Part shown: positions 1-64,000 of the stretch, piece after piece
Layout: each line of letters begins with the position of its first letter
Numbering within the stretch: the first letter of the stretch is position 1
From: Minisyncoccota bacterium
Lineage (GTDB): Bacteria > Patescibacteriota > Minisyncoccia > Phycocordibacterales > JABAAK01
Length of the DNA: 64,000 bases
Direction: 5' to 3'
Assembly: GCA_963668425.1 (NCBI GenBank)
Contig: OY764332.1
Span: forward strand, 41,241-105,240
The notes under the pieces: model-generated
Database searches by the model: none
Seen by the model: the letters and a program-made list of their open reading frames with translations, nothing else
What the model was told of the DNA's origin: nothing
Made by a program: the position numbers and the translations under genes

Positions 1-3000
1 CATGAAAATTCAGTAACAAACCGTGTCCCACCAGTAAAGTGTTTTGCAATATCTCGCCTACGAATAAGTCCAACGCGGTTACGTCCGTCGTCTTCCGGAA
101 CATCACTCACCACAGGAGCAATAGTGTCTTGCGTTAATTTGATCGGCGCAGAGAACACGGTAGGAAGGCCGCCTGTTTGGACTTGAACGCAGATATAGTG
201 GTCACCGTCCTTGGTAAGTGATGTGGCAGTCGGAGCAGTAGCGCTATAGGTGGCAAAAGATGCATCACAGGAAGAAATAGCACCGGCAGAGTGTTTCATT
301 GCATAGGTAGCTGTTGTAGCGGGAAAGGTGACAGGAGCGGAGACAAAGGCGACGCTATTTTTTACCTCTTCCGTATTTATCCATCCATCTTCCGCATCAT
401 TTATAAGTTTTGATGGAGTTATGACAGTAATCACAGCATCGGTAACCGTAAGAGCGATTGTGATTTCGGTACTGTTCCCTGCCGCGTCAAATCCGGTAAC
501 AACGATTTTTGTGTTGCCTTTTGCGACACCTGTAATAATTAACGTTGTTAGTGATAAACTGGCGGTAGCAACCTCGGTCTCAGTGGGGCTTTCCGCGCTG
601 AAATGCACTGCTTCATCAGTAAACAGAGAAGTAGTGGCAATGGTTTCAGATCTGCCGGCAATCACAAAAAGGGTGCTGGGAGCATCCGCCGAAACAGAAG
701 GATCAGAAGTGTCACGCACTACCTTCAAAGGAGTGTGGTATGAAATGAGATTTGTTCCCTTCTTACTGCGAACACAAATATAGTGGTCACCGTCCTTGGC
801 AAGTGATGCAGCAGTCGGAGCAGTAGCGCTATAGGTGGCAAAAGATGCATCACAGGCAGAAATAGTGTTGGTAGAGTGTTTCACCGCGTACTCAGTCGTA
901 GTGGTAGGCGTGGTTACTGCCGCAGAGACAAGAGCGGTCGTATTCGTTGACTCATCCTCATTGATATACCCATCTTCTGCATCATTTATAAGCGTTACCG
1001 GTGTTGTAATGGTAATTGTGGATACGGTCACGTTGACTGTGAAGATGCCCCGTATGCTGTTTCCTGCTTGGTCAAATCCGGTAACTGTAATGGTAGAGGT
1101 GCCACTCGTGTTGCCAATTCCTGTGAGTGTAAGATTCGGTGACTCAAACGCGGTAGTGAGTATAGCAGTGTCTGAAGGAGTGCCAGCCGCGTATGTCACC
1201 GCATCATTTGAGAAAATGGTTGACAGATCAATGGTGACAGGAGTGATGGTATTGACCGCGTGGACAAGCTTTGCTCCTTGAGCAATGGTTGGCGCAACGG
1301 TATCACGAACAATCACAAGAGGGCTACTGTAGTGCGCATCGTATCTTTCTTTTTCCGCCCGAGCACAGAGTGAATACATGCCGTCTTTGGTAAGTGCTGT
1401 TGTGGTTGGAAGTGCTGATGCATATGTACCTGAGGAAGCGTCACAAATAGAAAGTGCATCGGTTGCATGGTAGTGCAATGCGTAGGTGATCGTTGTATCC
1501 TGAGTAGTTTCTGCGGCGGCGACAAGGGCAAATGCTGCTTTTCTCAGTTCAGAAGCATTCACATACCCATCAACAGCATCGTTTGCAAGTGCAGGTTGAC
1601 TGGTAAAGGTAAGTGTGAAGAGAGAGACGGTTACCGTTATCGTTGCTTCAGTGCTATTGCCGGCAGTGTCTGTTGCAGAAATGACAATGGTACTCTCCCC
1701 TTTTCCGACTGCATTAAAGGTAAGTTCTGGGGTGCTGAAGGAAGTGCTGATGACACTGCTATCACTTGGTGCTCCCACACTGTAGGTGACTGCGCCAGTG
1801 AAGATGTCGCTGAGATCAATGGTTCTTTCATCTTCAATGGTATGTGCATAGGTAAGAGGAGTATCTGCGACAATGCTAGGTGCGACGGTGTCTCTGACTA
1901 CTTTGAGTGGTGTGGTGTAGATGGTGATGTAGCCCTTCTTTTCAGAGAGCGCACAAAGGTAGTGATCGCCATCTTTGCTGAGATCTACTGCGGTAGGAAC
2001 CGTAGTGCTGTAGGTACCGAATGTTGCATCACATGTGGTGATAGCTGTACTTGAGTGTTTCACCGCATACTTTGCTATTGCTGCCGGAGTAGTAACAGGA
2101 GCGGAGACAAGCGCAGTCGTCTCTGTTGATTCTTTAAGCGTAATGAAGCCATCTGTCGCATCATTGAGTAGTGTTGGGGCTGTTTTTGCAGTAAGTGCGA
2201 GAGAGGAAACCTCAAGGGTAAGCGTAACGTCATGACTGTTCCCCGCACTGTCACGCCCTGTTACTACAATGCTGCTGGTACCGCTGTCAATAGGAGTAAT
2301 AGTGAGTGTTGGACTGGTAAAGGAGGCAGTAACAACATTGGTGTCTGTTGGGTCAGCAACGGCATATTCAGTAGCACCGGCAAAGAGTGTGTCTACAGAG
2401 ATGGTGGCAGGGGTGGTAACAGTAAGGGTGTAGGAGGTTTTTGCACCAATAGCGCTTTGCGGCGCAATGCTGTCACGAGTAACTTTCAGAGGAGTGGAGT
2501 ACAGAGGAGCATACTTAGTTTTTATAGCACGGATACAGATATAGTAGGTGCCATCACTGGTCAATGATGCTACTGTTGGACGAGTGCTGGTATATGTTCC
2601 AAAGTCCGCATCACACGTTGCAATTGCACTGGATGACTGTTTCAGAGCATAGGTAAATGCTACATCAGCATTAGCGCTAGTGGCAACAAGAGAAGTAGTG
2701 GCGCTACTCTCTTGAGCATTCACATACCCATCAACAGCATCGTTTGCAAGTGTAGGTTGACTGGTAAAGGTAAGTGTGAAGAGAGAGACGGTTACCGTTA
2801 TCGTTGCTTCAGTGCTATTGCCGGCAGTGTCTGTTGCAGAAATGACAATGGTACTCTCCCCTTTTCCGACTGCATTAAAGGTAAGTTCTGGGGTGCTGAA
2901 GGAAGTGCTGATGACACTGCTATCACTTGGTGCTCCCACACTGTAGGTGACTGCGCCAGTGAAGATGTCGCTGAGATCAATGGTTCTTTCATCTTCAATG

Positions 3001-6000
3001 GTATGTGCATAGGTAAGAGGAGTATCTGCGACAATGCTAGGTGCGACGGTGTCTCTGACTACTTTGAGTGGTGTGGTGTAGATGGTGATGTAGCCCTTCT
3101 TTTCAGAGAGCGCACAAAGGTAGTGATCGCCATCTTTGCTGAGATCTACTGCGGTAGGAACCGTAGTGCTGTAGGTACCGAATGTTGCATCACATGTGGT
3201 GATAGCTGTACTTGAGTGTTTCACCGCATACTTTGCTATTGCTGCCGGAGTAGTAACAGGAGCGGAGACAAGCGCAGTCGTCTCTGTTGATTCTTTAAGC
3301 GTAATGAAGCCATCTGTCGCATCATTGAGTAGTGTTGGGGCTGTTTTTGCAGTAAGTGCGAGAGAGGAAACCTCAAGGGTAAGCGTAACGTCATGACTGT
3401 TCCCCGCACTGTCACGCCCTGTTACTACAATGCTGCTGGTACCGCTGTCAATAGGAGTAATAGTGAGTGTTGGACTGGTAAAGGAGGCAGTAACAACATT
3501 GGTGTCTGTTGGGTCAGCAACGGCATATTCAGTAGCACCGGCAAAGAGTGTGTCTACAGAGATGGTGGCAGGGGTGGTAACAGTAAGGGTGTAGGAGGTT
3601 TTTGCAGAAGTGAGGAGCTCGGGAACAGTGGTATCGCGAACAAGGGTAACTGGTTCAGAGTATTGTGTAGTAAGCCCGGCAGTTGCAGCCATAACACAGA
3701 TATAGTAGGTGCCATCACTGGTCAATGATGCTACTGTTGGACGAGTGCTGGTATATGTTCCAAAGTCCGCATCACATGTTGTGATAGCGGTAGTAGATGT
3801 TTTTAGTGCGTATTGAACTTTTGCGAAGAAGGGCGAAACGATAGGAGCTGTAATCAGAGCACTCTTTTTAGTAGATTCTGGAGCGCTGATATACCCATCT
3901 GTTGCATCATTTGTAAGCACCGATTTGGTAATAAACTTAATACGAGAAGCAAAGACGACAACACTCACAACCTCAGAAACTGAATTACCTGCCACATCAT
4001 GTCCGGTGATCTCAACTGTGGCAGACCCTTCATCAATACCGCTGATATGCAACATGTCTAATGAAGAAATGGAGGCACTTATCACCCTTTCGTCACTTGG
4101 TGTCCCTACTGTGTAGCGAACCGCATCATTAAAGACATCAGTGAGAGGGAGAGTAACGGGTGTCCCAGTGGTAATGGCGTAGGAAAGAGTAGCATCAGGC
4201 ACAATAGTAGGTATCACCGTGTCCCGACGAATACGACGCGGAGGAAGATACTCAACTGCATCCACATCACCAGAGAGGCGACGAGTACCACGAACACAAA
4301 GATAGTAATCACCGTCTTGTTTGAGATCTGTAATGCGAGGAAGAGCCGCCTTAAACAAAGTAGAAAATCCAGTTTCGCAGGAAGTAATAGGATCGGCTGA
4401 GTGCTTGAGTGCATACGCAACAGTGGTATTAGGAGAAAAAGGTTTTACTGCAGCAAGGAGTGTGTTACTTGAACGAGATTCCTCAAGGGAGATATACCTA
4501 TCTGATGCCTCAGAAGAAAGTGGTAGTGACGAAGAGCGTCCATACACCTCCACTATTCCTGTGTTCCCTTCTCTGTCTGCAAAAAAGAAACAAAGCGTTC
4601 TTCCTATGAGAGAAACAGCATGTTCTGGAGTCGCACTAAGAGTAAGCGCGCGCGACACAGAGGCAATACCCTCAAAGGAGGTAGTAGTATCAGAAAATTC
4701 TGAAACGGTAGCAGGACATGTTGTGTATGTAGGAACAACGTCAATAAGTAAGCGATCCACTCCTGTTCCTATTGTAGTACCACCATCAAACGTATCCGTA
4801 GACGTGACATATATTGTATCGGAAAACACATTGTTATACAGCCCAGAAGTGCGCGAACCATTTGCAGGGGCTCTATATGCAGCTGTAAAGGTGTCAGATT
4901 TTAGACCGCTGGTTTGCAGTCCTTCAGCTTTTCCGTTCTCTTGATATATTATTATTGACGGAGCGCTGGTATCCTCATCATCAAGGAATGACTCAGGAAA
5001 AGTCACTGCTGTCTCAAATGCTATGACTTCATTTTCTGCAATATCACGCAATGGCGCAATAGAAGGGGGTGTGTAGGAGAGGCGAAGAGCGCCTCTTGTA
5101 CCCCAATGCACTGAAAGAGGTAGTGTTACCGTATTACCAGAAATAGCAACAGAGGTAAGGTAGGAAACCGCAGATCCATCAAGTGCACGAGCAGTGTGAT
5201 TTAAGGAGAATGCGGAAACAGAAGGAGAAGTAGTAGTCAGTGGTTCACTAAAGGTAAGTGTAATAGCGGAGCTATCTTCTGCAAGGGTTGCGCGCTCAAG
5301 AGTAGGAATAGTTGTATCAATAGTACCAAAAGGGATGGCGGCACTCTCTAGTACAGGAGGTGTGGGGGTGTTGTCATTACCATCCTCAACAAGTATGCAA
5401 AATGTGTGCCTAGAAAGATCTGTAGTAATCTCTACAACTGCCTCTGTGGGAAGAGAGGCGTACTTTGAAGAAAGTACTATCTCTCCCGTGGTAAGAGTGC
5501 CGTCCTTGAGCGCAGTAGCAGAAGGACACGTGTCATCCTCAGGGATAAGTGCAGCAATAACCTGATCAACACCTGAAACAAGCACTTCCCCAGAGACCCT
5601 ATCACGAACAACGACATAGAAAGTTTGCTCTGCTCGTACAGGAATTTTTTTAACAATCTCTCCTGCTACAGAAGAGTAAAAAAGGTGGTCTGTAGACACC
5701 CCTTCTTTCTGTAGTCCGGCACGACGAGCACTTTCGGCATAGATACGAACTTCAGGCGCTATGGTATCAGAAGAAGGTGTTGCCACATCCTCAATGAGAA
5801 TGGTAAAGCTTCCTACACGCGCACCGCTTGTATTCTGTAGTGTTGTGCCCGAAGAAGGGGCGGTATATGTAAGCGTTACCGTATCACCAAACGTCCAATA
5901 TGTACGTAGAGGGAGTGATATGATTGATCCATCAACTGTAATAGCGCCATCAGGGTCAATGTGAGACACGCTCTCACCTTCACCATCAATTGCAGTAACA

Positions 6001-9000
6001 CTCAAAGAAAAGGCAGAGCTAAGTAATGCTGAAACAGCACTCTCAGGAGCAATATCTTCTTTAAACGAAAGCACGATACGATCTCCTGAAGGAGGAATCT
6101 CTGCGCCGGTAGCAGAGAACATATCTGTTGCTTTGAAAATAAAGGAGCTTGTAGTACTTCTTCCAAAGGCGTCAGTTGCGCGCACATCTACAATGACAGA
6201 GATAGGACTGAGAAAACGGATAGCTAATAACGAGTTTTCGGTAATAGTGTGAATCTGTACGGCACTATCCAAACGTACAGAAGAATCAGATGAGCGAAGC
6301 GTGACGGCATATGTAATCGGAGAAGTATCTTCAAAGAAATTGGCGAGCTGAGCATATCCAGTGTCTACTTGTGCCGAAGAAAGTAATTTTGAATGTTCTG
6401 GAATAGGGTCAACGACAAGACGAGGCGCGCTAAGATCAATGGCAACAGGGATATCAGAGACACGCACAGCAATGTTCCCTACGCGATCTTGAAGAACACG
6501 ACAAAGGTACTTACCATTCTGTGACTCATCAGGCACTTGAGGAATCTCGGTTGTAACACTGCCAGTAAGCCAAGCACCTTCGCCCTCTATCGAGCTGTGC
6601 AATGGGAGAAATGATGCGGTGTCAATAGTAGCAATACAATCACCCGGATCTGCAACAAATCCGTACACGTTATGAGACCATACACCGCTGCCAACATCCA
6701 TTACCTCTCCTGCATCTGTTGCAGGAAGAGTCGTGCCCGACACGCCACTGTTCAACCCAACAATACTTGGAAACGCGGGATTGCTTGGTGCCGACTTGTC
6801 AGCCCCAAACCGAAAAATAAAATGTGGTTGATTACCGATATCATTTCCTGTAAGGATTAACACTTCTTTACGTTGCGAACTTGACTTACCTGTTTCCAAG
6901 ACAAACTGAAAGCCACCATTACCGAGAGCTTCACGGGAAGAAGGGACGACGCGACACTCATCACAGCGAGAAAGATCAATAGTTAGAGCGTGAGGGGAGA
7001 CAGGGTCAGTAATCAAAACGGTGAGGTGCTCAGCAGTAGTCCATTCTCCATTAACAAATACTTCCCCGTCTGGCAAGGTTACCTCTGCGGTAAGTGTGGA
7101 GGAGCGGATGGGGATGATACGGGATTGCGTATATGATATATTCCCTGCATTATCAGCAACTTCATAACAGACCCTCTTATTATTTCGAGCATACACCATG
7201 TAGGCAGGAGTAGTAAATTGTGCACGTGTATCGGAGGAAATATCCTGCTTATCATCAAACCTCTCTGTGGTGCTGTCACATCTATCGGAAGCATCAATAA
7301 GAGCCACACGATAGTATGAGAGCCCTGAGGTGGTATCCTCAAACACTGCGGTTATATCGTGTGACAGTGCTGTAGCAGAAGGCGCGCTAACGTCTGAAAT
7401 GGTAGGAGATTTGGTGTCACGAAGCATTATAAGGGGTCCAAAAAATGAAGGTGGGAAATTGCCTTTAAATACCTGCACGCAGAGAGAATACGTACCATCC
7501 GTTGAAAACGACAATGCGCTTGGAGGAGTGTGCTGATAGGTGCCAGAGGAGAGAGCGCATTCTTCCGGTGGAGTGGAGGAAGGAATAACCGCATACGTGA
7601 TAGTAGGAGAAGCAACGTGTGTGGCAATCCCGCCAATAATTGCTTGTCCGGAATCTGATTCTGAGTTTTTAATAAATCCATCAGAGGCAACACCAAGCAA
7701 CCGTGGTGGCATCTTGAACAACACATCGGAAGATACAGCAATGCGTAACGGAGCAGAATAGACAGGACTAAGAGGTGAGTTTGCAGCTTTAACACAAAGG
7801 TAATAGATGCCGTCAGAAACGAAAGAGACAGCATTTGGAACGGTTTCTTTGTATGTGCCTGTGGAAGCAGTGCAGGTTGTCACAGGAGTGGTTGAGAGAA
7901 CCATTGCGTATGAAAAGGCGGTAGATTCCAATGAAACAACGATGCCGTTAATCACCGGATCTTCACTAAAGCGCTCTGCAAGAGTAATTTTGCCGTCAGA
8001 GGCAACACCACTGAGACGTGGCTCTTTTGTGATAACAATTTCAGAGGAAACAACAAGAGAAAGCTGGCGGGTAGTAGTGTTCCCTGCAACATCAGCTGCC
8101 TGTATTGATACAGATGTTTTTCCTTCCTTTAGAGCGGCAAAAGAAAGAGTGGTGCCATCATCTGAGAGTGACACAGTGGCAATTTCACTATCCTCCACTG
8201 AAGAAAGAGTGAAGTGAGAAGGAGTGGATTCTTTGACAAAGAACTTATGAGGAGAGAGGGTGAAGGAACCCCCTTTCGCCATAGCGACTTGAGAGGAACG
8301 AGCGGTTTTCTTTGGAGCGGTAGTATCTCTCATTATGAAAAATCGAGGTGCATGCCATGTAACAAACCCCGGTTTTGAAAACTCAATACATAGCGCAACG
8401 AGTCCGTTTTTAGTTATGCTGGTAGTGGTAGGGATGTCGGTGCTATATTGATGGTTACTGGACCTTACAAAAGAACACGAAGCGTTTCTATCAGTGCGGG
8501 AGTTAACACTTGAAGCCCTAAAGCGAACAGTAACCCCTTCAGTATCTGCCTTCCCTGAAGTTAGTAGAGGAAGATCAGCGACAACATCAGCAGTACTAAT
8601 ATACCCATCAGCAACGACAGGAGTAAGCGCAGGGTGTTCAGCAATGACAACACGAGGAGCCGTAACAAAAATTGAAATTCTCCTCTTGCTTCTACCAGGA
8701 TTACCGGCAATATCAGTTGCTGCAATCTCCAAAACTGCAGTCCCTAATTGTGAAGAAGGAAGGGCGGCAAGCGTGAGCTGTGACCCAACAAGTGAGATGG
8801 TAACTCTGGCACTCCCCGAAAGCTGCACTACCTTGAAAGTGGATGGCTCGTTAAATTCTCCTGAAATATCAAAAGAAATGGTATCCCCTTTTTCTACACT
8901 ATAGCGTGAAAGAAGTTTCTGCACGGATTGTGGATGCACTGAGTCAAGAATAATCTTGAGAGGTTGAGAATAGGCAGGAGCATACCCTTTCTGAGAGGCA

Positions 9001-9980
9001 CGAGCGCAGAGGTAGTATGTACCACCCTCTTCGTCAACAATTGGAGTAAGAAAATGAGGGGTAGGAACACGAAACTGATATATACTAATCCCCTCATCGC
9101 ACTCAGTAATCTCAGAAGGAGAATAGTGTATGGCATATGCAAACGCTGCCCCTGAAGAAGAGGCAGTGGGAGCTCTCATAAGAGGGATATTTCGTTGTAG
9201 CCGCTCTGCCGCATTGATATACCCATCAGCAGCGCTGTTAATAAGGGTGGGTTGGGTGGTAATAGAGAGTTTGGGGAGAAGAGAGAGTATCTGTACGGTA
9301 AACGTGGCAGTAGCACTATTCCCCGCTTTGTCAGAAGCAGATACTTTAACGGTTGTATTTCCGGGCTTGATCCCCTTCAAAAGAAGACCTCGAGGTGCGA
9401 TGGAGGCAGAGACAAGCGCAGGGTTTGCCGGCGCTGAAACAGTAAATTTTAACGAGTTACCCTCGGAAAAAGCATTTTTTATAGGGATAACGGAAGAAGC
9501 ATTAGCATGAACACTGTGACGCAAGTCACTCCACAGAAGATTTGGTGACAGGATGTCTCTCTTTATAGCATGCGGACGAGAGATGTATAGAGTTTCTGCC
9601 CCCTGTTTACGAAACCGAACACAGACAAAATACACACCGTCACCTTCAAGGCCTCTGAAAAGATTTATGGTAGTAGGCACAGAAGCACTATAGTTAGTGA
9701 GCGTGCTACAGTTGATAAACGTGGTACTAGGACTTGGAGATTTTTGTACAGCATATTCAACCGTCACTCCGTTGGTTGCGACAACCGGCGTAGAGAGTAA
9801 AATCTTATTTGACAAAATCTCTGACCGGTTGATATACCCATCTTCTGCGGGACCGGTAAGTTCTGCATGGGTAGTAACAACAATGCTTTCAGGAGATTGG
9901 GCAAAGGCAATAAGAGAGAAGCTGCCAAGAGCGCACAGTAACAATACAAAAAACAATGTAAATGTGTGTTTATACCCCAT
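1..9980 (-). CDS. Giant secreted repetitive surface/adhesin-like protein, partial (more than 3326 codons; the C-terminus lies beyond the window start). N-terminal signal peptide, then many Ig-like modules.
   Basis: Reverse-complement reading from an ATG at 9978-9980 opens with MGYKHTFTLFFVLLLCALGSFSLIAFAQSP. The first in-frame upstream stop is at 9999-10001. No stop was seen in this frame down to position 1. The recurring motif (A/T)xDGYI(N/S)xxE is followed by TCxxxxGTY...DG.YYxCV and DxAGN(S/T) about every 130-200 aa (for example near 9840, 9215, 8600, 3890, 2730, 1570 and 990). All plus-strand ORFs in the track over this span are low-complexity V/T/S/A-rich antisense translations. The ORF track appears to omit ORFs that lack a stop inside the window. 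Confidence 0.72.
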   Translation of the reverse strand, partial: MGYKHTFTLFFVLLLCALGSFSLIAFAQSPESIVVTTHAELTGPAEDGYINRSEILSNKILLSTPVVATNGVTVEYAVQKSPSPSTTFINCSTLTNYSASVPTTINLFRGLEGDGVYFVCVRFRKQGAETLYISRPHAIKRDILSPNLLWSDLRHSVHANASSVIPIKNAFSEGNSLKFTVSAPANPALVSASIAPRGLLLKGIKPGNTTVKVSASDKAGNSATATFTVQILSLLPKLSITTQPTLINSAADGYINAAERLQRNIPLMRAPTASSSGAAFAYAIHYSPSEITECDEGISIYQFRVPTPHFLTPIVDEEGGTYYLCARASQKGYAPAYSQPLKIILDSVHPQSVQKLLSRYSVEKGDTISFDISGEFNEPSTFKVVQLSGSARVTISLVGSQLTLAALPSSQLGTAVLEIAATDIAGNPGRSKRRISIFVTAPRVVIAEHPALTPVVADGYISTADVVADLPLLTSGKADTEGVTVRFRASSVNSRTDRNASCSFVRSSNHQYSTDIPTTTSITKNGLVALCIEFSKPGFVTWHAPRFFIMRDTTAPKKTARSSQVAMAKGGSFTLSPHKFFVKESTPSHFTLSSVEDSEIATVSLSDDGTTLSFAALKEGKTSVSIQAADVAGNTTTRQLSLVVSSEIVITKEPRLSGVASDGKITLAERFSEDPVINGIVVSLESTAFSYAMVLSTTPVTTCTASTGTYKETVPNAVSFVSDGIYYLCVKAANSPLSPVYSAPLRIAVSSDVLFKMPPRLLGVASDGFIKNSESDSGQAIIGGIATHVASPTITYAVIPSSTPPEECALSSGTYQHTPPSALSFSTDGTYSLCVQVFKGNFPPSFFGPLIMLRDTKSPTISDVSAPSATALSHDITAVFEDTTSGLSYYRVALIDASDRCDSTTERFDDKQDISSDTRAQFTTPAYMVYARNNKRVCYEVADNAGNISYTQSRIIPIRSSTLTAEVTLPDGEVFVNGEWTTAEHLTVLITDPVSPHALTIDLSRCDECRVVPSSREALGNGGFQFVLETGKSSSQRKEVLILTGNDIGNQPHFIFRFGADKSAPSNPAFPSIVGLNSGVSGTTLPATDAGEVMDVGSGVWSHNVYGFVADPGDCIATIDTASFLPLHSSIEGEGAWLTGSVTTEIPQVPDESQNGKYLCRVLQDRVGNIAVRVSDIPVAIDLSAPRLVVDPIPEHSKLLSSAQVDTGYAQLANFFEDTSPITYAVTLRSSDSSVRLDSAVQIHTITENSLLAIRFLSPISVIVDVRATDAFGRSTTSSFIFKATDMFSATGAEIPPSGDRIVLSFKEDIAPESAVSALLSSAFSLSVTAIDGEGESVSHIDPDGAITVDGSIISLPLRTYWTFGDTVTLTYTAPSSGTTLQNTSGARVGSFTILIEDVATPSSDTIAPEVRIYAESARRAGLQKEGVSTDHLFYSSVAGEIVKKIPVRAEQTFYVVVRDRVSGEVLVSGVDQVIAALIPEDDTCPSATALKDGTLTTGEIVLSSKYASLPTEAVVEITTDLSRHTFCILVEDGNDNTPTPPVLESAAIPFGTIDTTIPTLERATLAEDSSAITLTFSEPLTTTSPSVSAFSLNHTARALDGSAVSYLTSVAISGNTVTLPLSVHWGTRGALRLSYTPPSIAPLRDIAENEVIAFETAVTFPESFLDDEDTSAPSIIIYQENGKAEGLQTSGLKSDTFTAAYRAPANGSRTSGLYNNVFSDTIYVTSTDTFDGGTTIGTGVDRLLIDVVPTYTTCPATVSEFSDTTTSFEGIASVSRALTLSATPEHAVSLIGRTLCFFFADREGNTGIVEVYGRSSSLPLSSEASDRYISLEESRSSNTLLAAVKPFSPNTTVAYALKHSADPITSCETGFSTLFKAALPRITDLKQDGDYYLCVRGTRRLSGDVDAVEYLPPRRIRRDTVIPTIVPDATLSYAITTGTPVTLPLTDVFNDAVRYTVGTPSDERVISASISSLDMLHISGIDEGSATVEITGHDVAGNSVSEVVSVVVFASRIKFITKSVLTNDATDGYISAPESTKKSALITAPIVSPFFAKVQYALKTSTTAITTCDADFGTYTSTRPTVASLTSDGTYYICVMAATAGLTTQYSEPVTLVRDTTVPELLTSAKTSYTLTVTTPATISVDTLFAGATEYAVADPTDTNVVTASFTSPTLTITPIDSGTSSIVVTGRDSAGNSHDVTLTLEVSSLALTAKTAPTLLNDATDGFITLKESTETTALVSAPVTTPAAIAKYAVKHSSTAITTCDATFGTYSTTVPTAVDLSKDGDHYLCALSEKKGYITIYTTPLKVVRDTVAPSIVADTPLTYAHTIEDERTIDLSDIFTGAVTYSVGAPSDSSVISTSFSTPELTFNAVGKGESTIVISATDTAGNSTEATITVTVSLFTLTFTSQPTLANDAVDGYVNAQESSATTSLVATSANADVAFTYALKQSSSAIATCDADFGTYTSTRPTVASLTSDGTYYICIRAIKTKYAPLYSTPLKVTRDSIAPQSAIGAKTSYTLTVTTPATISVDTLFAGATEYAVADPTDTNVVTASFTSPTLTITPIDSGTSSIVVTGRDSAGNSHDVTLTLEVSSLALTAKTAPTLLNDATDGFITLKESTETTALVSAPVTTPAAIAKYAVKHSSTAITTCDATFGTYSTTVPTAVDLSKDGDHYLCALSEKKGYITIYTTPLKVVRDTVAPSIVADTPLTYAHTIEDERTIDLSDIFTGAVTYSVGAPSDSSVISTSFSTPELTFNAVGKGESTIVISATDTAGNSTEATITVTVSLFTLTFTSQPALANDAVDGYVNASELRKAAFALVAAAETTQDTTITYALHYHATDALSICDASSGTYASALPTTTALTKDGMYSLCARAEKERYDAHYSSPLVIVRDTVAPTIAQGAKLVHAVNTITPVTIDLSTIFSNDAVTYAAGTPSDTAILTTAFESPNLTLTGIGNTSGTSTITVTGFDQAGNSIRGIFTVNVTVSTITITTPVTLINDAEDGYINEDESTNTTALVSAAVTTPTTTTEYAVKHSTNTISACDASFATYSATAPTAASLAKDGDHYICVRSKKGTNLISYHTPLKVVRDTSDPSVSADAPSTLFVIAGRSETIATTSLFTDEAVHFSAESPTETEVATASLSLTTLIITGVAKGNTKIVVTGFDAAGNSTEITIALTVTDAVITVITPSKLINDAEDGWINTEEVKNSVAFVSAPVTFPATTATYAMKHSAGAISSCDASFATYSATAPTATSLTKDGDHYICVQVQTGGLPTVFSAPIKLTQDTIAPVVSDVPEDDGRNRVGLIRRRDIAKHFTGGTRFVTEFS
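1556..3778. repeat. Two tandem copies of a 1161-bp (387-codon) unit inside the giant gene. They are near-identical at the nucleotide level except for an ~75-bp divergent patch.
   Basis: ORF-track pairs 1637..1873 and 2798..3034, 2035..2235 and 3196..3396, and 1467..2054 and 2712..3215 have identical translations offset by exactly 1161 bp. Direct comparison shows 1556-2459 equals 2717-3620. The copies diverge at 2460-2533 versus 3621-3694, then match again at 2534-2614 versus 3695-3775. Confidence 0.9.
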
Positions 9981-10103
9981 ACAAAAGAAGGAACTATTTC
10001 AAGTGTAGCATGTACTGAAAGAGAGATTAAAAAAAACGGATGTGGAAAACTGCATATGTGCCATCTGACTCCCCTTCTTTTTTGTTAGGTTAGGGATTGG
10101 TGC

Positions 10104-10136
10104 AAAAAAACACACCTCGTAAAAGAGGTGTGTTTT
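10104..10136 (-). terminator. Rho-independent terminator for the 731-aa gene. It is bidirectional in form (A-tract, stem, loop, stem, T-tract) and separates that gene from the giant gene.
   Basis: aaaaaaa CACACCTC gtaaaa GAGGTGTG tttt. On the minus strand the perfect 8-bp stem is followed by a 7-nt T-run. It lies 85 bp after the stop at 10221. Confidence 0.6.
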
Positions 10137-10220
10137 AACTTTAACCTTCACGTAGTGCTGATAGGATTAGTGAGGGTTAAGGAGGAATAGGAAATCCCCT
10201 CCCCCTTACCTTTCAGGTGC

Positions 10221-12416
10221 CTATTTGCAGATATCTAACCGATCAGGAATGAACTGGACGCGGTTATTGTGCGGGTGTATTATGTTGGCATTATAGACTG
10301 CACCCTGAAACTCAATATAACTATCAGGATTGGCTGCGCAGTTGGAATCACCTGCATGATCAATTTCTATAGTCATGGTCTTATAAGCCCCGGACACACT
10401 ACCAATAGCATTTGTTTGCAGAATAGGGTAAAACTTAGATGGATCGCTTCCAACGTAGGATTGACCAGCAGCTATCGCTCTAACACTATATTTAGAATTG
10501 GTTATTGATCCTATGGGTGCTCCTTTAGTACGAGTAAGATCGGTTACTTTGAACATCTCGCGCCCGGTCTCTAAAGTCACATACGCTTTTCCACCCCGTC
10601 GTTCAATTGAGGTATAGATGTAGTTCCAATCATCGTTGTTGATGATGAATATGTCGACGCTCTGGGTCACGCCGTCAATTTGATCCCTGCTGATCAATGC
10701 CCGCTTTCGGAGTATATTATCATCCTTTATCCCTCCGGAATAAGAAAGAAGGCCGTTCTTAATGCTATAACTGATATCTTCGTATGTGGCCGTGTGGCTT
10801 GTCCTGATGCCGTCAGCTATCTTGACAGTGCTGGGAATCTCACACTTACCTTCTACCCACTCGTCGGACTCATTAAAGACAATAGGCAGTTCGCAAAACG
10901 CTCTTATGAGAATTATATTAAACGGAGTAAACCTATGGACTCTTGTCCAACCTTCTGGTCTGTGCATTCGTATTGCATAGATTCCAACATCCCCATTTGG
11001 ATCAGTTATCATAGTTCCTGAGATGTCAAATATCTTCTCACCCAAGTCATAGACACAACCTCCTATAGAACATCTATCAAATACCCACATACTTTGATCG
11101 GGAGTGAATACACCATTGGAATATGTGCCGTTATACCAGGTAAATTCAGCTCCCCATGCTTCTAATTCAGAAATACCTTCAATTCTGAATGGCGCCTGTG
11201 GAGGAATCTGTTTAACGGATATATCTAGTGTATTCCAGGTCAACCCAAATGACCCCCTAAATTCTTCACCCTCCCTTACGGCAATATTATCGTTCGCAAT
11301 CGGCCCGCCCCCAAATCTTCCGACAATTTCATCGTCAGTGGTTTGGATAAACAGCTGACCTTGAAGGGCGGCAGGAAGATTTACCTCGTGCCTATTCCCG
11401 TCAGTGTATATTTCGTCATTATGATTCCCGAAGACAATCCTGATAGCGCCAGAAGGTTCATCGCCAACTGATGGACGTATGATGATTCTATTAGGATCAG
11501 TGTTACCGTAAGTGATATGAATACCACCGCCAGTGCCAAGTGAGTTACTCCATGCAGTTGATGGAGAATTGAAGAAACAAACTACCCTACCCGCACTCTC
11601 TGGTACGGTAATCGTGTAGACAGGAGTGCCACCAGAAGTCCGCGAAGCAGTCACCTGATTGCAGTTGCCACTAGTATTGCCGGGATTATCTATAACTGTA
11701 AATGGTGCCCCATTCTGTTGCTGTTGCTGTTGTTGTGCTTGCGGCGCTTGGTCAACTACAACGACTTCTGGTGTGGGGTCAGGAGTTGGGTCGGCTTGTG
11801 GCGCAGGATCAGGAGTAGGTTGCGGAATTGGGTCTGCTGTGGCTGCGGCTTTTGCCTTCATACACAGAATGGCGTCAACTACGGCATCCCATCTACCAGA
11901 AGAGTTATGGACTTTCTGGAGTCGCTTTGCCTCGTCAAGAGTAACCACAGTAGCGTCGCTTGCTTGTCCATTAAGGGTGTCGCGGACGCGTGTCCAGCGT
12001 TCAACATGCTCTGCACCGTTTTGGGTCTCGTCAATGTAGCTCTGTACGTTGGCTAGCAGTTCATCGGAGACACAAGAGCCGTTGGCGTTCAAACACAACA
12101 TGGAGCCCAGTACTGGGTCCCATCTCGCTGCCGAAAAGCGACTCCACATGTTGCGAGCTTCGCTTAGCGTGGTTGGTGTTTGGCCGTTGTCCTCGCCGAA
12201 TGCTGCCAGAACTTTCATCCACCTAGCGACATGAACAGGTCCGTGTTGTACCTCTCCCGCCCATGATTTTACATCAGATATCAAGCCATTTGCTACACAT
12301 TGCTGAGTAGGTTGCTGAGTAGAGGCCGAAGTAGGAATTAATAAAGCAAAGAAAGCAAGAGTAATGATAAGCACGGTTGTTACGCTTGCTAACCGCCATG
12401 TTTTTAAATTTTTCAT
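10221..12416 (-). CDS. Secreted hypothetical protein (731 aa): signal peptide, two ~70-aa Trp/Arg-containing repeats, a Pro/Gln-rich linker with a Q7 run, and a ~480-aa C-terminal domain of unknown function.
   Basis: N-terminus MKNLKTWRLASVTTVLIITLAFFALLIPTSAST. Repeats of the form ...HV.RW..V....G........T..EA......S..RWD.V... occur at about residues 45-115 and 120-190. The linker reads PIPQPTPDPAPQADPTPDPTPE...QAQQQQQQQ (CAA/CAG repeat at 11716-11740). No family was recognised by eye. Confidence 0.65.
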   Translation of the reverse strand: MKNLKTWRLASVTTVLIITLAFFALLIPTSASTQQPTQQCVANGLISDVKSWAGEVQHGPVHVARWMKVLAAFGEDNGQTPTTLSEARNMWSRFSAARWDPVLGSMLCLNANGSCVSDELLANVQSYIDETQNGAEHVERWTRVRDTLNGQASDATVVTLDEAKRLQKVHNSSGRWDAVVDAILCMKAKAAATADPIPQPTPDPAPQADPTPDPTPEVVVVDQAPQAQQQQQQQNGAPFTVIDNPGNTSGNCNQVTASRTSGGTPVYTITVPESAGRVVCFFNSPSTAWSNSLGTGGGIHITYGNTDPNRIIIRPSVGDEPSGAIRIVFGNHNDEIYTDGNRHEVNLPAALQGQLFIQTTDDEIVGRFGGGPIANDNIAVREGEEFRGSFGLTWNTLDISVKQIPPQAPFRIEGISELEAWGAEFTWYNGTYSNGVFTPDQSMWVFDRCSIGGCVYDLGEKIFDISGTMITDPNGDVGIYAIRMHRPEGWTRVHRFTPFNIILIRAFCELPIVFNESDEWVEGKCEIPSTVKIADGIRTSHTATYEDISYSIKNGLLSYSGGIKDDNILRKRALISRDQIDGVTQSVDIFIINNDDWNYIYTSIERRGGKAYVTLETGREMFKVTDLTRTKGAPIGSITNSKYSVRAIAAGQSYVGSDPSKFYPILQTNAIGSVSGAYKTMTIEIDHAGDSNCAANPDSYIEFQGAVYNANIIHPHNNRVQFIPDRLDICK

Positions 12417-12490
12417 ACGTTAATTTTTTATGCTATATAATGTTTTATAATCCAATTTTATTATACTGCAGGTTCATTTTTTTTCGTTTA

Positions 12491-12501
12491 CCCCCCCCCC
12501 C
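12491..12501. repeat. Homopolymeric C11 tract (G11 on the minus strand) in the promoter/5' region of the 731-aa secreted-protein gene.
   Basis: ttttcgttta ccccccccccc gacattgtg. It sits 75-85 bp upstream of the ATG at 12416 on the coding strand. Confidence 0.9.
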
Positions 12502-12744
12502 GACATTGTGGAAAACTTATTGAAAACTGTTCAGCATGCTATATACTCTTTGCTCTCTTTTTAGGGTATATTGCACTGAACAGTATGGGCGTAAGCAAAA
12601 TATCCTGTATATTGACAGCAATATGAATACCTTATATGATATAGTTACGATTTAGTAGTTATGACAATGATTTATTTTTATGTATGTCATATTTTACTTT
12701 TTTTTACACACGGACAAATTAGCAATTTTTCTATATAAGTAGGA

Positions 12745-13665
12745 CTAGTGTGGGCGGTAGACCACTATTCCTGGTTTGTTTTTGAGGTAGGTGAGGAAGT
12801 CGTCGTCAATGACCTGCTGTGCTTTTTCTCTGGAGGAAGCGTGGCGTAGGTATGTTCCCCTGCTGTTTTTGATAAAGATACCGGTGTGCGTCACATCAAG
12901 TCCGTCAATGTCTGTGTATATTCCAATGTAGTCACCGGTGCGAAGGTTCTTCATGCTCTCGTCGGTAATAGCAGTAGACGGTATGTAGTTGATTGTACGA
13001 GACAGTATCGGAATTCCTTCTAGAAAAACACTGCCGTCTTTTTTCTGATTTAATTGCTTTTTAACAGGTATCGCCACATTACCCCCGACCTCTTTTGTCA
13101 CATCAGATACTTGATCACTGTTATACTTCACCCAGTCAGAAAAGAAGTGGTTTCTGTATTGAAACTCTACAATTCCGGATTTATATCGGGTGTGCTGTAA
13201 TGCGTTCAGAAAGGTGTCATATGAATCTGACAGGCGGGCTGCTTCAACATAATCAATATACGTAAAGCAATCCAACCCGGCGAGATGGACGGTGAGCTTT
13301 TCACGTGTTTTTGCACTTCCTACGAGGGTGTTCCCTTCATACGGGGTGCCTAAAAATTTCTCTGAGATGTGAGTAATTTGTTCTCCGATATCAGATAGGT
13401 GTGTGGATCCCTGTATTACACCAGAGAGTGTTTTTTTGGTCCAATTGCCAAGGTTTGTCTGTATGGCGTTCCTTGCCATTAGTCGCTCTCTTGCATGCAC
13501 TCCTGCTGGTATTGGGTCACCATGTTCCTGTGGTTCTATCTTGGCAAGCATAGAGAGCATGCTATATGCTATCCAGCTGATACCAATCAACATGCCCACC
13601 ATTCCTAAAAGTATTACTTTTGCTTTCATACTTATAGCGTACACTATGCCTGTCTTACACTGCAT
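12745..13665 (-). CDS. Membrane-anchored putative cell-wall hydrolase, NlpC/P60-superfamily (DUF1460-like, Cys/His papain-like).
   Basis: N-terminal TM segment MKAKVILLGMVGMLIGISWIAY. A GLDCFTYIDYVEAARL segment (candidate catalytic Cys) and ...DVTHTGIFIKNSRGTYLRHAS (candidate His) resemble DUF1460/amidase-like proteins. The assignment is from memory of the family. Confidence 0.4.
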   Translation of the reverse strand: MQCKTGIVYAISMKAKVILLGMVGMLIGISWIAYSMLSMLAKIEPQEHGDPIPAGVHARERLMARNAIQTNLGNWTKKTLSGVIQGSTHLSDIGEQITHISEKFLGTPYEGNTLVGSAKTREKLTVHLAGLDCFTYIDYVEAARLSDSYDTFLNALQHTRYKSGIVEFQYRNHFFSDWVKYNSDQVSDVTKEVGGNVAIPVKKQLNQKKDGSVFLEGIPILSRTINYIPSTAITDESMKNLRTGDYIGIYTDIDGLDVTHTGIFIKNSRGTYLRHASSREKAQQVIDDDFLTYLKNKPGIVVYRPH

Positions 13666-13732
13666 ATATTCTGGTTTTAGATTGCTGTATACTGGTTTTG
13701 TTTGTTATTAAGATGCTATCGTACAGTTATAT

Positions 13733-14599
13733 ATGAAGAAGAATATTAGTATTTTTACTCACGCAAAAAAGATATTTTTTGTGACCTATGTTCGTATTGT
13801 TGCAATTTTGATTGTGAGTGTTGCAGCGACTTTTCTAGTGGGTATTGGATCGGTGTCTGAGTTATTCTACTATGTAACTGGTTTGAATTATTTTACACCT
13901 GACTTTTTCTCAGTTTTCTTGGACACGTCTTCAGGTGCTCCGTGGATGGTGCCACTTGGTATTAGTATTAGCATTCTTGCGATGTTTTTACTCTTACTTA
14001 TTACTTTCGTCACTTCTGCCACGACTGCTTTTGTGCTGGTTCGTAATACATCATTCCTGGAATCAATCAAGCTTGGGGTTACCAAGGGCTTGCGATCTAT
14101 TCCGGCGCAAGCGTTGTTTCTTGCTCTGCTGGTTGTGAGTAGTATACCGAGCTTTCTACTTATACTTCTTTCTTTGAGAATAGCAAATGATGCAAATGGC
14201 GCATTGGCGTTGTTCTGTATACTGTTAGGAGCGCTTCTTCTTCTTTTGCCGTTTTTTATTGGCTTGCGATCTGTATTTGTGGTATTTATTTGGCTGGAAA
14301 ATCAAAAAGCGAGGGCATGGTCTATTGTGAAAAAATCCTTTGTACTTACTCAAGGTACTGTTATTTGGATGATGGTGCTTGCTATTGTTTTGGCTGGAGC
14401 TGGAGCGATGATTATTCACCCGTTGCTTGTTTTACTGCTATCCACGCTGGCTGTGTTGCCGTCCGGAGACACGCTCTCGGCGATTGTTGATCAGATTATT
14501 TCTATCTTCCTTCTTACACCGATTATGTACGCATTATTCTACACGTTTTACGTGCAGGCAAAAAAACGAGCTGTCAGTATTAAGAAAAGGAGTGTATAG
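13733..14599 (+). CDS. Polytopic integral membrane protein, hypothetical.
   Basis: 288-aa ORF with six or more hydrophobic segments. Its stop (14597-14599) is 2 nt before the M16 peptidase start at 14602, which suggests an operon. Confidence 0.55.
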   Translation: MKKNISIFTHAKKIFFVTYVRIVAILIVSVAATFLVGIGSVSELFYYVTGLNYFTPDFFSVFLDTSSGAPWMVPLGISISILAMFLLLLITFVTSATTAFVLVRNTSFLESIKLGVTKGLRSIPAQALFLALLVVSSIPSFLLILLSLRIANDANGALALFCILLGALLLLLPFFIGLRSVFVVFIWLENQKARAWSIVKKSFVLTQGTVIWMMVLAIVLAGAGAMIIHPLLVLLLSTLAVLPSGDTLSAIVDQIISIFLLTPIMYALFYTFYVQAKKRAVSIKKRSV

Positions 14600-14601
14600 C
14601 T

Positions 14602-15876
14602 ATGACTGAAACACAGACATTAGAGAACGGTATTACCGTATTGTTGAGTCCGGATGATCGGGCGGAGACGGTTTGCGTGCTGGTTGGTGTGGCAATTGGC
14701 GCGAATCATGAGGCAGGAAATGAATATGGCTTGGCGCATTTTTTTGAGCATATGTGCTTTAAGGGGACAAAGACCTATCCTACCAATGCAGAGCTTGTAA
14801 CACGCATGGATGAATCTGGGATTGTGGCGAATGCGTATACTGGCAGAGAGTACACTGCCTATTATATGTCTGGGCGGGCGGAACGGCTTCAGGATATACT
14901 GTGCTTAACTGCTGATATTTTCTTGCACTCTTTGTTTCCTGCAAATGAGTTGGCTAAAGAAAAAAAAGTAATCACTGAAGAGATAGTGATGTATCGGGAT
15001 GATCCGCTATCACGAGCATTTGATGAGGTGAGTCAATTGCTATTTCATGGTACTGTAGCTGAACACCCTGTCTTGGGGACGGCAGAATCAGTTTCTTCAT
15101 TTTCCCGGGACGATTTTGTTCGCTTTTTACAAAAGCATTACACGACAGCAAACACTATTATCTCTATAGCTGGAAAATTTGATCGTGATGCCGTGTTGCA
15201 GGAGTTAGAAAAACTATATGATAGTGCGATAGTGGGTCAGCAGACCGCGCAGGTTGTTATACCGCCTGTTTTGCCAAAAGAAAACCACCGCTCTGTGGTG
15301 CGGAGTGACTTAGAACAAACTCACATTGTTATAGGTGGCTATGCGCCGTCGTACAACAGCGTGGATCGGTATACGGCTGAGGTGTTTGATGTGCTATTCG
15401 GTGGATCTATGAGCTCTAGGTTGTTTTTCCGGGTACGGGAAAAGTTGGGGGCGTGTTACACCATCAAGACCTACGTAGATTTTATGACCCATGCTGGAGA
15501 ATTTTCTATCTACACTGGTATTGCCGGCAGGAGGATGCCAGAGGTGCTGGAAGCAATTGCTGATGAATGTGCACTTATCAAAAAAACACCGGTGCCTGAC
15601 GCGGAGCTGCAAAAAGCAAAGGAGTTCCTTCTCGGGCTGTATGCGGTACAGCAGGAAAGTAAAAATAGTATTGCGACTGAGCAAATGCATGCCTGTGCGC
15701 AAGGTGGCAAGACGGAAGATGGTGAGGAGTATAAGCGGGATATTTTGTCTGTTACATCTGAGGATGTTCAGCGTGTCGCCACTACTATTTTAGATAGCAA
15801 AAAAATGAGCACTTGTTATGTGTCCAATAGTGCAATTGAAAAGTCCATTACTGAGAATTTCTATAGTGGATTTTGA
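14602..15876 (+). CDS. M16-family (pitrilysin/insulinase-like) zinc peptidase.
   Basis: GLAHFFEHMCFKGTKTY matches the inverted zinc-binding HxxEH motif of M16 peptidases. The 424-aa length is typical. Confidence 0.85.
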   Translation: MTETQTLENGITVLLSPDDRAETVCVLVGVAIGANHEAGNEYGLAHFFEHMCFKGTKTYPTNAELVTRMDESGIVANAYTGREYTAYYMSGRAERLQDILCLTADIFLHSLFPANELAKEKKVITEEIVMYRDDPLSRAFDEVSQLLFHGTVAEHPVLGTAESVSSFSRDDFVRFLQKHYTTANTIISIAGKFDRDAVLQELEKLYDSAIVGQQTAQVVIPPVLPKENHRSVVRSDLEQTHIVIGGYAPSYNSVDRYTAEVFDVLFGGSMSSRLFFRVREKLGACYTIKTYVDFMTHAGEFSIYTGIAGRRMPEVLEAIADECALIKKTPVPDAELQKAKEFLLGLYAVQQESKNSIATEQMHACAQGGKTEDGEEYKRDILSVTSEDVQRVATTILDSKKMSTCYVSNSAIEKSITENFYSGF

Positions 15877-15908
15877 TTGCTGTTGTTGCCCCTTGATCCC
15901 CCTCAATG

Positions 15909-16505
15909 CTACTGATTTTTGTGCACATCTTTCATCGCCATCATCCGTACCTTATCAATCCATTTTTGACGTATCTCATCTGATGACCCGCTGGTCGGAC
16001 CGAAACTGGTAACGGCAACTGGTTTCACGCCACAGGTGCGCAAAATTCCTTTTGATAGTTCATTTGTGTATGAGCCAATACTACACCAAAGCAAAAATGG
16101 ATGTGCTGAGCCGACGATATTGATAATCCGACCGCTCTTTCCTTTGAGCAGTGGCTTGAATGTGTTGTCTTCAAAGGAAAAAGCAAATTTCGGTAAAAAT
16201 GTCCGATCAAATAACCCTTTCATTTTTGCCGGCATAGTATTCCACCAGTTTGGATACACGAACACCAAATGATCTGCAAGACGAATTGCCTTTTGAAATT
16301 TAAGTAAATCTGGCTCTAACTCTTGAATTTCCTCATACCCCTTGTGTAGCACTGGGTCAAAATCCATCTCCTCAATGTTAAACCGCATTACTTTAGCACC
16401 TGCCTGCTCTGCTGCACTATGGTACGCATTGCTGCATGCGTATGAGAATGATGACGGCACTGGGTTTGCATTCAAAAGGAGAATTTTTTGTTTTTCCTCA
16501 TTCAT
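15909..16505 (-). CDS. Flavodoxin-fold NAD(P)H dehydrogenase (quinone)-like protein (Flavodoxin_2 / MdaB-KefF-like).
   Basis: KILLLNANPVPSSFSYACSNAYHSAAEQAG...HLVFVYPNWWNTMPAKMKGLFDRTF is typical of NAD(P)H:quinone oxidoreductase-like flavoproteins. Confidence 0.7.
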   Translation of the reverse strand: MNEEKQKILLLNANPVPSSFSYACSNAYHSAAEQAGAKVMRFNIEEMDFDPVLHKGYEEIQELEPDLLKFQKAIRLADHLVFVYPNWWNTMPAKMKGLFDRTFLPKFAFSFEDNTFKPLLKGKSGRIINIVGSAHPFLLWCSIGSYTNELSKGILRTCGVKPVAVTSFGPTSGSSDEIRQKWIDKVRMMAMKDVHKNQ

Positions 16506-16507
16506 GG

Positions 16508-17071
16508 TTATGCGGTGTCAGTGTTTTTATTATTACTCTTTTCATCCTCTTTATTGCTGATAGGGTGTATAAAGTATCGTAGTGCGAAAAATAGCAACTG
16601 GAAAATCCCTAACAATATGAGATACAGCACCATCGCGTCAATAATACCACTTGCCTGCACCCCTACTGCGCTGTAGTAGGAATGGTATGTTGCTAAAAAG
16701 TACCATCCTGCACCGATTGCCGGAGCGAAATGGTCAACAGGAAATATCTTGTGCCATCGTGCCATACCGAACGCTATGATTGCGTTTGCCATCAATACAA
16801 ATGCTTTAACGCCATACTCATACCACACCTCAGGAATGCCATCCATAATGCCAAATATAATAATGTACAGTGCCACTAAAATCGCGAGGAAAATATGAAA
16901 CAGGCGGAGGAGTGTATAGATGCTCTGAATCAGTACATTCCCTATCCCCTCCCGCGGGTACCCAAATCGCAAGCTGATACCGTATGAGATTACTGCGAGT
17001 GTAGATGCACCCAACAGTACTCCCATGATATAGTTTTCAGTCAATGAAAGAAGTGTAATTGGAATTTCCAT
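16508..17071 (-). CDS. Integral membrane protein, hypothetical. A 3-nt gap after the quinone reductase-like gene suggests an operon.
   Basis: 187 aa with five or six TM helices. No motif was recognised. Confidence 0.5.
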   Translation of the reverse strand: MEIPITLLSLTENYIMGVLLGASTLAVISYGISLRFGYPREGIGNVLIQSIYTLLRLFHIFLAILVALYIIIFGIMDGIPEVWYEYGVKAFVLMANAIIAFGMARWHKIFPVDHFAPAIGAGWYFLATYHSYYSAVGVQASGIIDAMVLYLILLGIFQLLFFALRYFIHPISNKEDEKSNNKNTDTA

Positions 17072-17074
17072 ACA

Positions 17075-17320
17075 TTATGTAGTATGCCGTATTTTTTTTA
17101 TCAATCCCTGCATTTCTGATTGATACTTCTGCATTACTGAAGCGGTGGCAAGCATTTCGTCCTGTCCGTTTTTTTTCTTCTCCTGCACTTCTTTTGCGAT
17201 TTTCTCAAACAGATCAGGATTTTCTTCAAACATCCGCATGAACAATTTTCGTTGCTCTTCTGGCATATTCTTTAGCTGCCTCTCCATCATTTTTTTTGTC
17301 AGAAACCCTTTTATCCCCAT
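17075..17320 (-). CDS. Small charged hypothetical protein (81 aa).
   Basis: ORF immediately downstream of the membrane-protein gene. The sequence MGIKGFLTKKMMERQLKNMPEEQRKLFMRMFEENPDLFEKIAKEVQEKKK is helical and Lys/Glu-rich. Confidence 0.3.
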   Translation of the reverse strand: MGIKGFLTKKMMERQLKNMPEEQRKLFMRMFEENPDLFEKIAKEVQEKKKNGQDEMLATASVMQKYQSEMQGLIKKIRHTT

Positions 17321-17393
17321 ACTCTTTTAGTATACTGTATAAACTTGTTGTGCTATGGTGTTGCCTATACTATGCTGTATAGTATAGGCATAG

Positions 17394-17468
17394 GGGCCCG
17401 TAGCTCAGTTGGCTTAGAGCACCGGTTTTGCACTCCGGAGGTCGCAGGTTCAAGTCCTGTCGGGTCCA
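17394..17468 (+). tRNA. tRNA-Ala (anticodon TGC), CCA not encoded.
   Basis: GGGCCCG-TA-GCTCAGTTGGCTTAGAGC-A-CCGGT-TTTGCAC-TCCGG-AGGTC-GCAGG-TTCAAGT-CCTGT-CGGGTCC-A. The cloverleaf can be drawn and the G3:U70 alanine identity pair is present. Confidence 0.85.
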
Positions 17469-17673
17469 CTAGATAGCATACGTGATGTATGTTCGCTATC
17501 GTTCATGCTATTGTTTTTTGATTTTTTTTGTACTATGACTTAGCCCCCTCTCCATGCTTGTTGTTGTGTTGCGGGACAGGTATACAGTATAAATAAAAAG
17601 TGGAAGGGGGTTATCCCTTCCACGATGTGTGTGCGAAGTGGTTTTGATATCTGGAGTAGATTGTCTCCCCTGC

Positions 17674-19104
17674 TTACTTAGTGATGCCAACTCCTTTGAA
17701 GAGGATGCGGCGCGCGCGATCCGTCAGAGGAGGAATGAAGTTGTGGGAGAATTTTCCAAAAAACCCTTGTTGCACTATTGCTTTTTGGTTTGAAAATGCT
17801 CTAAATCCAACCTTCCCTCCTTTATACCGACCCATCCCGCTGTACCCTACACCACCAAATCCCATAGTGTGAGATCCTGCGTGTAGTAAAAAATCGTTTA
17901 CTGTTACCCCGCCGGAAGAAGTGCGTGCAATTACTGCATTAATGTGATCTGTGCTCTTTCCAAAAATGTACAGTGCGAGCGGTTTTTCACCTTGATTAAT
18001 GTGGTTAATTGCGTCCTCAACGCTCTGATATGGGATGATAGGTAATAGCGGACCAAAAACTTCTTCCTGACACACTTTTGTGCTTTGCGGTGGATCTATC
18101 ACCAATGTCGGAGGAATTTTTCTGGTTTTTGCATCTGGCAACGCCTCATCGCGTGGAACAACAGAGATAACCTTTGCATTAAGGGTCTTGAGTTCTTGCA
18201 GATAGCTCTGTATTCGATCATACGCTCCGTCGCCTACCAAAGTGGTATATTGAGGGTTTGTCTGCAATGATGGATATGACACTTCAATTGCATCCTTCAC
18301 CAGATCAACAAAATGTGTGAGGTGTGCTTCCGGCACAAGCACATAATCACCTCTGATGCATACCTGTCCTCCGTTTAGAAGCATTACCTTTGCTACTTTT
18401 TTTGCCAGAAGAGCAAGATCGGCATCAGGGAGTACCACCACTGGTGACTTACCTCCTAATTCAAGCAGTACTGGAGTGAGGTTTGAAGCCGCTGCTGCCA
18501 TGATGTGTTTCGCTACTTCTGAGCCGCCGGTAAAGACAAGTTTGTCCCATGCCAAGGTTGAAAAATGTTTTGCTGTTTCTATGTCACCTGTGCAGATTGC
18601 GATAACGTCTTCACTGAAATATTGTTTCGCTAGAGTGCTCATCAACGTGCCTGTCTTTGGCATTGATTCAGGAAATCGCAACACCGTTGTGTTACCTGCT
18701 GCAATCGCATCAATCGCAGGGTCAAATGCTAAGCTTATCGGCGCGTTAAAAGGGGCAAGTATCCCCACAACACCGAGTGGCTCATTTCTAATGTAGGATT
18801 TTTGTCCCAATAGTCCTAGCCAGCCATCTGATTGTCGCTCGTCAGGAAGCCATGCTTTGAGATGCTTTCGTACATGTCGTACGTGATCAAGCACTGGATA
18901 GATATCCCCTAAAAAAGCCATGTCGTAATCTCTGGTGCCAAAATCTTCTTGAAGCGCCTTTATGATGTCTTCATACTGATCACGTATACACTGATCAATT
19001 TGATTGAGTGTGTGCATTCGTTGAGCATAGGAACGTCCATGACACTCTTTGTATGTAACGCTTTGCAAAGCAAATACACGGTCAAGTTCTTTGATATGAT
19101 TCAT
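17674..19104 (-). CDS. Aldehyde dehydrogenase (NAD(P)+), ALDH class-3/coniferyl-aldehyde-dehydrogenase-like.
   Basis: LELGGKSPVVV (the ELGGKSP ALDH motif), a catalytic-Cys region GGQVCIRGDYVLV, and EEVFGPLLPI. Length is 476 aa. Confidence 0.85.
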   Translation of the reverse strand: MNHIKELDRVFALQSVTYKECHGRSYAQRMHTLNQIDQCIRDQYEDIIKALQEDFGTRDYDMAFLGDIYPVLDHVRHVRKHLKAWLPDERQSDGWLGLLGQKSYIRNEPLGVVGILAPFNAPISLAFDPAIDAIAAGNTTVLRFPESMPKTGTLMSTLAKQYFSEDVIAICTGDIETAKHFSTLAWDKLVFTGGSEVAKHIMAAAASNLTPVLLELGGKSPVVVLPDADLALLAKKVAKVMLLNGGQVCIRGDYVLVPEAHLTHFVDLVKDAIEVSYPSLQTNPQYTTLVGDGAYDRIQSYLQELKTLNAKVISVVPRDEALPDAKTRKIPPTLVIDPPQSTKVCQEEVFGPLLPIIPYQSVEDAINHINQGEKPLALYIFGKSTDHINAVIARTSSGGVTVNDFLLHAGSHTMGFGGVGYSGMGRYKGGKVGFRAFSNQKAIVQQGFFGKFSHNFIPPLTDRARRILFKGVGITK

Positions 19105-19383
19105 GCTGTATATACCTCATTATATACTTAGAAGAATGTTGTTTAACCCTTTGTTTCCATGCACTTTCGGTTCTGACTGATATGACTTAGATCAAGAGTG
19201 AATACTATTTCTTAGACCTCCTTTGCTTTGATCTATTCTTTTTTTAGCATACCATCTTTTCTCCTTTTTGAGAATGCACAGAAACAAACTATTTTTTTAA
19301 GAAATATCATATGTTCATATTATATACAGCAACCTCTCCAAGATGTATGGTAATGTGTTGAAAGTTAAAGTGTAATAGAAGTA

Positions 19384-19406
19384 CCCCCCGCAAAAATGGG
19401 GGGGGG
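19384..19406 (-). other. C6 / 8-nt loop / G9 hairpin immediately 3' of the lipoprotein gene (terminator-like, but with no clear U-tract).
   Basis: CCCCCC gcaaaaat GGGGGGGGG. On the minus strand it reads C9 atttttgc G6. Confidence 0.3.
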
Positions 19407-19413
19407 TAAGGGA

Positions 19414-19839
19414 TTAACCAACAATTAGTTCATCGAGATATCCCTCAGGCGCATCCTCTCTCAGACCTTCTGTATCCATATCAAGTTCTGCCAAAAGAAC
19501 TCCAGGGAGGTTTTCAAGACCACTGAGTAACGGAGATGGATCAACATCTGACCCAAGGTATATCCTCTCTACGGAATATCCATTGTTCCAGTAATATGTC
19601 TTTATCACCCGTGAGCTATATCCTTCCTGAAGAAGAAATTCATTTACAACATCTACAGGAGTACAGTCATCGCTAGGAATAATTGAGTCGTACGTAATCC
19701 ACACAATGCCTGAATTGTTTTCGTCCAGATTATTTTCGTCCAGATTATTTTCAGATAGTTCAGAGCAACCACCCATAAACACACAGAACGTGGCAAGGAA
19801 AAACAAGATGCACAGACGATTCAAAATAAACACCTCCAT
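19414..19839 (-). CDS. Small lipoprotein, hypothetical.
   Basis: Signal peptide plus lipobox (...FCVFMGGCSE), then ENNLDENNLDENN, a 15-nt x 2 tandem repeat at 19719-19748. Length is 141 aa. Confidence 0.5.
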   Translation of the reverse strand: MEVFILNRLCILFFLATFCVFMGGCSELSENNLDENNLDENNSGIVWITYDSIIPSDDCTPVDVVNEFLLQEGYSSRVIKTYYWNNGYSVERIYLGSDVDPSPLLSGLENLPGVLLAELDMDTEGLREDAPEGYLDELIVG

Positions 19840-19930
19840 CTATACAGTATTAAAAAGAATCTTTCTTTACTAATTGTACCACATATTCTGTATTTGGCAA
19901 TAACTTCTGGACTGCACACTACATGCTATT

Positions 19931-21215
19931 TTCCATACTACCCTGCCCTCTGGACAGCACGTCTATTTGTATGATGTCGCTGTGTGTTATTTTTTAATCT
20001 ACTAGTAGGCACTATGTGCATAGAGCATGGTGCCGTGTTACACTTTAGGTACTACAAAGGAGTTTTTTTCTATGGCATTACGTACCACAAAACAATATGT
20101 TCTTTCTGTTGCACTACTTGTGCTTGTTGTTGGTGTGTTTCTTTTTTTCTCCCCTGCACAGGTTGTAAGAGATCCTTCTGTGTCTGAAGAGAGTTTGGTG
20201 CAATCATCTTTACCGAGTCGTGCACCTGAGGGATATGCAGTGCCTGCACGAGAGGTAGTCACTCTTCCCTTTACCCATGTCAGTGCTGATCGTCTTCGTC
20301 TTGGAGATGTTCGGGAGGTGGCTGAAGGAAGGTGGGTAACGGTCATAAATCCATCTGTTGATAATTACTACAATGTATCGCCTGATGGGCAATGGTCGTT
20401 ATTCACAGGATTAAATCTTTACATCACCAGAACCGATGGATCTGGTGAAGTGCGCGAACTCTTTGCAAGAGAAGCAAATGATTCTAGCAAAGGGTATATT
20501 TTTAGATCTGCTTTCATTCCAACCGCTTGGTCTTGGGATAGCAATCGTGTCTTTTACAAGATGATACGCAGATATTTGGTTGGTCAAAATTTTTTGAATG
20601 CTGAATACGAACAATGGATTGAGAGTGTTAACATTGAGACAGGTGAAGTTACTCGCCATCCTGACATTGGTTTTAGTGATAATCTTCATAGTCACGCTAC
20701 TGCTCGCTATCCTACTGACCCAATTCTGTTTGATGACAGACCTGATTACCGACTGCATGGTATCAAAACTCATGATGGCTCTGTCAGATGGGTAATTCCT
20801 GGTTTCAGCCCATTTTCTCTTTCACCGAATAAGCGATTGGTTCTAGGGCTTGAAGAAGGTGGCAAAATAATCGGTGAAACAGGATATATCATGCATTACC
20901 TTATTTATGCCGTTGATGGAACTGGTCCGCTATACAGTTTTTACGCTGCAGATACCCCCAAATGGTCCCCTGATAGCAGTAAGTTCGCCTATTACCATGT
21001 AACAGAACGTGAAGCTGATACTGGCATCCTTCTTGCCTCAGATATCTATCTTATGAACATAGACGGCACTGGTATAACTCAACTCACTGATACGCCTGAT
21101 ATTCCTGAGCGTCTCCATGGTTGGACCCCGGATGGTCGTCTTGTTTTTAGTATCGAAGAAGATTTGTATATCGCTGACCTTGTTACAGAATAATTGAAAG
21201 GAGAAAACTGATGAA
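19931..21215. repeat. Direct repeat copy 1 (~1.29 kb): promoter region, TolB-like gene, and the first 8 codons of the downstream amidase gene.
   Basis: 19931-20060 is about 97% identical to 24701-24830. The genes encode about 70% identical proteins over their 5' halves. The 3' ~420 nt are nucleotide-identical (20790-21215 versus 25560-25985). Copy 1 ends with atgaaacgagttttttgttgtg (MKRVFCC), the same start as the amidase gene at 25981. Confidence 0.9.
20027..21193 (+). CDS. Membrane-anchored TolB-like beta-propeller (PD40/WD40-like repeat) protein, paralog 1.
   Basis: N-terminal TM segment VALLVLVVGVFLFFSP. PD40-type repeats: YNVSPDGQWSL, KWSPDSSKFAYYH, HGWTPDGRLVF. The start may be the internal Met (MALRTTKQ) at 20072. 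Confidence 0.7.
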   Translation: MVPCYTLGTTKEFFSMALRTTKQYVLSVALLVLVVGVFLFFSPAQVVRDPSVSEESLVQSSLPSRAPEGYAVPAREVVTLPFTHVSADRLRLGDVREVAEGRWVTVINPSVDNYYNVSPDGQWSLFTGLNLYITRTDGSGEVRELFAREANDSSKGYIFRSAFIPTAWSWDSNRVFYKMIRRYLVGQNFLNAEYEQWIESVNIETGEVTRHPDIGFSDNLHSHATARYPTDPILFDDRPDYRLHGIKTHDGSVRWVIPGFSPFSLSPNKRLVLGLEEGGKIIGETGYIMHYLIYAVDGTGPLYSFYAADTPKWSPDSSKFAYYHVTEREADTGILLASDIYLMNIDGTGITQLTDTPDIPERLHGWTPDGRLVFSIEEDLYIADLVTE

Positions 21216-21329
21216 ACGAGTTTTTTGTTGTGCATGTATTTGACACAGGACTTGCAGCATGACATACTTTTTGCAGAGCCTATTATTGATTTGAAAGATT
21301 ACATATATACAGGAGGAAATGTAGTGAAA

Positions 21330-21620
21330 CATATGTTTACTGCAATTGTTATGCTGTTGCTGTGCATAATCGTTACTGGATGTGAAAAAGGTGTTGATAT
21401 ACTCACACCTGCTCTTTCTGAAGACCCGGTTCATATATCAGATGATGAGTCAGAAATAGCTGTATCTGATGATGTTGAGTGCTTTGACGATCCACAGGAT
21501 GTGCCTGAATGGTGGTATTCTGTTGTGAGCGTTCCAGATCCTGATGATGGTGTGCCGGATCATAATTTTATACTTTGCGATGAAGATCAGGAAGAAATCA
21601 TGGATGAGGATCTGGAGTAA
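21330..21620 (+). CDS. Small acidic lipoprotein, hypothetical (track ORF 21225..21620; start taken at the internal Met before the signal peptide).
   Basis: MFTAIVMLLLCIIVTGCEKG gives a lipobox. The C-terminal half is very Asp/Glu-rich (DDESEIAVSDDVECFDDPQDVPEWW...DEDQEEIMDEDLE). Confidence 0.4.
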   Translation, partial: HMFTAIVMLLLCIIVTGCEKGVDILTPALSEDPVHISDDESEIAVSDDVECFDDPQDVPEWWYSVVSVPDPDDGVPDHNFILCDEDQEEIMDEDLE

Positions 21621-21632
21621 CTTCTTTTAATA

Positions 21633-21660
21633 CCCCCCCCCGTATAATGGGGGGTTCTTT
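21633..21660 (+). terminator. Rho-independent terminator (C9 / gtataat / G6 hairpin followed by TTCTTTT).
   Basis: tacccccccccgtataatggggggttcttttatgg lies 13 bp after the stop of the 21330..21620 gene. Confidence 0.6.
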
Positions 21661-21770
21661 TATGGATAAGCAGCGAAAATATTAACCACGGTCAACAATA
21701 TTGCGGTAATTTTCATATTACAATTGTAACATAACCATAGATTTCAGCGCTTCGTTACTACTGTTTATTC

Positions 21771-23510
21771 TTATTTTGTATGTGTTCTTTCTTGAATTTT
21801 AGCTTTTATGATATCTGTCTCTAATCTGTACAATAGATGAGATATGCTACTTAATATATCTAGGCAATCTTTATCAGTAAAGATGTTTTTTGAGAAATCT
21901 ACTTCTTTTTTCTTAGTGGCTGTTTCATGATGACGGGTTATGTTTGCGGCGGCACAGCACCCTCTTGCTATACAGAAATTACTTTCCTCTAAATCATTTT
22001 TCACAGCTTTATCTAGTGGAACTTTTTCCAAACTTCCGCAATCTTTGCCATCTTTGCTATCTTTGCTAAGATATTCATTAATTAGTTTTGCGCCACTCAT
22101 ATTCTTCTCCCCACTGACCTTTTTTAACTCCATTTCATATATTTCCCATGCTTTCGTTAATGCGCTTGTGTAATCTTTCTTCTTGTAGTCTGCAAGAATT
22201 TTATTCTCCTTCTTCAATTTTTTATGGAGATAGCGCCAATGAAATTCTGCATATTCGGGAACAATCTCCAACACATCGCTCACTATTTTTTCTTCACGAT
22301 CTGGATGCTCTTCCGCAAGCAAAAACAATGATCGTAACGGTTCTTTTTTGTCATCAGGAATATTCTCTTGATACTTCTTAAAATCAATACTACTTAACTT
22401 TTCTGATATTTTTTTGGTAGCGCTCTCTTTCCTCATTTCACGCCACTTTTTTTCGGTACCGTTTATTATATCTTTCAAGCAATCTTCCAAAGGTTTTAAT
22501 TCTTCGTTATCCCAATCCAAAGTTCTCCTGTTCGTTGCGACCATGTCCTCTTCTTTATCCTCAATAAAGTCTATATGAATTTCTCCTGTAATGTATCTGA
22601 AGAAATTGCTTGAGGCACTGCCGAAGGCAGTCGGCTCATTAACCAATTTATTTCTTGCAAAGAGAGAAACACCTTGCATATCTTTCCGCGGTAGAGGCGA
22701 TCTTGCAGTTTTTATGATGCCTTTAATCTTACCCTTGAACACATTGTGTTGCTCAGGTATTTGTTCATCCCCTACTTGAAACTCGCCCTCTATATCAATT
22801 CCCTCAACTCTCAGTTTGTTGCTCAGAGTGTACTCATTACCATCTCCTTCTTTAACTACCACCAAAAAATCGTTGCCAAAGTTGACCCTCCTCGATAAAC
22901 TAACTGCAAGCTCTTTTACATCAATCTTTGTCTTTCTTTTGACCTCTGTAAGAGTGATTTTTGTTCCGCTACTCATCTGTGTATCAACGTCATTCTCTAT
23001 TAGCTTAAAAGAACACTTGTCGTCTTGAGATTTCTCAATATCTCTCCAATCCATTTGAAACATGTTCATTTTTCCATTTTTAATTGTTCTCACCTCAACA
23101 ATATTTGCTATACCGAACATAGCAAGCTTCCCCAACCCTTTTCTACCAGTAATTTTTCGTCCGTTTGGACTGGTATCGCCCTCCTCTTCTTTCCTTCTCT
23201 TTCTTCCGACTATGAGAAAGCGCTTTGCTAAATCTTCACGGCTCATGCCTAAACCATCGTCCTCAATCTCTATGCTCTTTACACTGTTCTTATCTTGCTG
23301 TATTGAAATCGTAATCTTTTTTGCATCTGCATCATATGCATTAGAAATACTCTCCACAAGCCCGTGTGGCAATCGTGTATACATCTTTATACCCAAATCA
23401 CCTATAGTCCTCGGGTCAAAAATTAATGGCAAACTGTCATTCATAGTAAATATTCTAAATCCACCCCTCTTTGTTAATGGAATGTTCTTTGAAGATAAAA
23501 TATAAAGCAA
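21771..23510 (-). CDS. GHKL-superfamily (HATPase_c_3 / MutL-MORC-like) ATPase, the likely second component of a restriction-modification or defence system with the adjacent cytosine methyltransferase.
   Basis: Bergerat-fold motifs: LVESISNAYDADA (N-box), IEIEDDGLGMS (G1 box), TGRKGLGKLAMFG (G2 box). The likely true start is MNDSLPLIFDPR. It lies 6 bp downstream of the methyltransferase on the same strand. The C-terminal ~300 aa is Lys/Glu-rich with scattered Cys and is unassigned. Confidence 0.7.
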   Translation of the reverse strand: MLYILSSKNIPLTKRGGFRIFTMNDSLPLIFDPRTIGDLGIKMYTRLPHGLVESISNAYDADAKKITISIQQDKNSVKSIEIEDDGLGMSREDLAKRFLIVGRKRRKEEEGDTSPNGRKITGRKGLGKLAMFGIANIVEVRTIKNGKMNMFQMDWRDIEKSQDDKCSFKLIENDVDTQMSSGTKITLTEVKRKTKIDVKELAVSLSRRVNFGNDFLVVVKEGDGNEYTLSNKLRVEGIDIEGEFQVGDEQIPEQHNVFKGKIKGIIKTARSPLPRKDMQGVSLFARNKLVNEPTAFGSASSNFFRYITGEIHIDFIEDKEEDMVATNRRTLDWDNEELKPLEDCLKDIINGTEKKWREMRKESATKKISEKLSSIDFKKYQENIPDDKKEPLRSLFLLAEEHPDREEKIVSDVLEIVPEYAEFHWRYLHKKLKKENKILADYKKKDYTSALTKAWEIYEMELKKVSGEKNMSGAKLINEYLSKDSKDGKDCGSLEKVPLDKAVKNDLEESNFCIARGCCAAANITRHHETATKKKEVDFSKNIFTDKDCLDILSSISHLLYRLETDIIKAKIQERTHTK

Positions 23511-23516
23511 GCATCC

Positions 23517-24575
23517 TCAAGTTACATGCCTGTGATGTTTTATTATAGCATCCCCCATTTTTTTTGCATAAAATGGTGGCACTGCATTGCCGATCATGCG
23601 GGCTATTTGGCTGATGCTGTCACCAATAAAAGTGTATTTTTTTGGAAACGTTTGCAAGGTTGCTCCCTCTCTTAGGGAAATGGCACGGTTCTCTTCTGGG
23701 TGAGCAAATCTACCGTTTGATATGCTAAAAAACTTTGTAGTGAGCGTGGGTGCTGGCCTGTTCCACGACATACGACCGTATGTGTCACTGAACGATGTAT
23801 TTCCATTCTTATGCTTATATGCGTTAATCTGTAAATCAGTATTTGCCCAGACATTTCGTGAACCGCCATCCTTTTTTGTCATTTTCAATCTCCTCAGATT
23901 TTCTTCGCTTAGTCCAGCCACTGTGTGAAGAAATCTTGTTGTATCTTTATGACCAGCAGAGATTTTTTTAAACCCGTTCTTTTCTCCTATAAAATCAGCA
24001 ACAACAGGCCTATTTTTTGTCTTTTTTGGAAAGACACTTTTGTCACTCACCCTATTGGCAATTAAAGAAAATCTTTTTCTCGTTTCTGGTACTCCATAGT
24101 GATGGAGGTTTACCACTTCATAATAAACTGTGTAACCACTTTTTTGCAATGATTGCACAAATATATCTAACCCACTTTCCTTGTATTTTTTTAATATACC
24201 AGGAACATTTTCAACGACAACATACCCAGGGTTATAATATTTTACAAAGCGGTGAAAATCATTCAAGAGATGCTTTGATTTTTTTGATCTGTTTTTATTG
24301 GTTCTGATTATTGTCCAGTATTGACAAGGACTGCATCCGACGAATATAAGATTATCATCATTTCTCTTGATGTTAATTTCTCTTGACAGGTAACTCTCTT
24401 TTAATTTTTTAATATCAGCTAGGATATATCTTGATCCCTTTATGTTTGCCTCATAGGTTTCTTGGCATTTTGGATCAATGTCAATACCAGCAAGAACATC
24501 AATACCTGCTTTTTGTAAGCCGAAACTCATTCCCCCGCCAGAACAAAAAAAATCAACTGCTTTTATTGCGTTCAT
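23517..24575 (-). CDS. DNA (cytosine-5)-methyltransferase.
   Basis: Motif I VDFFCSGGGMSFGL; motif IV GCSPCQYWT (PCQ); motif VI VVVENVPGIL (ENV); motif X RMIGNAVPPF. Length is 352 aa. Confidence 0.92.
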   Translation of the reverse strand: MNAIKAVDFFCSGGGMSFGLQKAGIDVLAGIDIDPKCQETYEANIKGSRYILADIKKLKESYLSREINIKRNDDNLIFVGCSPCQYWTIIRTNKNRSKKSKHLLNDFHRFVKYYNPGYVVVENVPGILKKYKESGLDIFVQSLQKSGYTVYYEVVNLHHYGVPETRKRFSLIANRVSDKSVFPKKTKNRPVVADFIGEKNGFKKISAGHKDTTRFLHTVAGLSEENLRRLKMTKKDGGSRNVWANTDLQINAYKHKNGNTSFSDTYGRMSWNRPAPTLTTKFFSISNGRFAHPEENRAISLREGATLQTFPKKYTFIGDSISQIARMIGNAVPPFYAKKMGDAIIKHHRHVT

Positions 24576-24700
24576 ACACTGTTATGGTAGCATCCTATAC
24601 TGCCTCAAAGGTTTCATGACCAATTATTGTAAAAATACCGTTATATTCATTATGACAGGCGATACAGGATTTTTCTGTAACTTTTATGTGTGCTACTTTC

Positions 24701-25985
24701 CATGCTACCCTGCCCTTTGGACAGCACGTCTATTTGTATGATGTCGCTGTGTGTTATTTTTTAACCTACTAGTAGGCACTATGTGCATAGAGCATGGTGC
24801 CGTGTTACACTTTAGGTACTACAAAGGAGTTTACTATGGCATTACTTAAGACAAAACGATATGTTTTTTCTGTTGCACTGCTTGTGCTTGTTGGTGGCGT
24901 TGTTTTTTTACTTGTTTCTCCTGCACAGGTTGTAAGAGAGTCCGCATTACCTGAAGAGAGCTTGGTGCAATCGTCTTTACCGAGTCGTGCACCGGTAGGG
25001 TATGAGGTACCTACACGACCTGTCGTTACCTTTCCCTTTACGCATGTTAGTGCTGATCGTCTTCGTCTTGGGAATATTCAAGAGGTGTCTGAAGGAAGGT
25101 GGGTAACGGTCATAAATCCATCTGTTGATAATTACTACAATGTATCGCCTGATGGGCAATGGTCGTTATCCAGAGGATTAAATCTTTACATCACCAGAAC
25201 CGATGGATCTGGTGAGAAGCGTGCACTGCTGACACACTCAAGAGATAATCCTGATGATATAATATATATCTCTACCAATCGAATTGTTTGGTCCTGGGAT
25301 AGCAGTCGCATTTTCTACCCATTTAGGCGACAATACTACCTTGATGCAGAAAGTCTAACTAGTGAATATGAACAATGGGTTGAGAGTGTTAACATTGAGA
25401 CAGGTGAAGTTACTCGTCATACTGATATTGGCTACTACGCCAATCTTCATAGTCACGCTACTGCTCGCTATCCTACTGACCCTGTTATATTTGACGATAG
25501 TTTTGATTACCCACCAGAAGGCCCTCGTGGTATCAAAACTCATGATGGCTCTGCCAGATGGGTAATTCCTGGCTTCAGACCATTTTCTCTTTCACCGAAT
25601 AAGCGATTGGTTCTAGGGCTTGAAGAAGGTGGCAAAATAATCGGTGAAACAGGATATATCATGCATTACCTTATTTATGCCGTTGATGGAACTGGTCCGC
25701 TATACAGTTTTTACGGTGCAGATACCCCCAAATGGTCCCCTGATAGCAGTAAGTTCGCCTATTACCATGTAACAGAACGTGAAGCTGATACTGGCATCCT
25801 TCTTGCCTCAGATATCTATCTTATGAACATAGACGGCACTGGTATAACTCAACTCACTGATACGCCTGATATTCCTGAGCGTCTCCATGGTTGGACCCCG
25901 GATGGTCGTCTTGTTTTTAGTATCGAAGAAGATTTGTATATCGCTGACCTTGTCACAGAATAATTAAAAGGAGGAAACTAATGAA
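24701..25985. repeat. Direct repeat copy 2 (~1.29 kb), partner of 19931-21215.
   Basis: See copy 1. The two copies bracket the small lipoprotein gene plus the methyltransferase/ATPase cassette. Confidence 0.9.
24794..25963 (+). CDS. Membrane-anchored TolB-like beta-propeller protein, paralog 2.
   Basis: 389 aa. Same architecture as 20027..21193. The C-terminal 140 aa are identical at both protein and nucleotide level. Confidence 0.7.
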   Translation: MVPCYTLGTTKEFTMALLKTKRYVFSVALLVLVGGVVFLLVSPAQVVRESALPEESLVQSSLPSRAPVGYEVPTRPVVTFPFTHVSADRLRLGNIQEVSEGRWVTVINPSVDNYYNVSPDGQWSLSRGLNLYITRTDGSGEKRALLTHSRDNPDDIIYISTNRIVWSWDSSRIFYPFRRQYYLDAESLTSEYEQWVESVNIETGEVTRHTDIGYYANLHSHATARYPTDPVIFDDSFDYPPEGPRGIKTHDGSARWVIPGFRPFSLSPNKRLVLGLEEGGKIIGETGYIMHYLIYAVDGTGPLYSFYGADTPKWSPDSSKFAYYHVTEREADTGILLASDIYLMNIDGTGITQLTDTPDIPERLHGWTPDGRLVFSIEEDLYIADLVTE

Positions 25986-27597
25986 ACGAGTTTTTTGTTG
26001 TGTAGGTGTGTTGTTGTGTTTTATGTTGCTACAGAGTGCTATTGCCCAGACCTATCGTATCTACATAGATCCAGGGCATTACAAGGGCAATGGTGCTAGT
26101 CATGTGCATGAGAAAACCGGGGAGCTGATACGTGAGGAGGATATATCTCTTGCAGTTGGCTTGAAGCTTCGTGCTCTTCTCATGAGTGACACCTTTACTG
26201 GTGTCACCTGGGATGTGCGGATGTCTCGCATGGGACCAGATTCACGTACTCGTGCACTGAGTGACCCAAAGAATAGAGCAGAAGATGCGATAGATTTTCG
26301 AGCAGGTATATTCATCAGCATCCACTGTAATAAAGGTAAGGGAGATGGTACTGAAACCTTTTGGGCTGACAGAAAGGATACTGATCTTGACAACAGAGGA
26401 ATACCGATAGGATTTGCATTCAAGAAACAAAGTGTCAACAATAAGAGTAAACGCCTTGCTGGACTTGTGCACAAGCACATGGTATCCCGTGGTAATTGGT
26501 CTAGTCGTTCTCATGATACAGAAAGTAGTGAGGGAGAAACTCTGGATCAAAAATATATGATTAACCGCACGGCTAAATTCTTTGAGGACGACACTCGATT
26601 CCCCGGCTTCGGAGGACATATTCCAATACTTCTGGCGCTTAAGGGTGTTCCCGGCTGCCTCAATGAGATAGGGTTTCTTGACAATCAGAAGAACTTGGAA
26701 AAGTTGGTGTCTCCGTACTGGCAACATCGGTTTGCTGAGGCGTATCGGGATGCTATTTTTGAGTATGTTGGATTAGAGATGCCAGAGTATCTCACTGTCT
26801 ATTTGGAGCCAGGTCAGAACATGATCTCTTGGCCTGGTATTCCTATTGGCACTGGTAGCAGAGGAGTCCTTATCAACAGTGAGCAGTTTCCAGCGACTCG
26901 AATACTGAGACGATGGAATCCTGAGAAAAAAGAACATGAACGAGTTAGTCAGGTTGTCTTTGGTGAAGGGTATCTACTGTACGTACCAGCACGAAGAGCG
27001 GAGGGAGAGTTACTAGATATTTCCTTTTTCCCTCAAACTTCTTACACACTACAGTTGAAAAGTGGGTTCAATATGATTGGTAGTGTTTCTGGCCATACCT
27101 TGTTCTCAACTATTGTAGATAGAGTGAATAGAGGAGGTGTACAGTGTCTTGACTCAACGTTCTTGATTTTGCGTAATGGGAGGTTGACCGTGGATAGTGA
27201 TGGTGTCATGCGACCAGGTGTTGGATATCTTGTGCGGGCATGTAAAGATGTTGAGATAACGGTGTCTGCTTCGTTGGCAGCACCTTCTGTGGTGTCTCTT
27301 CCTGCAGAGACCCAGCTGTTTGCTAACTTCCCTAACCCTTTCAATCCTGAGACGTGGATACCGTTTCATTTGCAGAATGCTGGGGAGGTTACTCTTTCTA
27401 TCTATGGTGTCTCAGGACACCTTGTTAGAACTATACCTCTTGGTCATCTTTCCTCAGGTTCCTATGATACCAAAGACACTGCTGCCTACTGGGATGGTAG
27501 GAATGAACACGGTACTCAGGTTGCCTCTGGTATCTACTTCTATACACTAGAGACACAAGGTGTTTCTTTTACTAGAAAGATGGTGGTGTTGAAGTAG
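25981..27597 (+). CDS. Secreted N-acetylmuramoyl-L-alanine amidase (Amidase_3 family) with a C-terminal beta-sandwich resembling the T9SS type-A sorting domain (FlgD-Ig-like).
   Basis: Signal peptide MKRVFCCVGVLLCFMLLQSAIA. Amidase_3 motifs RIYIDPGHYKGNGAS and IFISIHCNKGKGDGTETFW. The C-terminal 90 aa, FANFPNPFNPETWIPFHL...VTLSIYGVSGHLVRTIPLG...AAYWDGRNEHGTQVASGIYFYTLET...RKMVVLK, matches the consensus N[YF]PNPFNP..TI.F.L......V.L.IYd.sGrlVrtL....l.aG.....WDG.d..G..vasGvYfy.L.......KmvllK closely. Confidence 0.8.
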   Translation: MKRVFCCVGVLLCFMLLQSAIAQTYRIYIDPGHYKGNGASHVHEKTGELIREEDISLAVGLKLRALLMSDTFTGVTWDVRMSRMGPDSRTRALSDPKNRAEDAIDFRAGIFISIHCNKGKGDGTETFWADRKDTDLDNRGIPIGFAFKKQSVNNKSKRLAGLVHKHMVSRGNWSSRSHDTESSEGETLDQKYMINRTAKFFEDDTRFPGFGGHIPILLALKGVPGCLNEIGFLDNQKNLEKLVSPYWQHRFAEAYRDAIFEYVGLEMPEYLTVYLEPGQNMISWPGIPIGTGSRGVLINSEQFPATRILRRWNPEKKEHERVSQVVFGEGYLLYVPARRAEGELLDISFFPQTSYTLQLKSGFNMIGSVSGHTLFSTIVDRVNRGGVQCLDSTFLILRNGRLTVDSDGVMRPGVGYLVRACKDVEITVSASLAAPSVVSLPAETQLFANFPNPFNPETWIPFHLQNAGEVTLSIYGVSGHLVRTIPLGHLSSGSYDTKDTAAYWDGRNEHGTQVASGIYFYTLETQGVSFTRKMVVLK

Positions 27598-27654
27598 GTG
27601 TAGTAAAGTAAAGACCCACACCATGGTGTGGGTCTTTTTCATTTCTTCTGTTTC

Positions 27655-28350
27655 TTATTCCTGCTCTTCAATCAAGTCAAGATTGAGTTCATCAGGAACA
27701 AGAAAGGCGAATTTTCCACCAAATGCAAATGGATCATTGGGGTGAAAACCTCGTGCATCCTCGTCTATAAGTAATTCTAGTAGAAGTATCCAAAGGCCGA
27801 TGTTGGTGGCAGGGTCTGGATATGCGTCATCCCGTGTGATGACAGGCACCTTCGGGATGTCATTTTCAACACCGACAATCGGTGGATCAATTGCCACAAT
27901 AAACTCACCAAGACGATCTCCTGTGGAATAATCGGGCTGATCAAGGAACTGCTCCCGTAGTGCAAGAGCGACTTCAAATGTCATGGGTGCAAGCCCCATT
28001 GTTTCTGCCCTTTTAAGAATAGTATCGTACTGGACGATTTCATCTTCAGCGAATCCCATCTCCGGCATAGAGAGAACGACAACATGATACACTTCTCGCT
28101 TTCCGGAGAGTATGAGATGATCATTTATTGCTTCCTCTGTCCATCCGCTGACAGTAATATTACGTTCACGAAGACCACGAAATATATCCTCAGTGGTCTT
28201 ATGCACAGTAACAACAGTGAAATCAGGACGAAATTTTTCCAACTCTAATGCTTGCCCTTCATCTAATGGATTTTCACCTCCAGAGCAAGATAGTAGTGAT
28301 AGACAGACAAGACACAGTAGTAGTACCGTGAAAGAAAAGCGATGAAACAA
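27655..28350 (-). CDS. Lipoprotein, hypothetical.
   Basis: MFHRFSFTVLLLCLVCLSLLSCSGGENP contains a lipobox (LLSCSGG). Length is 231 aa. Confidence 0.5.
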   Translation of the reverse strand: MFHRFSFTVLLLCLVCLSLLSCSGGENPLDEGQALELEKFRPDFTVVTVHKTTEDIFRGLRERNITVSGWTEEAINDHLILSGKREVYHVVVLSMPEMGFAEDEIVQYDTILKRAETMGLAPMTFEVALALREQFLDQPDYSTGDRLGEFIVAIDPPIVGVENDIPKVPVITRDDAYPDPATNIGLWILLLELLIDEDARGFHPNDPFAFGGKFAFLVPDELNLDLIEEQE

Positions 28351-28504
28351 AATATGTTTGCCTCCTTTTGTAATTTGAGTTTTAGGGTATGTGCCCCAAG
28401 ACGATTATATAGGAGAAAAATGGTATATGCAAAAACAGATTCCGGCTATACAACTCTTGTTAGAGGAAGAACAGCCCTCAACGATCTCCCATTGTCGTGT
28501 ACTG

Positions 28505-29485
28505 TTACAATCTTGGTGTCTGCGTACCTTTTGCAAGGTAGTAGTACTTCCCTCTTTTTTCAATTACTCCTTCGGTGAGGAGTCCTGTTAGCCCTTCGTT
28601 AATTCGCTCTACTTGCACTGTCTGCAGTTGTTTTTTTGAGATACCTTTTTCAGTACTGATGAAAAGGCGTAGCAGTGCGCCACGTGCCTGACGGATTGAT
28701 CCGTCAAACTTGCTTTGTTTGGTGTAATGCTTACTCCGTGCATTTGTTCGTACTCCTTGTGATTTCAGGTGTGCACCGTAGTCCATCATTGCGGAATAAA
28801 ATATCCGAGGGCTCACTTTGCGCTCAAGAGCATTTTGTAGTAGTCGTTTGACAAAAACACTAATCGTCTTATCCGCAACCTCTTTCTTTTTTTGGATGCA
28901 GTGATGCAGTAGGACAGTGCGAATATTTGTTTCAATAATAATGACCGGTCTGTTGTATGCGAACGCTAACACGGCACCAGCGGTATACTCACCAACACCG
29001 GGTAGGGTGAGTAATGTTTCTTTATTTTCTGGCACTACGCTGTCATGCTCGGCGACAAGTATCTTTGCCGCATCGTGTAGCGCGGTTGCCCGTCTGTTGT
29101 ACCCAAGCCCACTCCATAGTGTGAGTACTTCTTTTCGTGTGCTTGAGGCGAGCGCTGTAACCTTTGGAAACTTTTTTAAAAAGGAAATATATTTTGGCAC
29201 CACTCGATCTGCCTGTGTTTGCTGTAGCATGTATTCTGAGATTAAGATGTGATACGGATTATCTGTTTCTCGCCACGGAAGTGTTCGCTGATTGTTTTTG
29301 TAATGCAGTAGTACATGAGAGAGAACGTCATTACTTTTTTCCTTGGATATCTTAGAAGGCATAAAAAATGAAAATATGAAAAACCCCCGGCAGACCAAAG
29401 GAAAGATATTGAGGTCAGCCGAGGGGTTATGGTTGTGCTTTGCTTGGATGAGTTGCCGGATCCATGGCAATCTTACATCCTGCAC
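28505..29485 (-). CDS. HhH-GPD DNA glycosylase of the MutY/Nth family (A/G-specific adenine glycosylase-like), apparently lacking the 4Fe-4S cluster cysteines.
   Basis: RTLPWRETDNPYHILISEYMLQQTQADRVVPKY...LWSGLGYNRRATALHDAAK...LLTLPGVGEYTAGAVLAFAYN follows the MutY N-domain pattern. Only one Cys follows the HhH motif. The start is more likely the internal Met (MPSKISK) near 29359. Confidence 0.72.
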   Translation of the reverse strand: MQDVRLPWIRQLIQAKHNHNPSADLNIFPLVCRGFFIFSFFMPSKISKEKSNDVLSHVLLHYKNNQRTLPWRETDNPYHILISEYMLQQTQADRVVPKYISFLKKFPKVTALASSTRKEVLTLWSGLGYNRRATALHDAAKILVAEHDSVVPENKETLLTLPGVGEYTAGAVLAFAYNRPVIIIETNIRTVLLHHCIQKKKEVADKTISVFVKRLLQNALERKVSPRIFYSAMMDYGAHLKSQGVRTNARSKHYTKQSKFDGSIRQARGALLRLFISTEKGISKKQLQTVQVERINEGLTGLLTEGVIEKRGKYYYLAKGTQTPRL

Positions 29486-30038
29486 TTAGTGCGATGCATA
29501 CAACGGTACCCAGAGGTATGCAGCACTACTGTACGGCATTAGACCGCACCTTAAGGAACAGACATAATAAAAAAAATTATTATGTTGTTATTTGCATCAA
29601 CTTAGAGATTGATGCTTGACGGTCCCCCACGACCACACAAAACAATTCAAAGATCATATACCCTGCAAATCGCTCAGCGACTTGGGTTAAGTCGTCCGGT
29701 GTCATCGATGTCAATATCTCCCGAAAGCTCTGAGCGAGATATCAACATTCAAAGACCAAAAACGAAACTGGCACAGCGTCTTCCTTTCAGAAAGAAACGT
29801 ACACGGTTCAGATTTGAAAAAAAGTATCGGCAATTCTGCGCATATATTTTTATGATTATCAACATCGCACAAGATTTCATCTTATGCGAACACCAAAAAG
29901 ATTTTCGATCTCTCTTGGTGAGTTTTTTTTCAAATCATCTTCTTAATGCTTCGTTCTGCTTTTATGATACCATGGTCTAATAAAAAACATTGCCTTGAAA
30001 TATCTGTGTGGATAAATTGAAAGATTCTACGTTAGATG

Positions 30039-30632
30039 TTATGCCCTCCCGAGTAGATTTCCTAAGAAACTCCGACGATGAATCGGACTTGGTCCATGTT
30101 CTTTGATCATCTCCCTATGGTGTTTAGTGGCATATCCTTTATGTCGTTCAAAGCCGTATGCAGGAAACTGCTCGCTCATCTTGCACATCGTGTTATCACG
30201 AGATTCTTTGGCAATGATTGAGGCAAGTGAAATAAGTTGATTTTTTTCATCACCTTTGATGATGTGTGTTGTGTCGTATTCTTCTGGAATAGGTAATCCG
30301 TAATCAGCATATATATGCTTTATCGGTGTGCAGTATTGTAATTTAAGTAATGCTTCAGTTGATGCGGTGTGTAGCGCTCGACTAATACCACATGCGTCTA
30401 TTTCTCCTGCGGAAACAGAAAACACTGCACAATGAAAACTGTTTTTTTCCATTGTGTTTATCGCACGTATCAACCACTCTTGTCGTTTTTTCTGTGAAAG
30501 TTTTTTAGAGTCACGAATACCGGTTAATATTTTTTCTGGCATTTCACTATCTAGCCACTGCACCGCACATACGGTTACTGGACCTGCTAATGGTCCTCTC
30601 CCCACTTCATCTATTCCGACGCATCCTTTCAT
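30039..30632 (-). CDS. rnhB: Ribonuclease HII.
   Basis: MKGCVGIDEVGRGPLAGPVTVCAV matches the RNase HII signature. Length is 197 aa. Confidence 0.9.
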   Translation of the reverse strand: MKGCVGIDEVGRGPLAGPVTVCAVQWLDSEMPEKILTGIRDSKKLSQKKRQEWLIRAINTMEKNSFHCAVFSVSAGEIDACGISRALHTASTEALLKLQYCTPIKHIYADYGLPIPEEYDTTHIIKGDEKNQLISLASIIAKESRDNTMCKMSEQFPAYGFERHKGYATKHHREMIKEHGPSPIHRRSFLGNLLGRA

Positions 30633-30759
30633 ATACTTTATTCTACACTATTATATTTGAAATTGATGTGTTGCTGTACATACTTCTCCTGTAGATGTTT
30701 TTAGAAAAGATTATCAGTATATAGTCAAGTGTTATAGGTAACCCGCACTTTGACTTGCA

Positions 30760-33700
30760 GTGCAACATATGGCGCACGGACAAAAAATGCTACACTGCTT
30801 GTACATGTTCGGCTATCTCAATACTCACAGTCACTATTCATTATTACGAGGAATAGCGAAGGTGCCGGCGTTATTGGAAAAAGCAAAGGCGACAGGATGT
30901 GATGCGATTGCGTTGACTGATACACATAATCTTTACGGTGCAATTGAGTTTTACAAAGAAGCGCGGGATGTGGGCATTCGTCCGATCTTAGGAGTTACAC
31001 TATTCATTCGTACTGCCGACACCGCACAACACACACCCATTGTCTTGCTCGCACAAAATAAACAAGGGTATCAGAATATCTTGGCGTTAACTACACAGGC
31101 ACATTTTGCAGAAGGAAAAATACCCGTCCTCACTTTAGAGAAAATTGATGCTTGTAAGAAAGGTATCATTGCACTTCTTCCTGCGTTGCACAACCCGGTA
31201 CAACAGTCGCTCATTCACCAAGATACGGCGACAGCGACGAGGCATCTCACTGCCTATAAAACTATCTTTGGGGAAAATCTTTTTATCGGCATCTCACCGC
31301 AAAACCCAACACCTAAAGATGGTACCGCTGTTGCTGCTCCAACAGAGGAGCTTGTTGCACTTGCGCGAGAGCACGCTGTCAGTGTTATTCCTGCTCCGTT
31401 GATTTATCTCTTAGAAGAAAGTGATAAAGAAGCGCGAGATGTTCTTCTCCGCATTCAGCGCACCACCTTGTCTAACCTTGAGGAAGAGGTGTTTGAAGAT
31501 GCACTCCTTTTCCCAAGTCGCGATCAGATAGAAGTATGGTGTCAGACCGCATGTCCTGAGGCAATGCAAAATCTTTCTGATCTCATAGAAAGTATTGATT
31601 GGGAATTGGAACTCGGGAATTGGGTCTTCCCTGACCCGCCAGTCGGTGATGATGCCCGCGATCATGAGGAGATTCTTCGTGACTACGTGGAGCAAGGATT
31701 TGCTCGTCGCGAGATTCAAAAAACAAAGGAAATAGAAGAACGAATTGCATTTGAACTCGGTGTCATTACCGAGCGTGGCTATACTGATTACTTCCTTTCA
31801 GTGATTAATCTCATTCATTATATGCATGACCATGGCATTCTTACTACCACACGCGGATCTGCCGCTGGTTCTATGGTGTCGTACTTGGCAGGCATCACGA
31901 ATGTCAACCCAATAGAATACCAACTTCCTTTTGAACGATTTCTCAATCCATTTCGCCCTTCCCCGCCTGATATTGATATGGATATTGCTGATAATCGCCG
32001 AAATGAAGTTATTGATTATATCTTACGTTGTTTTGGTAAAGAAAAGGTTGCACAAATTGGTACGCTCGGAACGATGATGGCGCGTGCTGCGGTACGTGAC
32101 ACTGCGCGTGCGCTTGGTTATTCATATATGACTGGCGACCGCATTGCCAAACTCATTCCGCCCGGTGCGCAAGGTGCGCCCATGTACATAGACACCGCGC
32201 TTGAGCAGGAAAAGGACTTGCGTGACTTGCATAATGGTGATGAAACCGTACAGCATATTATTCGTGTTGCTAAAAAAATAGAAGGTAACGCCCGGCATAT
32301 CTCGGTACATGCTGCCGGTGTGGTTATCTCTCCGAATACTGTGGCTGCCTATACCCCACTCGAGCGTGATCCGAAAGGTGTGACCAATCGCCCTATCACT
32401 CAATATGATATGCATGCAGTGGAGGATGCAGGACTGCTCAAGTTTGATATTCTCGGACTTACAAACCTTGCTATTCTTGCTGGTGCTGTGAAACTAACAC
32501 AGCAGGATAAGGATATTGCTGTTGATGTTGAGAAGATACCTGTTGATGATCGAAGGACCTATGAGATGATCGGCAAGGGGTACACTATCGGCGTGTTTCA
32601 GCTTGGCGGTGCTGGCATGACCTCTGTGCTCAAGCGTATGAAACCGACTTCTATGTATGACATCGCTGCGATTGTCGCGCTATATCGTCCAGGTCCGATG
32701 GGTAATATAGATGAGTATATCGCACGCAAGCAAGGTAAAAAGCCGGCTTCTTATATTCACCCCAAAATGGAATCATACCTTAAAAATTCTTATGGTGTAT
32801 TGGTGTATCAGGATGACCTTCTCTACACTGCTATTGAACTTGCTGGATATGACTGGAAGGAGGTGGATGTTTTCAGAAAAGCAGTTGGTAAAAAGATTCC
32901 TGAACTCATGGCGGAACAAGAAAAAATATTTAAAAAACGTGTGATAGAAATTAGTGGGCTTACAGATGCGCAGGCAAATAAATTGTGGGACTTGTTTGAG
33001 CCGTTCAAGGGCTATGGCTTTAATAAAGCACATGCGATGAGCTACGCGAAAGTTGCTTATCAAACGGCATATATGAAAGCACATTACCCCGCACAGTATA
33101 TGACCGCACACCTTACCGCCGTCTCAGGAGAAACAGATAATGTGGCAGAGTTGGTATATGAATCAAAACGTATTGGGCTTACCATACTGGCACCTGAATT
33201 AAATGAATCCGCTGTGTCGTTTAGCACTGAAAAAAATGCTACTGACAAAGAATCTATCCGCATCGGATTAGAAACCATTAAGCAGGTTGGTGGTGCTGTT
33301 GCACAGGCGATTGTTTCAGAGCGAGAAAAAAATGGTCATTACACCACATTGGAAGATTTCTTTATCCGTATTGGCTCGTATGGTGTCATTAGCAAACGTA
33401 GCTTGGAAGCACTTATCAAAACTGGTGTGTTTGATTCGTTTGATAAGCGTGATGTGCTGTTGGAGAATATATCGTTACTATTAGAATGCACTAAAGACAC
33501 CAAGGGCGCTGAACAGCAGCATGCTCTTTTTGATACTACGGCAACTATCTCACTGGAGTTGCAACCTGCAAAAATGCCGATTAGCAAAGCACAAGAGCTG
33601 TATTGGGAAAAAGAACTTCTCGGTGTGTATGTTTCTGGTCACCCACTTGACCTCTGTCAGCGAGAAGGATTGCATTTGCAGGATATCCAGCGCAGAGAAA

Positions 33701-34095
33701 AGAAAAAGAAAGTTATGGTTACTGCCGTCATCAGCGACATCAAACCATTCAGAAGCAAATCGGGCAGAAAAATGTATTTTGTCACTCTTGAAGATGATCA
33801 CAACAATAAACTAGAGGCCGTCTACTTCTTTCCAGAAAATAAAGAAGAGGCAGAAAAAGCAGAAGAGCAATACGAACCTCTGCTTGCCCTGTATCGCCCC
33901 GTTAAAATTCGCGGCATTACTTCATTCAGAAACAATGAAATTACTATTCGTATAGATAGTATAGAAAATCCGATACCGGTGGTGAATGAGCAAGTGGTCA
34001 CGCCGCACATGAGCCAGCACCGTGCTTCTGCACATACTTTTGATGATACTCCTCTGCCTCATGAAACTGCACAGCCGGTACAACATCCGTCATAA
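30760..34095 (+). CDS. dnaE: DNA polymerase III alpha subunit (DnaE).
   Basis: PHP domain NTHSHYSLLRGIAKV...LTDTHNLYGAIEFYK; polymerase core with PDIDMDIAD...; full-length ~1100 aa architecture. The start is probably the internal Met (MFGYLNTHSHY) near 30805. Confidence 0.95.
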   Translation: MQHMAHGQKMLHCLYMFGYLNTHSHYSLLRGIAKVPALLEKAKATGCDAIALTDTHNLYGAIEFYKEARDVGIRPILGVTLFIRTADTAQHTPIVLLAQNKQGYQNILALTTQAHFAEGKIPVLTLEKIDACKKGIIALLPALHNPVQQSLIHQDTATATRHLTAYKTIFGENLFIGISPQNPTPKDGTAVAAPTEELVALAREHAVSVIPAPLIYLLEESDKEARDVLLRIQRTTLSNLEEEVFEDALLFPSRDQIEVWCQTACPEAMQNLSDLIESIDWELELGNWVFPDPPVGDDARDHEEILRDYVEQGFARREIQKTKEIEERIAFELGVITERGYTDYFLSVINLIHYMHDHGILTTTRGSAAGSMVSYLAGITNVNPIEYQLPFERFLNPFRPSPPDIDMDIADNRRNEVIDYILRCFGKEKVAQIGTLGTMMARAAVRDTARALGYSYMTGDRIAKLIPPGAQGAPMYIDTALEQEKDLRDLHNGDETVQHIIRVAKKIEGNARHISVHAAGVVISPNTVAAYTPLERDPKGVTNRPITQYDMHAVEDAGLLKFDILGLTNLAILAGAVKLTQQDKDIAVDVEKIPVDDRRTYEMIGKGYTIGVFQLGGAGMTSVLKRMKPTSMYDIAAIVALYRPGPMGNIDEYIARKQGKKPASYIHPKMESYLKNSYGVLVYQDDLLYTAIELAGYDWKEVDVFRKAVGKKIPELMAEQEKIFKKRVIEISGLTDAQANKLWDLFEPFKGYGFNKAHAMSYAKVAYQTAYMKAHYPAQYMTAHLTAVSGETDNVAELVYESKRIGLTILAPELNESAVSFSTEKNATDKESIRIGLETIKQVGGAVAQAIVSEREKNGHYTTLEDFFIRIGSYGVISKRSLEALIKTGVFDSFDKRDVLLENISLLLECTKDTKGAEQQHALFDTTATISLELQPAKMPISKAQELYWEKELLGVYVSGHPLDLCQREGLHLQDIQRREKKKKVMVTAVISDIKPFRSKSGRKMYFVTLEDDHNNKLEAVYFFPENKEEAEKAEEQYEPLLALYRPVKIRGITSFRNNEITIRIDSIENPIPVVNEQVVTPHMSQHRASAHTFDDTPLPHETAQPVQHPS

Positions 34096-34471
34096 TTGGT
34101 GATTTGTATACACCCACATCCTGCAGTGCTTGTTTTGATTTCTCTGCCGCTTCTTTTTGCGCGTCAGTGTGATAAAAGATAACTGAGTGGTACTGCTCTC
34201 CGATATCAAGCCCCTGACGGTTTGCTGTTGTTGGATCGTGTATGCTCCAAAATGTTTTCAGCAATTGCTCGTATGTTATTTGCTCGGGGTCAAATACAAC
34301 CTCAACTGCCTCTTTGTGTCCAGTATCGCCATTGCATACCATTTCATACGTTGGGCTCTTGGCACTGCCTCCAGCATATCCAACTCGTGTCTTTAGCACT
34401 CCAGGTAGTTTCATAAATGTATTCTCTACACCCCAAAAACACCCTGCTGCAAATGTTGCTTTCTCTTCCAT
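33998..34471 (-). CDS. msrA: Peptide methionine sulfoxide reductase A.
   Basis: ATFAAGCFWGVE (GCFWG active-site motif). Length is 157 aa. Confidence 0.92.
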   Translation of the reverse strand: MEEKATFAAGCFWGVENTFMKLPGVLKTRVGYAGGSAKSPTYEMVCNGDTGHKEAVEVVFDPEQITYEQLLKTFWSIHDPTTANRQGLDIGEQYHSVIFYHTDAQKEAAEKSKQALQDVGVYKSPIMTDVVPAVQFHEAEEYHQKYVQKHGAGSCAA

Positions 34472-34621
34472 ATACCATGCAGTGTACGATACTTCTCAGA
34501 TGTTATATCAAATCGTATATTGTAAAGAATAAAAAATATGGCCACCCTCATCACCTTGTCACTTTCTTTTTCAATTATTCCTACTGCCCTTTTCACTCTT
34601 CATGGAATGTAAAGGGTGCTT

Positions 34622-34697
34622 TGGTGGACTGTAGCGGGATTGAACCGCTGACCTCTCGCATGCCATGCGAGCGCTCTACCAGCTGAGCTAACAGCCC
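34622..34697 (-). tRNA. tRNA-Ala (anticodon GGC), CCA encoded.
   Basis: The reverse complement GGGCTGT-TA-GCTC-AGCTGGTA-GAGC-G-CTCGC-ATGGCAT-GCGAG-AGGTC-AGCGG-TTCAATC-CCGCT-ACAGTCC-A-CCA has a G3:U70 pair. Confidence 0.85.
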
Positions 34698-34706
34698 TTG
34701 CCCCAG

Positions 34707-34777
34707 TCGGACTGCCGGGAATCGAACCCGGACCACACGCACCCCATGCGTGCACACTACCACTATGCTACAGTCCG
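34707..34777 (-). tRNA. tRNA-Pro (anticodon GGG), CCA not encoded.
   Basis: The reverse complement CGGACTG-TA-GCAT-AGTGGTA-GTGT-G-CACGC-ATGGGGT-GCGTG-TGGT-CCGGG-TTCGATT-CCCGG-CAGTCCG-A lies 9 nt upstream of tRNA-Ala on the same strand. Confidence 0.8.
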
Positions 34778-34897
34778 TGTCGCTTTCATGCTACTAGTAT
34801 ACAGAATCTTTCTCTCACTTCTGCTTTTTTGGCACTGTTGCTCTTTTGGCAATATTTTTATTTGATTACATATTATCTGTGCTATACTATCTTACAC

Positions 34898-35128
34898 ATG
34901 GAGCATGATACTCAGAAAAAATTTGCGGATGGACTTTTTTTCAGCAGAAATAATAATGCACCTGATTTTGTTGTAGGGTCGCTTGGCATACAAGTTGAAA
35001 AGGCGGTCGCATGGATCGGGCAGCAAAAGCAGAAGGAAAATGGTTTTATTAATGTTGATATTAAAAAGTCCCGAGAAGGAAAATACTACCTTGAACTGAA
35101 TGACTTTGAACCAAAACGGGGGCAATAA
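34898..35128 (+). CDS. Small hypothetical protein (76 aa from the internal Met; track ORF 34829..35128).
   Basis: MEHDTQKKFADGLFFSRNNNAPDFVVGSLGIQVEKAVAWIGQQKQKENGFINVDIKKSREGKYYLELNDFEPK. No recognised motif. Confidence 0.3.
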   Translation: MEHDTQKKFADGLFFSRNNNAPDFVVGSLGIQVEKAVAWIGQQKQKENGFINVDIKKSREGKYYLELNDFEPKRGQ

Positions 35129-35186
35129 GAGGGGTGTCTGTTGGTTGCTGGTAGGATCTGCCTATTAATGCGGTATAGTTACAGTA

Positions 35187-36674
35187 ATGCCTCAGAGACA
35201 GGAAACATACATTGAAGCGAAAGATATTATTGCTGCTATGCAGCAGAGGTCTACTATGCAGGAGAGAAAAATGATTGAGCGAGCATGTGCGTTCGCTCAA
35301 AAAAAACATGCAGGACAGACACGCTATTCAGGAGAGCCGTATTATACACACCCGCTAGAAGTTGGACGGCTTCTTGCGGAGGTTGGCATGTCTGCAGAAG
35401 TAGTTGTTGCCGGCATTCTGCATGACACACTTGAAGACACTGATACCTCTGCTAAAGAATTAGAAAAAGAATTCACTAAAAAGGTGGCATTTTTTGTTGG
35501 CGGTGTGAGTAATCTTGGTAAGGTGCGGTACCAAGGACTTGATGCACGAGTAAAATCTTTGCAAAAGCTCCTTGTCGCAACCTCAAAAGACATTCGTGTT
35601 ATTATTATCAAGCTGATGGACCGACTTCACAACATGCGCACTCTTGGCGCTGTCCCAAAAACTAAACAAAAACGTATTGCCAAAGAGACACAACAGGTGT
35701 ATGCGCCGATTGCCGATCGCCTCGGTATGGGAATGCTGAAAACAGAATTGGAAGAGCTTGCCTTTAAGCATCTTGACCCCTCAACCTACACTGATCTTAA
35801 GAAAGAGATTGATACTGCTATCGGCTCAATCTCAATGCCCGCTATAGAGAAGAAGGTAAAAAAGATACTTGCTGATATGGATATCACTGACAGCATCATT
35901 ACTTCTCGAATAAAAAGTGTGTACAGCACCTATATGAAAATGCGGTACAAAAAATACACCCTTGAGCAGATACAGGACTTGGCAGCTCTGCGTATCTTAG
36001 TCCATACTGTGCCGGACGCATACAGCGTGTTAGGTATTTTACATGCAGAATGGCGATCTATCCCTGGGGCACTTAAAGATTACATCTCTCTTCCGAAGCC
36101 GAATGGTTACCAATCACTTCATACTCGGATACTCATAGATAAACATATTCTTGAAGTGCAAATACTCACCCATGAAATGTATCGGCATGCACAGTTTGGT
36201 ATTGCTGCGCATTTCTCGTATAAAGATAAACGACATGGAATAGTGAGTTTGGAGCTGGAATGGTTTGATACATTGCTTGCCAATAAAAAAGGTGCGAAAC
36301 GGATACCGTGGTCAGAGAGAATTGCTACAACACAGCAGAAAATCGCCGATGACCCTGATTTTATGGATACTATGCAGTCGGATTTTTTACAGGAGCGAAT
36401 GTTTATTTTTACCCCGAAGGGTGAAGTGGTTGACCTGCCTCAAAAAGCAACTCCTGTTGATTTTGCGTTTGCTATTCATGGCGATATTGGCAAACACGCC
36501 GAAGGTGCATTTGTTAATGGCAAATATGTATCCCTTCGTCATGAATTGCAGAATGGTGATGTGGTTACTATTAAAGTTGGCAAGAAAGCGACTGTAAACA
36601 AAAAATGGCTTGATTGGGTTAAAACAACTGAGGCACGTGCTCGTATTCGTAACCTTACAAAGAAAAATTCTTAA
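35187..36674 (+). CDS. rel: Bifunctional (p)ppGpp synthetase/hydrolase, short RelA/SpoT homolog.
   Basis: HD hydrolase motif AGILHDTLEDT, synthetase-domain motif RIKSVYSTYMKMRYKK, and a TGS-like C-terminus. Length is 495 aa; the ACT region is absent. Confidence 0.88.
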   Translation: MPQRQETYIEAKDIIAAMQQRSTMQERKMIERACAFAQKKHAGQTRYSGEPYYTHPLEVGRLLAEVGMSAEVVVAGILHDTLEDTDTSAKELEKEFTKKVAFFVGGVSNLGKVRYQGLDARVKSLQKLLVATSKDIRVIIIKLMDRLHNMRTLGAVPKTKQKRIAKETQQVYAPIADRLGMGMLKTELEELAFKHLDPSTYTDLKKEIDTAIGSISMPAIEKKVKKILADMDITDSIITSRIKSVYSTYMKMRYKKYTLEQIQDLAALRILVHTVPDAYSVLGILHAEWRSIPGALKDYISLPKPNGYQSLHTRILIDKHILEVQILTHEMYRHAQFGIAAHFSYKDKRHGIVSLELEWFDTLLANKKGAKRIPWSERIATTQQKIADDPDFMDTMQSDFLQERMFIFTPKGEVVDLPQKATPVDFAFAIHGDIGKHAEGAFVNGKYVSLRHELQNGDVVTIKVGKKATVNKKWLDWVKTTEARARIRNLTKKNS

Positions 36675-37683
36675 AATTGTACATCTCGTCTTCGGTTCCT
36701 TCTGTCTCCCCAATATCCTCTTCCTCTTCAAGAGTGATGGTTGTCACTGCGTCTGTACTGGTACTACCCTGCTCTGCTCCAGATGCATCTTCTAGTTTAT
36801 TGATAATGCCTTCCAAATCTTGTCCAGAGAAATAATCAATTACGATTTTGCCACCGGTCTCTCCTTGTGAGCGGATATGCACTCGTGTCTCTAGAAAACC
36901 TTCCAATACTGATTGTGCTTTTTGTACATATGGATCATGCTCAATTTTTCGTGCGCGGTTTTTTGCTTGCCGTCGCGCGATGAGCTCTGAATCCCGCACT
37001 GTTATTCTTCGATTTACAATTTCGTCAAATAATGCTCGTTGATCATCGGGGGTCTCCACCAACATTAGCAATGGTCTGGTATGCCCTTCCGATATTTTTT
37101 TATCCGTTACCGCCTGAATCATGTCCTCTGGCAGTGTTAGGAGGCGTATACTGTTTGATATGTATTCCCTACTACGACTCATCCGCTGCGCTACTTCGGT
37201 GTGCGTCATATTAAAATCTTCAATGAGCTGCTTGAATGCACGTGCTCGATCAATAGGGTTCAAATCATCCCGTTCAAGGTTTTCTATCATTGCTAATTCA
37301 AGTCGTATGTTATTTTCAGATATATCAACCCTGATTACTGCTGGCACTTCGGAGAGCCCGGCGATTTTTGATGCACGCAATCGTCGCTCTCCTGCGATAA
37401 GTTCGTATCGGGCTGACATATCACCTGTATCAGCAACGTCCTCTTTTTTTGTGACCACTAATGGCTGCAATACTCCATATCGCCGAATTGATTGTGCTAA
37501 GCTTTGTAATTTACCATCTTCAAACTCTTTTCTAGGTTGAAACGGATTTGGGTCAATTTTGTCAACTGATAGCCAGAATACTGACGGCTGGCTGTTATTA
37601 CCTGTATTCTGCACTATACTTTCCTCCATATAGTATGCAGTATACAGTATTCTTGTTATTCGTATATTGCTGGGCGGACACAA
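36655..37683 (-). CDS. parB: ParB/Spo0J-family partition protein. No adjacent parA.
   Basis: ParB box LIAGERRLRASKIAGLSEVPAVIRV, HTH region, and an acidic C-terminal tail. The start is probably an internal Met (MEESIVQ). The 3' end overlaps the rel 3' end by 20 bp (convergent). Confidence 0.85.
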   Translation of the reverse strand: MCPPSNIRITRILYTAYYMEESIVQNTGNNSQPSVFWLSVDKIDPNPFQPRKEFEDGKLQSLAQSIRRYGVLQPLVVTKKEDVADTGDMSARYELIAGERRLRASKIAGLSEVPAVIRVDISENNIRLELAMIENLERDDLNPIDRARAFKQLIEDFNMTHTEVAQRMSRSREYISNSIRLLTLPEDMIQAVTDKKISEGHTRPLLMLVETPDDQRALFDEIVNRRITVRDSELIARRQAKNRARKIEHDPYVQKAQSVLEGFLETRVHIRSQGETGGKIVIDYFSGQDLEGIINKLEDASGAEQGSTSTDAVTTITLEEEEDIGETEGTEDEMYNFKNFSL

Positions 37684-37819
37684 GAGGCATTCATTCTATA
37701 CTACCGATCTTCCGTTTATCCCTACCTACTTCCCTGCGTTATTTCTTTCCTGTGGTGCTGTATACTGCTCTGTGTAGGATTGTTCCTATAACAAATTATT
37801 AAGATATGATATTTAACCT

Positions 37820-38464
37820 ATGTTACAATTAAAAAATAGACAGTTGTTGTACGCTGGGATTGGTGTTACGCTTGCGTTTGTTGTTTCTATGCTGTTCGTG
37901 CTTACCTTGTACGCTGAAAATGAGGTTCACTCCAAGCGAAGTATGCACTCATCGGAAACCAAAAGTGCAATTCACACAGCATTTGAGGATAATGACTACG
38001 ATGCTTATGTTATGGCTGTTACTGAGAAAAATAAGCAATCTATACTAACTGAAGAAGAGTTCAATAGTCATGTTCAAAAAATTGCTAAAAAACAGCAGAT
38101 TCGGGATGCGCTTACCGCTGACGACTATGATGCCTACCTTAAGCTTACTGACGGAAGTATGCACCAGTTATCTGAAGCAGCATTTACCAAGAAATCAAAA
38201 ATGCTTGCGCTGAAAGAAGAGATCAAAACAGCACTAGAAGGTCGCGATTATACCTCTTTCACACAAAAGAAACAGGCATTGCAAGAGTTGCTTGGTGATG
38301 AATATGTAAGTCATAAAGGTCATGGTGACTCAGAGGAGATAACTGAAGAGCGGTTCGGCATGCTTGCTGATAGAGCTGAACAGCATGGTACTGAAGGTTT
38401 TGCTGGAAAAAAGCAGCAAGGTTATCACAACAAGTGCGGACACTCGTCCTACCACTCTTGGTAA
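37820..38464 (+). CDS. Membrane-anchored hypothetical protein with DYDAY-type repeats.
   Basis: N-terminal TM segment, then repeated ...(D/N)DYDAY... segments. Length is 214 aa. Confidence 0.45.
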   Translation: MLQLKNRQLLYAGIGVTLAFVVSMLFVLTLYAENEVHSKRSMHSSETKSAIHTAFEDNDYDAYVMAVTEKNKQSILTEEEFNSHVQKIAKKQQIRDALTADDYDAYLKLTDGSMHQLSEAAFTKKSKMLALKEEIKTALEGRDYTSFTQKKQALQELLGDEYVSHKGHGDSEEITEERFGMLADRAEQHGTEGFAGKKQQGYHNKCGHSSYHSW

Positions 38465-38514
38465 CTGAACACAAAGATGAAACGCAAAAAATATTTTTTG
38501 CGCGACATCATAAG

Positions 38515-38560
38515 AAAAACCCACCACGTTCCGTAAAAAGAATGTGGTGGTTTTCTTTTG
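38515..38560 (+). terminator. Rho-independent terminator.
   Basis: CCACCAC gttccgtaaaaagaat GTGGTGG ttttctttt follows the 37820..38464 gene. An AT palindrome gcaaaaaatattttttgc (38484-38501) lies just before it. Confidence 0.45.
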
Positions 38561-38638
38561 AGTACAGTAGTGCGGACATATTATTTTTTATCTCTGTGTG
38601 CTGGCAAGGAGAAAGTGCTCAAACCATTGTAGTAAATA

Positions 38639-39538
38639 TTAGTATGCTTTCACACACGCCACAACTTCGCTATCAGGTCCTATGTTGTACGATGATCCTT
38701 GGACAAGAGGATTGACATCATACATGTTTAAATATTTTAATATCTTGATAAGATCAAAACTTTCAGTTTGTGAGTACACTGTACTTACGGAATTTATAAA
38801 AGATCCACTGTTTCTTTGTGGCAACATAAAATCCTCTGAGAGACAATTCTTTTCTAATATATTCTTATTAAAATACTCAACTGTCTTTTTATGTATATCA
38901 GTATATAACACCTCACCTTCACGCTGATCTCCATGCGCTAATTGATTTCTCATTTTCCAGGCCTTATCTTTGAGATCTTTTCCCAAAATTTCTTTAAGTA
39001 TCTCATCTTTATCTCCCTTACTCTTCGCCAGTGCTTCTAATGCAAAGAACATCAACGATAATTTTCCAATATAATTGTGTGTCATTGATGCATCTGCCCA
39101 ATATAAATAAAACTCCTCTGACACTCTCTGCTCACTCAATTCTTTCAATATAGGGAGAGTTGTGAGGTGGTTGAAGCTATTCCCAACGTTTCTATATAGC
39201 GCCCTCCAAAGAATTGCATGACCTGCTCCCTCTTTATAACAGACAGTTCCATACTGTTTTTCCACGGATGTTTGTGCTATGAATATTATTTTTGGCAACC
39301 ACTGATCCACCTCTTTAGAAAATTCCTTTAGTGCCATCTTGTGATTTTCTCCTTTAAATTCACCGAAAACTGCAATCCTATTTTTAGATATTGAGCAAAA
39401 GTTAAGATTGCCAATGGGCAATACGCTTTTAGGGTCAGGAGCATTTTTATAGCTTTGGTAATTTTCTCCACAGAAGTCAATCGAGCTCTGGTAACTTCGT
39501 GCAATACGATATGTATTCATATTTTTATACTGTACCAC
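38639..39538 (-). CDS. Hypothetical protein with a HEPN-like Rx4H motif (Abi-like candidate).
   Basis: ...KAWKMRNQLAHGDQREGE contains R-x4-H-G. The protein is predicted helical and lies in the defence islet next to the restriction-modification genes. Confidence 0.35.
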   Translation of the reverse strand: MVQYKNMNTYRIARSYQSSIDFCGENYQSYKNAPDPKSVLPIGNLNFCSISKNRIAVFGEFKGENHKMALKEFSKEVDQWLPKIIFIAQTSVEKQYGTVCYKEGAGHAILWRALYRNVGNSFNHLTTLPILKELSEQRVSEEFYLYWADASMTHNYIGKLSLMFFALEALAKSKGDKDEILKEILGKDLKDKAWKMRNQLAHGDQREGEVLYTDIHKKTVEYFNKNILEKNCLSEDFMLPQRNSGSFINSVSTVYSQTESFDLIKILKYLNMYDVNPLVQGSSYNIGPDSEVVACVKAY

Positions 39539-39588
39539 ACAGTACTCTATTTTTTATTTGCTAAAAGATAAATGAAGATGTTATTACA

Positions 39589-40014
39589 CTACTCCAAACG
39601 TTTTGAGTTTATTGACTTATGTAACTCTATGTACTCACTAACTGGACCAATTTTCATTTCCAAACCTTCTGTTCCTGCTGTACTTAGGTATATTCTGGCA
39701 ACGCCAAGCATTCTTTCTGCAACATTTTGTTTATAATAAACGTTTTTAATATCTGAATAATTCGTGTCAACAAAATCTCTTGATACAAAACTAAATAACC
39801 TACTCACTCTCTTGTTCGTTACTGCAAAATGAGTACATCGCACCTGTACTTCTATCACAATCACAATTATTAGCGGAATAATGATTGTCCAGCAGAGGAC
39901 TATTGCAATAAGATATCGCACCCAAAAAATCCTTCGTGGATGTTTGTATATTTTTTCAATTTTTTCACCGTCAACAAGATGTTTTTTAATACAATCTGGT
40001 ATATCTTTTTTCAT
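39589..40014 (-). CDS. Membrane protein with a bacterial PH domain (bPH_2 / YdbS-YdbT-like).
   Basis: EKIEKIYKHPRRIFWVRYLIAIVLCWTIIIPLIIVIVI is a TM hairpin, followed by ...THFAVTNKRV...IKNVYYKQNVAERMLGVARIY. This is the characteristic DUF304/bPH_2 layout. Confidence 0.6.
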   Translation of the reverse strand: MKKDIPDCIKKHLVDGEKIEKIYKHPRRIFWVRYLIAIVLCWTIIIPLIIVIVIEVQVRCTHFAVTNKRVSRLFSFVSRDFVDTNYSDIKNVYYKQNVAERMLGVARIYLSTAGTEGLEMKIGPVSEYIELHKSINSKRLE

Positions 40015-40117
40015 ACTGTACTACTATTGTACACATTAAATCTGAAGCTCTTCAGCACAATAAGTTTTACAGGTCTTTGCAAATAATATATAAGTAGGAG
40101 ATTGTACTACATATCAA

Positions 40118-40951
40118 CTACAGAATCACTTTTTGTTTTTCGTAGAGCATTGGGAGAGTATTTTGCCTCATGCGGAATTTGGTGCCGTGGTTGTGTCTGG
40201 TACGAGCATCAAAATCAATAAGTATCTTCCCCTCTTCCAGCGCTTTCAGAAATCCTGTGAAAGTGAATTTCTGCAACATCATAATTTTTGTATAATGGTA
40301 GTGTTCTTTGTTGCGTATCTTTTTTACTTCCGCCTGTACATAAAAAGTATTGAGCAGTTTTGTCCCAGCTGTATGCTCTAAGTCGTCAAACCCCCAATAC
40401 GGTTGCGGGTCAAACTCATCTAGTCCTGCGCGTTTTTTGACGGATGCAAGCCATTGTTTATGCCGAACGTCAACACTCCCAGCATCAAAAGAAACAGCTA
40501 CTTTCTGGTTTTTTCGATCAATCTTCACCATAAACCCACGATCGCTACGTGATTGACCATGTATGGTCACACGAAAACTCATCTCATTTTTTGGGTACCT
40601 TCCGCCGCTTTCCCTGTGTCTCCAGCCGTATAAGGGGAGGAGTACTTGTGGCACAAGTCGTAGTGCGCGAGGTGATGGTTCACAATGAAACAGTGTTGTA
40701 AGCGAGGAGGAATTGACACGTTGCGTCTTTAATTCCCACTCTGCAGCATTTGGTATAGGCAAATTATTCTCTTCAATGCCGAGCAAGTCCTCAAGCGTGT
40801 TGCCAACACCGCCATCGTTACCGTGCCGCGTGTTTGGTACCCACTCCATTTCTACAATCTTTTTTAACTTTTCTGTTAGCCCTCTTTTTGTATATATCTT
40901 TTGCTTTTTTACTCTCATACCTGAAGAAGGAGTTTTGGTTGAGATTGACAT
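40118..40951 (-). CDS. Putative type II restriction endonuclease, MutH/MvaI/BcnI-like PD-(D/E)xK fold.
   Basis: ...VGNTLEDLLGIEENNLPIPNAAEWELKTQR gives D...ExK, like the MutH DLGD...ELK catalytic segment. It overlaps the upstream methyltransferase by 37 bp on the same strand. Length is 277 aa. Confidence 0.45.
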   Translation of the reverse strand: MSISTKTPSSGMRVKKQKIYTKRGLTEKLKKIVEMEWVPNTRHGNDGGVGNTLEDLLGIEENNLPIPNAAEWELKTQRVNSSSLTTLFHCEPSPRALRLVPQVLLPLYGWRHRESGGRYPKNEMSFRVTIHGQSRSDRGFMVKIDRKNQKVAVSFDAGSVDVRHKQWLASVKKRAGLDEFDPQPYWGFDDLEHTAGTKLLNTFYVQAEVKKIRNKEHYHYTKIMMLQKFTFTGFLKALEEGKILIDFDARTRHNHGTKFRMRQNTLPMLYEKQKVIL

Positions 40952-41664
40952 TGTTTGATTCTTTGTTTTGCCATCTCACAGTATTCTGGGGAAATATCAA
41001 TGCCGATATAATCTCTTTGTAAATTTACTGCTGAAACTGCCACTGTACCTGAACCCATAAATGGATCTAAGACAACTTGTGCGCTGGTTGAGGATATAAT
41101 ACGTTCTATTAAGCCAGATGGAAACGCAGCTGGATGGCCATTCTTCATTTCTTGAGTAAACTCCCACACATCACCACATCCGTTTGCTTTTGGCAGTAAT
41201 TTGAACTCTGGCTTTGCGATGAGGTAGATTACTTCGTAGGTAGGTAAGAAGTATCCTGGATTAAAATTAAAACCGCCCTTTCTACGCCAGATAATGATTT
41301 GGCGAACTGGAAAACCTGCTACAATATCTTGCCGATCCTGTAGTAAACCGCCCTGCACACGCCACTTATGGTTATAGAAAATTGCACCATCTTCAGGAAT
41401 AAGCCGCATCATCTCAGCTAGGCAGTTTCGTTGCCACTGTACATATTTCTCATGAGGCATACAGTCATCGTAATGCGAGTAACCATTTTGTAGTTTGGCA
41501 TTTGCCCATTTACCACCATTACCATTTTTTAGACCGTTGCCAGTAGAGTTTTTGATGTTGTATGGTGGCGAAGTGACCACCAAATCAATCGATTCGCTTG
41601 GTATTTGTTTCATAGCATCCAACACATCACCGCAAATAATGGTATTTAAAAACTTCTTTTTCAT
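40915..41664 (-). CDS. Beta-class amino-DNA methyltransferase (N4-cytosine or N6-adenine; the SPPY motif favours N4C).
   Basis: Motif IV DLVVTSPPYN precedes motif I VLDPFMGSGTVAV (beta permutation). C-terminal ...DYIGIDISPEYCEMAKQRI. Length is 249 aa. Confidence 0.9.
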   Translation of the reverse strand: MKKKFLNTIICGDVLDAMKQIPSESIDLVVTSPPYNIKNSTGNGLKNGNGGKWANAKLQNGYSHYDDCMPHEKYVQWQRNCLAEMMRLIPEDGAIFYNHKWRVQGGLLQDRQDIVAGFPVRQIIIWRRKGGFNFNPGYFLPTYEVIYLIAKPEFKLLPKANGCGDVWEFTQEMKNGHPAAFPSGLIERIISSTSAQVVLDPFMGSGTVAVSAVNLQRDYIGIDISPEYCEMAKQRIKQCQSQPKLLLQV

Positions 41665-41856
41665 GTTAGTTTTGACTATCTCTTATGTATTTTAGTATAC
41701 CAGTATCACTGAAGCACTCTGTACTGCCGGCAGAATTTTAATATTTTTGGAGGAATACTTAATCAAAATTTACTTGGGCTAGGGATTGCCTATATTGTTG
41801 GAGCAAATAATGTGAGAAAACAACTGCTATGGAATATTACTTACTATGAGATTGTG

Positions 41857-41927
41857 TGCGGGTAGGGAGAATCGAACTCCCGTTTTGGCCTTGGGAAGGC
41901 CACGTCATACCACTAAACCATACCCGC
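41857..41927 (-). tRNA. tRNA-Gly (anticodon CCC), CCA not encoded.
   Basis: Reverse complement GCGGGTA-TG-GTTT-AGTGGTA-TGAC-G-TGGCC-TTCCCAA-GGCCA-AAAC-GGGAG-TTCGATT-CTCCC-TACCCGC-A. Confidence 0.8.
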
Positions 41928-42024
41928 GTAATGAGCAAACAAATCAAGAAACGAATGTTTTTTGTTTGCGCTGCGAATGAACAATTACTATCAGTATATC
42001 GCCTGTTTTTTAAGATGCTACTGC

Positions 42025-42909
42025 TTATTCTGTAGTGGTGAGCAGGTGCTGCTTGAAAAAGTCAGAGCAGGCAGTGCCACTGTTGCAGATGAGCAGGTAC
42101 TCAAGATTGTTATCCTGCAATAGCTTTGGAGTGGATTGTGGTGGTGTCGCGCAGGCGATAGTTGCAAAAACATCGGCTGCCAGTGCAGTTTCTGCAATGA
42201 TGTGAGCGGATATCTCACTGGTGTGTTCAGCAATGATGTGATGGTGTGCTGTGTCGGATTTGCGCCAACGGCGTTTATGTGTGCTTGAGCCGGCGAACCC
42301 CTGGTTTGTAAGAGGCACTTTTGCAATGCTGTTTTTTTGTTTAGTCGGATGTTCAATGAAAACGTCAATAGGAGAGTTATCAGGAAGTGTGGTTGCATAT
42401 ATATCACCACCACCGTTTACTAGGAAGTGTTTGATTCTAAGGTCTGTCTGTAGCATATTGGCTACCTCATCAATAAGCCACCCTTTTCCAAAACCGCCAA
42501 GGTCAACAGATCCCCGATGTAGTGTGATTTGTTTTTTATCTATTATGAGATCAATGTCTGGATTTGCAGGTGCTGTGCTGTCATTTGAGCGTACTGTTTG
42601 TGATGCCCCATACCCACGAGCAACTTGTGTGTGGGCAGATAGGAAATTGAACATGCCTTTTGTGTCTTTGTAGAGTTTTTTCCCGAATTGCAACAGAGCG
42701 ATAAGTTCGTCAGTAGGATTTTCAAGAATGCCTGTTCTGTTGAGTTTCCCTATAAAGGAAGTATTTAAAAAGCGTGAGTATTGCTTCTCAAAAACAGTAA
42801 GGCGTTTTGTGATGCAGTCAGTAACTTCCTTTTCTCTTTCCTCTGGTGCATCAAATAGGTCAAACCACCACAGTGTTCCTAGTGCCGCGATTTCTTTAAT
42901 TCGTATCAT
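42025..42909 (-). CDS. apbE: FAD:protein FMN transferase (ApbE family).
   Basis: SVDLGGFGKGWLIDEVA matches the ApbE DLGG(I/F)xKGxxxD signature. Length is 294 aa. It is the last gene of a three-gene minus-strand operon; the upstream gene ends 1 bp inside it. Confidence 0.75.
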   Translation of the reverse strand: MIRIKEIAALGTLWWFDLFDAPEEREKEVTDCITKRLTVFEKQYSRFLNTSFIGKLNRTGILENPTDELIALLQFGKKLYKDTKGMFNFLSAHTQVARGYGASQTVRSNDSTAPANPDIDLIIDKKQITLHRGSVDLGGFGKGWLIDEVANMLQTDLRIKHFLVNGGGDIYATTLPDNSPIDVFIEHPTKQKNSIAKVPLTNQGFAGSSTHKRRWRKSDTAHHHIIAEHTSEISAHIIAETALAADVFATIACATPPQSTPKLLQDNNLEYLLICNSGTACSDFFKQHLLTTTE

Positions 42910-43424
42910 TATAGAGATGCGTCTGATGCAATATCTGCTAATGCTTCATTAAAGGCAACAGTGGTCAGTGATGCGCCACCGACCCGTGCTAGGTCAAGAT
43001 CGTCTATCTCTACACCAAGTACCAGTTGCTCATATGCCCCATCAAACCCTGTGTGGCTAGGTGTTTTTGCCTCCGCGTCATCGTAGAGCACATCTGCTGC
43101 GGTGATGACATCGTTATTGATAGTCAATGTAACAGAGATATTGTGCTGTACACGTTTTGGTGTGAAATATGCTGCGTCTGCGGTGTATGTGCCGTTGTTA
43201 TAGGTGTTTTTTTCTGCGGAGATGGTGTCTGCTTCCCTGTCGGACGTGGTTGTGTATTCTACCGGCGGATCTAGGGGCTGATCTATGGGCGATTGCTTGT
43301 TTGGAAATACAAAAAATAGGAGGCCGGCAGCTGCGCCAATGATAACGATGATAATGAGTGCGATGGGCATATGCGATATATGACTGTGTGATGTAGTATA
43401 CCACGGAAAAGTTGTTGCAGTCAT
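42909..43424 (-). CDS. Extracytoplasmic FMN-binding-domain protein (NqrC/RnfG-like FMN_bind), a candidate ApbE flavinylation substrate.
   Basis: N-terminal TM/signal MPIALIIIVIIGAAAGLLFFVF. C-terminal ...AYEQLVLGVEIDDLDLARVGGASLTTVAFNEALADI carries a [ST]GA[ST]-like flavinylation-type motif (GGAS). Confidence 0.6.
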   Translation of the reverse strand: MTATTFPWYTTSHSHISHMPIALIIIVIIGAAAGLLFFVFPNKQSPIDQPLDPPVEYTTTSDREADTISAEKNTYNNGTYTADAAYFTPKRVQHNISVTLTINNDVITAADVLYDDAEAKTPSHTGFDGAYEQLVLGVEIDDLDLARVGGASLTTVAFNEALADIASDASL

Positions 43425-44938
43425 GCCAGTCCCGGGAAAAAGTCACGTATGATGTTTTCTTTTGACACCTTACTATTTTTGAGCAGCAGTGAATATGCAC
43501 GCACCATTTCGGACGGCCCTGAAAGATACCATACTCGCTCTTGATAGTCGGGGGTATGCTCTTTAATACTGCCTTCCGTGAGAAATCCATGCATGTACCC
43601 GCTTCTCTTCTCTTCTGCTAACACATGCACTACCTTGCACCATCCAGCATCAGCAAGTGAGGTGAAGATCTCTCGGTATGCGATGTCCTCGTAGGTGTTG
43701 TTACAGTAGAACAAAACGATATCTCGTGGAATATTCTGTTGCTTGATATGACTGAAATGACTCAGAAATGGAGTAATGCCGATGCCGCCTGCGACAAACG
43801 CAAGCTTTGCCTTGGTATCTTTTGGTAAAAGAAAATCACCGGCACGTTGACTGCCAATGATGTGATCTCCTGGTTTTAGTTTTTGCAGTGCTTGCTTGTA
43901 TGTGCTTCCTTTTTCAGAAAACCGTACCGCCATGCGCAGAGTACTTTCATGTGGTGCGGAGGCAATAGTAAAGTAACGTCTGATACCACGGCTATCTGGC
44001 TTTTTATGAGGTAGTGTCCATTCAAGATACTGTCCGGCATGAAACTGCATATCAGCCGGTTTTCTAAAAATAAATTCTTTTGTGTTTTTAGTAATTTCTT
44101 TTACTTTGATGAGCGCTGGGTGTATTTTTTGGCGTAGAGAAAATGGATAGAAGGCGAGGTTGCCGATAATTAGTGCGAGTTCTGGAGACATTGCTATATA
44201 CGGTGCAAAAAAAGTGGCGCTGGATAATCCGCCGACCAGTGCACCATACCACCGTTGCAATTTCTTGGTTGGCGGGGTGGTAAATGGCTCGGTCAGCATA
44301 AAAAATGCAAGGAACAATATTGGCCATGAGGTAAAGAAGGTTGGTATAGCAGAGAACGTGTTAGTACCAAGTCGCCATGCTTCAAATATATATACAACAA
44401 ATGCAGTGCCCACACACCAGCACACGAGGTTCCACCGTCGTATCTTCATTACCACAAGAGACCCTGCTGCCAGCAGTGGTACAAATAGCCATGGAGTCCC
44501 TATCCACCATGTCGCCTCAACAATTCCAGGTGCACTCAGTGCAAGCGCGCCAAATGCTGCAGGGTTAAAAATGTGCTGCTTTTTCCATGCAAAGAGAAAT
44601 TTTGAACCGATCGCAATGAAGGTAACAGCACTGATGACCCATTGTCCAGACAGTGTGGGTGCAGGGACAAAAAGGAAAAAGATAATCAGTGCTGTTATTA
44701 TTGCCGAGCCATGATTTGCGGATACACGCCATAGCCGAGCAAGTGCTACATTACTTATCATAGCAACACCAAGCGCAGTAGCAAGTGAAGCTGTCTGATC
44801 AATGAAACTGTACGGCACTTTCCCTATCACTCCAAACACTAAACTTGTTGCGACTAAAAAATACAGCGCGAGTGTAACTGTGCGGTACATACCTACCCCG
44901 TCTAACCGCTTTCGTATGGTGTGTGCAATAGCAATCAT
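43421..44938 (-). CDS. Membrane oxidoreductase: N-terminal polytopic NQR2/RnfD-like domain fused to a C-terminal FNR-like FAD/NAD(P)H-binding domain.
   Basis: Eight or more TM helices carrying KKQHIFNPAAFGAL (RnfD/NqrB-like FNPA segment). The C-terminal part has RRYFTIASAP (RxYS FAD-binding motif) and KLAFVAGGIGITPF (NAD(P)H-binding GGxGxxP). It overlaps the FMN-binding gene by 4 bp. Confidence 0.65.
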   Translation of the reverse strand: MIAIAHTIRKRLDGVGMYRTVTLALYFLVATSLVFGVIGKVPYSFIDQTASLATALGVAMISNVALARLWRVSANHGSAIITALIIFFLFVPAPTLSGQWVISAVTFIAIGSKFLFAWKKQHIFNPAAFGALALSAPGIVEATWWIGTPWLFVPLLAAGSLVVMKIRRWNLVCWCVGTAFVVYIFEAWRLGTNTFSAIPTFFTSWPILFLAFFMLTEPFTTPPTKKLQRWYGALVGGLSSATFFAPYIAMSPELALIIGNLAFYPFSLRQKIHPALIKVKEITKNTKEFIFRKPADMQFHAGQYLEWTLPHKKPDSRGIRRYFTIASAPHESTLRMAVRFSEKGSTYKQALQKLKPGDHIIGSQRAGDFLLPKDTKAKLAFVAGGIGITPFLSHFSHIKQQNIPRDIVLFYCNNTYEDIAYREIFTSLADAGWCKVVHVLAEEKRSGYMHGFLTEGSIKEHTPDYQERVWYLSGPSEMVRAYSLLLKNSKVSKENIIRDFFPGLA

Positions 44939-45241
44939 GCTATTTGTAGTATAGCGTTATAGGAAGGTTTGAATTTACTATAAAGAAGATGTATACTACT
45001 AGAGAAGAGGTATTGCATATTCTATGATTTTTTCTTTTTGGAAGGATAAAAATGGTGGTAAAAAGGATGGTGGAGCAATATCACCTGCAGAGTAGGCATC
45101 TAGGGATTTTGTAAATATGACGGCAAGAGATCATAAAAAATTGATGAAGAAAGTTATCAGAAAGGCCTCAGAGGATCAAATGAAAATTTTGAGGAGTTAG
45201 CATGAAGTGGGTAATAGCATTGTGGTACCATATCAAATGAT

Positions 45242-45315
45242 GCTGGCGTAGCTCAGTTGGTTAGAGCGTAGGACTCATAAACCTAAGGTCGGTGGTTCAA
45301 ATCCACCCGTCAGCA
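45242..45315 (+). tRNA. tRNA with CAT anticodon (elongator Met or lysidine-Ile; not initiator, since the 1-72 pair is G-C), CCA not encoded.
   Basis: GCTGGCG-TA-GCTC-AGTTGGTTA-GAGC-G-TAGGA-CTCATAA-ACCTA-AGGTC-GGTGG-TTCAAAT-CCACC-CGTCAGC-A. Confidence 0.8.
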
Positions 45316-45353
45316 CTACAGTGTTGTATGGAGCAGGAAGTATTTTTTTCTTG

Positions 45354-47189
45354 TTAACCATCAAGATAGTCAATGTCTCTCTGGAATATTCTTGCGTTGG
45401 ATGCAACTGCGTTGCAGTAGTTTAATGCGTGCTGTTTGTATCTTCCCAGTCGCCACCCTGGTCCGGCATAGTAGCTTGCCGCTGCATTACATTCATCCTT
45501 TGTGGCGCCAAGTTTTTGTAGATATGTCGCGGAAGCAAAAAAGGCATCTCGTGGATTCCATGGGTTGGATGGTCGGTGATTAGCTGCTTTTGCTCGTATG
45601 ATATCTTTATCCGCCCTATACTGCCATGGTCCAGAGTAAAAATGTAGTTGATTAATGGCATTTCTTGTTGAGTTGCCGACTATGCCGGTGCCACGAGTGT
45701 ACCCGTACGGATGTAAAATCCTGCTTGCGTATTTCTCTTGAAATCTACTTACCGCTGCTGCTGTTTTACTGGCGTAGCGACTACTCTCATTTCCAGGACT
45801 ACCCTCTCCGCTTGTCGCGATGGTGAATCCGTTTTGATTTAAAAACTGCTGCAATCGCTTTACATCTGCACCAGTGCTTCCCACCTGCAATGTGCGTGTT
45901 GTTTGTATAAGTTTTCTTCCGGGTGCGCTTGTGCCGGTTTTTGTGTTTATCAACCCCCCAAACTGAACCCATGTTGACGGTATAAACTGTGCCGGACCCA
46001 TTGCACCACCCCAACCAAACCCTGGATTTGCGGATACTTTTAGCTCGTTTGGATTGTTGAATCCAAGCAACTTTGCGATATACGGAAAAATCGGCGCATC
46101 CCGAGTCGGGTGCATGTCAGTTATGTAGTTTCCGGTTCCAACATTCTTCCCAAGGTCGGACTCATTTTTAATCAAGCCGAGCAAAAAGGCAGGTCGCACG
46201 CCGGTTGCTCGTTGCGCCTCTTGGGCATACTGCACCGCCTGACCAAATGAAATATCACCGCTTCCGCGCAATTCAAATAAGCGATTTTGTATTTCTGCAA
46301 CCCTGCTTTCATATCCACTTAATTTTTCCACTGTTTGTTTTTCTTGGGTCACTTGCAAATCAAGCAAACGCTCTTTTTCTTTTCTTTGATATTGCACTTG
46401 ACTTACCGTTGCCTGTTGCTGTTGTCGTGCTGATCCGCGCTGATCTTTTCTTTGCTGCAGGTCATCAATATTTGCTGCGAAACGCTTTTGTAATACCTCC
46501 ACTTTTTGTATAGAATCTTCCATTGTCTCCCGCAATGATTGATATTCATTAATACGGTTAAAGAATGAAGAAAGGGTTGCGTTTGAGAACAGAAACCTGG
46601 CAAACCCTTGTTGCTCTGATTCGTTGATGCGCTGCAGCAATGTACGCAAAAATTGCTGATTTTCAGAAAGCTGTTGAGCAAGGTTTTCAATTGTGCTCTC
46701 TTTAGTATTAATCTCTTCCCCTAATGCTTCGATGGCTGTATCAATTTGGCGAATGCGAACTAATCCTCTGTTAATCTCGTTGTTTATTAATAAAATATCA
46801 GATTCGGTACCCTTCCGCGCATTCGCTTGCTCTTGCAATATCTTTTCATTTTTTTCAATTTGTGCCTGACACTCCGCAAGCGCTTTCTCCAGCGCCTTCC
46901 GACTAGTATCAAGATTGGTAAAGCATTCTTCCGCAGATGTTGTGAGCGGATGCTGTACTACCAATGTTACCAAGCAAAGCAAAAAAACACTGCAAAGAGT
47001 GCCTGCTCTTATAGAAATGCTTTCTCTATTCCTCTGTGGAGGTATCTTCTTTGTCGCCGTCTTCGGTGGCTTCTTCCTCCTTCTTACCGCCTTTTCCGGT
47101 AACTTCAATTTTTGATAGGTAATCTTCATCGGTTTCTGTTCCTTGTTCTTCCTCTTGAGATTCTTCCATAATGGACACGATAATCTCAT
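45354..47189 (-). CDS. Secreted lytic murein transglycosylase (MltB/SLT_2-like) with an N-terminal coiled-coil and a PG_binding_1 domain. The true start is probably downstream of the annotated ATG.
   Basis: Catalytic region LIKNESDLG...GAMGPAQFIPSTW. Peptidoglycan-binding repeat TLQVGSTGADVKRLQQFLNQNGF. A ~250-aa coiled-coil precedes these. The first 55 codons overlap rplY (47026-47189), and the only in-frame ATG (47129) is also inside rplY. The start is unresolved. Confidence 0.7.
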   Translation of the reverse strand: MRLSCPLWKNLKRKNKEQKPMKITYQKLKLPEKAVRRRKKPPKTATKKIPPQRNRESISIRAGTLCSVFLLCLVTLVVQHPLTTSAEECFTNLDTSRKALEKALAECQAQIEKNEKILQEQANARKGTESDILLINNEINRGLVRIRQIDTAIEALGEEINTKESTIENLAQQLSENQQFLRTLLQRINESEQQGFARFLFSNATLSSFFNRINEYQSLRETMEDSIQKVEVLQKRFAANIDDLQQRKDQRGSARQQQQATVSQVQYQRKEKERLLDLQVTQEKQTVEKLSGYESRVAEIQNRLFELRGSGDISFGQAVQYAQEAQRATGVRPAFLLGLIKNESDLGKNVGTGNYITDMHPTRDAPIFPYIAKLLGFNNPNELKVSANPGFGWGGAMGPAQFIPSTWVQFGGLINTKTGTSAPGRKLIQTTRTLQVGSTGADVKRLQQFLNQNGFTIATSGEGSPGNESSRYASKTAAAVSRFQEKYASRILHPYGYTRGTGIVGNSTRNAINQLHFYSGPWQYRADKDIIRAKAANHRPSNPWNPRDAFFASATYLQKLGATKDECNAAASYYAGPGWRLGRYKQHALNYCNAVASNARIFQRDIDYLDG

Positions 47190-47694
47190 CTGTATTCGTT
47201 ACCAGTGTAACATTCTCTGGAAGTGGTATGGCAGATGCTGTTAGGCGGGAGCCGATCTCTTGGAGATCGCTGACATCAGCAATAACTTGGCTCGGGATGT
47301 GTTGTGGCAGAGCACGCACTTCAATTTTGTCCAGTGTTACTAACACCTGTCCTCCATATGCTTTCTCTGCTGGTGCCTCACCTTCAATGTGTACCGGCAC
47401 TTCGTGTGTCACCTCTTGTGTTGCATCAACAAACAAAAAATCAACATGGAGTGGCTCCTCAGTGATAGGATGATATGCGACATCCTGTACCATTACTTGC
47501 TTTTCTGATACATCACCGTCTATCTCAAATACCATTTTATCAGATGTTAATGCTGTTTTTAATGTTTTTGTATTGACTGTATATGACTGTGGCTTTTCCT
47601 GATTGCCGTAGCAGACAACTGGTGTCTGTCCTTGTGCACGCAGACCCGCAACCTTTTTACCTACCACTTCCCTTTTCAAAAATGCTATTTTCAT
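47026..47694 (-). CDS. rplY: Ribosomal protein L25 / general stress protein Ctc form, with an acidic C-terminal tail.
   Basis: MKIAFLKREVVGKKVAGLRAQGQTPVVCYGNQEKPQSYTVNTKTLK...; 222 aa; Glu/Asp-rich tail. Confidence 0.9.
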   Translation of the reverse strand: MKIAFLKREVVGKKVAGLRAQGQTPVVCYGNQEKPQSYTVNTKTLKTALTSDKMVFEIDGDVSEKQVMVQDVAYHPITEEPLHVDFLFVDATQEVTHEVPVHIEGEAPAEKAYGGQVLVTLDKIEVRALPQHIPSQVIADVSDLQEIGSRLTASAIPLPENVTLVTNTDEIIVSIMEESQEEEQGTETDEDYLSKIEVTGKGGKKEEEATEDGDKEDTSTEE

Positions 47695-47929
47695 ACTATA
47701 TATATTACCTTATATGTTTTAAGTGCGCAATGCACACATCACTGTGCAAATGCCGCCAAACAAATATCACCCAACCCATACATGAGCGGTACACGTTGAA
47801 CATACAATGAGTTTGCGGTACGGAACAATTTTCTTTTGCTGAGGGTTTCTGTATATCTCCCTCTGCAAAAGAAAGATTGTGGAGTGCCGCTTATGGCAAA
47901 AGGTGTGTACAACGGATACCCAAGCCAAG

Positions 47930-48002
47930 AGCCACCTGTCGGATTTGAACCGACGACCTACGCGTTACGAGTGCGTTGCTCTACCGACTGAGCTAAGGTG
48001 GC
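47930..48002 (-). tRNA. tRNA-Thr (anticodon CGT), CCA not encoded.
   Basis: Reverse complement GCCACCT-TA-GCTC-AGTCGGTA-GAGC-A-ACGCA-CTCGTAA-CGCGT-AGGTC-GTCGG-TTCAAAT-CCGAC-AGGTGGC-T. Confidence 0.78.
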
Positions 48003-48070
48003 GGATACCTGTACTATACCAGCAACATACTATATATCTCGCCTTGCTCATACTGTTACTCAAGTGGTGC

Positions 48071-50224
48071 TTACCACTTCTCAACGATGAGGAGTTTTTG
48101 TGTTTTATACGCTCCTTCTGGGATATGTTGCCAAATGGTTTCGGTGATAAACGGCATAAACGGGTGTAGTGCCTTGAGCGAGTTAGCGTAGAGATACAGC
48201 AGTAATGATTGTCGCGACTGCTTAATGTCGGCACTGCTGTCTGAGAAAATCTTTTTACTTTCTTCAATAATATTGTCCGCGAAGGTGTGCCATGTATACT
48301 GGTAGATTTTTTCAGCGGCAAGGTGATATCTATGCTGCTCCATATCGTCTGTTATCTCTTGCAGGAGTGTGTCAAATGAATTTTTGTGCTCTTTGTCTTG
48401 CTTTGTAATAGCATTTGTATATACACACCCATTTGTTTCAGTCAAGATAAACCGTCCGATATTCCATACCTTGTTTGCGAATTTTTTATATCCACGAATT
48501 TTATCCAAAGAGAAATTAATATGTTCTCCGGGTACGTTGCCGACAATGTATGCCATACGCATTGCATCCGTGCCGTACTCTTTTGCCACCTCAGTCGGAT
48601 CAATGACATTACCTTTTGACTTACTCATCTTCTCTCCCTTACTATCCCGCACCAATCCGTGTAAATACACTTCCTTAAACGGCGCTTTGCCGGTACGGTA
48701 GAGTCCTAGCAATATCATTCGCACTACCCAAAAAAATAAGATATCATTTCCGGTTTCCATCATGTCTGTTGGGTAAAAAGTGTCGTACTCTTTTCCATCT
48801 GGGTATCCAAGGGTAATAAATGGCCACTGTCCAGAGGAGAACCATGTGTCAAATGTGTCAGGGTCCTGTTCAACAGCACCGCCACATTTTGTGCATTGTG
48901 TTATCGTGTTTTCAATGTCAACCATGCCATGATCACACTGTGTGCAGATTTTTGCCGGTATCGGTATGCCCCACACAATCTGTCGTGATATGTTCCAATC
49001 TTGTATTTGTGAAAGCCAGTGCAGTGCAACTCGCCTGTGCCGCTCTGTTACAAATACTACTTCTTTGTTGTTAATTGCCGTGATTGCCTGCTCTGCCAAT
49101 GGCTTCATCTTAATAAACCACTGCTTTTTGAGTTGTGGCTCAATTTCTTTTCCACACTTATAACATACTGATACTGCATGCGTATACTCCTTGTCAATTC
49201 GTACTATTAACCCCATTTTCCCCATTTTTTCCACAATTTTTCCACGAGCATCCATACTTTTCATGCCGGCAAATTCCCCTGCAATTGGCAATAGTTTCCC
49301 ACGTTCGTCAATAATCTGCTCCACCTCCAGATTGTGGCGTTGTGCTATTTCCCAGTCAATTTTTGAATGCCATGGTGTGATGGTCATTGCACCAGTTCCT
49401 TTTTCAGGGTCCCCCGCTTCGTCTTTTATCACCGTTGCCTCTACAGTGCCGTTAATCCAATTGATAGATATTTTTTGTCCGTGCTTGTACGCTTTGTACC
49501 GCTCATCGTCTGGATGTACTACCACATACTTATCACTGAATTTTGTTTCCGGTCGTACTGTACCGATAACGAAGGGTCCGTATTGAAGATAGTAAAATGG
49601 GTCTTTTCGCTCTACATGCTCTAACTCTAAATCAGAGAAACCTGTTTGATGTTTTGGACACCAGTGTACCGAGCGTAGAGAGCGATACAATAACCCATCT
49701 TTTTCCAGTTGCGCGAATGTCGCATACACCTGTTCTTTTACACGATCATCAAGCGTGAATAGCATTCGTGACCAATCACAACTTGCCCCAAGCGAGCGCA
49801 GCTGTCTTTCCATGTGTGATTTGTTTTCTTTTGTGAACGCCAATATTTCGGAGTACAACTCTTCTCGTGACATATCAAACCGTGATCGTTTCTCCTTTGC
49901 TAATTTTTTTTCATATACTACCTGTGTTTCAAATCCAGCATGATCTGCTCCGGGTACCCACAATGCTTTTTTACCTCGCATACGTTGATATCGCGCCATC
50001 ATGTCTTCTAATGTTACAAACAGTGCGTGTCCCGCATGCAATGAGCCGTTTGCATTTGGTGGTGGCATGATTATGGTATATGCTTTTTTTCGTTCTCCCG
50101 GCAGGTTGTCAGGATTAAAAAAACCACTTTCCTCCCACAATGTATATATCTTTTTCTCATTCTCTTCATGATTATACGGAGAGAGAAAAGTATTCGGAAT
50201 ATCAGGTGTAGTATTCATACCCAT
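48071..50224 (-). CDS. valS: Valine--tRNA ligase (short form, 717 aa).
   Basis: HIGH-region PPPNANGSLHAGHAL and KMSKS-region KMSKSKGNVIDP are both of the ValS type. The C-terminal coiled-coil domain is absent. Confidence 0.85.
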   Translation of the reverse strand: MGMNTTPDIPNTFLSPYNHEENEKKIYTLWEESGFFNPDNLPGERKKAYTIIMPPPNANGSLHAGHALFVTLEDMMARYQRMRGKKALWVPGADHAGFETQVVYEKKLAKEKRSRFDMSREELYSEILAFTKENKSHMERQLRSLGASCDWSRMLFTLDDRVKEQVYATFAQLEKDGLLYRSLRSVHWCPKHQTGFSDLELEHVERKDPFYYLQYGPFVIGTVRPETKFSDKYVVVHPDDERYKAYKHGQKISINWINGTVEATVIKDEAGDPEKGTGAMTITPWHSKIDWEIAQRHNLEVEQIIDERGKLLPIAGEFAGMKSMDARGKIVEKMGKMGLIVRIDKEYTHAVSVCYKCGKEIEPQLKKQWFIKMKPLAEQAITAINNKEVVFVTERHRRVALHWLSQIQDWNISRQIVWGIPIPAKICTQCDHGMVDIENTITQCTKCGGAVEQDPDTFDTWFSSGQWPFITLGYPDGKEYDTFYPTDMMETGNDILFFWVVRMILLGLYRTGKAPFKEVYLHGLVRDSKGEKMSKSKGNVIDPTEVAKEYGTDAMRMAYIVGNVPGEHINFSLDKIRGYKKFANKVWNIGRFILTETNGCVYTNAITKQDKEHKNSFDTLLQEITDDMEQHRYHLAAEKIYQYTWHTFADNIIEESKKIFSDSSADIKQSRQSLLLYLYANSLKALHPFMPFITETIWQHIPEGAYKTQKLLIVEKW

Positions 50225-50370
50225 AGTGTATCATCTCCTTCTGGTGAAAAAGTAGTTTGTCTTTAAAAAAATTAGGCGGTATACGTTACTGGATATTTTT
50301 GAAAAAGAATGCCTTGGTGCTATTTTCGTCTGTCTGTATTACATCCTACGAGGTTGTCACTAACTACCTG

Positions 50371-50961
50371 TTACTTACTCTCTTCAGCATTTCGCCACAC
50401 GATATACAGCGGGTTTATAATCAGCCCTGCCACTACAAGCACGACGCCGATGGCTGTCAAGACAGCAAGTGCAGCTGCCGTCTCATTGTTTGACTCTGCA
50501 AATTTTGTTATTTCTGTGTGTAAGATAATTGTTCCTATCATTATGCCGAGTACTGCATATATCCGAGATCCCCATCGTAGCAGTGCTTGCCATAGTGGTT
50601 GTCTATTTTTAAGGAGTAAAAATAGCGCTGTGCCGGCGAGGAGTGGAATATACACCTGCTTTAGATAAAACACTATAGCTTCGGGGATGGATAGAGAGCC
50701 GTAGGAGCGATGCATTAAAGATGGAACACTTAACACGAGTAGAATAACACTGAAGGCAATTGCAATCCGTTGGTGTCCATGCAGATCCAGCATTGAGAAT
50801 ATCGCTAATGCCGTTGCTGTTGCGAGTGCTATGGTTAGGAGCAGTCCGTACCATGGCATATCAGTTAAATTGCCGTTGAACCATGCTAGCATAAAAATCA
50901 AAAATGACAGTACTATTGATCCATAATCAAACAATGTTATGTATGTTTTCCTTCCTTTCAT
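50371..50961 (-). CDS. Integral membrane protein, hypothetical.
   Basis: 196 aa with five or six TM helices. Confidence 0.5.
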   Translation of the reverse strand: MKGRKTYITLFDYGSIVLSFLIFMLAWFNGNLTDMPWYGLLLTIALATATALAIFSMLDLHGHQRIAIAFSVILLVLSVPSLMHRSYGSLSIPEAIVFYLKQVYIPLLAGTALFLLLKNRQPLWQALLRWGSRIYAVLGIMIGTIILHTEITKFAESNNETAAALAVLTAIGVVLVVAGLIINPLYIVWRNAEESK

Positions 50962-51039
50962 GTATATGCATAGTATACAGTATGCGAGATATGCTGTTCT
51001 ACGTTTTTAACATGCTGGTGGTCAAAGGGTTGTCAGGCA

Positions 51040-52695
51040 CTAATACATGCCACCGCCCATAGCCGCCGCCGGATCCATCTCTGGCTTATTTTCTTTTTCA
51101 GGAATATCAGTTACTGCCGCTTCAGTTGTCAAAAAGATACCAACTGTTGAAACTGCATGCTGCAAGCCACCACGTGCAACCTTTACTGGATCAATAATAC
51201 CGGCAGAAAACATGTCGTCAACATACAACTGCTTCAGTGCATTATACCCCGCTGTTTTACTTGCTGCATCCTGCACTTTTCGCACAACTGCTTTTCCTTC
51301 GCCATCGCCAATAGCATTCTCAACAATCCGCATCAATGGTGCTTCAAGTGCATCTGTAACGATTGCATATCCCTTTTCTTCGTACTCGTCATTCCACTGT
51401 ATATTTGCTCTCTGATCCCTTAGGTGTTTTGCGATATGCACGAATGCTGCGCCGCCGCCGGCAATCACCCCTTCTTCAAGTGCCGCCTTTGTTGCGTTTA
51501 CTGCATCTTCTATCTTCAGTTTCAGGTATTTCATCTCTGCCTCAGTTGCTGCACCAACACGGATAACTGCCACACCTCCGGAAAGTTTTGCGATTCTCTC
51601 TTGTAATTTTTCTTTTTCAAATGACTGATCTGTCTCTTCAAGCGTTGCCTCAAGCGAGCGAATACGTTCATCAACTGCCGGTTTCACATCAGATGCGCCT
51701 ACAATAATTGTGCTGTCTTTTTTTGCGACAACACGGGATGCCCTGCCGAGTACCTCGGTACCGATATTTTCAAAAGACATGCCGGCATCTTTAGAGACAA
51801 CCTGCGCTCCGATTGTTGTTGCTATGTCACCAAGCACATCTTTCTTCTGGTCACCAAACCCAGGTGCTTTTATCGCAAGCACATTAAAGGTGCCACGCAG
51901 TTTGTTTAGGACAAATGTGGTTAATGCTTCACCCTCAACATCTTCGGCAATAATCACTAAATCTTTAGTCCCCATTTGTGTCAGTTTTTCAAGGAATGGC
52001 AAAATTTCTTTCACGCCGGAGATTTTTTCGGTTGTTATTAACACTGGTACATCTTTGTACTCTGCTTCAAGGCGGTCTGGATTAGTCATCATGTATGGCG
52101 AGATATACCCGTTATCTATCTCCAAACCTTCCACGACCTCTGACTCAATGCCGAATGATTGCGATTCCTCAACGGTAACAACTCCTTTGTTGCCGACTTT
52201 TTGCACGGTTTCGGCGATGATTTTTCCAAACTCCTCTGATTCGGCGGACACTGATGCAATATGCGCTACTTCAGCATCATTAGAGATGTTCCGCTTCATC
52301 TGTGTTAACTGCTCTTCAGCCATTTTATGCGCTCGTTCCATACCTCGCCGCACAGACATTGCGTTTACCCCCTTGTCAATTTGCTTTAGCCCTTCATCAA
52401 CCATAGATTGTGCCAACACTACTGAAGTGCTGGTTCCGTCCCCCGCTAATTCATTGGTCTTATTGGCAACTTCTTTGATGATGTCAGCACCGATGTTTTC
52501 AAATGGGTCCTCAAGAGAAATTTCCTTTGCAATAGAAACACCGTCATTGGTAATAGTCGGCCCGCCAAATGACTTTTGTAGAGCGACATTCCGCCCGAAC
52601 GGTCCGATAGTAACCCCGACCGCTTTTGCAACAGCATCAACACCCTTTTTTACTTTGGCGCGTGCTTCTTCGTGAAATATAATTTGTTTAGCCAT
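51040..52695 (-). CDS. groL: Chaperonin GroEL (Cpn60).
   Basis: MAKQIIFHEEARAKVKKGVD..., AGDGTSTSVVLA, and a C-terminal GGM repeat (AAAMGGGMY). Length is 551 aa. Confidence 0.97.
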   Translation of the reverse strand: MAKQIIFHEEARAKVKKGVDAVAKAVGVTIGPFGRNVALQKSFGGPTITNDGVSIAKEISLEDPFENIGADIIKEVANKTNELAGDGTSTSVVLAQSMVDEGLKQIDKGVNAMSVRRGMERAHKMAEEQLTQMKRNISNDAEVAHIASVSAESEEFGKIIAETVQKVGNKGVVTVEESQSFGIESEVVEGLEIDNGYISPYMMTNPDRLEAEYKDVPVLITTEKISGVKEILPFLEKLTQMGTKDLVIIAEDVEGEALTTFVLNKLRGTFNVLAIKAPGFGDQKKDVLGDIATTIGAQVVSKDAGMSFENIGTEVLGRASRVVAKKDSTIIVGASDVKPAVDERIRSLEATLEETDQSFEKEKLQERIAKLSGGVAVIRVGAATEAEMKYLKLKIEDAVNATKAALEEGVIAGGGAAFVHIAKHLRDQRANIQWNDEYEEKGYAIVTDALEAPLMRIVENAIGDGEGKAVVRKVQDAASKTAGYNALKQLYVDDMFSAGIIDPVKVARGGLQHAVSTVGIFLTTEAAVTDIPEKENKPEMDPAAAMGGGMY

Positions 52696-52803
52696 ATTTA
52701 GTACTGTAATACCACCTTAAGATTAATAATAAGTATTTTCATTATAATGAAAACGGCAAAAAAAATCAAATCTTGGCTTTTTTGCTGCCTTATTTTGGCT
52801 GTC

Positions 52804-53106
52804 TTACCCTGTCCCTAAGATGCCGAGCAAACTGCTTTCACCGACCAAGTGGTATTCTTTTCCCTCAATTTCTACCTTTTCGCCCCATGAAAATACAACT
52901 CTTTGTCCAATCTCCACTTTTGGCTTGATAACTGTTCCATTGTCAGTTTCTCGTCCGTCACCAACTGCAATAACTTTGCCTATAGTAGTAGCACCACCGC
53001 CTTCTTCGGAGTTTTTTGGGATAATGATGCCGGATCGCGTCTCTTCACCCTTTTCTTCAGCTTCAACAAGGACACGATCACCTAATGGTTTGATTGCTAT
53101 ACTCAT
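52804..53106 (-). CDS. groS: Co-chaperonin GroES (Cpn10).
   Basis: MSIAIKPLGDRVLVEAEEKGEETRSGIIIP; 100 aa; upstream of groL on the same strand. Confidence 0.95.
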   Translation of the reverse strand: MSIAIKPLGDRVLVEAEEKGEETRSGIIIPKNSEEGGGATTIGKVIAVGDGRETDNGTVIKPKVEIGQRVVFSWGEKVEIEGKEYHLVGESSLLGILGTG

Positions 53107-53290
53107 ACTAAATTAATTTATTAAAAAATTAAATAATACCTACGTAACCTTTAAATAAATTGATTACCTTTTAAGTATGACACAAAAACTACTTAAATGC
53201 AAAACTTTTGATCCGCCGGCTCATTTTTTATGCTTTTCTGATTGCTATTTGCGTATACTCCATCATCATTGTGCGGTATAGTACTGCTAT

Positions 53291-54727
53291 ATGCTTACGT
53301 CGTTACTTTCTACTGTGCTATCGCGCAAAAAAAAGGCCTACTTTATCGGTATTGCTGGTGCGGGAATGAGTGCAGTCGCCCAGCTTTTAAAAACGCGTGG
53401 CTGGAAGGTGAGTGGCTCCGATGAGGGCGCATACCCACCGATCACCACATATCTTGAACAGCACAATATTCCGTATACCAAAACTCACAGCAAGGACTCC
53501 GTGCCGAGGGACGCTGATTTGGTGGTTGTCGGCAAGCATGCTGGGCTCACTAGAGAAGAAAATGAAGAGGTTGCTTTTGTCTATGATAATAACTTTACCA
53601 TTCAGTCGTTTCCAGAAGTGCTGCATGACCTTACACAGCACACCCGCAATATTATATGCGCGGGTAGCCATGGTAAATCAACCTGCACAGGTTTGCTGAC
53701 GTGGTGCCTTCTTGAGCAAGGTCCCAGTTTTTTCATTGGCGCCCTTCCTTATAATCTTGATACAAATGCGCGCTCAGGTAAGGGAGACCTGTTTATTCTT
53801 GAAGGAGATGAATACCCCGCATCAAATACTGACACTACGTCAAAATTTCTTTACTATAACGCGAGTGATGTGCTTATCACCTCATTGGAACATGATCATC
53901 TCAACGTATTCAACACTCAAGAAGCGTACACAGCACCCTTTCTTCAGCTTATAGATTCACTGCCGACTGATGGGTGGCTGGTTATGAGTGGTGAAGATGA
54001 GCACATACAAAAAACACTGCCACGTATATCAAGAAAGATAGTAACCTACAGCACTGATCAACGATTTGAAACTGATTGGTATGCGAGAGATATCACCTAT
54101 GGGGAGGAGACCCATTTTGATCTGTATCGCAATGGTGATCATGTTACCCATCTTGCTACTACCCTACTTGGGCGACACAACGTAGAAAACATCATCGGCG
54201 TCTCTGCTTTATTACTGGAAAAAAATCTTCTAACAGCGGAGACACTGCAGCAAAAAGTGCGTTCGTTTACCGGCATCAGACGCCGACTAGATAAAAAAAC
54301 AGAACAATCGTCAGTTTTATTGTATGAGGGCTTTGGCTCATCACACAGTAAGGCACAATCCGCTATTGTTGCAATGAAAACACATTTTCCTGAAAGACGA
54401 TTATTGATTATTTTTGAGCCGCATTCACTTTCATGGCGTAGAAAAGAATATCTTAAGCACTATCAAGGGCTTTTTGATGACGCGGCAAAGGTGTTTGTCC
54501 ATATTGATTCTGTGCCTGTACCAAAAGATGGCACTACCGTATCTGGTGAGGATTTATTTGCTCATATTAAAGATAGTGGTGTTGCTGCGGTACGCCTCAA
54601 GAGCGATCTTGCGCCAGTCCTTGAGGAAGTTCAAAAAGATGATGTCATCCTCTGTCTCTCTTCTGGTGACATAGGTGGCATTCTCCCGACTCTCACGCAA
54701 GCATTAGAACAGCGGTTTTCTGGTTAA
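53291..54727 (+). CDS. Mur ligase family protein, Mpl-like (UDP-MurNAc:L-Ala-gamma-D-Glu-meso-DAP ligase) or MurC-like.
   Basis: N-terminal YFIGIAGAGMSAVAQLLKTRGWKVSGSDEGAYPPI has the GSDxxxYPP(M/I) feature typical of Mpl. The ATP site reads ICAGSHGKSTCTGLLTW. Length is 478 aa. Confidence 0.75.
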   Translation: MLTSLLSTVLSRKKKAYFIGIAGAGMSAVAQLLKTRGWKVSGSDEGAYPPITTYLEQHNIPYTKTHSKDSVPRDADLVVVGKHAGLTREENEEVAFVYDNNFTIQSFPEVLHDLTQHTRNIICAGSHGKSTCTGLLTWCLLEQGPSFFIGALPYNLDTNARSGKGDLFILEGDEYPASNTDTTSKFLYYNASDVLITSLEHDHLNVFNTQEAYTAPFLQLIDSLPTDGWLVMSGEDEHIQKTLPRISRKIVTYSTDQRFETDWYARDITYGEETHFDLYRNGDHVTHLATTLLGRHNVENIIGVSALLLEKNLLTAETLQQKVRSFTGIRRRLDKKTEQSSVLLYEGFGSSHSKAQSAIVAMKTHFPERRLLIIFEPHSLSWRRKEYLKHYQGLFDDAAKVFVHIDSVPVPKDGTTVSGEDLFAHIKDSGVAAVRLKSDLAPVLEEVQKDDVILCLSSGDIGGILPTLTQALEQRFSG

Positions 54728-54856
54728 CGTAAAGAGCTGTATATGATACGTGTACTAATTGCAACTGGTGACTAATTGTTTCTTTTTTCTATCTTAAAAA
54801 ATATGCCACCCACCTTATACTATTGTAGTAAGGATGGGTGGCGTGTTAGTAGTTAG

Positions 54857-55918
54857 CTATTCTTTTTTGTTGTGCTGGACTATTCCGTGTTGGACTACTC
54901 CTGCTCCAACTATAATAAACTTGAGATGCCCGCCGGTTATTACATTGCCCTGAAGGACGACTGCCGTCTTTCCTTCTTTGATGGACTCTTCTACGCCAGC
55001 TTTGTATGCACTGGCTGAAGCCATCGTTTTAGCAATTTTCTCACTATAGTCCTCAGCAATCTGCGCTCTTATACTGTCAATTTTGCTGAAATCTGAGACC
55101 TGGTACCTTCCCTTAGGGAGAGTAGATACCCGGAAATATACCTCTTCTTCAGACACAACGAACTTAAGATACCCACCGATTAGTCGGCTGCCCTGCAGAG
55201 TTGCTACAATTCGTCCTTCTTTGACGGACTCTTCTACACCGGCCTTGTATACACCGAATGAAGTCATCGTTTCGGCAACTCTCTCACCATAGTCCTCAGC
55301 AATCTGCGCTCTTATGTTGTCAATCTTGCTTATATCCGATATCTTGTAGACATTGCTGGGAGTAGTGGGTACTACTGCAACAGGTGTTTGATTTACCTGA
55401 GGTTTCTGAGTTCCCTGCTGTTTAAGAGGGCTTGAGTGTGCACCTCGGAGTCCGACTGCCTTGAATCCACGAATTGCTGGTACGGTACGGGTTACCTGTC
55501 TTCGAATTGTTATCCGTTTGGTACTGGAACCCTGAGCTTGATTGACTGGATACTTTTCAAGTAGCATTTCCAGCAATCCTATTGTTGCTCCGTCCTCAAG
55601 GTACTCTTTTCCTTCCTGCTTTGCTTGTAGGATCCTAACGCCAACCTCTTGGGCTTTTGGATTATCTTTCCCAAGATCTCTTCCTGTCAGATCAGACGCA
55701 TACTCCAGTGCTTCCTCTAATGGGATCTTGTAGCCATCGTTGTCACTCTCGGTAGTAACGAATGTTGGCTCTATTGACCGAACAGGTTCTTTATCACTAG
55801 GATTTGCATCTGCAAAACTATGTGTCATGCATACGACAACAATGGTCGCTATAATGACTAATCGTTTCATTTTCTCTCCTCCTGAGAATGTGCCACCCAC
55901 CTTATACCATGGTAGCAA
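54857..55918 (-). CDS. Secreted hypothetical protein with an internal tandem ~70-aa repeat; paralog of 61925..62566.
   Basis: Signal peptide MKRLVIIATIVVVCMTHSFA. A conserved N-domain ...LTGRDLGKDNPKAQEVGVRILQAKQEGKEYLEDGATIGLLEMLLEKYPVN is shared with 61925..62566. Two repeats follow: Y(K/Q)(I/V)SD(I/F)SKID(N/S)IRAQIAEDY...KAGVEES(V/I)KEG...LQG...GG(Y/H)LKF. Confidence 0.55.
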   Translation of the reverse strand: MLPWYKVGGTFSGGEKMKRLVIIATIVVVCMTHSFADANPSDKEPVRSIEPTFVTTESDNDGYKIPLEEALEYASDLTGRDLGKDNPKAQEVGVRILQAKQEGKEYLEDGATIGLLEMLLEKYPVNQAQGSSTKRITIRRQVTRTVPAIRGFKAVGLRGAHSSPLKQQGTQKPQVNQTPVAVVPTTPSNVYKISDISKIDNIRAQIAEDYGERVAETMTSFGVYKAGVEESVKEGRIVATLQGSRLIGGYLKFVVSEEEVYFRVSTLPKGRYQVSDFSKIDSIRAQIAEDYSEKIAKTMASASAYKAGVEESIKEGKTAVVLQGNVITGGHLKFIIVGAGVVQHGIVQHNKKE

Positions 55919-55930
55919 GGTTGCGTGACG

Positions 55931-56170
55931 TTAGTAGTCAACTACTTTTTTGCTGTACTTAAGAACAAGCCCCTCTTGAGGTCTATTTTTCAGTATATCA
56001 CAGAGTGCCTCTACCCATGATGCGGAACTCTTTTTCTGATGCGCGCTCAAAAATGTTATCCTGTTGCTTCTGTGCTTTCTGGTGCCCCCCATAGAAATTT
56101 GCATTGGAATATTATCTTTCTCTGGTTCAAATTTTTCATTCGGCTGAAATTCTTTTACTAGTAGCAGCAC
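55931..56170 (-). CDS. Small hypothetical protein (79 aa), 12 bp downstream of ychF.
   Basis: ORF only. No motif recognised. Confidence 0.2.
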   Translation of the reverse strand: MLLLVKEFQPNEKFEPEKDNIPMQISMGGTRKHRSNRITFLSAHQKKSSASWVEALCDILKNRPQEGLVLKYSKKVVDY

Positions 56171-56181
56171 GTTATGGTGAA

Positions 56182-57264
56182 TTATCCATGCCGAAATACA
56201 ATAACGTCTCCGTCTTGGACAATGTATTCCTTTCCTTCCAGTCGCAAGTCACCGCTATCTCGTGCTGAGGCATATGAGCCGGCACTGATGAGGGTGTCAT
56301 GCATGACGACTTCGGCGCGGATAAAATTCTTTTCAAAGTCAGTGTGAATCACTCCTCCTGCCTGTGGTGCTGTAGAGCCGGCAGGTATGCTCCACGCCTT
56401 GGTTTCTTTTTCGCCGGTAGTAAAAAATGTGATATAGCCCAGCGTTTTGTATGCCGACTGTATAATTGCATCAAGTCCACCGCCTGCGACCGCCAACTCT
56501 TTGCGCATATCTTTTGCCTCCTGCGGATCAAGTACGGATAGCTCTTGTTCAGTTAGTGCAGATATCGTAACTACTTCGCTTCCCGTTCGTGTTGCGCATT
56601 CCTGCACCTGCTCTACACTTTTCTCATCATAGTGTGTCCCAATGTTACACACATACATCACGGGTTTGACTGTGAGAAGACCTAATTCGCATAATTGTTT
56701 TGTTTTATCTTCTGTGAGTGAAAGTGATGCTACCATCCGCCCAGTTTGTAGCATTTTCACCACTTCCTCCAGTAGCGCTTTTTCGGCTATTGCCACCTTA
56801 TCACCCCGTTTCACCTCTTTTTCAATTTTCTCTAATCGTCGTTCGGTGAGCTGCATGTCTGCCAATAGTAATTCTGTTTCTATTACTTCAATATCTCGTG
56901 TTGGATTGATATCGCCGTCTACGTGCGTTACTGCATCGTCAAGAAAACAGCGGACTGTATGCGCAATGGCATCCACTTCGCGAATGTGCGAAAGAAATGC
57001 ATTACCCAGCCCTTCGCCAACTGAGGCACCGCGCACTAGCCCTGCGATGTCAACAAATTCAATCACTGTCGGTATAACCTTTTCAGATGCAGACATCTTT
57101 GCGAGTGTGGCAAGCCGCTCATCTGGCACTGCCACTACTCCGACAGACGGATCAATCGTGCAAAATGGGAAATTTTCTGCCGGTACTGATTTCTTTGTTA
57201 GTGCATTAAATAAGGTGCTTTTTCCTGTATTTGGTAATCCAACGATACCTATTGCTATGTTCAT
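56182..57264 (-). CDS. ychF: Ribosome-binding ATPase YchF (Obg family).
   Basis: MNIAIGIVGLPNTGKSTLFNALTK (P-loop), a coiled-coil insert, and a C-terminal TGS domain ...AWSIPAGSTAPQAGGVIHTDFEKNFIRAEVV. Confidence 0.9.
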   Translation of the reverse strand: MNIAIGIVGLPNTGKSTLFNALTKKSVPAENFPFCTIDPSVGVVAVPDERLATLAKMSASEKVIPTVIEFVDIAGLVRGASVGEGLGNAFLSHIREVDAIAHTVRCFLDDAVTHVDGDINPTRDIEVIETELLLADMQLTERRLEKIEKEVKRGDKVAIAEKALLEEVVKMLQTGRMVASLSLTEDKTKQLCELGLLTVKPVMYVCNIGTHYDEKSVEQVQECATRTGSEVVTISALTEQELSVLDPQEAKDMRKELAVAGGGLDAIIQSAYKTLGYITFFTTGEKETKAWSIPAGSTAPQAGGVIHTDFEKNFIRAEVVMHDTLISAGSYASARDSGDLRLEGKEYIVQDGDVIVFRHG

Positions 57265-57328
57265 ATTGTACTTGGCAGTATACCACCCAAACCTTGTGCA
57301 TTAGCGGGTATTTTAAGGTAAGAAATCC

Positions 57329-57877
57329 TTATACAGATGCCTTTGTGTGCACCTTGTTTTCTTTTTGCTGTATTATTTTATCCCGCAGAGTAAGGGCAAG
57401 CACTGAGTATATTTGCGTTATAGGGAATCCGTGTTCATAGAGAGCGTCTTTTGCTATTCTCTGTGTTTTTTCGTCTAATTCCTCATAGATGTCTCGACTA
57501 ACCTCTCGTGCTTTTTCTTCTATGTCCAATTTTATATCTAGGATGGAAAAGTGTTCGGCAGACAATCTCTCTAACCTGTCTTCTATTATCTTTTCGGCGT
57601 TTATTTTCTCTGCAATGTCTCTGCCGGCTTTGCTCAATCTTACTGGGCTGTTTGATTCTTCTGTGCCACCTCCCTCTTTTTGTGAAAGCATCTGTACAGC
57701 TACCTCAAGCCTAAAAATAGATTTTTGTATGTTAGATAGTTCTTTTTTAATGGCATCTACAACTTTTTCCTTCTCCTCCCACTTGCCCGCAAAAAAGGCA
57801 ACTTTGTACACGGCAGCAATGCAGGTAGCAACTACCGTAATACCACCACCGATTGATGCAAACTCTAACCATGTCAT
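57329..57877 (-). CDS. Membrane-anchored coiled-coil protein, hypothetical.
   Basis: N-terminal TM segment MTWLEFASIGGGITVVATCIAAVYKV. The remainder is charged and helical. Confidence 0.45.
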   Translation of the reverse strand: MTWLEFASIGGGITVVATCIAAVYKVAFFAGKWEEKEKVVDAIKKELSNIQKSIFRLEVAVQMLSQKEGGGTEESNSPVRLSKAGRDIAEKINAEKIIEDRLERLSAEHFSILDIKLDIEEKAREVSRDIYEELDEKTQRIAKDALYEHGFPITQIYSVLALTLRDKIIQQKENKVHTKASV

Positions 57878-58041
57878 AGTAATAATGTACCATCAGTGTA
57901 CATTCTTGTGTCAGGTTGTCAAGAAATACACCCCAGGCATGCCGTGGGGAGAGGCGTTGATCGGCATCGCATCAAAATACCTAAAATCCCCCTTATTCTT
58001 GCATATCTTGGTATACTGTTATTATTCACTATGACACAAAT

Positions 58042-59514
58042 ATGACACAAAAACGCCCGCCAATTATTGCTGTAGTAGGTCATATAGACCATGGAAAGTC
58101 AACCCTTCAGCATGCGCTTCGTAAAGCAGATGATGACCTGTCTGAAGCAGGTGACATTACCCAGCACATTGGTGCATATGAATTGCATGCCCGATATGAA
58201 GGTGCGGAACGTAGGGCAACCATTATAGACACCCCTGGTCATGAGGCATTTTCTATGGTGCGAGAACATGGACTTGATCTTGCTGATATCGCTCTTTTGG
58301 TTATCTCCTCGGAAGAGGGGTGGAAAGAGCAAACTGCAGAAGCGTATGCCACGATACAGGAGAAGCAATTGCCGCATATTATTGTGTTTACCATGATTGA
58401 CAAGTCGCAGGCGAATATAGAGCGTGCGAAGCAGACCGTGATGCAGGCAGGGGTGCTTCTTGAGGGGCTTGGTGGCTCAGTGCCGTGGATTGGGGTCTCA
58501 TCAATCACTGCCGAAGGTATCAGTGACTTAGTAGAGCTCATATTCCTTACGACTGATGTATATGAAATTATAGAAGACCGAAAAGATGGTTCGGTCGGTA
58601 TTCTTGTTGAGGCAGTGGTTGACTCAAAAATTGGCATAACCGGCACTGTTATTGTATTGCAAGGGGTGCTGGAGCAGAGTAAGTATATTCGTGTTGGTGA
58701 CACTATCGCCCCGTTGCGCATTATGAAAGATGATAAAGGAGGAATGATCTCTGCCGCAAAGCCGTCTATGCCAGTACAAGTTGCCGGCTTTAATGCTATC
58801 CCACTGGTTGGCACTTCGGTGTTTCTGTATACGACAAAAAAAGAGGCGCTTGAAGCGATAGAGAAACATCAATCGCTCAGTAGTCAAAAGGATACTGCAG
58901 ATGAGACAAAAAAGGTTGTTATCCCCCTTGTTTTGCGATCAGACACTGCATCTGGACTCTCCTCCATACAACAGGCGATTGATACGGTTGCCTCGGATGG
59001 TGTGCAATTTACGATCATCAAAAGTAGCGTGGGAAATATAACTGAAGAGGATGTTCGTCTCGCCCTTGCCCAGTCGGGCGGACAGGTGCTTGGTTTTCAT
59101 ACCCAAGCCGATCAACGGGCAAAGCATCTCGCCGAGCGGAGTAGTATTTCTATTAACCTCTTCCCTACTATCTATGAAGTGGTGCAATGGGCAACGCTAC
59201 TTTCAACACAAAAACAAGAAGCGTATGAGATACAAAATCCGACTGGCACTGCAGACATTATTCGTATTTTTGAAGAACAGCAAGCGCAAAACATCTACAT
59301 TGTTGGCGCACAAATACAGAATGGCTCTTTTTCTGTGGAACAGCATATCGCTATTCTCAGAAATAAAGACATTGTTGGGCGGTTTGTCGTTGAGTCCATT
59401 GAGCAGCGAAATAGTACACAGGAGATGGCATCTGGTGAAAAAACACAGTTTGCAATGCGTATTCGTGGCACTGGTGAGGTGAAGGTGAGTGACACTGCAT
59501 TTGCACTTCCTTAA
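58042..59514 (+). CDS. infB: Translation initiation factor IF-2, short form lacking the N-terminal domains.
   Basis: G1 motif AVVGHIDHGKSTL; G3 motif DTPGHEAF; C-terminal beta-barrel domains. rbfA follows 24 bp downstream, as in infB-rbfA operons. Length is 490 aa. Confidence 0.85.
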   Translation: MTQKRPPIIAVVGHIDHGKSTLQHALRKADDDLSEAGDITQHIGAYELHARYEGAERRATIIDTPGHEAFSMVREHGLDLADIALLVISSEEGWKEQTAEAYATIQEKQLPHIIVFTMIDKSQANIERAKQTVMQAGVLLEGLGGSVPWIGVSSITAEGISDLVELIFLTTDVYEIIEDRKDGSVGILVEAVVDSKIGITGTVIVLQGVLEQSKYIRVGDTIAPLRIMKDDKGGMISAAKPSMPVQVAGFNAIPLVGTSVFLYTTKKEALEAIEKHQSLSSQKDTADETKKVVIPLVLRSDTASGLSSIQQAIDTVASDGVQFTIIKSSVGNITEEDVRLALAQSGGQVLGFHTQADQRAKHLAERSSISINLFPTIYEVVQWATLLSTQKQEAYEIQNPTGTADIIRIFEEQQAQNIYIVGAQIQNGSFSVEQHIAILRNKDIVGRFVVESIEQRNSTQEMASGEKTQFAMRIRGTGEVKVSDTAFALP

Positions 59515-59538
59515 AAGCAACGTACTATATTTACCACT

Positions 59539-59844
59539 ATGCAAAAGAACCCATTTCGCACCGGTAGAGCACATACCGTACTACATCAGGCAATAGCCAA
59601 TTTTCTCAAAGAAAATGCTAATGATGAGCCATTTATTACTATATCGTATATTGACCTCAACAAAGCAGGAACAACCGTTACGGTCTATTGCTCTGTCTTC
59701 CCAAAAGAGCAACAAGAGTCAGTGCTCACTTTTCTTAAACGTAAAGAATCTCATTGTCGTGATCATCTTAAGAAACACACTGCCTTACGTATAGCCCCTG
59801 CCGTTCGCTTCGTCCTTGCAAAAGAGGTTTCTTTTGATGCTTGA
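59539..59844 (+). CDS. rbfA: Ribosome-binding factor A.
   Basis: 101 aa; ...RAHTVLHQAIANFLKEN...ITISYIDLNKAGTTVTVY... (KH-like RbfA pattern). Position is directly after infB. Confidence 0.82.
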   Translation: MQKNPFRTGRAHTVLHQAIANFLKENANDEPFITISYIDLNKAGTTVTVYCSVFPKEQQESVLTFLKRKESHCRDHLKKHTALRIAPAVRFVLAKEVSFDA

Positions 59845-60067
59845 ATCACCGATGGCATCCTGTTTGCTTTAAGATGGTACTTGTTGCCATGGTGGCAAAT
59901 AAAAAAAGCGGTAATGCCTAGGCATTACCGCTTCCTAATGAACAAAACAACTAGCGAATGAACAAAAAACATGGAACTGTCCGAGGACAGTTTCGCCACC
60001 ATGCTTTTCATTCCATTCATTACCAGTGTACCGCCATCACCACTTTCAAGCAAGAGGATATTTTCAG

Positions 60068-60139
60068 AGGCGTGGGCGGGAATCGAACCCGCGTATAGAG
60101 GTTTTGCAAACCCCTGCCTTACCACTTGGCTACCACGCC
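60068..60139 (-). tRNA. tRNA-Cys (anticodon GCA), CCA not encoded.
   Basis: Reverse complement GGCGTGG-TA-GCC-AAGTGGTAA-GGC-A-GGGGT-TTGCAAA-ACCTC-TATAC-GCGGG-TTCGATT-CCCGC-CCACGCC-T. Confidence 0.8.
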
Positions 60140-60203
60140 AGTACTGGTATTCTGCCATAGAAAAATAAAAACAGCACACCGTTTTATAACGGTATGCTGT
60201 TAG

Positions 60204-60824
60204 CTAAAGATCACCCACCTTTTTTGCCGCTCGCTTTTGCCCGGCGGCTTTTAACTTTTTCTCCACACTCTTTTTTGCAGATTTATACTGCTGCTCAGTG
60301 AGTGTGCTGAGCCACACATCAACACCATCCTTCCCAACAGAGAACCGGTAGATATGCATGCCTTTCTTTCCCATGAAAAGCACTATACCCATTTTTGTTT
60401 CATCTCCCCTGCTCTCTTGGAACTTGCCACTGATTACCTTCCCTTTTAGATTGAGAAGAAACGTGTCAGCGGACTTGCCAAACGCTCTTTCAGAGATTAG
60501 CAGTGAAGGGGCTCTCTGCTCTCCATGCATTGCTTCATCTGCGACCATCGCTGGCAGAGAAAGCGTCTTGGTTGCAACCGCTTTTTCTCTTCCCAGTAGC
60601 AATCGCAACTTTCGGCTGAGTGGGCGTAGGTAGAGATTGTTTCCTCTGTACAGCGCAACCATCTCAACCTCTTCTGCTTCAAACACCACTCCAATTTTCT
60701 TTTCAAACCCGGGAAGGGAAAGAAAAACTGCGCTTTCTTCTTTATCAGAATCAGAATTTGCGGCTGCATCCGTAAAGGATAGCAAGCATATCACTACCCT
60801 TGCTATCAGCAAAACTTTCTTCAC
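60204..60824 (-). CDS. Secreted hypothetical protein.
   Basis: Signal peptide MKKVLLIARVVICLLSFTDAAANS. Length is 206 aa. Confidence 0.5.
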   Translation of the reverse strand: MKKVLLIARVVICLLSFTDAAANSDSDKEESAVFLSLPGFEKKIGVVFEAEEVEMVALYRGNNLYLRPLSRKLRLLLGREKAVATKTLSLPAMVADEAMHGEQRAPSLLISERAFGKSADTFLLNLKGKVISGKFQESRGDETKMGIVLFMGKKGMHIYRFSVGKDGVDVWLSTLTEQQYKSAKKSVEKKLKAAGQKRAAKKVGDL

Positions 60825-60957
60825 AATTCACCTCTCCAAATCCAATCAAAATCAAAATATCAACTTACTATATATTATACCCCATTTCTTCTATTTTGAC
60901 AAGTTCTTGATAGCACCTTTAAGGTTTACTACACCACCAGTCAATTTTTGAAATAAG

Positions 60958-61043
<86 letters not shown>

Positions 61044-61044
61044 G

Positions 61045-61117
61045 TCCGCCCACTAGGGCTCGAACCTAGGACCTACCGGTTAAGAGCCGGTTGCTCTACC
61101 AACTGAGCTATGGGCGG
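61045..61117 (-). tRNA. tRNA-Lys (anticodon CTT), CCA not encoded; 3 nt upstream of tRNA-Leu(TAG).
   Basis: Reverse complement CCGCCCA-TA-GCTC-AGTTGGTA-GAGC-A-ACCGG-CTCTTAA-CCGGT-AGGTC-CTAGG-TTCGAGC-CCTAG-TGGGCGG-A. The C1-G72 first pair is unusual but fully paired. Confidence 0.72.
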
Positions 61118-61535
61118 AGTGAGCAGACAGTAAAAGAATACCACAGTATTCTTTTGTTTCTGCGAACGACAAGTTTATCAAACTACGGCTTGATATGGGC
61201 GGAGTGAGCAGACAGTAAAAGAATACCACAGTATTCTTTTGTTTCTGCGAACGACAAGTTTATCAAACTACGGCTTGATATGGGCGGAGTGAGCAGACAG
61301 TAAAAGAATACCACAGTATTCTTTTGTTTCTGCGAACGACAAGTTTATCAAACTACGGCTTGATATGGGCGGAGTGAGCAGACAGTAAAAGAATACCACA
61401 GTATTCTTTTGTTTCTGCGAACGACAAGTTTATCAAACTACGGCTTGATATGGGCGGAGTGAGCAGACAGTAAAAGAATACCACAGTATTCTTTTGTTTC
61501 TGCGAACGACAAGTTTATCAAACTACGGTCTGATC
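61111..61535. repeat. Perfect tandem array of 5 x 85 bp (the last unit diverged at its end). Unit 1 begins inside the 5' end of tRNA-Lys, and each unit carries an A4-stem-loop-stem-T4 hairpin.
   Basis: Unit: tgggcggagtgagcagacagtaaaagaataccacagtattcttttgtttctgcgaacgacaagtttatcaaactacggcttgata. Copies start at 61111, 61196, 61281, 61366 and 61451. tgggcgg is the reverse complement of the tRNA-Lys 5' acceptor strand. Hairpin: AAAAGAATAC-caca-GTATTCTTTT. Confidence 0.95.
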
Positions 61536-61614
61536 TTGGCAATGAATGGGTGTTTTATAGTATACCGCAAAAGACAGTTACAATTTCCGCATACTTGCTA
61601 TACTGAATGCATAA

Positions 61615-61696
61615 GCCGGAGTGGCGGAATTGGTATACGCGCACGACTTAAAATCGTGTATCGCAAGATATGTGGGTTCAAGTCCCACCTCCGGCA
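61615..61696 (+). tRNA. tRNA-Leu (anticodon TAA), long variable arm, CCA not encoded.
   Basis: GCCGGAG-TG-GCGG-AATTGGTAT-ACGC-G-CACGA-CTTAAAA-TCGTG-TATCGCAAGATAT-GTGGG-TTCAAGT-CCCAC-CTCCGGC-A. Confidence 0.85.
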
Positions 61697-61748
61697 CAAA
61701 AAATTCTGCCTCCTCGTGGCGTCTACTAGTCAGCGTCAATCAGAGATT

Positions 61749-61822
61749 GCCGGCATTGGTATACGCACTGGTCTTATAGCAGTGAGGTTACACCCATGGA
61801 GGTTCAAGTCCTCTCCTCGGCA
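61749..61822 (+). pseudogene. Degenerate tRNA-Leu(TAG)-like copy. It has a 5' acceptor/D-arm deletion and a disrupted anticodon stem, so it is a probable tRNA pseudogene or integration remnant.
   Basis: GCCGGCATTGGTATACGCACTGGTCTTATAGCAGTGAGGTTACACCCATGGAGGTTCAAGTCCTCTCCTCGGCA. The 3' 50 nt are identical to tRNA-Leu(TAG) at 60958-61041. The 5' part lacks about 9 nt of acceptor/D-stem, and the anticodon-stem 3' half is replaced (GCAGTG versus ACCAG). Confidence 0.5.
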
Positions 61823-61834
61823 CTAAACACAATT

Positions 61835-61868
61835 CCGCCACCCTATTGGGTGGCGGTCGTTTATTTTT
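61835..61868 (+). terminator. Rho-independent terminator after the plus-strand tRNA pair.
   Basis: CCGCCACCC tatt GGGTGGCGG tcgtttattttt. Confidence 0.6.
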
Positions 61869-61924
61869 AATAAAAAAATTGGCACCGATTCATTGCTGAA
61901 TCAGTGCCTGAGTTAAAAGATCAA

Positions 61925-62566
61925 TTATCGGCGCAATCCTCGGAACCTTCGACGCTCCTGCCACTCATGTGAGTGGTTTGAGTGGTGCGTCCCGAGGGCA
62001 CGAAACCCTATGATTGCCGGCCGAGTGCGGCGAACTTCTTCCCGTACTAGAAATCTCTTGGTGCCGGCCGACCCTTCCAAGGAGATTATGGGGGCGTTAT
62101 AATGCACCGTCATATCTCCTCCGGCAGTGTGGGCAACACCACTGTTTCCTACGGAGGTAACAGTCCGGGATTTGTTCACCGGGTACTTCTCAAGAAGCTT
62201 CTCCAGCAACGCAATGGTTGCTACGTCTTCCAGTTTTTCCTTCCCTTCCTCCTTCGCTTGGAGGACCTCAAGGGCTACCTCCTGGACCTCTGGGTTGTCT
62301 TCCCCGAGGTCCTGCCCTGTCAGTCCAGCCACCCACTCCAGGACCCCTTCTAGGCTGATATGTTTTGGTAGCCCTACTATCCTGGCGTTGGAGCCAATGT
62401 CTGTCCCCAGATCAACCTTTACGGTCAAATCTGTCTCTAGAGCCTGCCCTTTTTTTAATGCCGGATCAGGACGATGCCCAAGGCGGAATACCTCGTCGGC
62501 ATTAGCAAGTGTAACATTAGCCACCACAGTGAAAGCAAACATAACAAACAATTTTAAAAATTTCAT
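61925..62566 (-). CDS. Secreted hypothetical protein, shorter paralog of 54857..55918 (track ORF 61925..62662; start taken at the Met preceding the signal peptide).
   Basis: MKFLKLFVMFAFTVVANVTLANA signal. ...LTGQDLGEDNPEVQEVALEVLQAKEEGKEKLEDVATIALLEKLLEKYPVN and ...RRTRPAIIGFRALG parallel the paralog. The local GC is visibly higher than the window average. Confidence 0.5.
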   Translation of the reverse strand: MKFLKLFVMFAFTVVANVTLANADEVFRLGHRPDPALKKGQALETDLTVKVDLGTDIGSNARIVGLPKHISLEGVLEWVAGLTGQDLGEDNPEVQEVALEVLQAKEEGKEKLEDVATIALLEKLLEKYPVNKSRTVTSVGNSGVAHTAGGDMTVHYNAPIISLEGSAGTKRFLVREEVRRTRPAIIGFRALGTHHSNHSHEWQERRRFRGLRR

Positions 62567-62850
62567 TTCCTTTTCCTTTCCTGGCAAAATGCCAGGGTAA
62601 AAATTGAGTTTTTCATCAGAACCTCTGATGATTATTTTTCGGGCACATAGCCCGCATAACATGACTAAAAACTATCACGTTATGTGGACTATGTTTCCTT
62701 TTAAGATTTTCAATGTGTCTCTATTTCGTCCTACCATGGACTCATCAGGTAAACGGTATCAGTTTACGATAGAGGGAGTTTTTTAATAGAACTCCTTGGA
62801 AAACTATAACAGATTCTGTTCACACGCTCTGTTGGACGTGTAAATGTTCG

Positions 62851-63909
62851 CTATTCTGGCACTACGCTTAGTGCCAATCCATCTCTTGATACGTCAAGTT
62901 GAACGTATCCCCCCACAATCTTCTTTCCGTCCAGCTTGACGGGGATACCCTCTCTCTTAATGAAATCTGTTGCCGCCTGCTTGTATGCGGCAGTATTTAG
63001 AGGGATACTGACTTCGTGATCCTTATAAATTAAATCCTTTACCTTTTTCACGGACTTATCACTTATCTCTCTGAGTCCGTATGATCCCAGGATTCCGGGA
63101 TCGGCAGAGGCAGTTTCCTTGGCAGTGGCGGTTTTTCCATCTTCCTCCTCCACCTTCTGAAACATGACTACTTGCCTTACGGCGTAGTCATATCCCATAT
63201 AACAGGGAAAAGCATTAGATGGGTTTTCAAACCCATTTTGATACTGAGAGAAGACCTCCATGATCTCCTTTCTTCCCTGCAGACATCCATACCCGAAATG
63301 GGTTTCTTTCGGGTCTTGATCCAGGACCCTTTGAATCACCGCCTGGAGCTGTGCCCGATTCTTAATTTCCATTGGAATCAGCTCGCGGACATTTCGGTAG
63401 GACAACACTTTTGGTTCTGTCCCAGACTTGCTTTCCCGAGTCAATCTTACGAATTTATTGGGAAATTCCGAGTGTTGGTAGATCCTCTGACCTTTTACAT
63501 CCTCATACAGACCAAGCTGGTCGAGGATGTGGGTTTCCAGATCGTCTATGGAGACCTGGGTCCCGAGCAGTGCTGATCCGACCCTGTAAGACTCCCTCCA
63601 TAGATCTTCTGGGCTTAATACCCTTATATCTACGTCTGTTTTCACAGACGGCACCTCTACTGTCAGCTTTGACCTGTGAGGCCAATAGCTGACAAGTGCC
63701 CGACGAGTGTTCGTCTCCTTGACAATCTCTTCAATCGCCTCTTGGAGGCGATCTGGATCTAGGTCCAATGCCTCGGCAAACTTATTCCGTCTTTCCTGGT
63801 GGACCGGGTGGGTACTTACTGCTCTACGCTCCATGTAGGGCAGGAACCGAACAGAAGGCATACTCTGTTCAGACCCTTTCTTATATGCCCACCACACTTT
63901 GGCGGACAT
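62851..63909 (-). CDS. Hypothetical protein (352 aa from the ATG at 63909; the reading frame stays open upstream to the window edge, so the gene may be longer).
   Basis: ORF with no recognised motifs. The in-frame upstream sequence to 64000 (...SADKEAILEAAQKGFESDLKFFEIQATPGI-MSAKVWW) has no stop. The region has higher GC than the rest of the window. Confidence 0.45.
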   Translation of the reverse strand: MSAKVWWAYKKGSEQSMPSVRFLPYMERRAVSTHPVHQERRNKFAEALDLDPDRLQEAIEEIVKETNTRRALVSYWPHRSKLTVEVPSVKTDVDIRVLSPEDLWRESYRVGSALLGTQVSIDDLETHILDQLGLYEDVKGQRIYQHSEFPNKFVRLTRESKSGTEPKVLSYRNVRELIPMEIKNRAQLQAVIQRVLDQDPKETHFGYGCLQGRKEIMEVFSQYQNGFENPSNAFPCYMGYDYAVRQVVMFQKVEEEDGKTATAKETASADPGILGSYGLREISDKSVKKVKDLIYKDHEVSIPLNTAAYKQAATDFIKREGIPVKLDGKKIVGGYVQLDVSRDGLALSVVPE

Positions 63910-64000
63910 AATCCCTGGAGTTGCCTGGATCTCAAAAAATTTGAGATCTGACTCAAATCCTTTTTGAGCTGCTTCCAGGATTGCCTCTTTGTCAGCCGAT

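Follow-up and report, generated by a model that had tools for sequence, protein, structure and literature searches.

The first 9,980 positions of the 64,000-nucleotide stretch of DNA analysed here (the window) belong to a single gene on the minus strand. When all six frames were scanned over positions 1–10300, minus-strand frame 2 was the sole open one; it runs without a stop from 9998 to the window edge, with its first ATG at 9980 and 3,326 codons inside the window. An exact-cluster look-up retrieved a full-length version, P0152, which comes from NCBI and ENA, has 3,613 aa and is encoded on a contig of 696,550 bp. The window protein agrees with P0152 at each of its 3,326 residues, which gives us the complete gene; it measures 10,842 bp, or 1.56% of that contig. 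A second strain encodes the protein P0001 at locus L001 (ENA ERZ21861969, contig ctg20669l), colinear with the giant gene and without indels, with 98.0% DNA identity in the gene itself and 97.2% in its flank. The dN/dS ratio between the two strains is 0.22 (Nei–Gojobori, giant gene). Judged by these comparisons, the gene is real and under purifying selection, and neither a 10-kb open reading frame nor the 973-bp near-identity described below can be attributed to chance. An earlier reading of the window made from its letters (the sequence-only reading) had described one giant secreted protein of more than 3,300 residues, its gene still open at the window edge. The intact frame and P0152 bear this out, and the second strain keeps the same reading frame, free of the frameshifts or stops that would break it into fragments.

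The closest matches to the GroEL encoded in the window come from a 'Candidatus Kaiserbacteria' MAG (93% identity) and a 'Candidatus Paceibacterota' chromosome of 661,662 bp (92%), with the next ones at 57% or below. These matches assign the host to the CPR bacteria, and on this marker it is a member of the Patescibacteria, related to Kaiserbacteria/Paceibacteria, with a genome of ~0.7 Mb. The proposed origin in a lineage of reduced-genome episymbionts was thus correct as to lineage; an episymbiotic lifestyle would be expected by analogy with cultivated Patescibacteria, as described in the accessible text of PMC12206443. A Treponema origin, raised by a faint PF27332 (TP_0781) tag and an OmpL47 match, was dropped on the strength of the 92–93% GroEL matches to CPR MAGs.

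Other genes in the window have housekeeping, cell-wall and restriction-modification functions. Between the giant gene and an upstream gene for a 731-aa secreted protein stands a terminator hairpin (Table 1), so the giant gene forms its own transcription unit. This hairpin was missed by a consensus terminator scan and was found by sequence and RNA folding. The 731-aa protein was rejected as a conserved partner, owing to the intervening terminator and the lack of synteny in the sister species.

Table 1 Features of the giant gene and its upstream flank in the window.
Feature	Position	Strand	Basis and remarks
Giant gene, N-terminal 3,326 of 3,613 codons	1..9980	(-)	Open frame and identity to P0152; 3′ end outside the window
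Signal peptide, aa 1–27, MGYKHTFTLFFVLLLCALGSFSLIAFA followed by QSPES	9900..9980	(-)	Sec type, AxA cleavage site; site judged by eye; contains the sole unpaired Cys
N-terminal array, aa 35–859: three A–B units then two A domains	7404..9878	(-)	hmmsearch with A and B profiles, alignment
Central non-repetitive region, aa 860–1820	4521..7403	(-)	Five Cys pairs invariant in three orthologues; DxAGN-like and TLTFSEPL-like Ig motifs
C-terminal A–B array, aa 1821–3326	3..4520	(-)	Seven A–B units and a single A domain, then a divergent B-like segment that begins here and continues past the window
Repeat copy 1 (gene-upstream), gene nt 6205–7266, aa 2069–2422	2715..3776	(-)	From the first Cys of the unit 7 A domain through unit 8 to DGYVNA of unit 9
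Repeat copy 2, gene nt 7366–8427, aa 2456–2809	1554..2615	(-)	Repeat search, offset comparison, strain comparison
Unconverted 89-bp patch in copy 2 (partner 3607–3695, 45% identity)	2446..2534	(-)	End strands of A, RDTxxP linker, start of B
99 bp of the period without homogenisation	2616..2714	(-)	Unit 9 A-domain segment, DGYVNA to first Cys; offset comparison, two-strain comparison
Intrinsic terminator of the upstream 731-aa gene	10104..10133	(-)	9-bp perfect stem then U run; −17.6 kcal/mol, z = −5.9

Domain architecture, fold and export

About 35 Ig-like domains make up the protein chain. Two domain types, termed A and B, alternate in two arrays placed around a 960-aa centre that also holds many paired cysteines. 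Profile mapping gives the order, from the N terminus to the C terminus, as a signal peptide, three A–B units, two A domains, the 960-aa centre, seven A–B units, one A domain with a divergent B, and a last divergent A–B unit. The central region is colinear with its orthologues at 32% identity. It has no Pfam match and no PDB sequence match. No ligand-binding domain was recognised in the protein.

The signal peptide reaches a Kyte–Doolittle (KD) hydrophobicity of 2.56 over 19 residues. The C terminus of the full-length protein reads ...PLTLPLSISIVAGFDS (ending in SISIVAGFDS), where hydrophobicity on the same scale does not exceed 1.17. The full-length protein contains no LPxT[GAN] motif, transmembrane helix or C-terminal anchor, and Pfam and NCBIfam scans found no SLH or other wall-binding modules. 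The C-terminal LPXTG or sorting anchor once hoped for beyond the window edge is therefore absent from P0152. The protein may stay on the cell through a leader that is not cleaved off or through non-covalent binding.

The A domain is 105 aa long and carries the DGYIN motif; residues D13, C54, P66, G75 and C80 are invariant among the 13 A modules in the window (12 modules for the cysteine count). The B domain spans ~90 aa, with invariant D70, A72, G73 and N74 forming the DxAGN motif. Using AlphaFold2 with an alignment of the internal repeats only, we obtained all-beta models for the A–B unit (pLDDT 95.5, pTM 0.81) and for A alone (pLDDT 95.3). Foldseek searches of the PDB with the A–B unit ranked SiiE first (E = 5e-6, TMq 0.58), followed by SraP, cadherins, protocadherins and S-layer proteins. 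The A domain alone gave weak Ig-like matches, including SiiE (E = 0.03, probability 0.99). The modules had been read from their Cys pairs as Ig-like or cadherin-like, a view with which the pLDDT values of 95 and the matches to SiiE, SraP and cadherins agree.

Assignment to a sequence family was less direct. PDB sequence searches with A, the A–B unit and the central region returned nothing useful, and by sequence the A domain matches no Pfam model and no PDB entry. The whole protein scores 25.2 bits against Pfam Big_13 (PF19077), under the gathering cut-off of 27, and the matching stretch is a B domain; searched against Big_13, the 12 A modules gave nothing at E ≤ 1. B modules show weak matches to Big_2, Big_13, HYR and He_PIG, with Big_13 found in three of eight (best E = 3e-4). 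A profile of the A domain, run exhaustively against 1.84 billion proteins, retrieved 274 cluster representatives (159 at E ≤ 1e-10), many of them giant proteins with up to 32 copies each. One of these, P0007, matches the A profile at residues 2213–2309 and Pfam Big_13 at residues 2213–2303 (187.9 bits in total). As both profiles fall on the same residues, the A domain is best classified, at the level of sequence, as a divergent branch of the Big_13 family that bears a Cys pair. The B domain is generically Ig-like and carries DxAGN. The domain searches and module structure prediction suggested with the sequence-only reading thus yielded a confident all-beta Ig-like fold and, for the A domain, a Big_13 link that runs via related proteins. 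Homology between A and B was not detectable and was set aside (hhalign probability 0.1).

Several further families were scored. The whole protein reaches 65 bits (cut-off 40) against the OmpL47-type beta-barrel model NF047446, where no single stretch is significant and the best is 31 residues around DxAGN. HYR (PF02494; 23.4 bits, cut-off 21.7) and Glucodextran_B (PF09136; 28.6 bits, cut-off 27) match over only the final 25–42 profile positions, and Ca_tandemer scores 32 bits against a cut-off of 50.

The two cysteines of the A domain are its most conserved columns (94% and 98%), and 783 of 814 instances contain exactly two. P0001 has 39 cysteines, comprising 19 pairs, mostly 26–45 residues apart, and a sole unpaired residue located in the signal peptide. 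In the central region, all ten cysteines are kept without exception across three orthologues. L001 has a DsbB gene 8 kb downstream of the giant gene. This pairing strongly suggests disulfides, probably one per domain.

A homogenised 1161-bp repeat and unit-number variation

At an offset of 1161 bp, positions 1554–2615 of the window pair with 2715–3776. Similarity along the pair is uneven: one mismatch in 892 bp (1554–2445), 49 mismatches in 89 bp (2446–2534) and none in 81 bp (2535–2615), while the 99 bp at 2616–2714 have no close partner. The two homogenised tracts (892 + 81 bp) therefore hold one mismatch per 973 paired bases in total. A copy extends from the first Cys of one A domain, through the B domain of that unit and one whole A–B unit, to the DGYVNA of the A domain that follows. 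The repeat escaped Tandem Repeats Finder, whose period limit is 500, but was picked up by find_repeats. The sequence-only reading had noted two near-identical modules of 387 codons with a divergent patch of ~75 bp; the modules are real, but pairing covers 1,062 bp of the 1,161-bp period and not all of it, and the patch measures 89 bp.

Copy number and tract borders in the second strain match those of the window, so the layout is older than the split between the strains. Comparing the four copies (two per strain), we found 47 paralogue-specific sites common to both strains, all within the patch. At 20 other sites the base is strain-specific yet identical in both copies of each strain, and different patterns occur at only 6 sites, giving 20 concerted against at most 6 non-concerted. 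Sites that changed together in both copies indicate that the paralogues were copied onto each other after the split, that is, by gene conversion. The patch and the spacer were compared with the other units of the gene, and identity never exceeded 0.57 (45-nt windows). This lack of a donor led us to reject the idea that another unit of the giant gene had converted the patch, and the dissimilarity of patch and spacer to any other unit makes the tracts best read as conversion between old units. On the pattern of these substitutions, two stretches of two units each are kept identical by gene conversion.

Two further sources of variation were rejected. The 49 differences in the 89-bp patch are too many for the A-only mutagenesis of a diversity-generating retroelement (DGR), and no reverse transcriptase was found among the window ORFs scanned. 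TprK-like cassette variation was discarded as the 64-kb window holds no module copies elsewhere.

Orthologues reveal how the arrays vary in length. P0005 (4,082 aa) and P0006 (3,575 aa) are colinear with the window protein at 31–43% identity, compared with 78% for GroEL. By this measure the giant protein evolves fast, much faster than housekeeping genes, as expected of a surface protein. The 90%-identity cluster of P0005 contains five alleles of 3306, 3500, 3888, 4082 and 4470 aa, with 12 to 18 A domains, the differences being whole units of 194 aa. Three of these alleles of the sister species lie on separate contigs of 105–600 kb from one sample, with the same synteny. Their non-repeat gene parts and upstream flanks are 98.6–99.9% identical and one downstream flank is 94% identical. 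The orthologous array is built of near-identical 582-bp copies, numbering 4.9, 8.9 and 10.9 in the strains of that one sample. Repeat-number variation between co-existing strains is a property of the gene family. The variation foreseen from the window's own repeat therefore occurs in the sister species, in whole units, but is unseen in the two known strains of the window's species, both of 3,613 aa. No relatives of P0001 were found in the genome contigs or JGI metagenomes searched.

The alternative to conversion is that two units were gained recently through a 1161-bp tandem duplication, with no conversion afterwards. The single mismatch in 973 paired bases and the variable unit number in relatives would fit such an event; yet 99 of the 1,161 bp are unpaired, the 89-bp patch and the 99-bp spacer have diverged like any two old units, and patch and borders predate the strain split although 20 strain-specific substitutions are found in both copies. 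We regard a fresh duplication as improbable. The sequence-only reading had left the choice between recent duplication and ongoing conversion; the 20 concerted sites decide for conversion, and the age of the units speaks against the former. An assembly artefact, in which a repeat was expanded or collapsed, is scarcely credible: short-read assemblers are known to fail at long near-identical repeats, but two independent genomes, 2–3% diverged, agree in copy number, borders and reading frame, and both have two copies of the unit; to judge by the contig name, ctg20669l, a long-read assembler may have been used.

A candidate attachment fibre and its biological meaning

We propose, with a probability of about 0.65, that the gene encodes a Sec-exported, rod-like Ig-chain protein of Patescibacteria whose fibre mediates attachment and whose repeats recombine. 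The protein would be exported via its Sec-type leader and then oxidised, with one disulfide per domain, and its tandem domains would form a long fibre projecting from the cell. By analogy with SiiE, Bap and SasG-type adhesins, the fibre would attach to a host cell or surface. Recombination in the array would tune its length, the sister species having gained or lost whole 582-bp units. We infer the surface location, the adhesion, the disulfides and the functional meaning of length.

Among solved structures, SiiE of Salmonella enterica (53 BIg domains; PDB 2yn3, 2yn5) gives the best match to the A–B unit and also to A alone. Like SiiE, the window protein would be a giant rod in which bacterial Ig domains follow one another in tandem, and in both, acidic residues sit where domains meet. 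The window protein differs in having an N-terminal Sec signal, one Cys pair in each domain and two domain types that alternate, and in coming from a CPR bacterium; identity is ~23%. SiiE comes from a diderm and leaves the cell by type I secretion; it is not known to carry a Sec signal or Cys pairs. Of the hallmarks of an SiiE-type protein, the predicted models thus reproduce the tandem BIg fold, whereas type I secretion without a Sec leader is contradicted by the Sec-type leader found here. Big_13 proteins, including the Bap/RTX-type 'Ca2+-stabilised tandem repeat' adhesins (NF033510), share the DGYIN..E start motif; unlike them, the A domains of the window match no Pfam model, and the Cys pair sets apart a sub-family that is small, at 274 clusters.

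SasG/Aap, Rib/alpha-C and Als/Flo-type adhesins likewise have intragenic repeats homogenised by recombination, with strain differences in stalk length by whole units. These proteins are LPXTG- or GPI-anchored, come from pathogens and have other folds; the window protein, by contrast, has no anchor and belongs to a CPR bacterium. Giant1–5 of Apilactobacillus kunkeei (PMC12863079) and the giant proteins of bioRxiv 10.1101/2023.11.21.568195 are, according to the accessible text of these sources, several thousand residues long and take up more than 1% of a small genome. The genome share is alike here (1.56%), whereas lineage and domain families differ, and neither source is known to describe the Cys-pair A–B architecture. 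The design is thus a known one: giant, adhesin-like bacterial proteins made of Ig repeats, with repeats inside the gene that recombine. It is mildly novel in its CPR host, its small Cys-pair Big_13 sub-family and its clear signature of concerted evolution.

The main rival is that the protein forms an outer coat, as an S-layer-type structural component of the envelope rather than an adhesin. CPR cells bear S-layers, and the Foldseek matches to SbsB, Sap and the Haloferax S-layer protein (E ~1e-4 or weaker), together with the lack of an anchor or a recognisable binding domain, fit this role. Against it, 3,613 aa is far above the typical size of an S-layer subunit, gain and loss of whole units as seen in the sister species would upset a lattice and is typical of adhesin stalks, and SLH or other wall-binding modules are missing. 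An S-layer role is therefore unlikely, though it is the better placed of the two functional alternatives. Arrays of Ig-like domains occur in S-layer proteins and in enzymes too.

The other alternative, a secreted carrier of an enzyme or toxin domain in which the Ig repeats are mere spacers, could draw on the unannotated 960-aa centre. We consider it very improbable, as Pfam and NCBIfam reveal no catalytic or toxin family, the centre has Ig-type motifs and paired Cys like the arrays, and the C terminus is just another A–B unit.

Returning to the attachment fibre, we offer a more speculative extension, which we hold to be possible but on balance doubtful. The homogenised A–B array may act as a length switch, in which RecA-type unequal recombination would vary the fibre by two-domain units of 194 aa. 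The Cys-pair A domain would then be an undescribed adhesion module enriched in CPR bacteria, with the window's species partly 'frozen' and the sister species active. If so, fibre length in ultra-small episymbionts would determine how far the cell reaches for its host or how specifically it attaches, or would aid escape from recognition by host or phage.

How CPR/Patescibacteria recognise and attach to their hosts is largely unknown, and work so far, according to the accessible text of PMC12206443, has centred on type IV pili. A protein that takes up 1.56% of a ~0.7-Mb genome, evolves fast and varies in length in a sister species is a concrete candidate attachment factor. Because the A–B unit is predicted to fold with high confidence, it is tractable for expression, structure determination and binding assays. 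Together, the conversion and copy-number data show homologous recombination to be a force actively shaping surface genes in these reduced genomes.

Secreted and Ig-repeat proteins

The gene immediately upstream of the giant Ig-repeat gene (see the table) encodes a protein with a signal peptide and two ~90-aa repeats containing Cys; a linker rich in Pro and Gln is also present, and the C-terminal part forms a large domain. Its counterpart in the second strain is 743 aa long, and comparison of the two genes revealed a stretch of ~275–310 bp without alignment. In the sister species this gene is not syntenic. In the genome encoding P0006, the 3,575-aa colinear orthologue of the giant protein, three further genes for proteins of the bacterial Ig family Big_13 (1053, 143 and 1613 aa; locus L041, 16164–24829) come after the giant one, together forming a cluster of genes for Ig-repeat surface proteins.

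Features of the window
Feature	Position	Strand	Remark
731-aa secreted protein	10221–12416	-	immediately upstream of the giant gene
BbrUII/HgiDII-family restriction enzyme	21771–23510	-	inside the ~1.27-kb repeat pair
C5 DNA methylase	23517–24575	-	inside the ~1.27-kb repeat pair
Amidase_3 cell-wall amidase	25981–27597	+	C-terminal FlgD_ig / Por_Secre_tail-like beta-sandwich
tRNA-Lys(ctt)	61044–61117	-	one flank of the 85-bp-unit array
tRNA-Leu(taa)	61615–61697	+	other flank of the 85-bp-unit array

Restriction-modification loci and repeats

A direct repeat of ~1.27 kb (19924–21193 and 24691–25963; 85–100% identity) corresponds to two paralogous ORFs of 388 and 389 aa, which show weak similarity to beta-propellers. 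The restriction enzyme and C5 methylase between them look like a restriction-modification cassette whose insertion was accompanied by duplication of the gene at its flank. A second type II restriction-modification pair, at 40118–41664 (minus strand), comprises an MvaI/BcnI-family endonuclease and an N4/N6 DNA methylase. Further along the window, a shorter direct repeat (135 bp, 83% identity; 54971–55105 and 55214–55348) lies within an unannotated 353-aa ORF at 54857–55918 (minus strand).

Between the two tRNA genes, an 85-bp unit occurs five times in tandem as near-identical copies (61109–61540; whole array ~61024–61625). Every unit starts with ATGGGCGGAG, a duplicate of the tRNA-Lys gene's 5′ end and the region upstream of it, including a hairpin.

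Cell-wall amidase and membrane redox module

The amidase has its FlgD_ig / Por_Secre_tail-like domain in a host that would not be expected to possess type IX secretion. At 42025–44938 (minus strand), an ApbE flavin transferase adjoins a 505-aa protein in which an NQR2/RnfD-like membrane domain is fused to oxidoreductase domains that bind FAD and NAD. Such a membrane redox module looks unusual for so small a genome.

Follow-up and report, generated by a model that had tools for sequence, protein, structure and literature searches.

A poly-G tract bordering the predicted promoter of an orphan secreted-protein gene, a candidate contingency locus in a CPR bacterium

Can a single run of eleven G, located upstream of a gene for a secreted-type protein, tune the expression of that gene by slippage in a CPR (Patescibacteria) bacterium, or is the run a passive product of the region in which it lies? 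Bacteria of the CPR carry few regulators in their very small genomes, and a life attached to other microbes is assumed for them. What is known of how they vary their surface comes mostly from diversity-generating retroelements. One case of CPR surface variation that involves a coding repeat is also known (PMC6851277). Full-text searches of the literature for Patescibacteria, CPR and Saccharibacteria turned up no account of phase variation by homopolymers or SSRs. The DNA analysed here is a stretch of 64,000 nt, referred to below as the window. It derives from a CPR/Patescibacteria (Paceibacteria-like) bacterium with a genome of about 0.7 Mb. The best genomic relative of its amidase-like protein is found on L001, a 662-kb 'Candidatus Paceibacterota' chromosome (OZ241963.1, 65% identity), and further close homologues come from a Kaiserbacteria MAG or from contigs 647-847 kb long. 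These amidase-like homologues were used to choose eight related genomes (L001, L161-L168), whose loci (93 kb) were compared with the window. The coordinates of the features are collected in Table 1.

Table 1. Features at and around the G tract, with positions in the window
Feature	Position	Strand	Remark
Giant secreted/surface protein gene	3..9980	-	ATG 9980; >3325 aa, running off the window edge
Intrinsic terminator after 731-aa gene	10104..10136	-	Perfect 12-bp stem, then T run; inverted repeat
731-aa gene ORF	10221..12416	-	Orphan secreted-type protein
In-frame (CAGCAA)x3.7 repeat, Q7, mixed CAA/CAG	11715..11736	-	Tandem Repeats Finder (CTGTTG x3.7), score 37
~75-aa helical repeat, motif HV.RW...L.EA...RWD.V	11850-12299	-	Residues about 40-190; no Pfam model
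Predicted -10 box TATAAT, G at -13	12465-12460	-	43 nt before ATG; in silico
A8 run between G tract and -10 box	12477..12484	-	About -31 to -24
G11 homopolymer (C11 on + strand)	12491..12501	- (gene strand)	Read directly from sequence
11-mer AGTTTTCCACA	12507..12517	-	Second copy upstream of giant gene, 10041-10051
Long imperfect hairpin 12584-12526 and U-rich tail UUUUCAAUAAGUUUU	12512..12584	-	Probable intrinsic terminator of amidase-like gene
AmiA-like amidase-like gene (PF07313, formerly DUF1460)	12745..13665	-	Pfam E 6.7e-73

The G11 tract is real and is not a product of chance. On the strand of the gene the sequence around it reads ...CACAATGTC-G11-TAAACGAAAAAAAATGAACCTGCAGTATAAT..., and the ATG at 12416 places the tract 75-85 nt upstream of the start of the 731-aa gene. 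An earlier note on this DNA had described an uninterrupted C11 about 80 bp before that start, and both the run and its distance are borne out. Under a first-order model of the 64-kb window, 0.0026 C runs and 0.0010 G runs of at least 11 are expected by chance (0.0036 in all), and G11 is the sole G/C run of this length within the window. The lengths of G/C runs in the 64 kb drop steeply to 6, and the only outliers are 9, 9 and 11. The spacer that holds the tract (12417-12744) is 328 nt long and has a G+C content of 27% without the tract. A BLAST search with this spacer against the window and 167 loci returned only the self match, and no known RNA family (Rfam) was found within it at E up to 1, the only sub-threshold matches being near 10055-10252. 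A flank pattern permitting a tract of 6-18 nt had no match in JGI metagenomes. At eleven uninterrupted pairs the tract is long enough to slip, the length required of G/C runs being about 8-9 or more.

The protein encoded downstream of the tract is an orphan. A word-indexed search of 5.8 billion proteins recovered only the protein itself. It had no Pfam match and no PDB match with E below 0.01, and its sole NCBIfam match was InlK at 18.8 bits against a cut-off of 1100. The single-sequence AlphaFold model had a pLDDT of 36.5. By inspection the N-terminus, MKNLKTWRLASVTTVLIITLAFFALLIPTSAS, resembles a signal peptide. It is followed by two repeats of ~75 aa (36% identical, E 5e-17), a Pro/Thr/Asp-rich linker that ends in Q7, and a C-terminal region of ~480 aa. 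An exhaustive HMMER search with the whole protein matched 335 representative proteins at E up to 0.001. In the best 150 of these 335 matches, the top-scoring stretch always begins within the first third of the query and never beyond residue 114. The N-terminal module occurs in proteins with RTX, Calx-beta, Big_13, fn3 and surface Ig-like domains, and many of the representative proteins that bear it are very large surface proteins. Because this module is common to surface-type proteins, the 731-aa product is plausibly secreted or surface-bound, as the earlier note had supposed, and its C-terminal part appears to be without a recognisable relative. The ~75-aa repeat may represent an undescribed domain family.

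Slippage within the coding sequence is a poor candidate for switching this gene. The G11 tract lies outside any reading frame, 75 nt before the ATG, and therefore no frameshift can arise from it. A (CAA/CAG)7 poly-Gln repeat had also been put forward as a slippage-prone element. The seven Gln codons (11715-11735) are present and in frame; the repeat is however only (CAGCAA)x3.7, which is a poor substrate for slippage and cannot switch the gene. Being short, of mixed codons and in frame, it is predicted to be a weak slippage element, and each slippage step would at most add or remove two residues of the linker, with no switching. A second small in-frame duplication (12 nt x1.9) is present at 12300-12322. 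Translational phase variation by frameshift was rejected, with the tract outside the frame and 6 and 12 as the only tandem-repeat periods within the gene, in which G/C runs stay below 6 and A/T runs below 7.

The position of the tract relative to transcription is set by the hairpins on the two sides of the gene. The hairpin at 12584-12526, folded alone, has an energy of -20.7 kcal/mol (z -4.06), and none of 200 shuffled sequences was as stable. The terminator after the 731-aa gene folds at -20.4 kcal/mol (z -5.27). With a hairpin and U-rich tail upstream and a strong terminator downstream, the gene is isolated by two hairpin terminators and therefore forms a separate unit. The upstream terminator confines the promoter of the 731-aa gene to 12511-12417 (~95 nt), and G11, which starts 10 nt past the terminator tail UUUUCAAUAAGUUUU, stands at the upstream border of this stretch.

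The giant gene that follows encodes a protein with a signal-peptide-like start and weak matches to Ig-like, HYR and SWM domains, and it has a TACACT box of its own 21 nt before its ATG. It appears to be a transcription unit of its own, a neighbour of the 731-aa gene and not part of an operon with it. The placement of the 731-aa gene directly upstream of the giant gene is thus correct in that the two are neighbours and the giant gene is real, but a strong terminator lies between them and the link is positional only. The giant gene is itself preceded by a T8 run (10029-10036, read on the gene strand), which lies at about -34 to -41 from the TACACT box and adjoins the copy of AGTTTTCCACA at 10041-10051. 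The layouts of G11 and of this T8 run are parallel, a resemblance that is statistically weak.

What a promoter looks like in this genome can be read from the window as a whole. A Shine-Dalgarno sequence is seldom present upstream of the window's genes. Boxes of the form TA[TC]ANT are found 5-15 nt before start codons 12 times, where about one is expected, and others are found 20-55 nt upstream. When 29 of the window's -10-like boxes are aligned, G is the commonest base at -13 (17 of 29) with enrichment of T/G at -15/-14, and the 29 boxes have no -35 consensus. Boxes of the TG(G)TATACT or TATAGT type, 5-15 nt before an ATG, are seen for instance at 35187 and 53291 on the plus strand and at 36655-37629, 43421-44938 and 50371-50961 on the minus strand. 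As judged from these sequences, the pattern implies that many mRNAs are leaderless or have very short leaders and are driven by extended -10-like promoters.

For the 731-aa gene, the TATAAT at 12465-12460 is the sole match to TA[TC]ANT on the gene strand within 100 nt upstream of the ATG. It is the one consensus -10 in the stretch 12511-12417, and G11 lies 25 nt upstream of it. When this box is set at -12 to -7, G11 falls at about -38 to -48 relative to the predicted transcription start. The tract would hence be promoter-proximal, yet not within the -35/-10 spacer. The proposal that the tract lies in the promoter is partly upheld by this map: G11 is at the upstream edge of the only possible promoter stretch, but it is not between a -35 and a -10. 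The mapping of promoter elements relative to the tract, which had been suggested as a check, was carried out in silico, and it places the only consensus -10 downstream of the tract in a genome whose promoters have no -35 consensus.

A sigma-70 consensus scan of the spacer found no site on the gene strand, which agrees with the absence of -35 boxes in the genome. The scan found three good sites on the opposite strand, and the total count of sites was equal to that in shuffles. Two of the plus-strand sites, TTGAAA-16-TATACT at 12520-12547 and TTGACA-17-TATGAT at 12612-12640 (the latter with 11/12 matches), oppose the strand of both flanking genes. The TTGACA-17-TATGAT site is 20 nt before a small ORF for a hydrophobic peptide of 25 aa (12661-12738, plus strand; MTMIYFYVCHILLFFTHGQISNFSI). 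With a site count equal to shuffles, these opposite-strand sites may be due to chance. Upstream of G11, where a rheostat-type promoter would have a UP-like element whose alignment with the core varies with tract length, there are two T4 runs 11 bp apart (12526-12523 and 12515-12512), which overlap the terminator tail. No activator site is evident near the tract. The 11-mer AGTTTTCCACA was considered as a regulator site. Both of its copies lie 4-5 nt from a homopolymer; 1.85 matches are expected at up to one mismatch, and the 11-mer is absent from all related Paceibacterota loci. It was rejected as fitting chance and unconserved, and the pairing of its two copies is probably a coincidence.

In classical transcriptional phase variation the tract lies inside the -35/-10 spacer, as in Neisseria porA, opc and fetA, Haemophilus hifA/B and Mycoplasma vlp. 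The locus described here resembles these systems in having a poly-G/C tract of at least 9 beside a surface-protein gene in a host-dependent bacterium. It differs from them in that G11 is outside the spacer and the genome's promoters are without a recognisable -35 box, and therefore on/off switching by spacer length cannot be the mechanism. A closer parallel is Helicobacter pylori sabA, where a T-tract adjoins the -35 and experiments showed that its length alters how the DNA further upstream lines up with the core promoter, giving graded output (Aberg et al., 2014; PMC4081817). Given the predicted -10 box, G11 likewise lies directly upstream of the -35 position and outside the -35/-10 spacer of a surface or secreted gene, with AT-rich DNA further upstream, in a small genome with few regulators. 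In contrast to sabA, the candidate tract is G:C and not T:A, and the phylum and lifestyle differ. Poly-G contingency loci of Campylobacter jejuni, both intergenic and intragenic (reviewed in PMC8355987), share with G11 the feature of G/C tracts of 8-13 that stand out in an AT-rich genome otherwise without them, and the association with surface structures. C. jejuni however has dozens of them per genome, mostly in reading frames, whereas there is one candidate in 64 kb here, outside the frame. The nearest precedent by phylum is the hypervariable gene of PTD repeats of a Gracilibacterium (CPR), where slipped-strand mispairing has been put forward (Sieber et al., 2019; PMC6851277). It too is a surface-type gene, and the 731-aa protein has a Pro/Thr/Asp-rich linker as well. 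The Gracilibacterium case is a long coding array of 9-mers with heterogeneity at the level of reads, whereas G11 is a non-coding homopolymer.

Its place at the upstream edge of the predicted promoter makes G11 a plausible candidate for a slippage-driven expression switch or dimmer. Since the tract is promoter-proximal but outside the -35/-10 spacer, a sabA-like dimmer ("rheostat") would, by analogy, fit it better than an on/off switch. The reading that we tentatively favour is that G11 is a hypermutable poly-G:C run that borders the promoter of a monocistronic orphan secreted-protein gene and tunes its transcription by slippage. Replication slippage would gain or lose G:C pairs in the tract. 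Each change of one bp would shift and rotate (by ~34 degrees) the upstream AT-rich DNA, here the two T4 runs, relative to a core promoter that consists of TATAAT with G at -13 and, like promoters of this genome in general, lacks a -35 box. The outcome would be a graded, heritable and reversible change in the transcription of the 731-aa gene, so that individual cells would differ in a secreted or surface factor whose gene neighbours that of the giant surface protein. What we infer from the layout of the locus is where transcription starts, that the tract slips in this organism, and any influence that this has on expression.

Comparison with related genomes bears on this reading and on its rivals. 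The amidase-like gene, whose stop codon is 244 nt from G11, is the last gene of a conserved order. The gene order upstream of it (a peptidase M16 pair and others) is kept across related loci, and the gene 3' of it is different in every relative: an S8-type protease, restriction-modification, integrase, copper oxidase and AhpC genes and small ORFs are found there. The site after the amidase-like gene is thus a hot spot of cassette exchange and gene content. Gene-content hot spots are typical of niche or host-interaction genes. Among the nearest relatives, which have at most 72% identity in the amidase-like protein, the 731-aa gene is absent from all loci compared. Protein-guided scans of genomes and metagenomes returned distant relatives only, at most 65% and 57% identical, and neither the 731-aa product nor the amidase-like one had a record in exact-protein look-ups, also when the version of the database itself was queried.

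One relative has a long G tract of its own in this region. In L001 a G13 (10866-10878) starts 17 nt beyond the stop codon of the amidase-like orthologue and reads as G on the coding strand of this gene, as G11 does in the window. It is the sole G/C run of 8 or more in the 93 kb of related loci, where such runs are thus nearly absent. It lies between convergent genes, and a scan found no promoter there. A TAGGAT box is present 2 nt after G13, and a GTG-initiated ORF of 46 aa starts at 10896. No tract follows the amidase-like gene in the seven other relatives, including the closest (70-72% identity in the amidase-like protein). The flanks of G11 and G13 cannot be aligned, and the spacers of the window and L001 are similar in their coding end only. 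Judging from L001, a long G tract may occur in this lineage without being a promoter device. Long tracts were also seen in unrelated Thermodesulfobacteriota MAGs, namely a C12 and a C14 in L030 (13845-13856 and 18758-18771) and a G16 in L036 (18706-18721). The two L030 tracts are preceded by a common motif of ~30 nt, cctcattcttaagt..a.tctt..gag, and the L030 and L036 tracts may be repeated promoter-associated tracts of another lineage. The window also has a duplicated segment (19924-21230 and 24691-25990, 85-99% identity), which comprises a promoter, an entire gene of 388/389 aa and the start region of the next gene. The two 388/389-aa genes are recent paralogues whose 3' part is 99% identical over 300 nt.

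The strongest rival, possible though in our judgement not probable, is that G11 is a neutral product of slippage: a short G run expanded in a weakly constrained spacer at the edge of a recombination-prone, gene-variable region, and its length may vary with no phenotype. In its favour, the spacer is unusually long, unique and unconserved, and the region after the amidase-like gene has been rebuilt in every relative. The G13 of L001 occupies an equivalent spacer without an obvious promoter role, and neither a -35 box nor an activator site links G11 to the promoter. On the other hand, the near absence of other long G/C runs argues that such runs are normally purged or contracted, in which case an intact run of 11 must have arisen very recently or be maintained. 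The placement of G11, wedged between the terminator tail and the -10 box at distances of 10 and 25 nt, is also tight for a neutral product.

We think it improbable that the tract is tied to the end of the amidase-like gene, or to the junction that follows, and not to the 731-aa gene; it would then be an insulator or pause element past the terminator, or a sequence favoured at or created by cassette recombination. What speaks for it is that the only two stand-alone G/C runs of at least 9 in 157 kb of this lineage, G11 and G13, both come after the amidase-like gene, both with G on its coding strand, and that the conserved gene order stops there in both genomes. The seven relatives without a tract, the unalignable flanks and the unequal distances from the stop (244 nt for G11, 17 nt for G13) all count against it, and no mechanism for such an element is known. 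With ~20 spacers in L001, moreover, a recurrence such as that of G11 and G13 would arise by coincidence with a probability of a few per cent, too high to be dismissed.

Two further alternatives are very hard to sustain. The first, a decayed or atypical terminator with a G/C stem, is suggested by two hairpins elsewhere in the window that lie 8-13 nt past stop codons (C6-N8-G9 at 19384-19406 and C9-N7-G6 at 21633-21654). These hairpins are probably terminators; their arms include the two 9-mers of the window (G9 19398-19406 and C9 21633-21641), and being unequal they may themselves be changeable by slippage. The plus-strand outline at the tract, C11-gacattgt-GG, recalls their C9-gtataat-G6 and C6-gcaaaaat-G9. 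There are just two G to pair with at the tract, however, and no complementary run nearby; the local fold is weaker than in all 200 shuffles (z +2.35), no gene end adjoins on either strand, and the upstream gene has its real terminator just before, so a hairpin role for G11 was rejected. The second, that the run is an assembly or base-calling artefact or truly much shorter, we consider barely credible: the exact length of G11 in a metagenome assembly is uncertain, homopolymer length being the least reliable call in long-read metagenome assemblies such as the relatives' contig names (and these names only) suggest, but sequencing errors change runs by a base or two and do not make an 11-mer inside unique AT-rich sequence, and G11 is in the middle of a 696-kb contig whereas two-colour poly-G artefacts arise at the ends of reads or contigs.

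The reading in which G11 borders and tunes the promoter leads to a bolder proposal, which we regard as speculative and rather unlikely as it stands: that this is the first simple-sequence contingency locus in CPR (Patescibacteria), where a slipping poly-G stochastically tunes an orphan secreted protein beside a giant surface protein and so pre-diversifies clonal, ultra-small, host-dependent cells for interaction with host cells. A variant more remote than this is that poly-G tracts mark or promote a cassette-exchange junction after the amidase-like gene, with G11 and the G13 of L001 as its examples. More modestly stated, G11 is a credible candidate for a familiar kind of contingency locus, with a promoter geometry that is non-classical, in a phylum from which none has been described. 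Should its length prove variable and set the level of expression, a strategy of host-adapted pathogens, the contingency locus, would extend to the CPR, and the orphan 731-aa protein would be flagged as a host-interaction factor.

Follow-up and report, generated by a model that had tools for sequence, protein, structure and literature searches.

ParaMORC ATPases fused to a Ymh domain (pMORC-Ymh) occur in restriction-modification (R-M) neighborhoods, and a guard function resembling that of PrrC/RloC has been proposed for them (Anantharaman et al. 2013; PMC3710099). In REBASE-based work, the putative restriction enzyme R.NmeAIP consists of GHKL plus Hypoth_Ymh, and R.HgiDII of GHKL plus a C-terminus of unknown kind (PMC2441816). 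ParaMORCs are found together with Dcm and Vsr in R-M operons (PMC2292703); an earlier note on the present DNA had referred to such a reported link of MORC/MutL-like ATPases to R-M systems. Control of a C-terminal effector by a GHKL ATPase was demonstrated experimentally for paraMORC3/VcSduA (PMC12137116), a precedent for the mode of action proposed here; the literature searched held no experimental test of any pMORC-Ymh family member. Also documented are R-M systems that lack mobility genes and have long direct repeats, of 46-423 bp, on either side (PMC2853133).

The locus analyzed lies in a 64,000-nucleotide stretch (the window) from the small genome of a member of the Patescibacteria, where a two-gene R-M-like module is enclosed by two copies of a surface-protein gene that recombines fast. 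ORF and profile analyses place in the 3.46-kb segment between the direct repeats (21238-24690) a full-length C5-cytosine DNA methyltransferase (MTase), a GHKL ATPase-HEPN gene and a gene for a small acidic lipoprotein, the last read from the other strand. The position of this cassette between two TolB-like genes was borne out by repeat alignment. The right end of the segment (24576..24690, no strand) lies upstream of the MTase gene and extends as far as repeat B; it is set by the repeat alignment boundary and is kept in L005, a sister strain. A G+C-rich hairpin followed by a T-run (21636..21654, + strand), picked up by a terminator scan between the convergent lipoprotein and ATPase genes, looks like a terminator from its match to the consensus. 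The G+C content is 0.33-0.40 in the cassette versus 0.42-0.46 outside, which, along with absence of the module from the syntenic site of the relative L006, fits horizontal acquisition. The cassette contains no mobility gene (transposase, integrase) and no terminal repeat, including terminal inverted repeats. The arrangement first noticed from the sequence alone is real and partly confirmed, with small corrections to starts, spacer and identities.

The paraMORC-Ymh gene (21771..23444, - strand) encodes a 557-aa protein made of a GHKL ATPase, an S5 domain, a helical linker and, at its C-terminus, a HEPN domain. The reading frame is open up to a TTG at 23510, and the 579-aa version described earlier, 6 bp from the MTase, begins at TTG. 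The N-termini of the family, like the deposited protein (P0001, 557 aa), make ATG 23444 the most likely start, which leaves a 72-nt gap to the MTase stop. ATP-binding motifs are intact in the GHKL plus S5 module (~residues 1-300; 22545..23444, - strand): the N, G1 and G2 boxes are present as claimed (PF13589, E 3.5e-23), with invariant E31, N35, D62xGxG66 and G100..G105 in alignment A2. Canonical MutL (TIGR00585, 29.5 bits; cut-off 180) and HtpG (HSP90 model, 28 bits; cut-off 455) were rejected, and MORC3 is the best structural match, the best matches being MORCs rather than MutL. With model scores so far below the cut-offs and MORC3 on top, the pairing originally suggested, that of a methyltransferase with a MORC-like GHKL protein that is neither canonical MutL nor HtpG, holds.

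The C-terminal third, where a nuclease fold was to be sought, is a Ymh-family HEPN domain of the RNase fold, a predicted RNase (~residues 396-557; 21774..22259, - strand), which the first reading had missed. More than 280 homologs have the HATPase_c_3 plus PF09509 architecture; the PF09509 and TIGR02391 scores of the window protein are below the curated cut-offs. With this assignment, the whole architecture and its Dcm/R-M context are therefore already published, and the function of the ATPase partner, called open in the earlier note, has a published prediction (PMC3710099; PMC2441816). Judged by sequence, the window protein is of the R.NmeAIP type of putative restriction enzyme, i.e., pMORC-Ymh, and the module is a slightly aberrant member of a known R-M-like family.

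At the HEPN active site, N501-I-T-R-H505 (21930..21944, - strand; alignment A2) stands in for the family motif R-N-x-x-x-H; the canonical Arg is missing, leaving the protein without the arginine of Rx4-6H, and a clade-specific Arg adjoins the His. NIxRH is found in none of 80 metagenomic members and in 9 of 71 C-terminal homologs, all nine from the small Patescibacteria clade of the window. Because the canonical Arg is missing, the HEPN domain of the window protein may be inactive or act differently, and RNase activity is less certain in this clade, whose catalytic motif is rewired to NIxRH. The pN/pS of the ATPase gene between the sister strains (window versus L005) is ~0.83, versus 0.11 for housekeeping genes, which could reflect relaxed constraint; the changes avoid residues 86-332 and the HEPN motif.

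The MTase gene (23517..24575, - strand), upstream of the ATPase gene, encodes 352 aa with complete motifs, and its reported completeness is upheld by PF00145 (E 1e-56, profile positions 2-324 of 324), TIGR00675 (143 bits) and PADLOC MTase_II (E 5.9e-86). It is 100% nucleotide-identical to the L005 gene. Linkage between Dcm and ATPase-HEPN is near-obligate across phyla: Dcm adjoins the ATPase-HEPN gene in 78 of 80 loci, the remaining two being truncated contigs, and in 68 it is the immediate upstream neighbor, read from the same strand; the arrangement is also found in L001-L004. The window and L084 have Dcms that are 75% identical and ATPases that are only 35% identical. Toward L001 and L002 the Dcm identity of the window is only 34-36%, and the ATPases of these two are the nearest to the window's (49%). 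This apparent partner swapping fits a model in which recognition is supplied by the methylase.

We favor, with slightly better than even confidence, the reading that the locus is a horizontally acquired, methylation-gated RNase module of MTase and paraMORC-HEPN, with its present repeats arising from recent gene conversion. Methylation sensing, a complex of the methylase and the ATPase, and RNase activity are all parts that we infer. The methylase would mark the host's own DNA. The MORC-like ATPase dimer would serve as an ATP-driven DNA clamp and sensor, probably taking its target recognition from the partner methylase in the way type III Res does from Mod. Unmethylated DNA, foreign or post-segregational, would switch on the C-terminal HEPN dimer, which would then cut RNA rather than DNA, and the outcome would be translation arrest or abortive infection. 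The chemistry of HEPN domains, in which RNA is cleaved through the 2'-OH without a metal, is unsuited to DNA.

That chemistry counts against an ordinary R-M system in which the ATPase-HEPN protein is itself a DNA-cleaving restriction endonuclease, type II-like or ATP-dependent. This is unlikely, and the DNase site would have to reside in an unrecognized part of the protein. A REBASE-style label does imply a restriction enzyme; the BbrUII/HgiDII model matches residues 35-396 with 214 bits (E 2.5e-63), and two PADLOC REase_II models match at E ~1e-33. HgiDII and BbrUII, which are proven type II enzymes, are homologous over the first ~390 residues of the window protein, but the match ends at profile position 395 of 659, and HEPN takes the place of the C-terminal domain specific to HgiDII, which is the presumed nuclease. 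The obligate Dcm linkage would suit DNA cutting, and so would the common occurrence of Vsr, as in m5C R-M systems. No other candidate nuclease was found in the operon in 8 of 34 well-flanked loci, nor in the window. Most loci are without any other nuclease, which again fits DNA cutting, but this absence is itself uncertain because diverse restriction enzymes would not group in the neighbor analysis; and a separate R.HaeII is present in 11 of 80 loci.

Quite unlikely is a guard of the PrrC/RloC kind, a latent anticodon-type RNase that is held by the methylase or R-M complex and fires when a phage inhibits that complex, unmethylated DNA as such being no trigger. It is the published prediction (PMC3710099) and agrees with the NTPase plus C-terminal RNase architecture, with the order R.HaeII, M, ATPase-HEPN in the 11 loci, and with the frequent location of the modules in defense islands that also carry integrase, TIR and type I R-M genes. 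However, in most loci, the window among them, there is no restriction enzyme that could be guarded, the strict pairing (78 of 80) is with the methylase alone, and the sensor module is homologous to bona fide restriction enzymes, which suggests direct surveillance of DNA.

MutL stimulates Vsr in E. coli, and a repair module in which a MutL-like ATPase aids very-short-patch repair of Dcm-made T:G mismatches would explain why Vsr adjoins in 36 of 80 loci. The MutL-Vsr analogy has been discussed (PMC2292703), but the reading is very improbable: Vsr is missing from the window cassette, such repair has no place for the HEPN domain, the top structural matches and the MutL model score point away from MutL, and the distribution is patchy and island-like with atypical G+C.

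The gene-conversion part of the favored reading rests on the direct repeats. Copy A (19924..21237, + strand; repeat families D1-D5) consists of a ~145-nt conserved upstream element, TolB-like gene A and an amidase 5' fragment; copy B (24691..26007, + strand) has that element too, followed by TolB-like gene B and by the beginning of the intact amidase gene (25981-27597, + strand), which starts inside the repeat. Each is ~1.31 kb long, and pairwise alignment gives 86% identity across ~1,327 aligned columns, far beyond chance. Alignment and translation agree with the observation that each carries the promoter/upstream element and the first 8 amidase codons (MKRVFCC plus one). In the window strain, the fragment ending repeat A (21211..21234, + strand; compared with amidase N-termini from L005, L007, L008 and the window itself) is followed by a stop. 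The TolB/PD40-like beta-propeller gene A (20072..21193, + strand) and gene B (24836, stop 25963, + strand) are open from 20027 and 24794, respectively, but a conserved -10 and RBS fall inside the extended ORFs in the upstream alignment, so the starts are probably the ATGs at 20072 and 24836, each following an AAAGGAG RBS. Likeness to TolB is weak (PD40 E 0.0056; TIGR02800 20 bits versus cut-off 343). The source genome has at least four paralogs of this family, with shuffling among copies. The last ~420 nt, first described as identical, are 99% identical, with 4 mismatches in 426 nt and a longest exact run of 237 nt, and this makes excision by homologous recombination, as proposed earlier, plausible. 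Overall amino acid identity is 80%, and the divergence, previously given as ~70% identity in the 5' halves, is concentrated in codons ~130-250 (dS 0.67, versus 0.03 in the last 170 codons).

In L005, the same cassette, 98.6% identical, lies between two TolB-like genes that are differently mosaic from those of the window. The two L005 copies share only the 5' ~400 nt and are 50-75% identical beyond codon 90 (dS 0.75). Window copy B is chimeric: over the first 90 codons it matches L005 copy B with 100% identity, and over codons ~120-420 it matches L005 copy A, again at 100%; the copy type at position B of L005 is found elsewhere in the window's genome (P0128, 94%). Because the L005 copies share so little, the cassette predates the long identical tract, and because they are differently mosaic, that tract is a product of recent gene conversion and not an insertion scar. 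The sequences thus support the ongoing gene conversion suggested earlier, and point to recent conversion between paralogs, later than the arrival of the cassette, as the source of the near-identical 1.3-kb repeats; the companion suggestion, that insertion with target duplication generated them, is unsupported as stated. The tandem arrangement itself could go back to an old duplication or to one created when the cassette inserted.

That an insertion with long target duplication made the second TolB-like gene, later blurred by divergence and conversion, is somewhat unlikely. A tandem duplication that takes in the promoter and 8 codons of the following gene has the cassette precisely at its junction, transposase, integrase and terminal inverted repeats are absent, repeat-flanked R-M systems without mobility genes are documented, and L006, a closer-to-genus relative whose RNase HII is 94% identical, has one TolB-like gene and the amidase gene without the cassette, syntenic on both sides, the single-copy state that the earlier note had proposed to look for. 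But L006 is not conspecific (its TolB-like protein is only 55% identical), L007 has a TolB-like/amidase-fragment/TolB-like junction without the cassette, the 1.3-kb repeat is ~3 times longer than any reported R-M case (PMC2853133), the paralogs shuffle, and the divergence of the L005 copies makes the near-identical tract younger than the insertion. An artefact in which the assembly collapsed or expanded a repeat is scarcely credible. Short-read assemblers can be misled by 1.3-kb repeats that contain an exact tract of 237 nt, but 14% of positions distinguish the two copies, each has unique flanks, and L005, assembled independently from another sample, shows this gene order too, with two TolB-like copies that differ from each other.

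The small acidic lipoprotein (95 aa; 21333..21620, + strand, by translation) has a MFTAIVMLLLCIIVTGC lipobox and no family match in Pfam, NCBIfam and PADLOC profile searches; among the sequences compared, a homolog is present only in L005 (98%). A consensus scan found a promoter-like site for its gene, TTGACA, 17 nt, TG-CATACT (21240..21268, + strand), so named from its consensus match. The site falls in a 113-nt segment (21239-21351) that blastn breakpoints and sequence comparison show to be absent from L005, a strain in which the amidase-derived start runs in frame into the lipoprotein gene.

A cassette of 3.46 kb (21238-24690), predicted to code for a Dcm-type cytosine methylase, a MORC-like ATPase with a C-terminal HEPN domain and a small acidic lipoprotein, is held between two long direct repeats. 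In the ORF list, an aldehyde dehydrogenase gene (-) comes first in the region and is followed by a 141 aa lipoprotein gene (-), TolB/PD40-like copy A (ORF 20027-21193, +), the small acidic lipoprotein ORF (+), an ATPase ORF of 579 codons opening at TTG (21771-23510, -), a 352 aa methyltransferase ORF (23517-24575, -), TolB-like copy B (24794-25963, +) and a 538 aa amidase gene (25981-27597, +). Pairwise alignment and boundary computation place the repeats at 19924-21237 and 24691-26007, with 86% identity. Each repeat consists of ~145 nt of upstream sequence, the TolB-like gene, an intergenic ribosome-binding site and amidase codons 1-8, an arrangement of ~1.3-kb repeats that the earlier note had recognized correctly. 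The ~420-nt repeat tail that it took to be nucleotide-identical is present but is 99% identical: one 426-nt tract has 4 mismatches, and the longest exact run is 237 nt. An assembly artefact was rejected, and the two-copy arrangement accepted as real, because the assembly of L005, a sister strain from a different sample, has the same cassette in the same place, the flanks being 97-98% and the cassette 98.6% identical to the window.

The cassette is of foreign composition (G+C 0.33-0.40, against 0.42-0.46 in the surroundings). Terminal inverted repeats, short target duplications and mobility genes (integrase, transposase) were searched for inside it and none was found. A stretch of 113 nt (21239-21351), holding a TTGACA/-10 promoter-like site and a ribosome-binding site, has no counterpart in L005 (L005 11215-11219), and the small acidic lipoprotein gene of L005 is an in-frame fusion to an amidase-derived start (MKRVFCCVCTLLLLCIIVTGC...). 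The small lipoprotein matched no family, and no homologue beyond L005 was seen among the sequences compared. Amidase_3 in the amidase at 25981-27597 is accompanied by FlgD_ig and, below threshold, by Por_Secre_tail, a sorting domain of the T9SS type at the C-terminus, which is unexpected in a Patescibacteria genome.

The 352 aa protein matches PF00145 over its full length (E 1e-56, profile positions 2-324 of 324) and TIGR00675 with 143 bits (cut-off 100.65). The motifs FCSGGG, SPCQ, ENV and GNAVPP are seen in the translation, and motifs I, IV (PCQ), VI (ENV), VIII and X are all intact, of which the earlier note had listed I, IV, VI and X; by profile and motifs the protein is a complete C5-cytosine DNA methyltransferase of the Dcm type. 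PDB sequence matches (Dnmt1, M.HaeIII, M.HhaI) were uninformative about its specificity. The methylases of HaeII-linked loci share 55-57% identity with the window methylase, but neither RGCGCY nor GCGC is under-represented across the whole window. The palindromes that are under-represented in window 1-64000 by a maximal-order Markov model are TCGA (35 observed, 127 expected), GGCC (31 and 107) and AGCT (120 and 205), and their strong rarity suggests that other restriction systems exert, or once exerted, a pressure.

The ATPase gene most likely starts at ATG 23444, since the deposited protein (557 aa, N-terminus MNDSLPL) begins and the family N-termini align at this position. The methylase gene, on the same strand, thus ends 72 nt upstream, and the 6-bp spacing and 579 aa length proposed earlier most probably do not hold. 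The ORF matches HATPase_c_3 (PF13589, E 3.5e-23), and E31, N35, D62, G64, G66, G100, G103 and G105 are invariant in a 20-sequence alignment; the N, G1 (DxGxG) and G2 (GxxGxG) boxes are accordingly intact. An S5-fold transducer domain is present directly C-terminal to the GHKL domain. The C-terminus matches Hypoth_Ymh (PF09509, E 4.4e-5) with 23.8 bits, just under the cut-off of 25, and TIGR02391 with 25.1 bits, under the cut-off of 39.45; close relatives carry a precomputed PF09509 assignment. A canonical MutL was rejected because TIGR00585 covers no more than residues 55-96, with 29.5 bits where the cut-off is 180, and the C-terminus is an all-helical HEPN. HtpG/Hsp90 was rejected as well (NF010683, 28.3 bits against a cut-off of 455; PDB match to the HtpG N-terminal domain at only E 0.0088). 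The protein is therefore neither of the two canonical proteins that the earlier note had named as a possible refutation of its reading.

Fold comparison leads to the same architecture. For the N-terminal ~290 residues the matches, with their two comparison values in parentheses, are MORC3 (21.7, 278), SMCHD1 (20.6, 294), MORC2 (19.9, 289), TRAP1 (18.1, 316) and the MutL N-terminal domain (about 17, 266-273). The best of these, MORC3, is 16% identical in sequence. The helical C-terminus matches the HEPN protein 2hsb (10.4, 104), the HEPN of sacsin (8.1, 111) and a HEPN toxin (7.5, 110), and further matches are AbiA, Csm6 and Roquin. What lies in the C-terminal 300 aa, where the earlier note had suggested looking for a nuclease, is thus an RNase fold and not a DNase fold, and the protein as a whole is an ATPase of the MORC-like GHKL+S5 kind that ends in a HEPN domain. 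Sequence identity of the window protein to the eukaryotic MORC ATPases and sacsin is 14-17%; unlike the eukaryotic MORCs, it lacks CW, coiled-coil and chromatin-reader domains.

Most members of the family carry the HEPN motif G-x-R-N-P-x-x-H. The window protein reads A-N-I-T-R-H and the small clade to which it belongs (46-50% identical) N-I-[TSA]-R-H: Asn and His are kept throughout, but the Arg of the canonical motif is absent and a different one directly precedes His, so that no canonical Rx4-6H (RNxxxH) motif is found. Among 80 metagenomic members the motif is RNxxxH in 68, R[SCH]PxxH in 9 and KNPVxSH in 2, and NIxRH does not occur. When the C-terminal domain alone was searched against 1.84 billion representative proteins, 47 of 71 homologues had the canonical motif and 9 had NIxRH, the latter only in the clade of the window protein. 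With the canonical catalytic motif absent, RNase activity of the window HEPN domain is uncertain.

The two enzyme genes of the cassette differ in their divergence between the sister strains. The methylase gene (window 23517-24575, L005 13391-14449) has 0 differences in 1,059 nt. The ATPase gene (window 21771-23444, L005 11636-13318) has 7 synonymous and 24 non-synonymous differences and a 3-aa indel, giving a pN/pS of ~0.83; for the housekeeping neighbours pN/pS is ~0.11 and pS ~0.06. The changes concentrate in residues 333-393 and 448-492, a linker and a low-confidence loop, and spare residues 86-332 and the HEPN motif. The pattern fits relaxed constraint, or else a diversifying pressure that acts on the surface and the linker.

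The earlier note had detected an R-M-like defence cassette, and rightly so; the family architecture and its context are already in the literature. Orlowski and Bujnicki 2008 (NAR 36:3552, PMC2441816) listed GHKL-containing putative type II enzymes, in which R.HgiDII combines GHKL with an unassigned C-terminus and the R.NmeAIP subfamily has a C-terminus matching Hypoth_Ymh. In Iyer et al. 2008 (PMC2292703) the paraMORC families were defined, with genes that share R-M operons with Vsr and cytosine methylases, and Anantharaman et al. 2013 (Biol Direct 8:15, PMC3710099) classed Ymh as a HEPN family and placed Ymh fusions among the paraMORCs. The architecture and the R-M context were thus predicted 13 to 18 years ago, and current understanding is not overturned. 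A literature search found no experimental study of the paraMORC-Ymh family, and its annotation is computational only. In a database search, over 280 homologues combined HATPase_c_3 with PF09509 in a length of ~535-565 aa; they are named 'TIGR02391 family protein' at source, from Yersinia, Serratia, Enterobacter, Pantoea, Hydrogenophaga, Bacteroides and Omnitrophica.

Of the known systems, the window protein shares with pMORC-Ymh/R.NmeAIP the GHKL+S5 N-terminus, the Hypoth_Ymh/TIGR02391 HEPN C-terminus, the ~535-565 aa length and an adjoining DNA methylase gene; mainstream members are 33-38% identical to it over more than 90% of the length. It departs from that mainstream in its NIxRH (versus RNxxxH) motif, in PF09509 and TIGR02391 scores under the cut-offs, and in its host, a Patescibacteria genome of ~0.7 Mb. 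The likeness to R.HgiDII/R.BbrUII is limited to the sensor part. NF050001 ('BbrUII/HgiDII family restriction enzyme') matches the ORF at E 2.5e-63 with 214.7 bits, against a cut-off of 550, and covers only positions 9-395 of the 659 in the profile; the matches to two PADLOC models of type II REases are likewise partial. The first ~390 residues are homologous to these restriction enzymes and both have a Dcm-type methylase neighbour, but the C-terminal ~260 residues of the HgiDII family are missing and a HEPN domain stands in their place. The window protein is an HgiDII relative with a swapped effector and not a family member.

The nearest tested relative in concept is paraMORC3/VcSduA (Shedu type I-D) of Vibrio cholerae, a GHKL ATPase with a DUF4263 nuclease, whose anti-phage activity was shown experimentally and requires both the ATPase and the nuclease residues (Nat Microbiol 2025, PMC12137116). 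It too fuses a paraMORC-type GHKL ATPase to a C-terminal effector, but this effector is a PD-(D/E)xK DNase and the gene stands alone, with no obligate methylase partner. Membership in Shedu type I-D/paraMORC3 was rejected for the window protein, which has no DUF4263 match in Pfam or PADLOC and a helical HEPN C-terminus. The sole sign of sequence similarity seen is a 28.6% tblastn match in the GHKL part to an E. coli phage gene annotated 'ParaMORC3'.

Linkage to the methylase is the constant feature of the family. A PF00145 gene lies immediately upstream on the same strand in the gene tables of three members. In 80 metagenomic loci obtained with the family alignment, whose ORFs were scanned with a Dcm HMM, the Dcm gene is directly upstream on the same strand in 68, directly downstream in 9 and ~650 nt upstream in 1; adjacency is thus found in 78 of 80, the contigs of the other 2 being too short to judge, and the linkage is effectively obligate. 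Accessory genes were found by neighbour clustering: Vsr (PF03852) in 36/80 loci and a HaeII endonuclease (PF09554, E 1e-160) upstream in 11/80. No other gene family was present in more than 7/80, although very diverse restriction enzymes would not cluster. Of the loci flanked by 1.5 kb or more on each side (34), 8 are strict two-gene units like that of the window, a count from which diverse nucleases could again have escaped.

The partners appear to be exchangeable. Pairwise identities of methylases and ATPases correlate moderately (r 0.64). At one locus (L084) the methylase is 75% identical to that of the window and the ATPase only 35%; the methylases paired with the closest relatives of the window ATPase (49%) are only 34-36% identical to the window methylase. 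Such swapping argues against a fixed, co-inherited sequence specificity within the ATPase protein, and we infer from it that the methylase supplies recognition.

Related arrangements were seen in other replicons. In the P2-like Yersinia phage P37 (MT239398.1, 1968-5013), a Dcm gene is followed after 4 nt by a 670-aa hypothetical protein that is homologous to window ATPase residues 1-481 at 28.7% identity, so the pairing of methylase and GHKL protein is phage-borne as well. An E. coli genome search with the Yersinia module found the methylase part only. In Neisseria gonorrhoeae (NZ_CP119142.1, 4098-6635), tblastn located an unannotated ATPase homologue, 31% identical at 98% coverage, which is broken up into two ORFs (297 and 198 aa); those upstream, at the expected methylase position, are also short and overlapping, and both genes look like pseudogenes.

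These features can be assembled into a tentative model, to which we give somewhat less than an even chance: Dcm plus paraMORC-HEPN would be an R-M system that does not cut DNA, a methylation-gated RNase acting as an abortive-infection or addiction module and re-engineered in the NIxRH clade. The MORC-like module would clamp or survey DNA, driven by ATP, with the partner methylase lending sequence recognition; the trigger would be unmethylated DNA read via the methylase; and the HEPN domain would then fire as an RNase effector causing arrest. In the Patescibacteria clade the catalytic arginine would have moved beside the histidine. Recognition via the partner methylase would explain the free re-pairing of methylases and ATPases.

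Other functions are possible for the ATPase-HEPN protein. It may be a true DNase restriction enzyme, as the homology of its sensor to R.HgiDII and R.BbrUII allows; its effector domain has the fold of an RNase. It may also be a PrrC-like guard. An analogy to PrrC/RloC was proposed by Anantharaman et al. (PMC3710099), and these proteins similarly join an N-terminal regulatory NTPase to a C-terminal RNase in an R-M locus, as what may be a second line of defence; but their NTPase is an ABC ATPase of a fold unrelated to GHKL, their RNase domain is also different, and PrrC sits among type I hsd genes, while the constant partner here is a lone Dcm methylase. The protein may, lastly, help in very-short-patch repair; the Vsr gene found in 36/80 family loci is absent from the window cassette.

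What is new is the presence of the module in an ultra-small Patescibacteria genome, the non-canonical HEPN motif of one clade, and the paralog gene conversion documented around the cassette. If the methylation-gated RNase model is true, a widespread two-gene module would tie epigenetic self-marking of DNA to suicide or arrest at the RNA level, form a bridge between classical R-M and abortive infection, and provide a bacterial model for MORC-type ATPases reading DNA methylation state. The strict Dcm linkage and the culturable homologues in Yersinia, Serratia, Enterobacter and Pantoea make the question directly testable.

The flanking TolB-like genes belong to a family of at least 4 copies on the source contig; in a contig scan with the TolB-like protein, the matches listed were only distant PD40 proteins of unrelated phyla, with no close relative among them. 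Comparison with L005 reveals mosaic copies. The L005 copy at position A is 96.9% identical to window copy B, and the copy at position B has only its first ~90 codons in common with the window copies, being 50-75% identical beyond. Window copy B is chimeric, matching L005 copy B over codons 1-90 and L005 copy A over codons ~120-420, with 100% identity in both parts. For window copies A and B, dS in codons 130-250 (0.67) far exceeds that of the last 170 codons (0.03). The differently mosaic L005 flanks and the chimeric copy B bear out gene conversion between the copies, one of two explanations offered in the earlier note, and by this pattern the long near-identical tract is a recent conversion product that has also overwritten the first amidase codons. 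Because the L005 flanks are differently mosaic, the cassette is older than the tract. The L005 copy-B type (L005 14668-15894) is 94% identical to P0128, a paralog elsewhere on the 696-kb contig of the window; since P0128 lies outside the window, TolB-like paralogs have shifted or been exchanged among the loci of this species. RecA-mediated recombination through the identical tract could pop the cassette out.

The favoured origin of the tandem pair is an old duplication, with later entry of the cassette at its junction. Tandem repetition of the TolB-like plus amidase unit is seen in more distant relatives. Ranked below it is a duplication made by the insertion, which could have come about by the long target duplication that Furuta et al. 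2010 (PMC2853133) describe. Their criteria were R and M homologues, an insert <20 kb, direct repeats >30 bp, and a related genome with one uninterrupted target copy aligning to both repeats. In those cases, as here, a short R-M-type insert without mobility genes (3.46 kb in the window) lies between long host repeats and a relative has a single uninserted copy. The relative here is L006, which fits the single-copy, cassette-free arrangement that the earlier note had proposed to look for, but its TolB-like protein is only 55% identical. Against insertion-made duplication, the flanking copies in L005 are divergent paralogs, and the relative L007 has a TolB-like gene, an 8-codon amidase fragment and then another TolB-like gene, with no cassette between. 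Also, the repeats are 1.3 kb here versus 46-423 bp in the reported cases and, unlike those, belong to a multi-copy paralog family; they are differently mosaic in the sister strain, and their present state is thus a mark of gene conversion.

A conserved non-coding element of ~145 nt precedes every TolB-like paralog, even though the proteins of these genomes are only 45-55% identical. It is found at 19924-20071 and 24691-24835 in the window, 9890-10048 in L005, 9855-10003 in L006, 5625-5768, 8515-8658 and 9855-10003 in L007, and 1195-1341 and 4045-4189 in the relative L008. Its parts are, in order, CTCTGGACA.., a short hairpin with a T-run, an inverted repeat, an extended -10 (TGTTAYACT) and AAAGGAG; the inverted repeat, just 5' of the extended -10, shows compensatory changes. 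Rfam gave tRNAs only and no match to the element, and a structured leader RNA was rejected as unsupported, the RNAalifold consensus being weak (-5.3 kcal/mol). In appearance the element is closer to a promoter and operator than to a structured RNA.

The same site was compared in relatives. In L006 (RNase HII 94% identical), the upstream lipoprotein gene has a homologue, next to which come a single TolB-like gene and the amidase gene and then, as in the window, MutY, RNase HII and DnaE; the cassette is absent. In another relative, L109 (RNase HII 87% identical), defence-type genes replace the TolB-like and amidase genes near RNase HII/DnaE (7475-9090 and 13039-15553), namely those for an N4/N6 methylase and its 226-aa partner and for a reverse transcriptase, and a DpnI-like gene. 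Other R-M-type genes near RNase HII point to a plastic neighbourhood, which appears to be a variable island. In L007 (3152-14642) and L008 (410-8009), two or three tandem TolB-like plus amidase units lie beside or within a ribosomal-protein cluster, an unusual site for surface-protein genes: in L007 between the L16 and S17 genes, together with an IS1595-type transposase gene, and in L008 at the beginning of the contig, upstream of S17.
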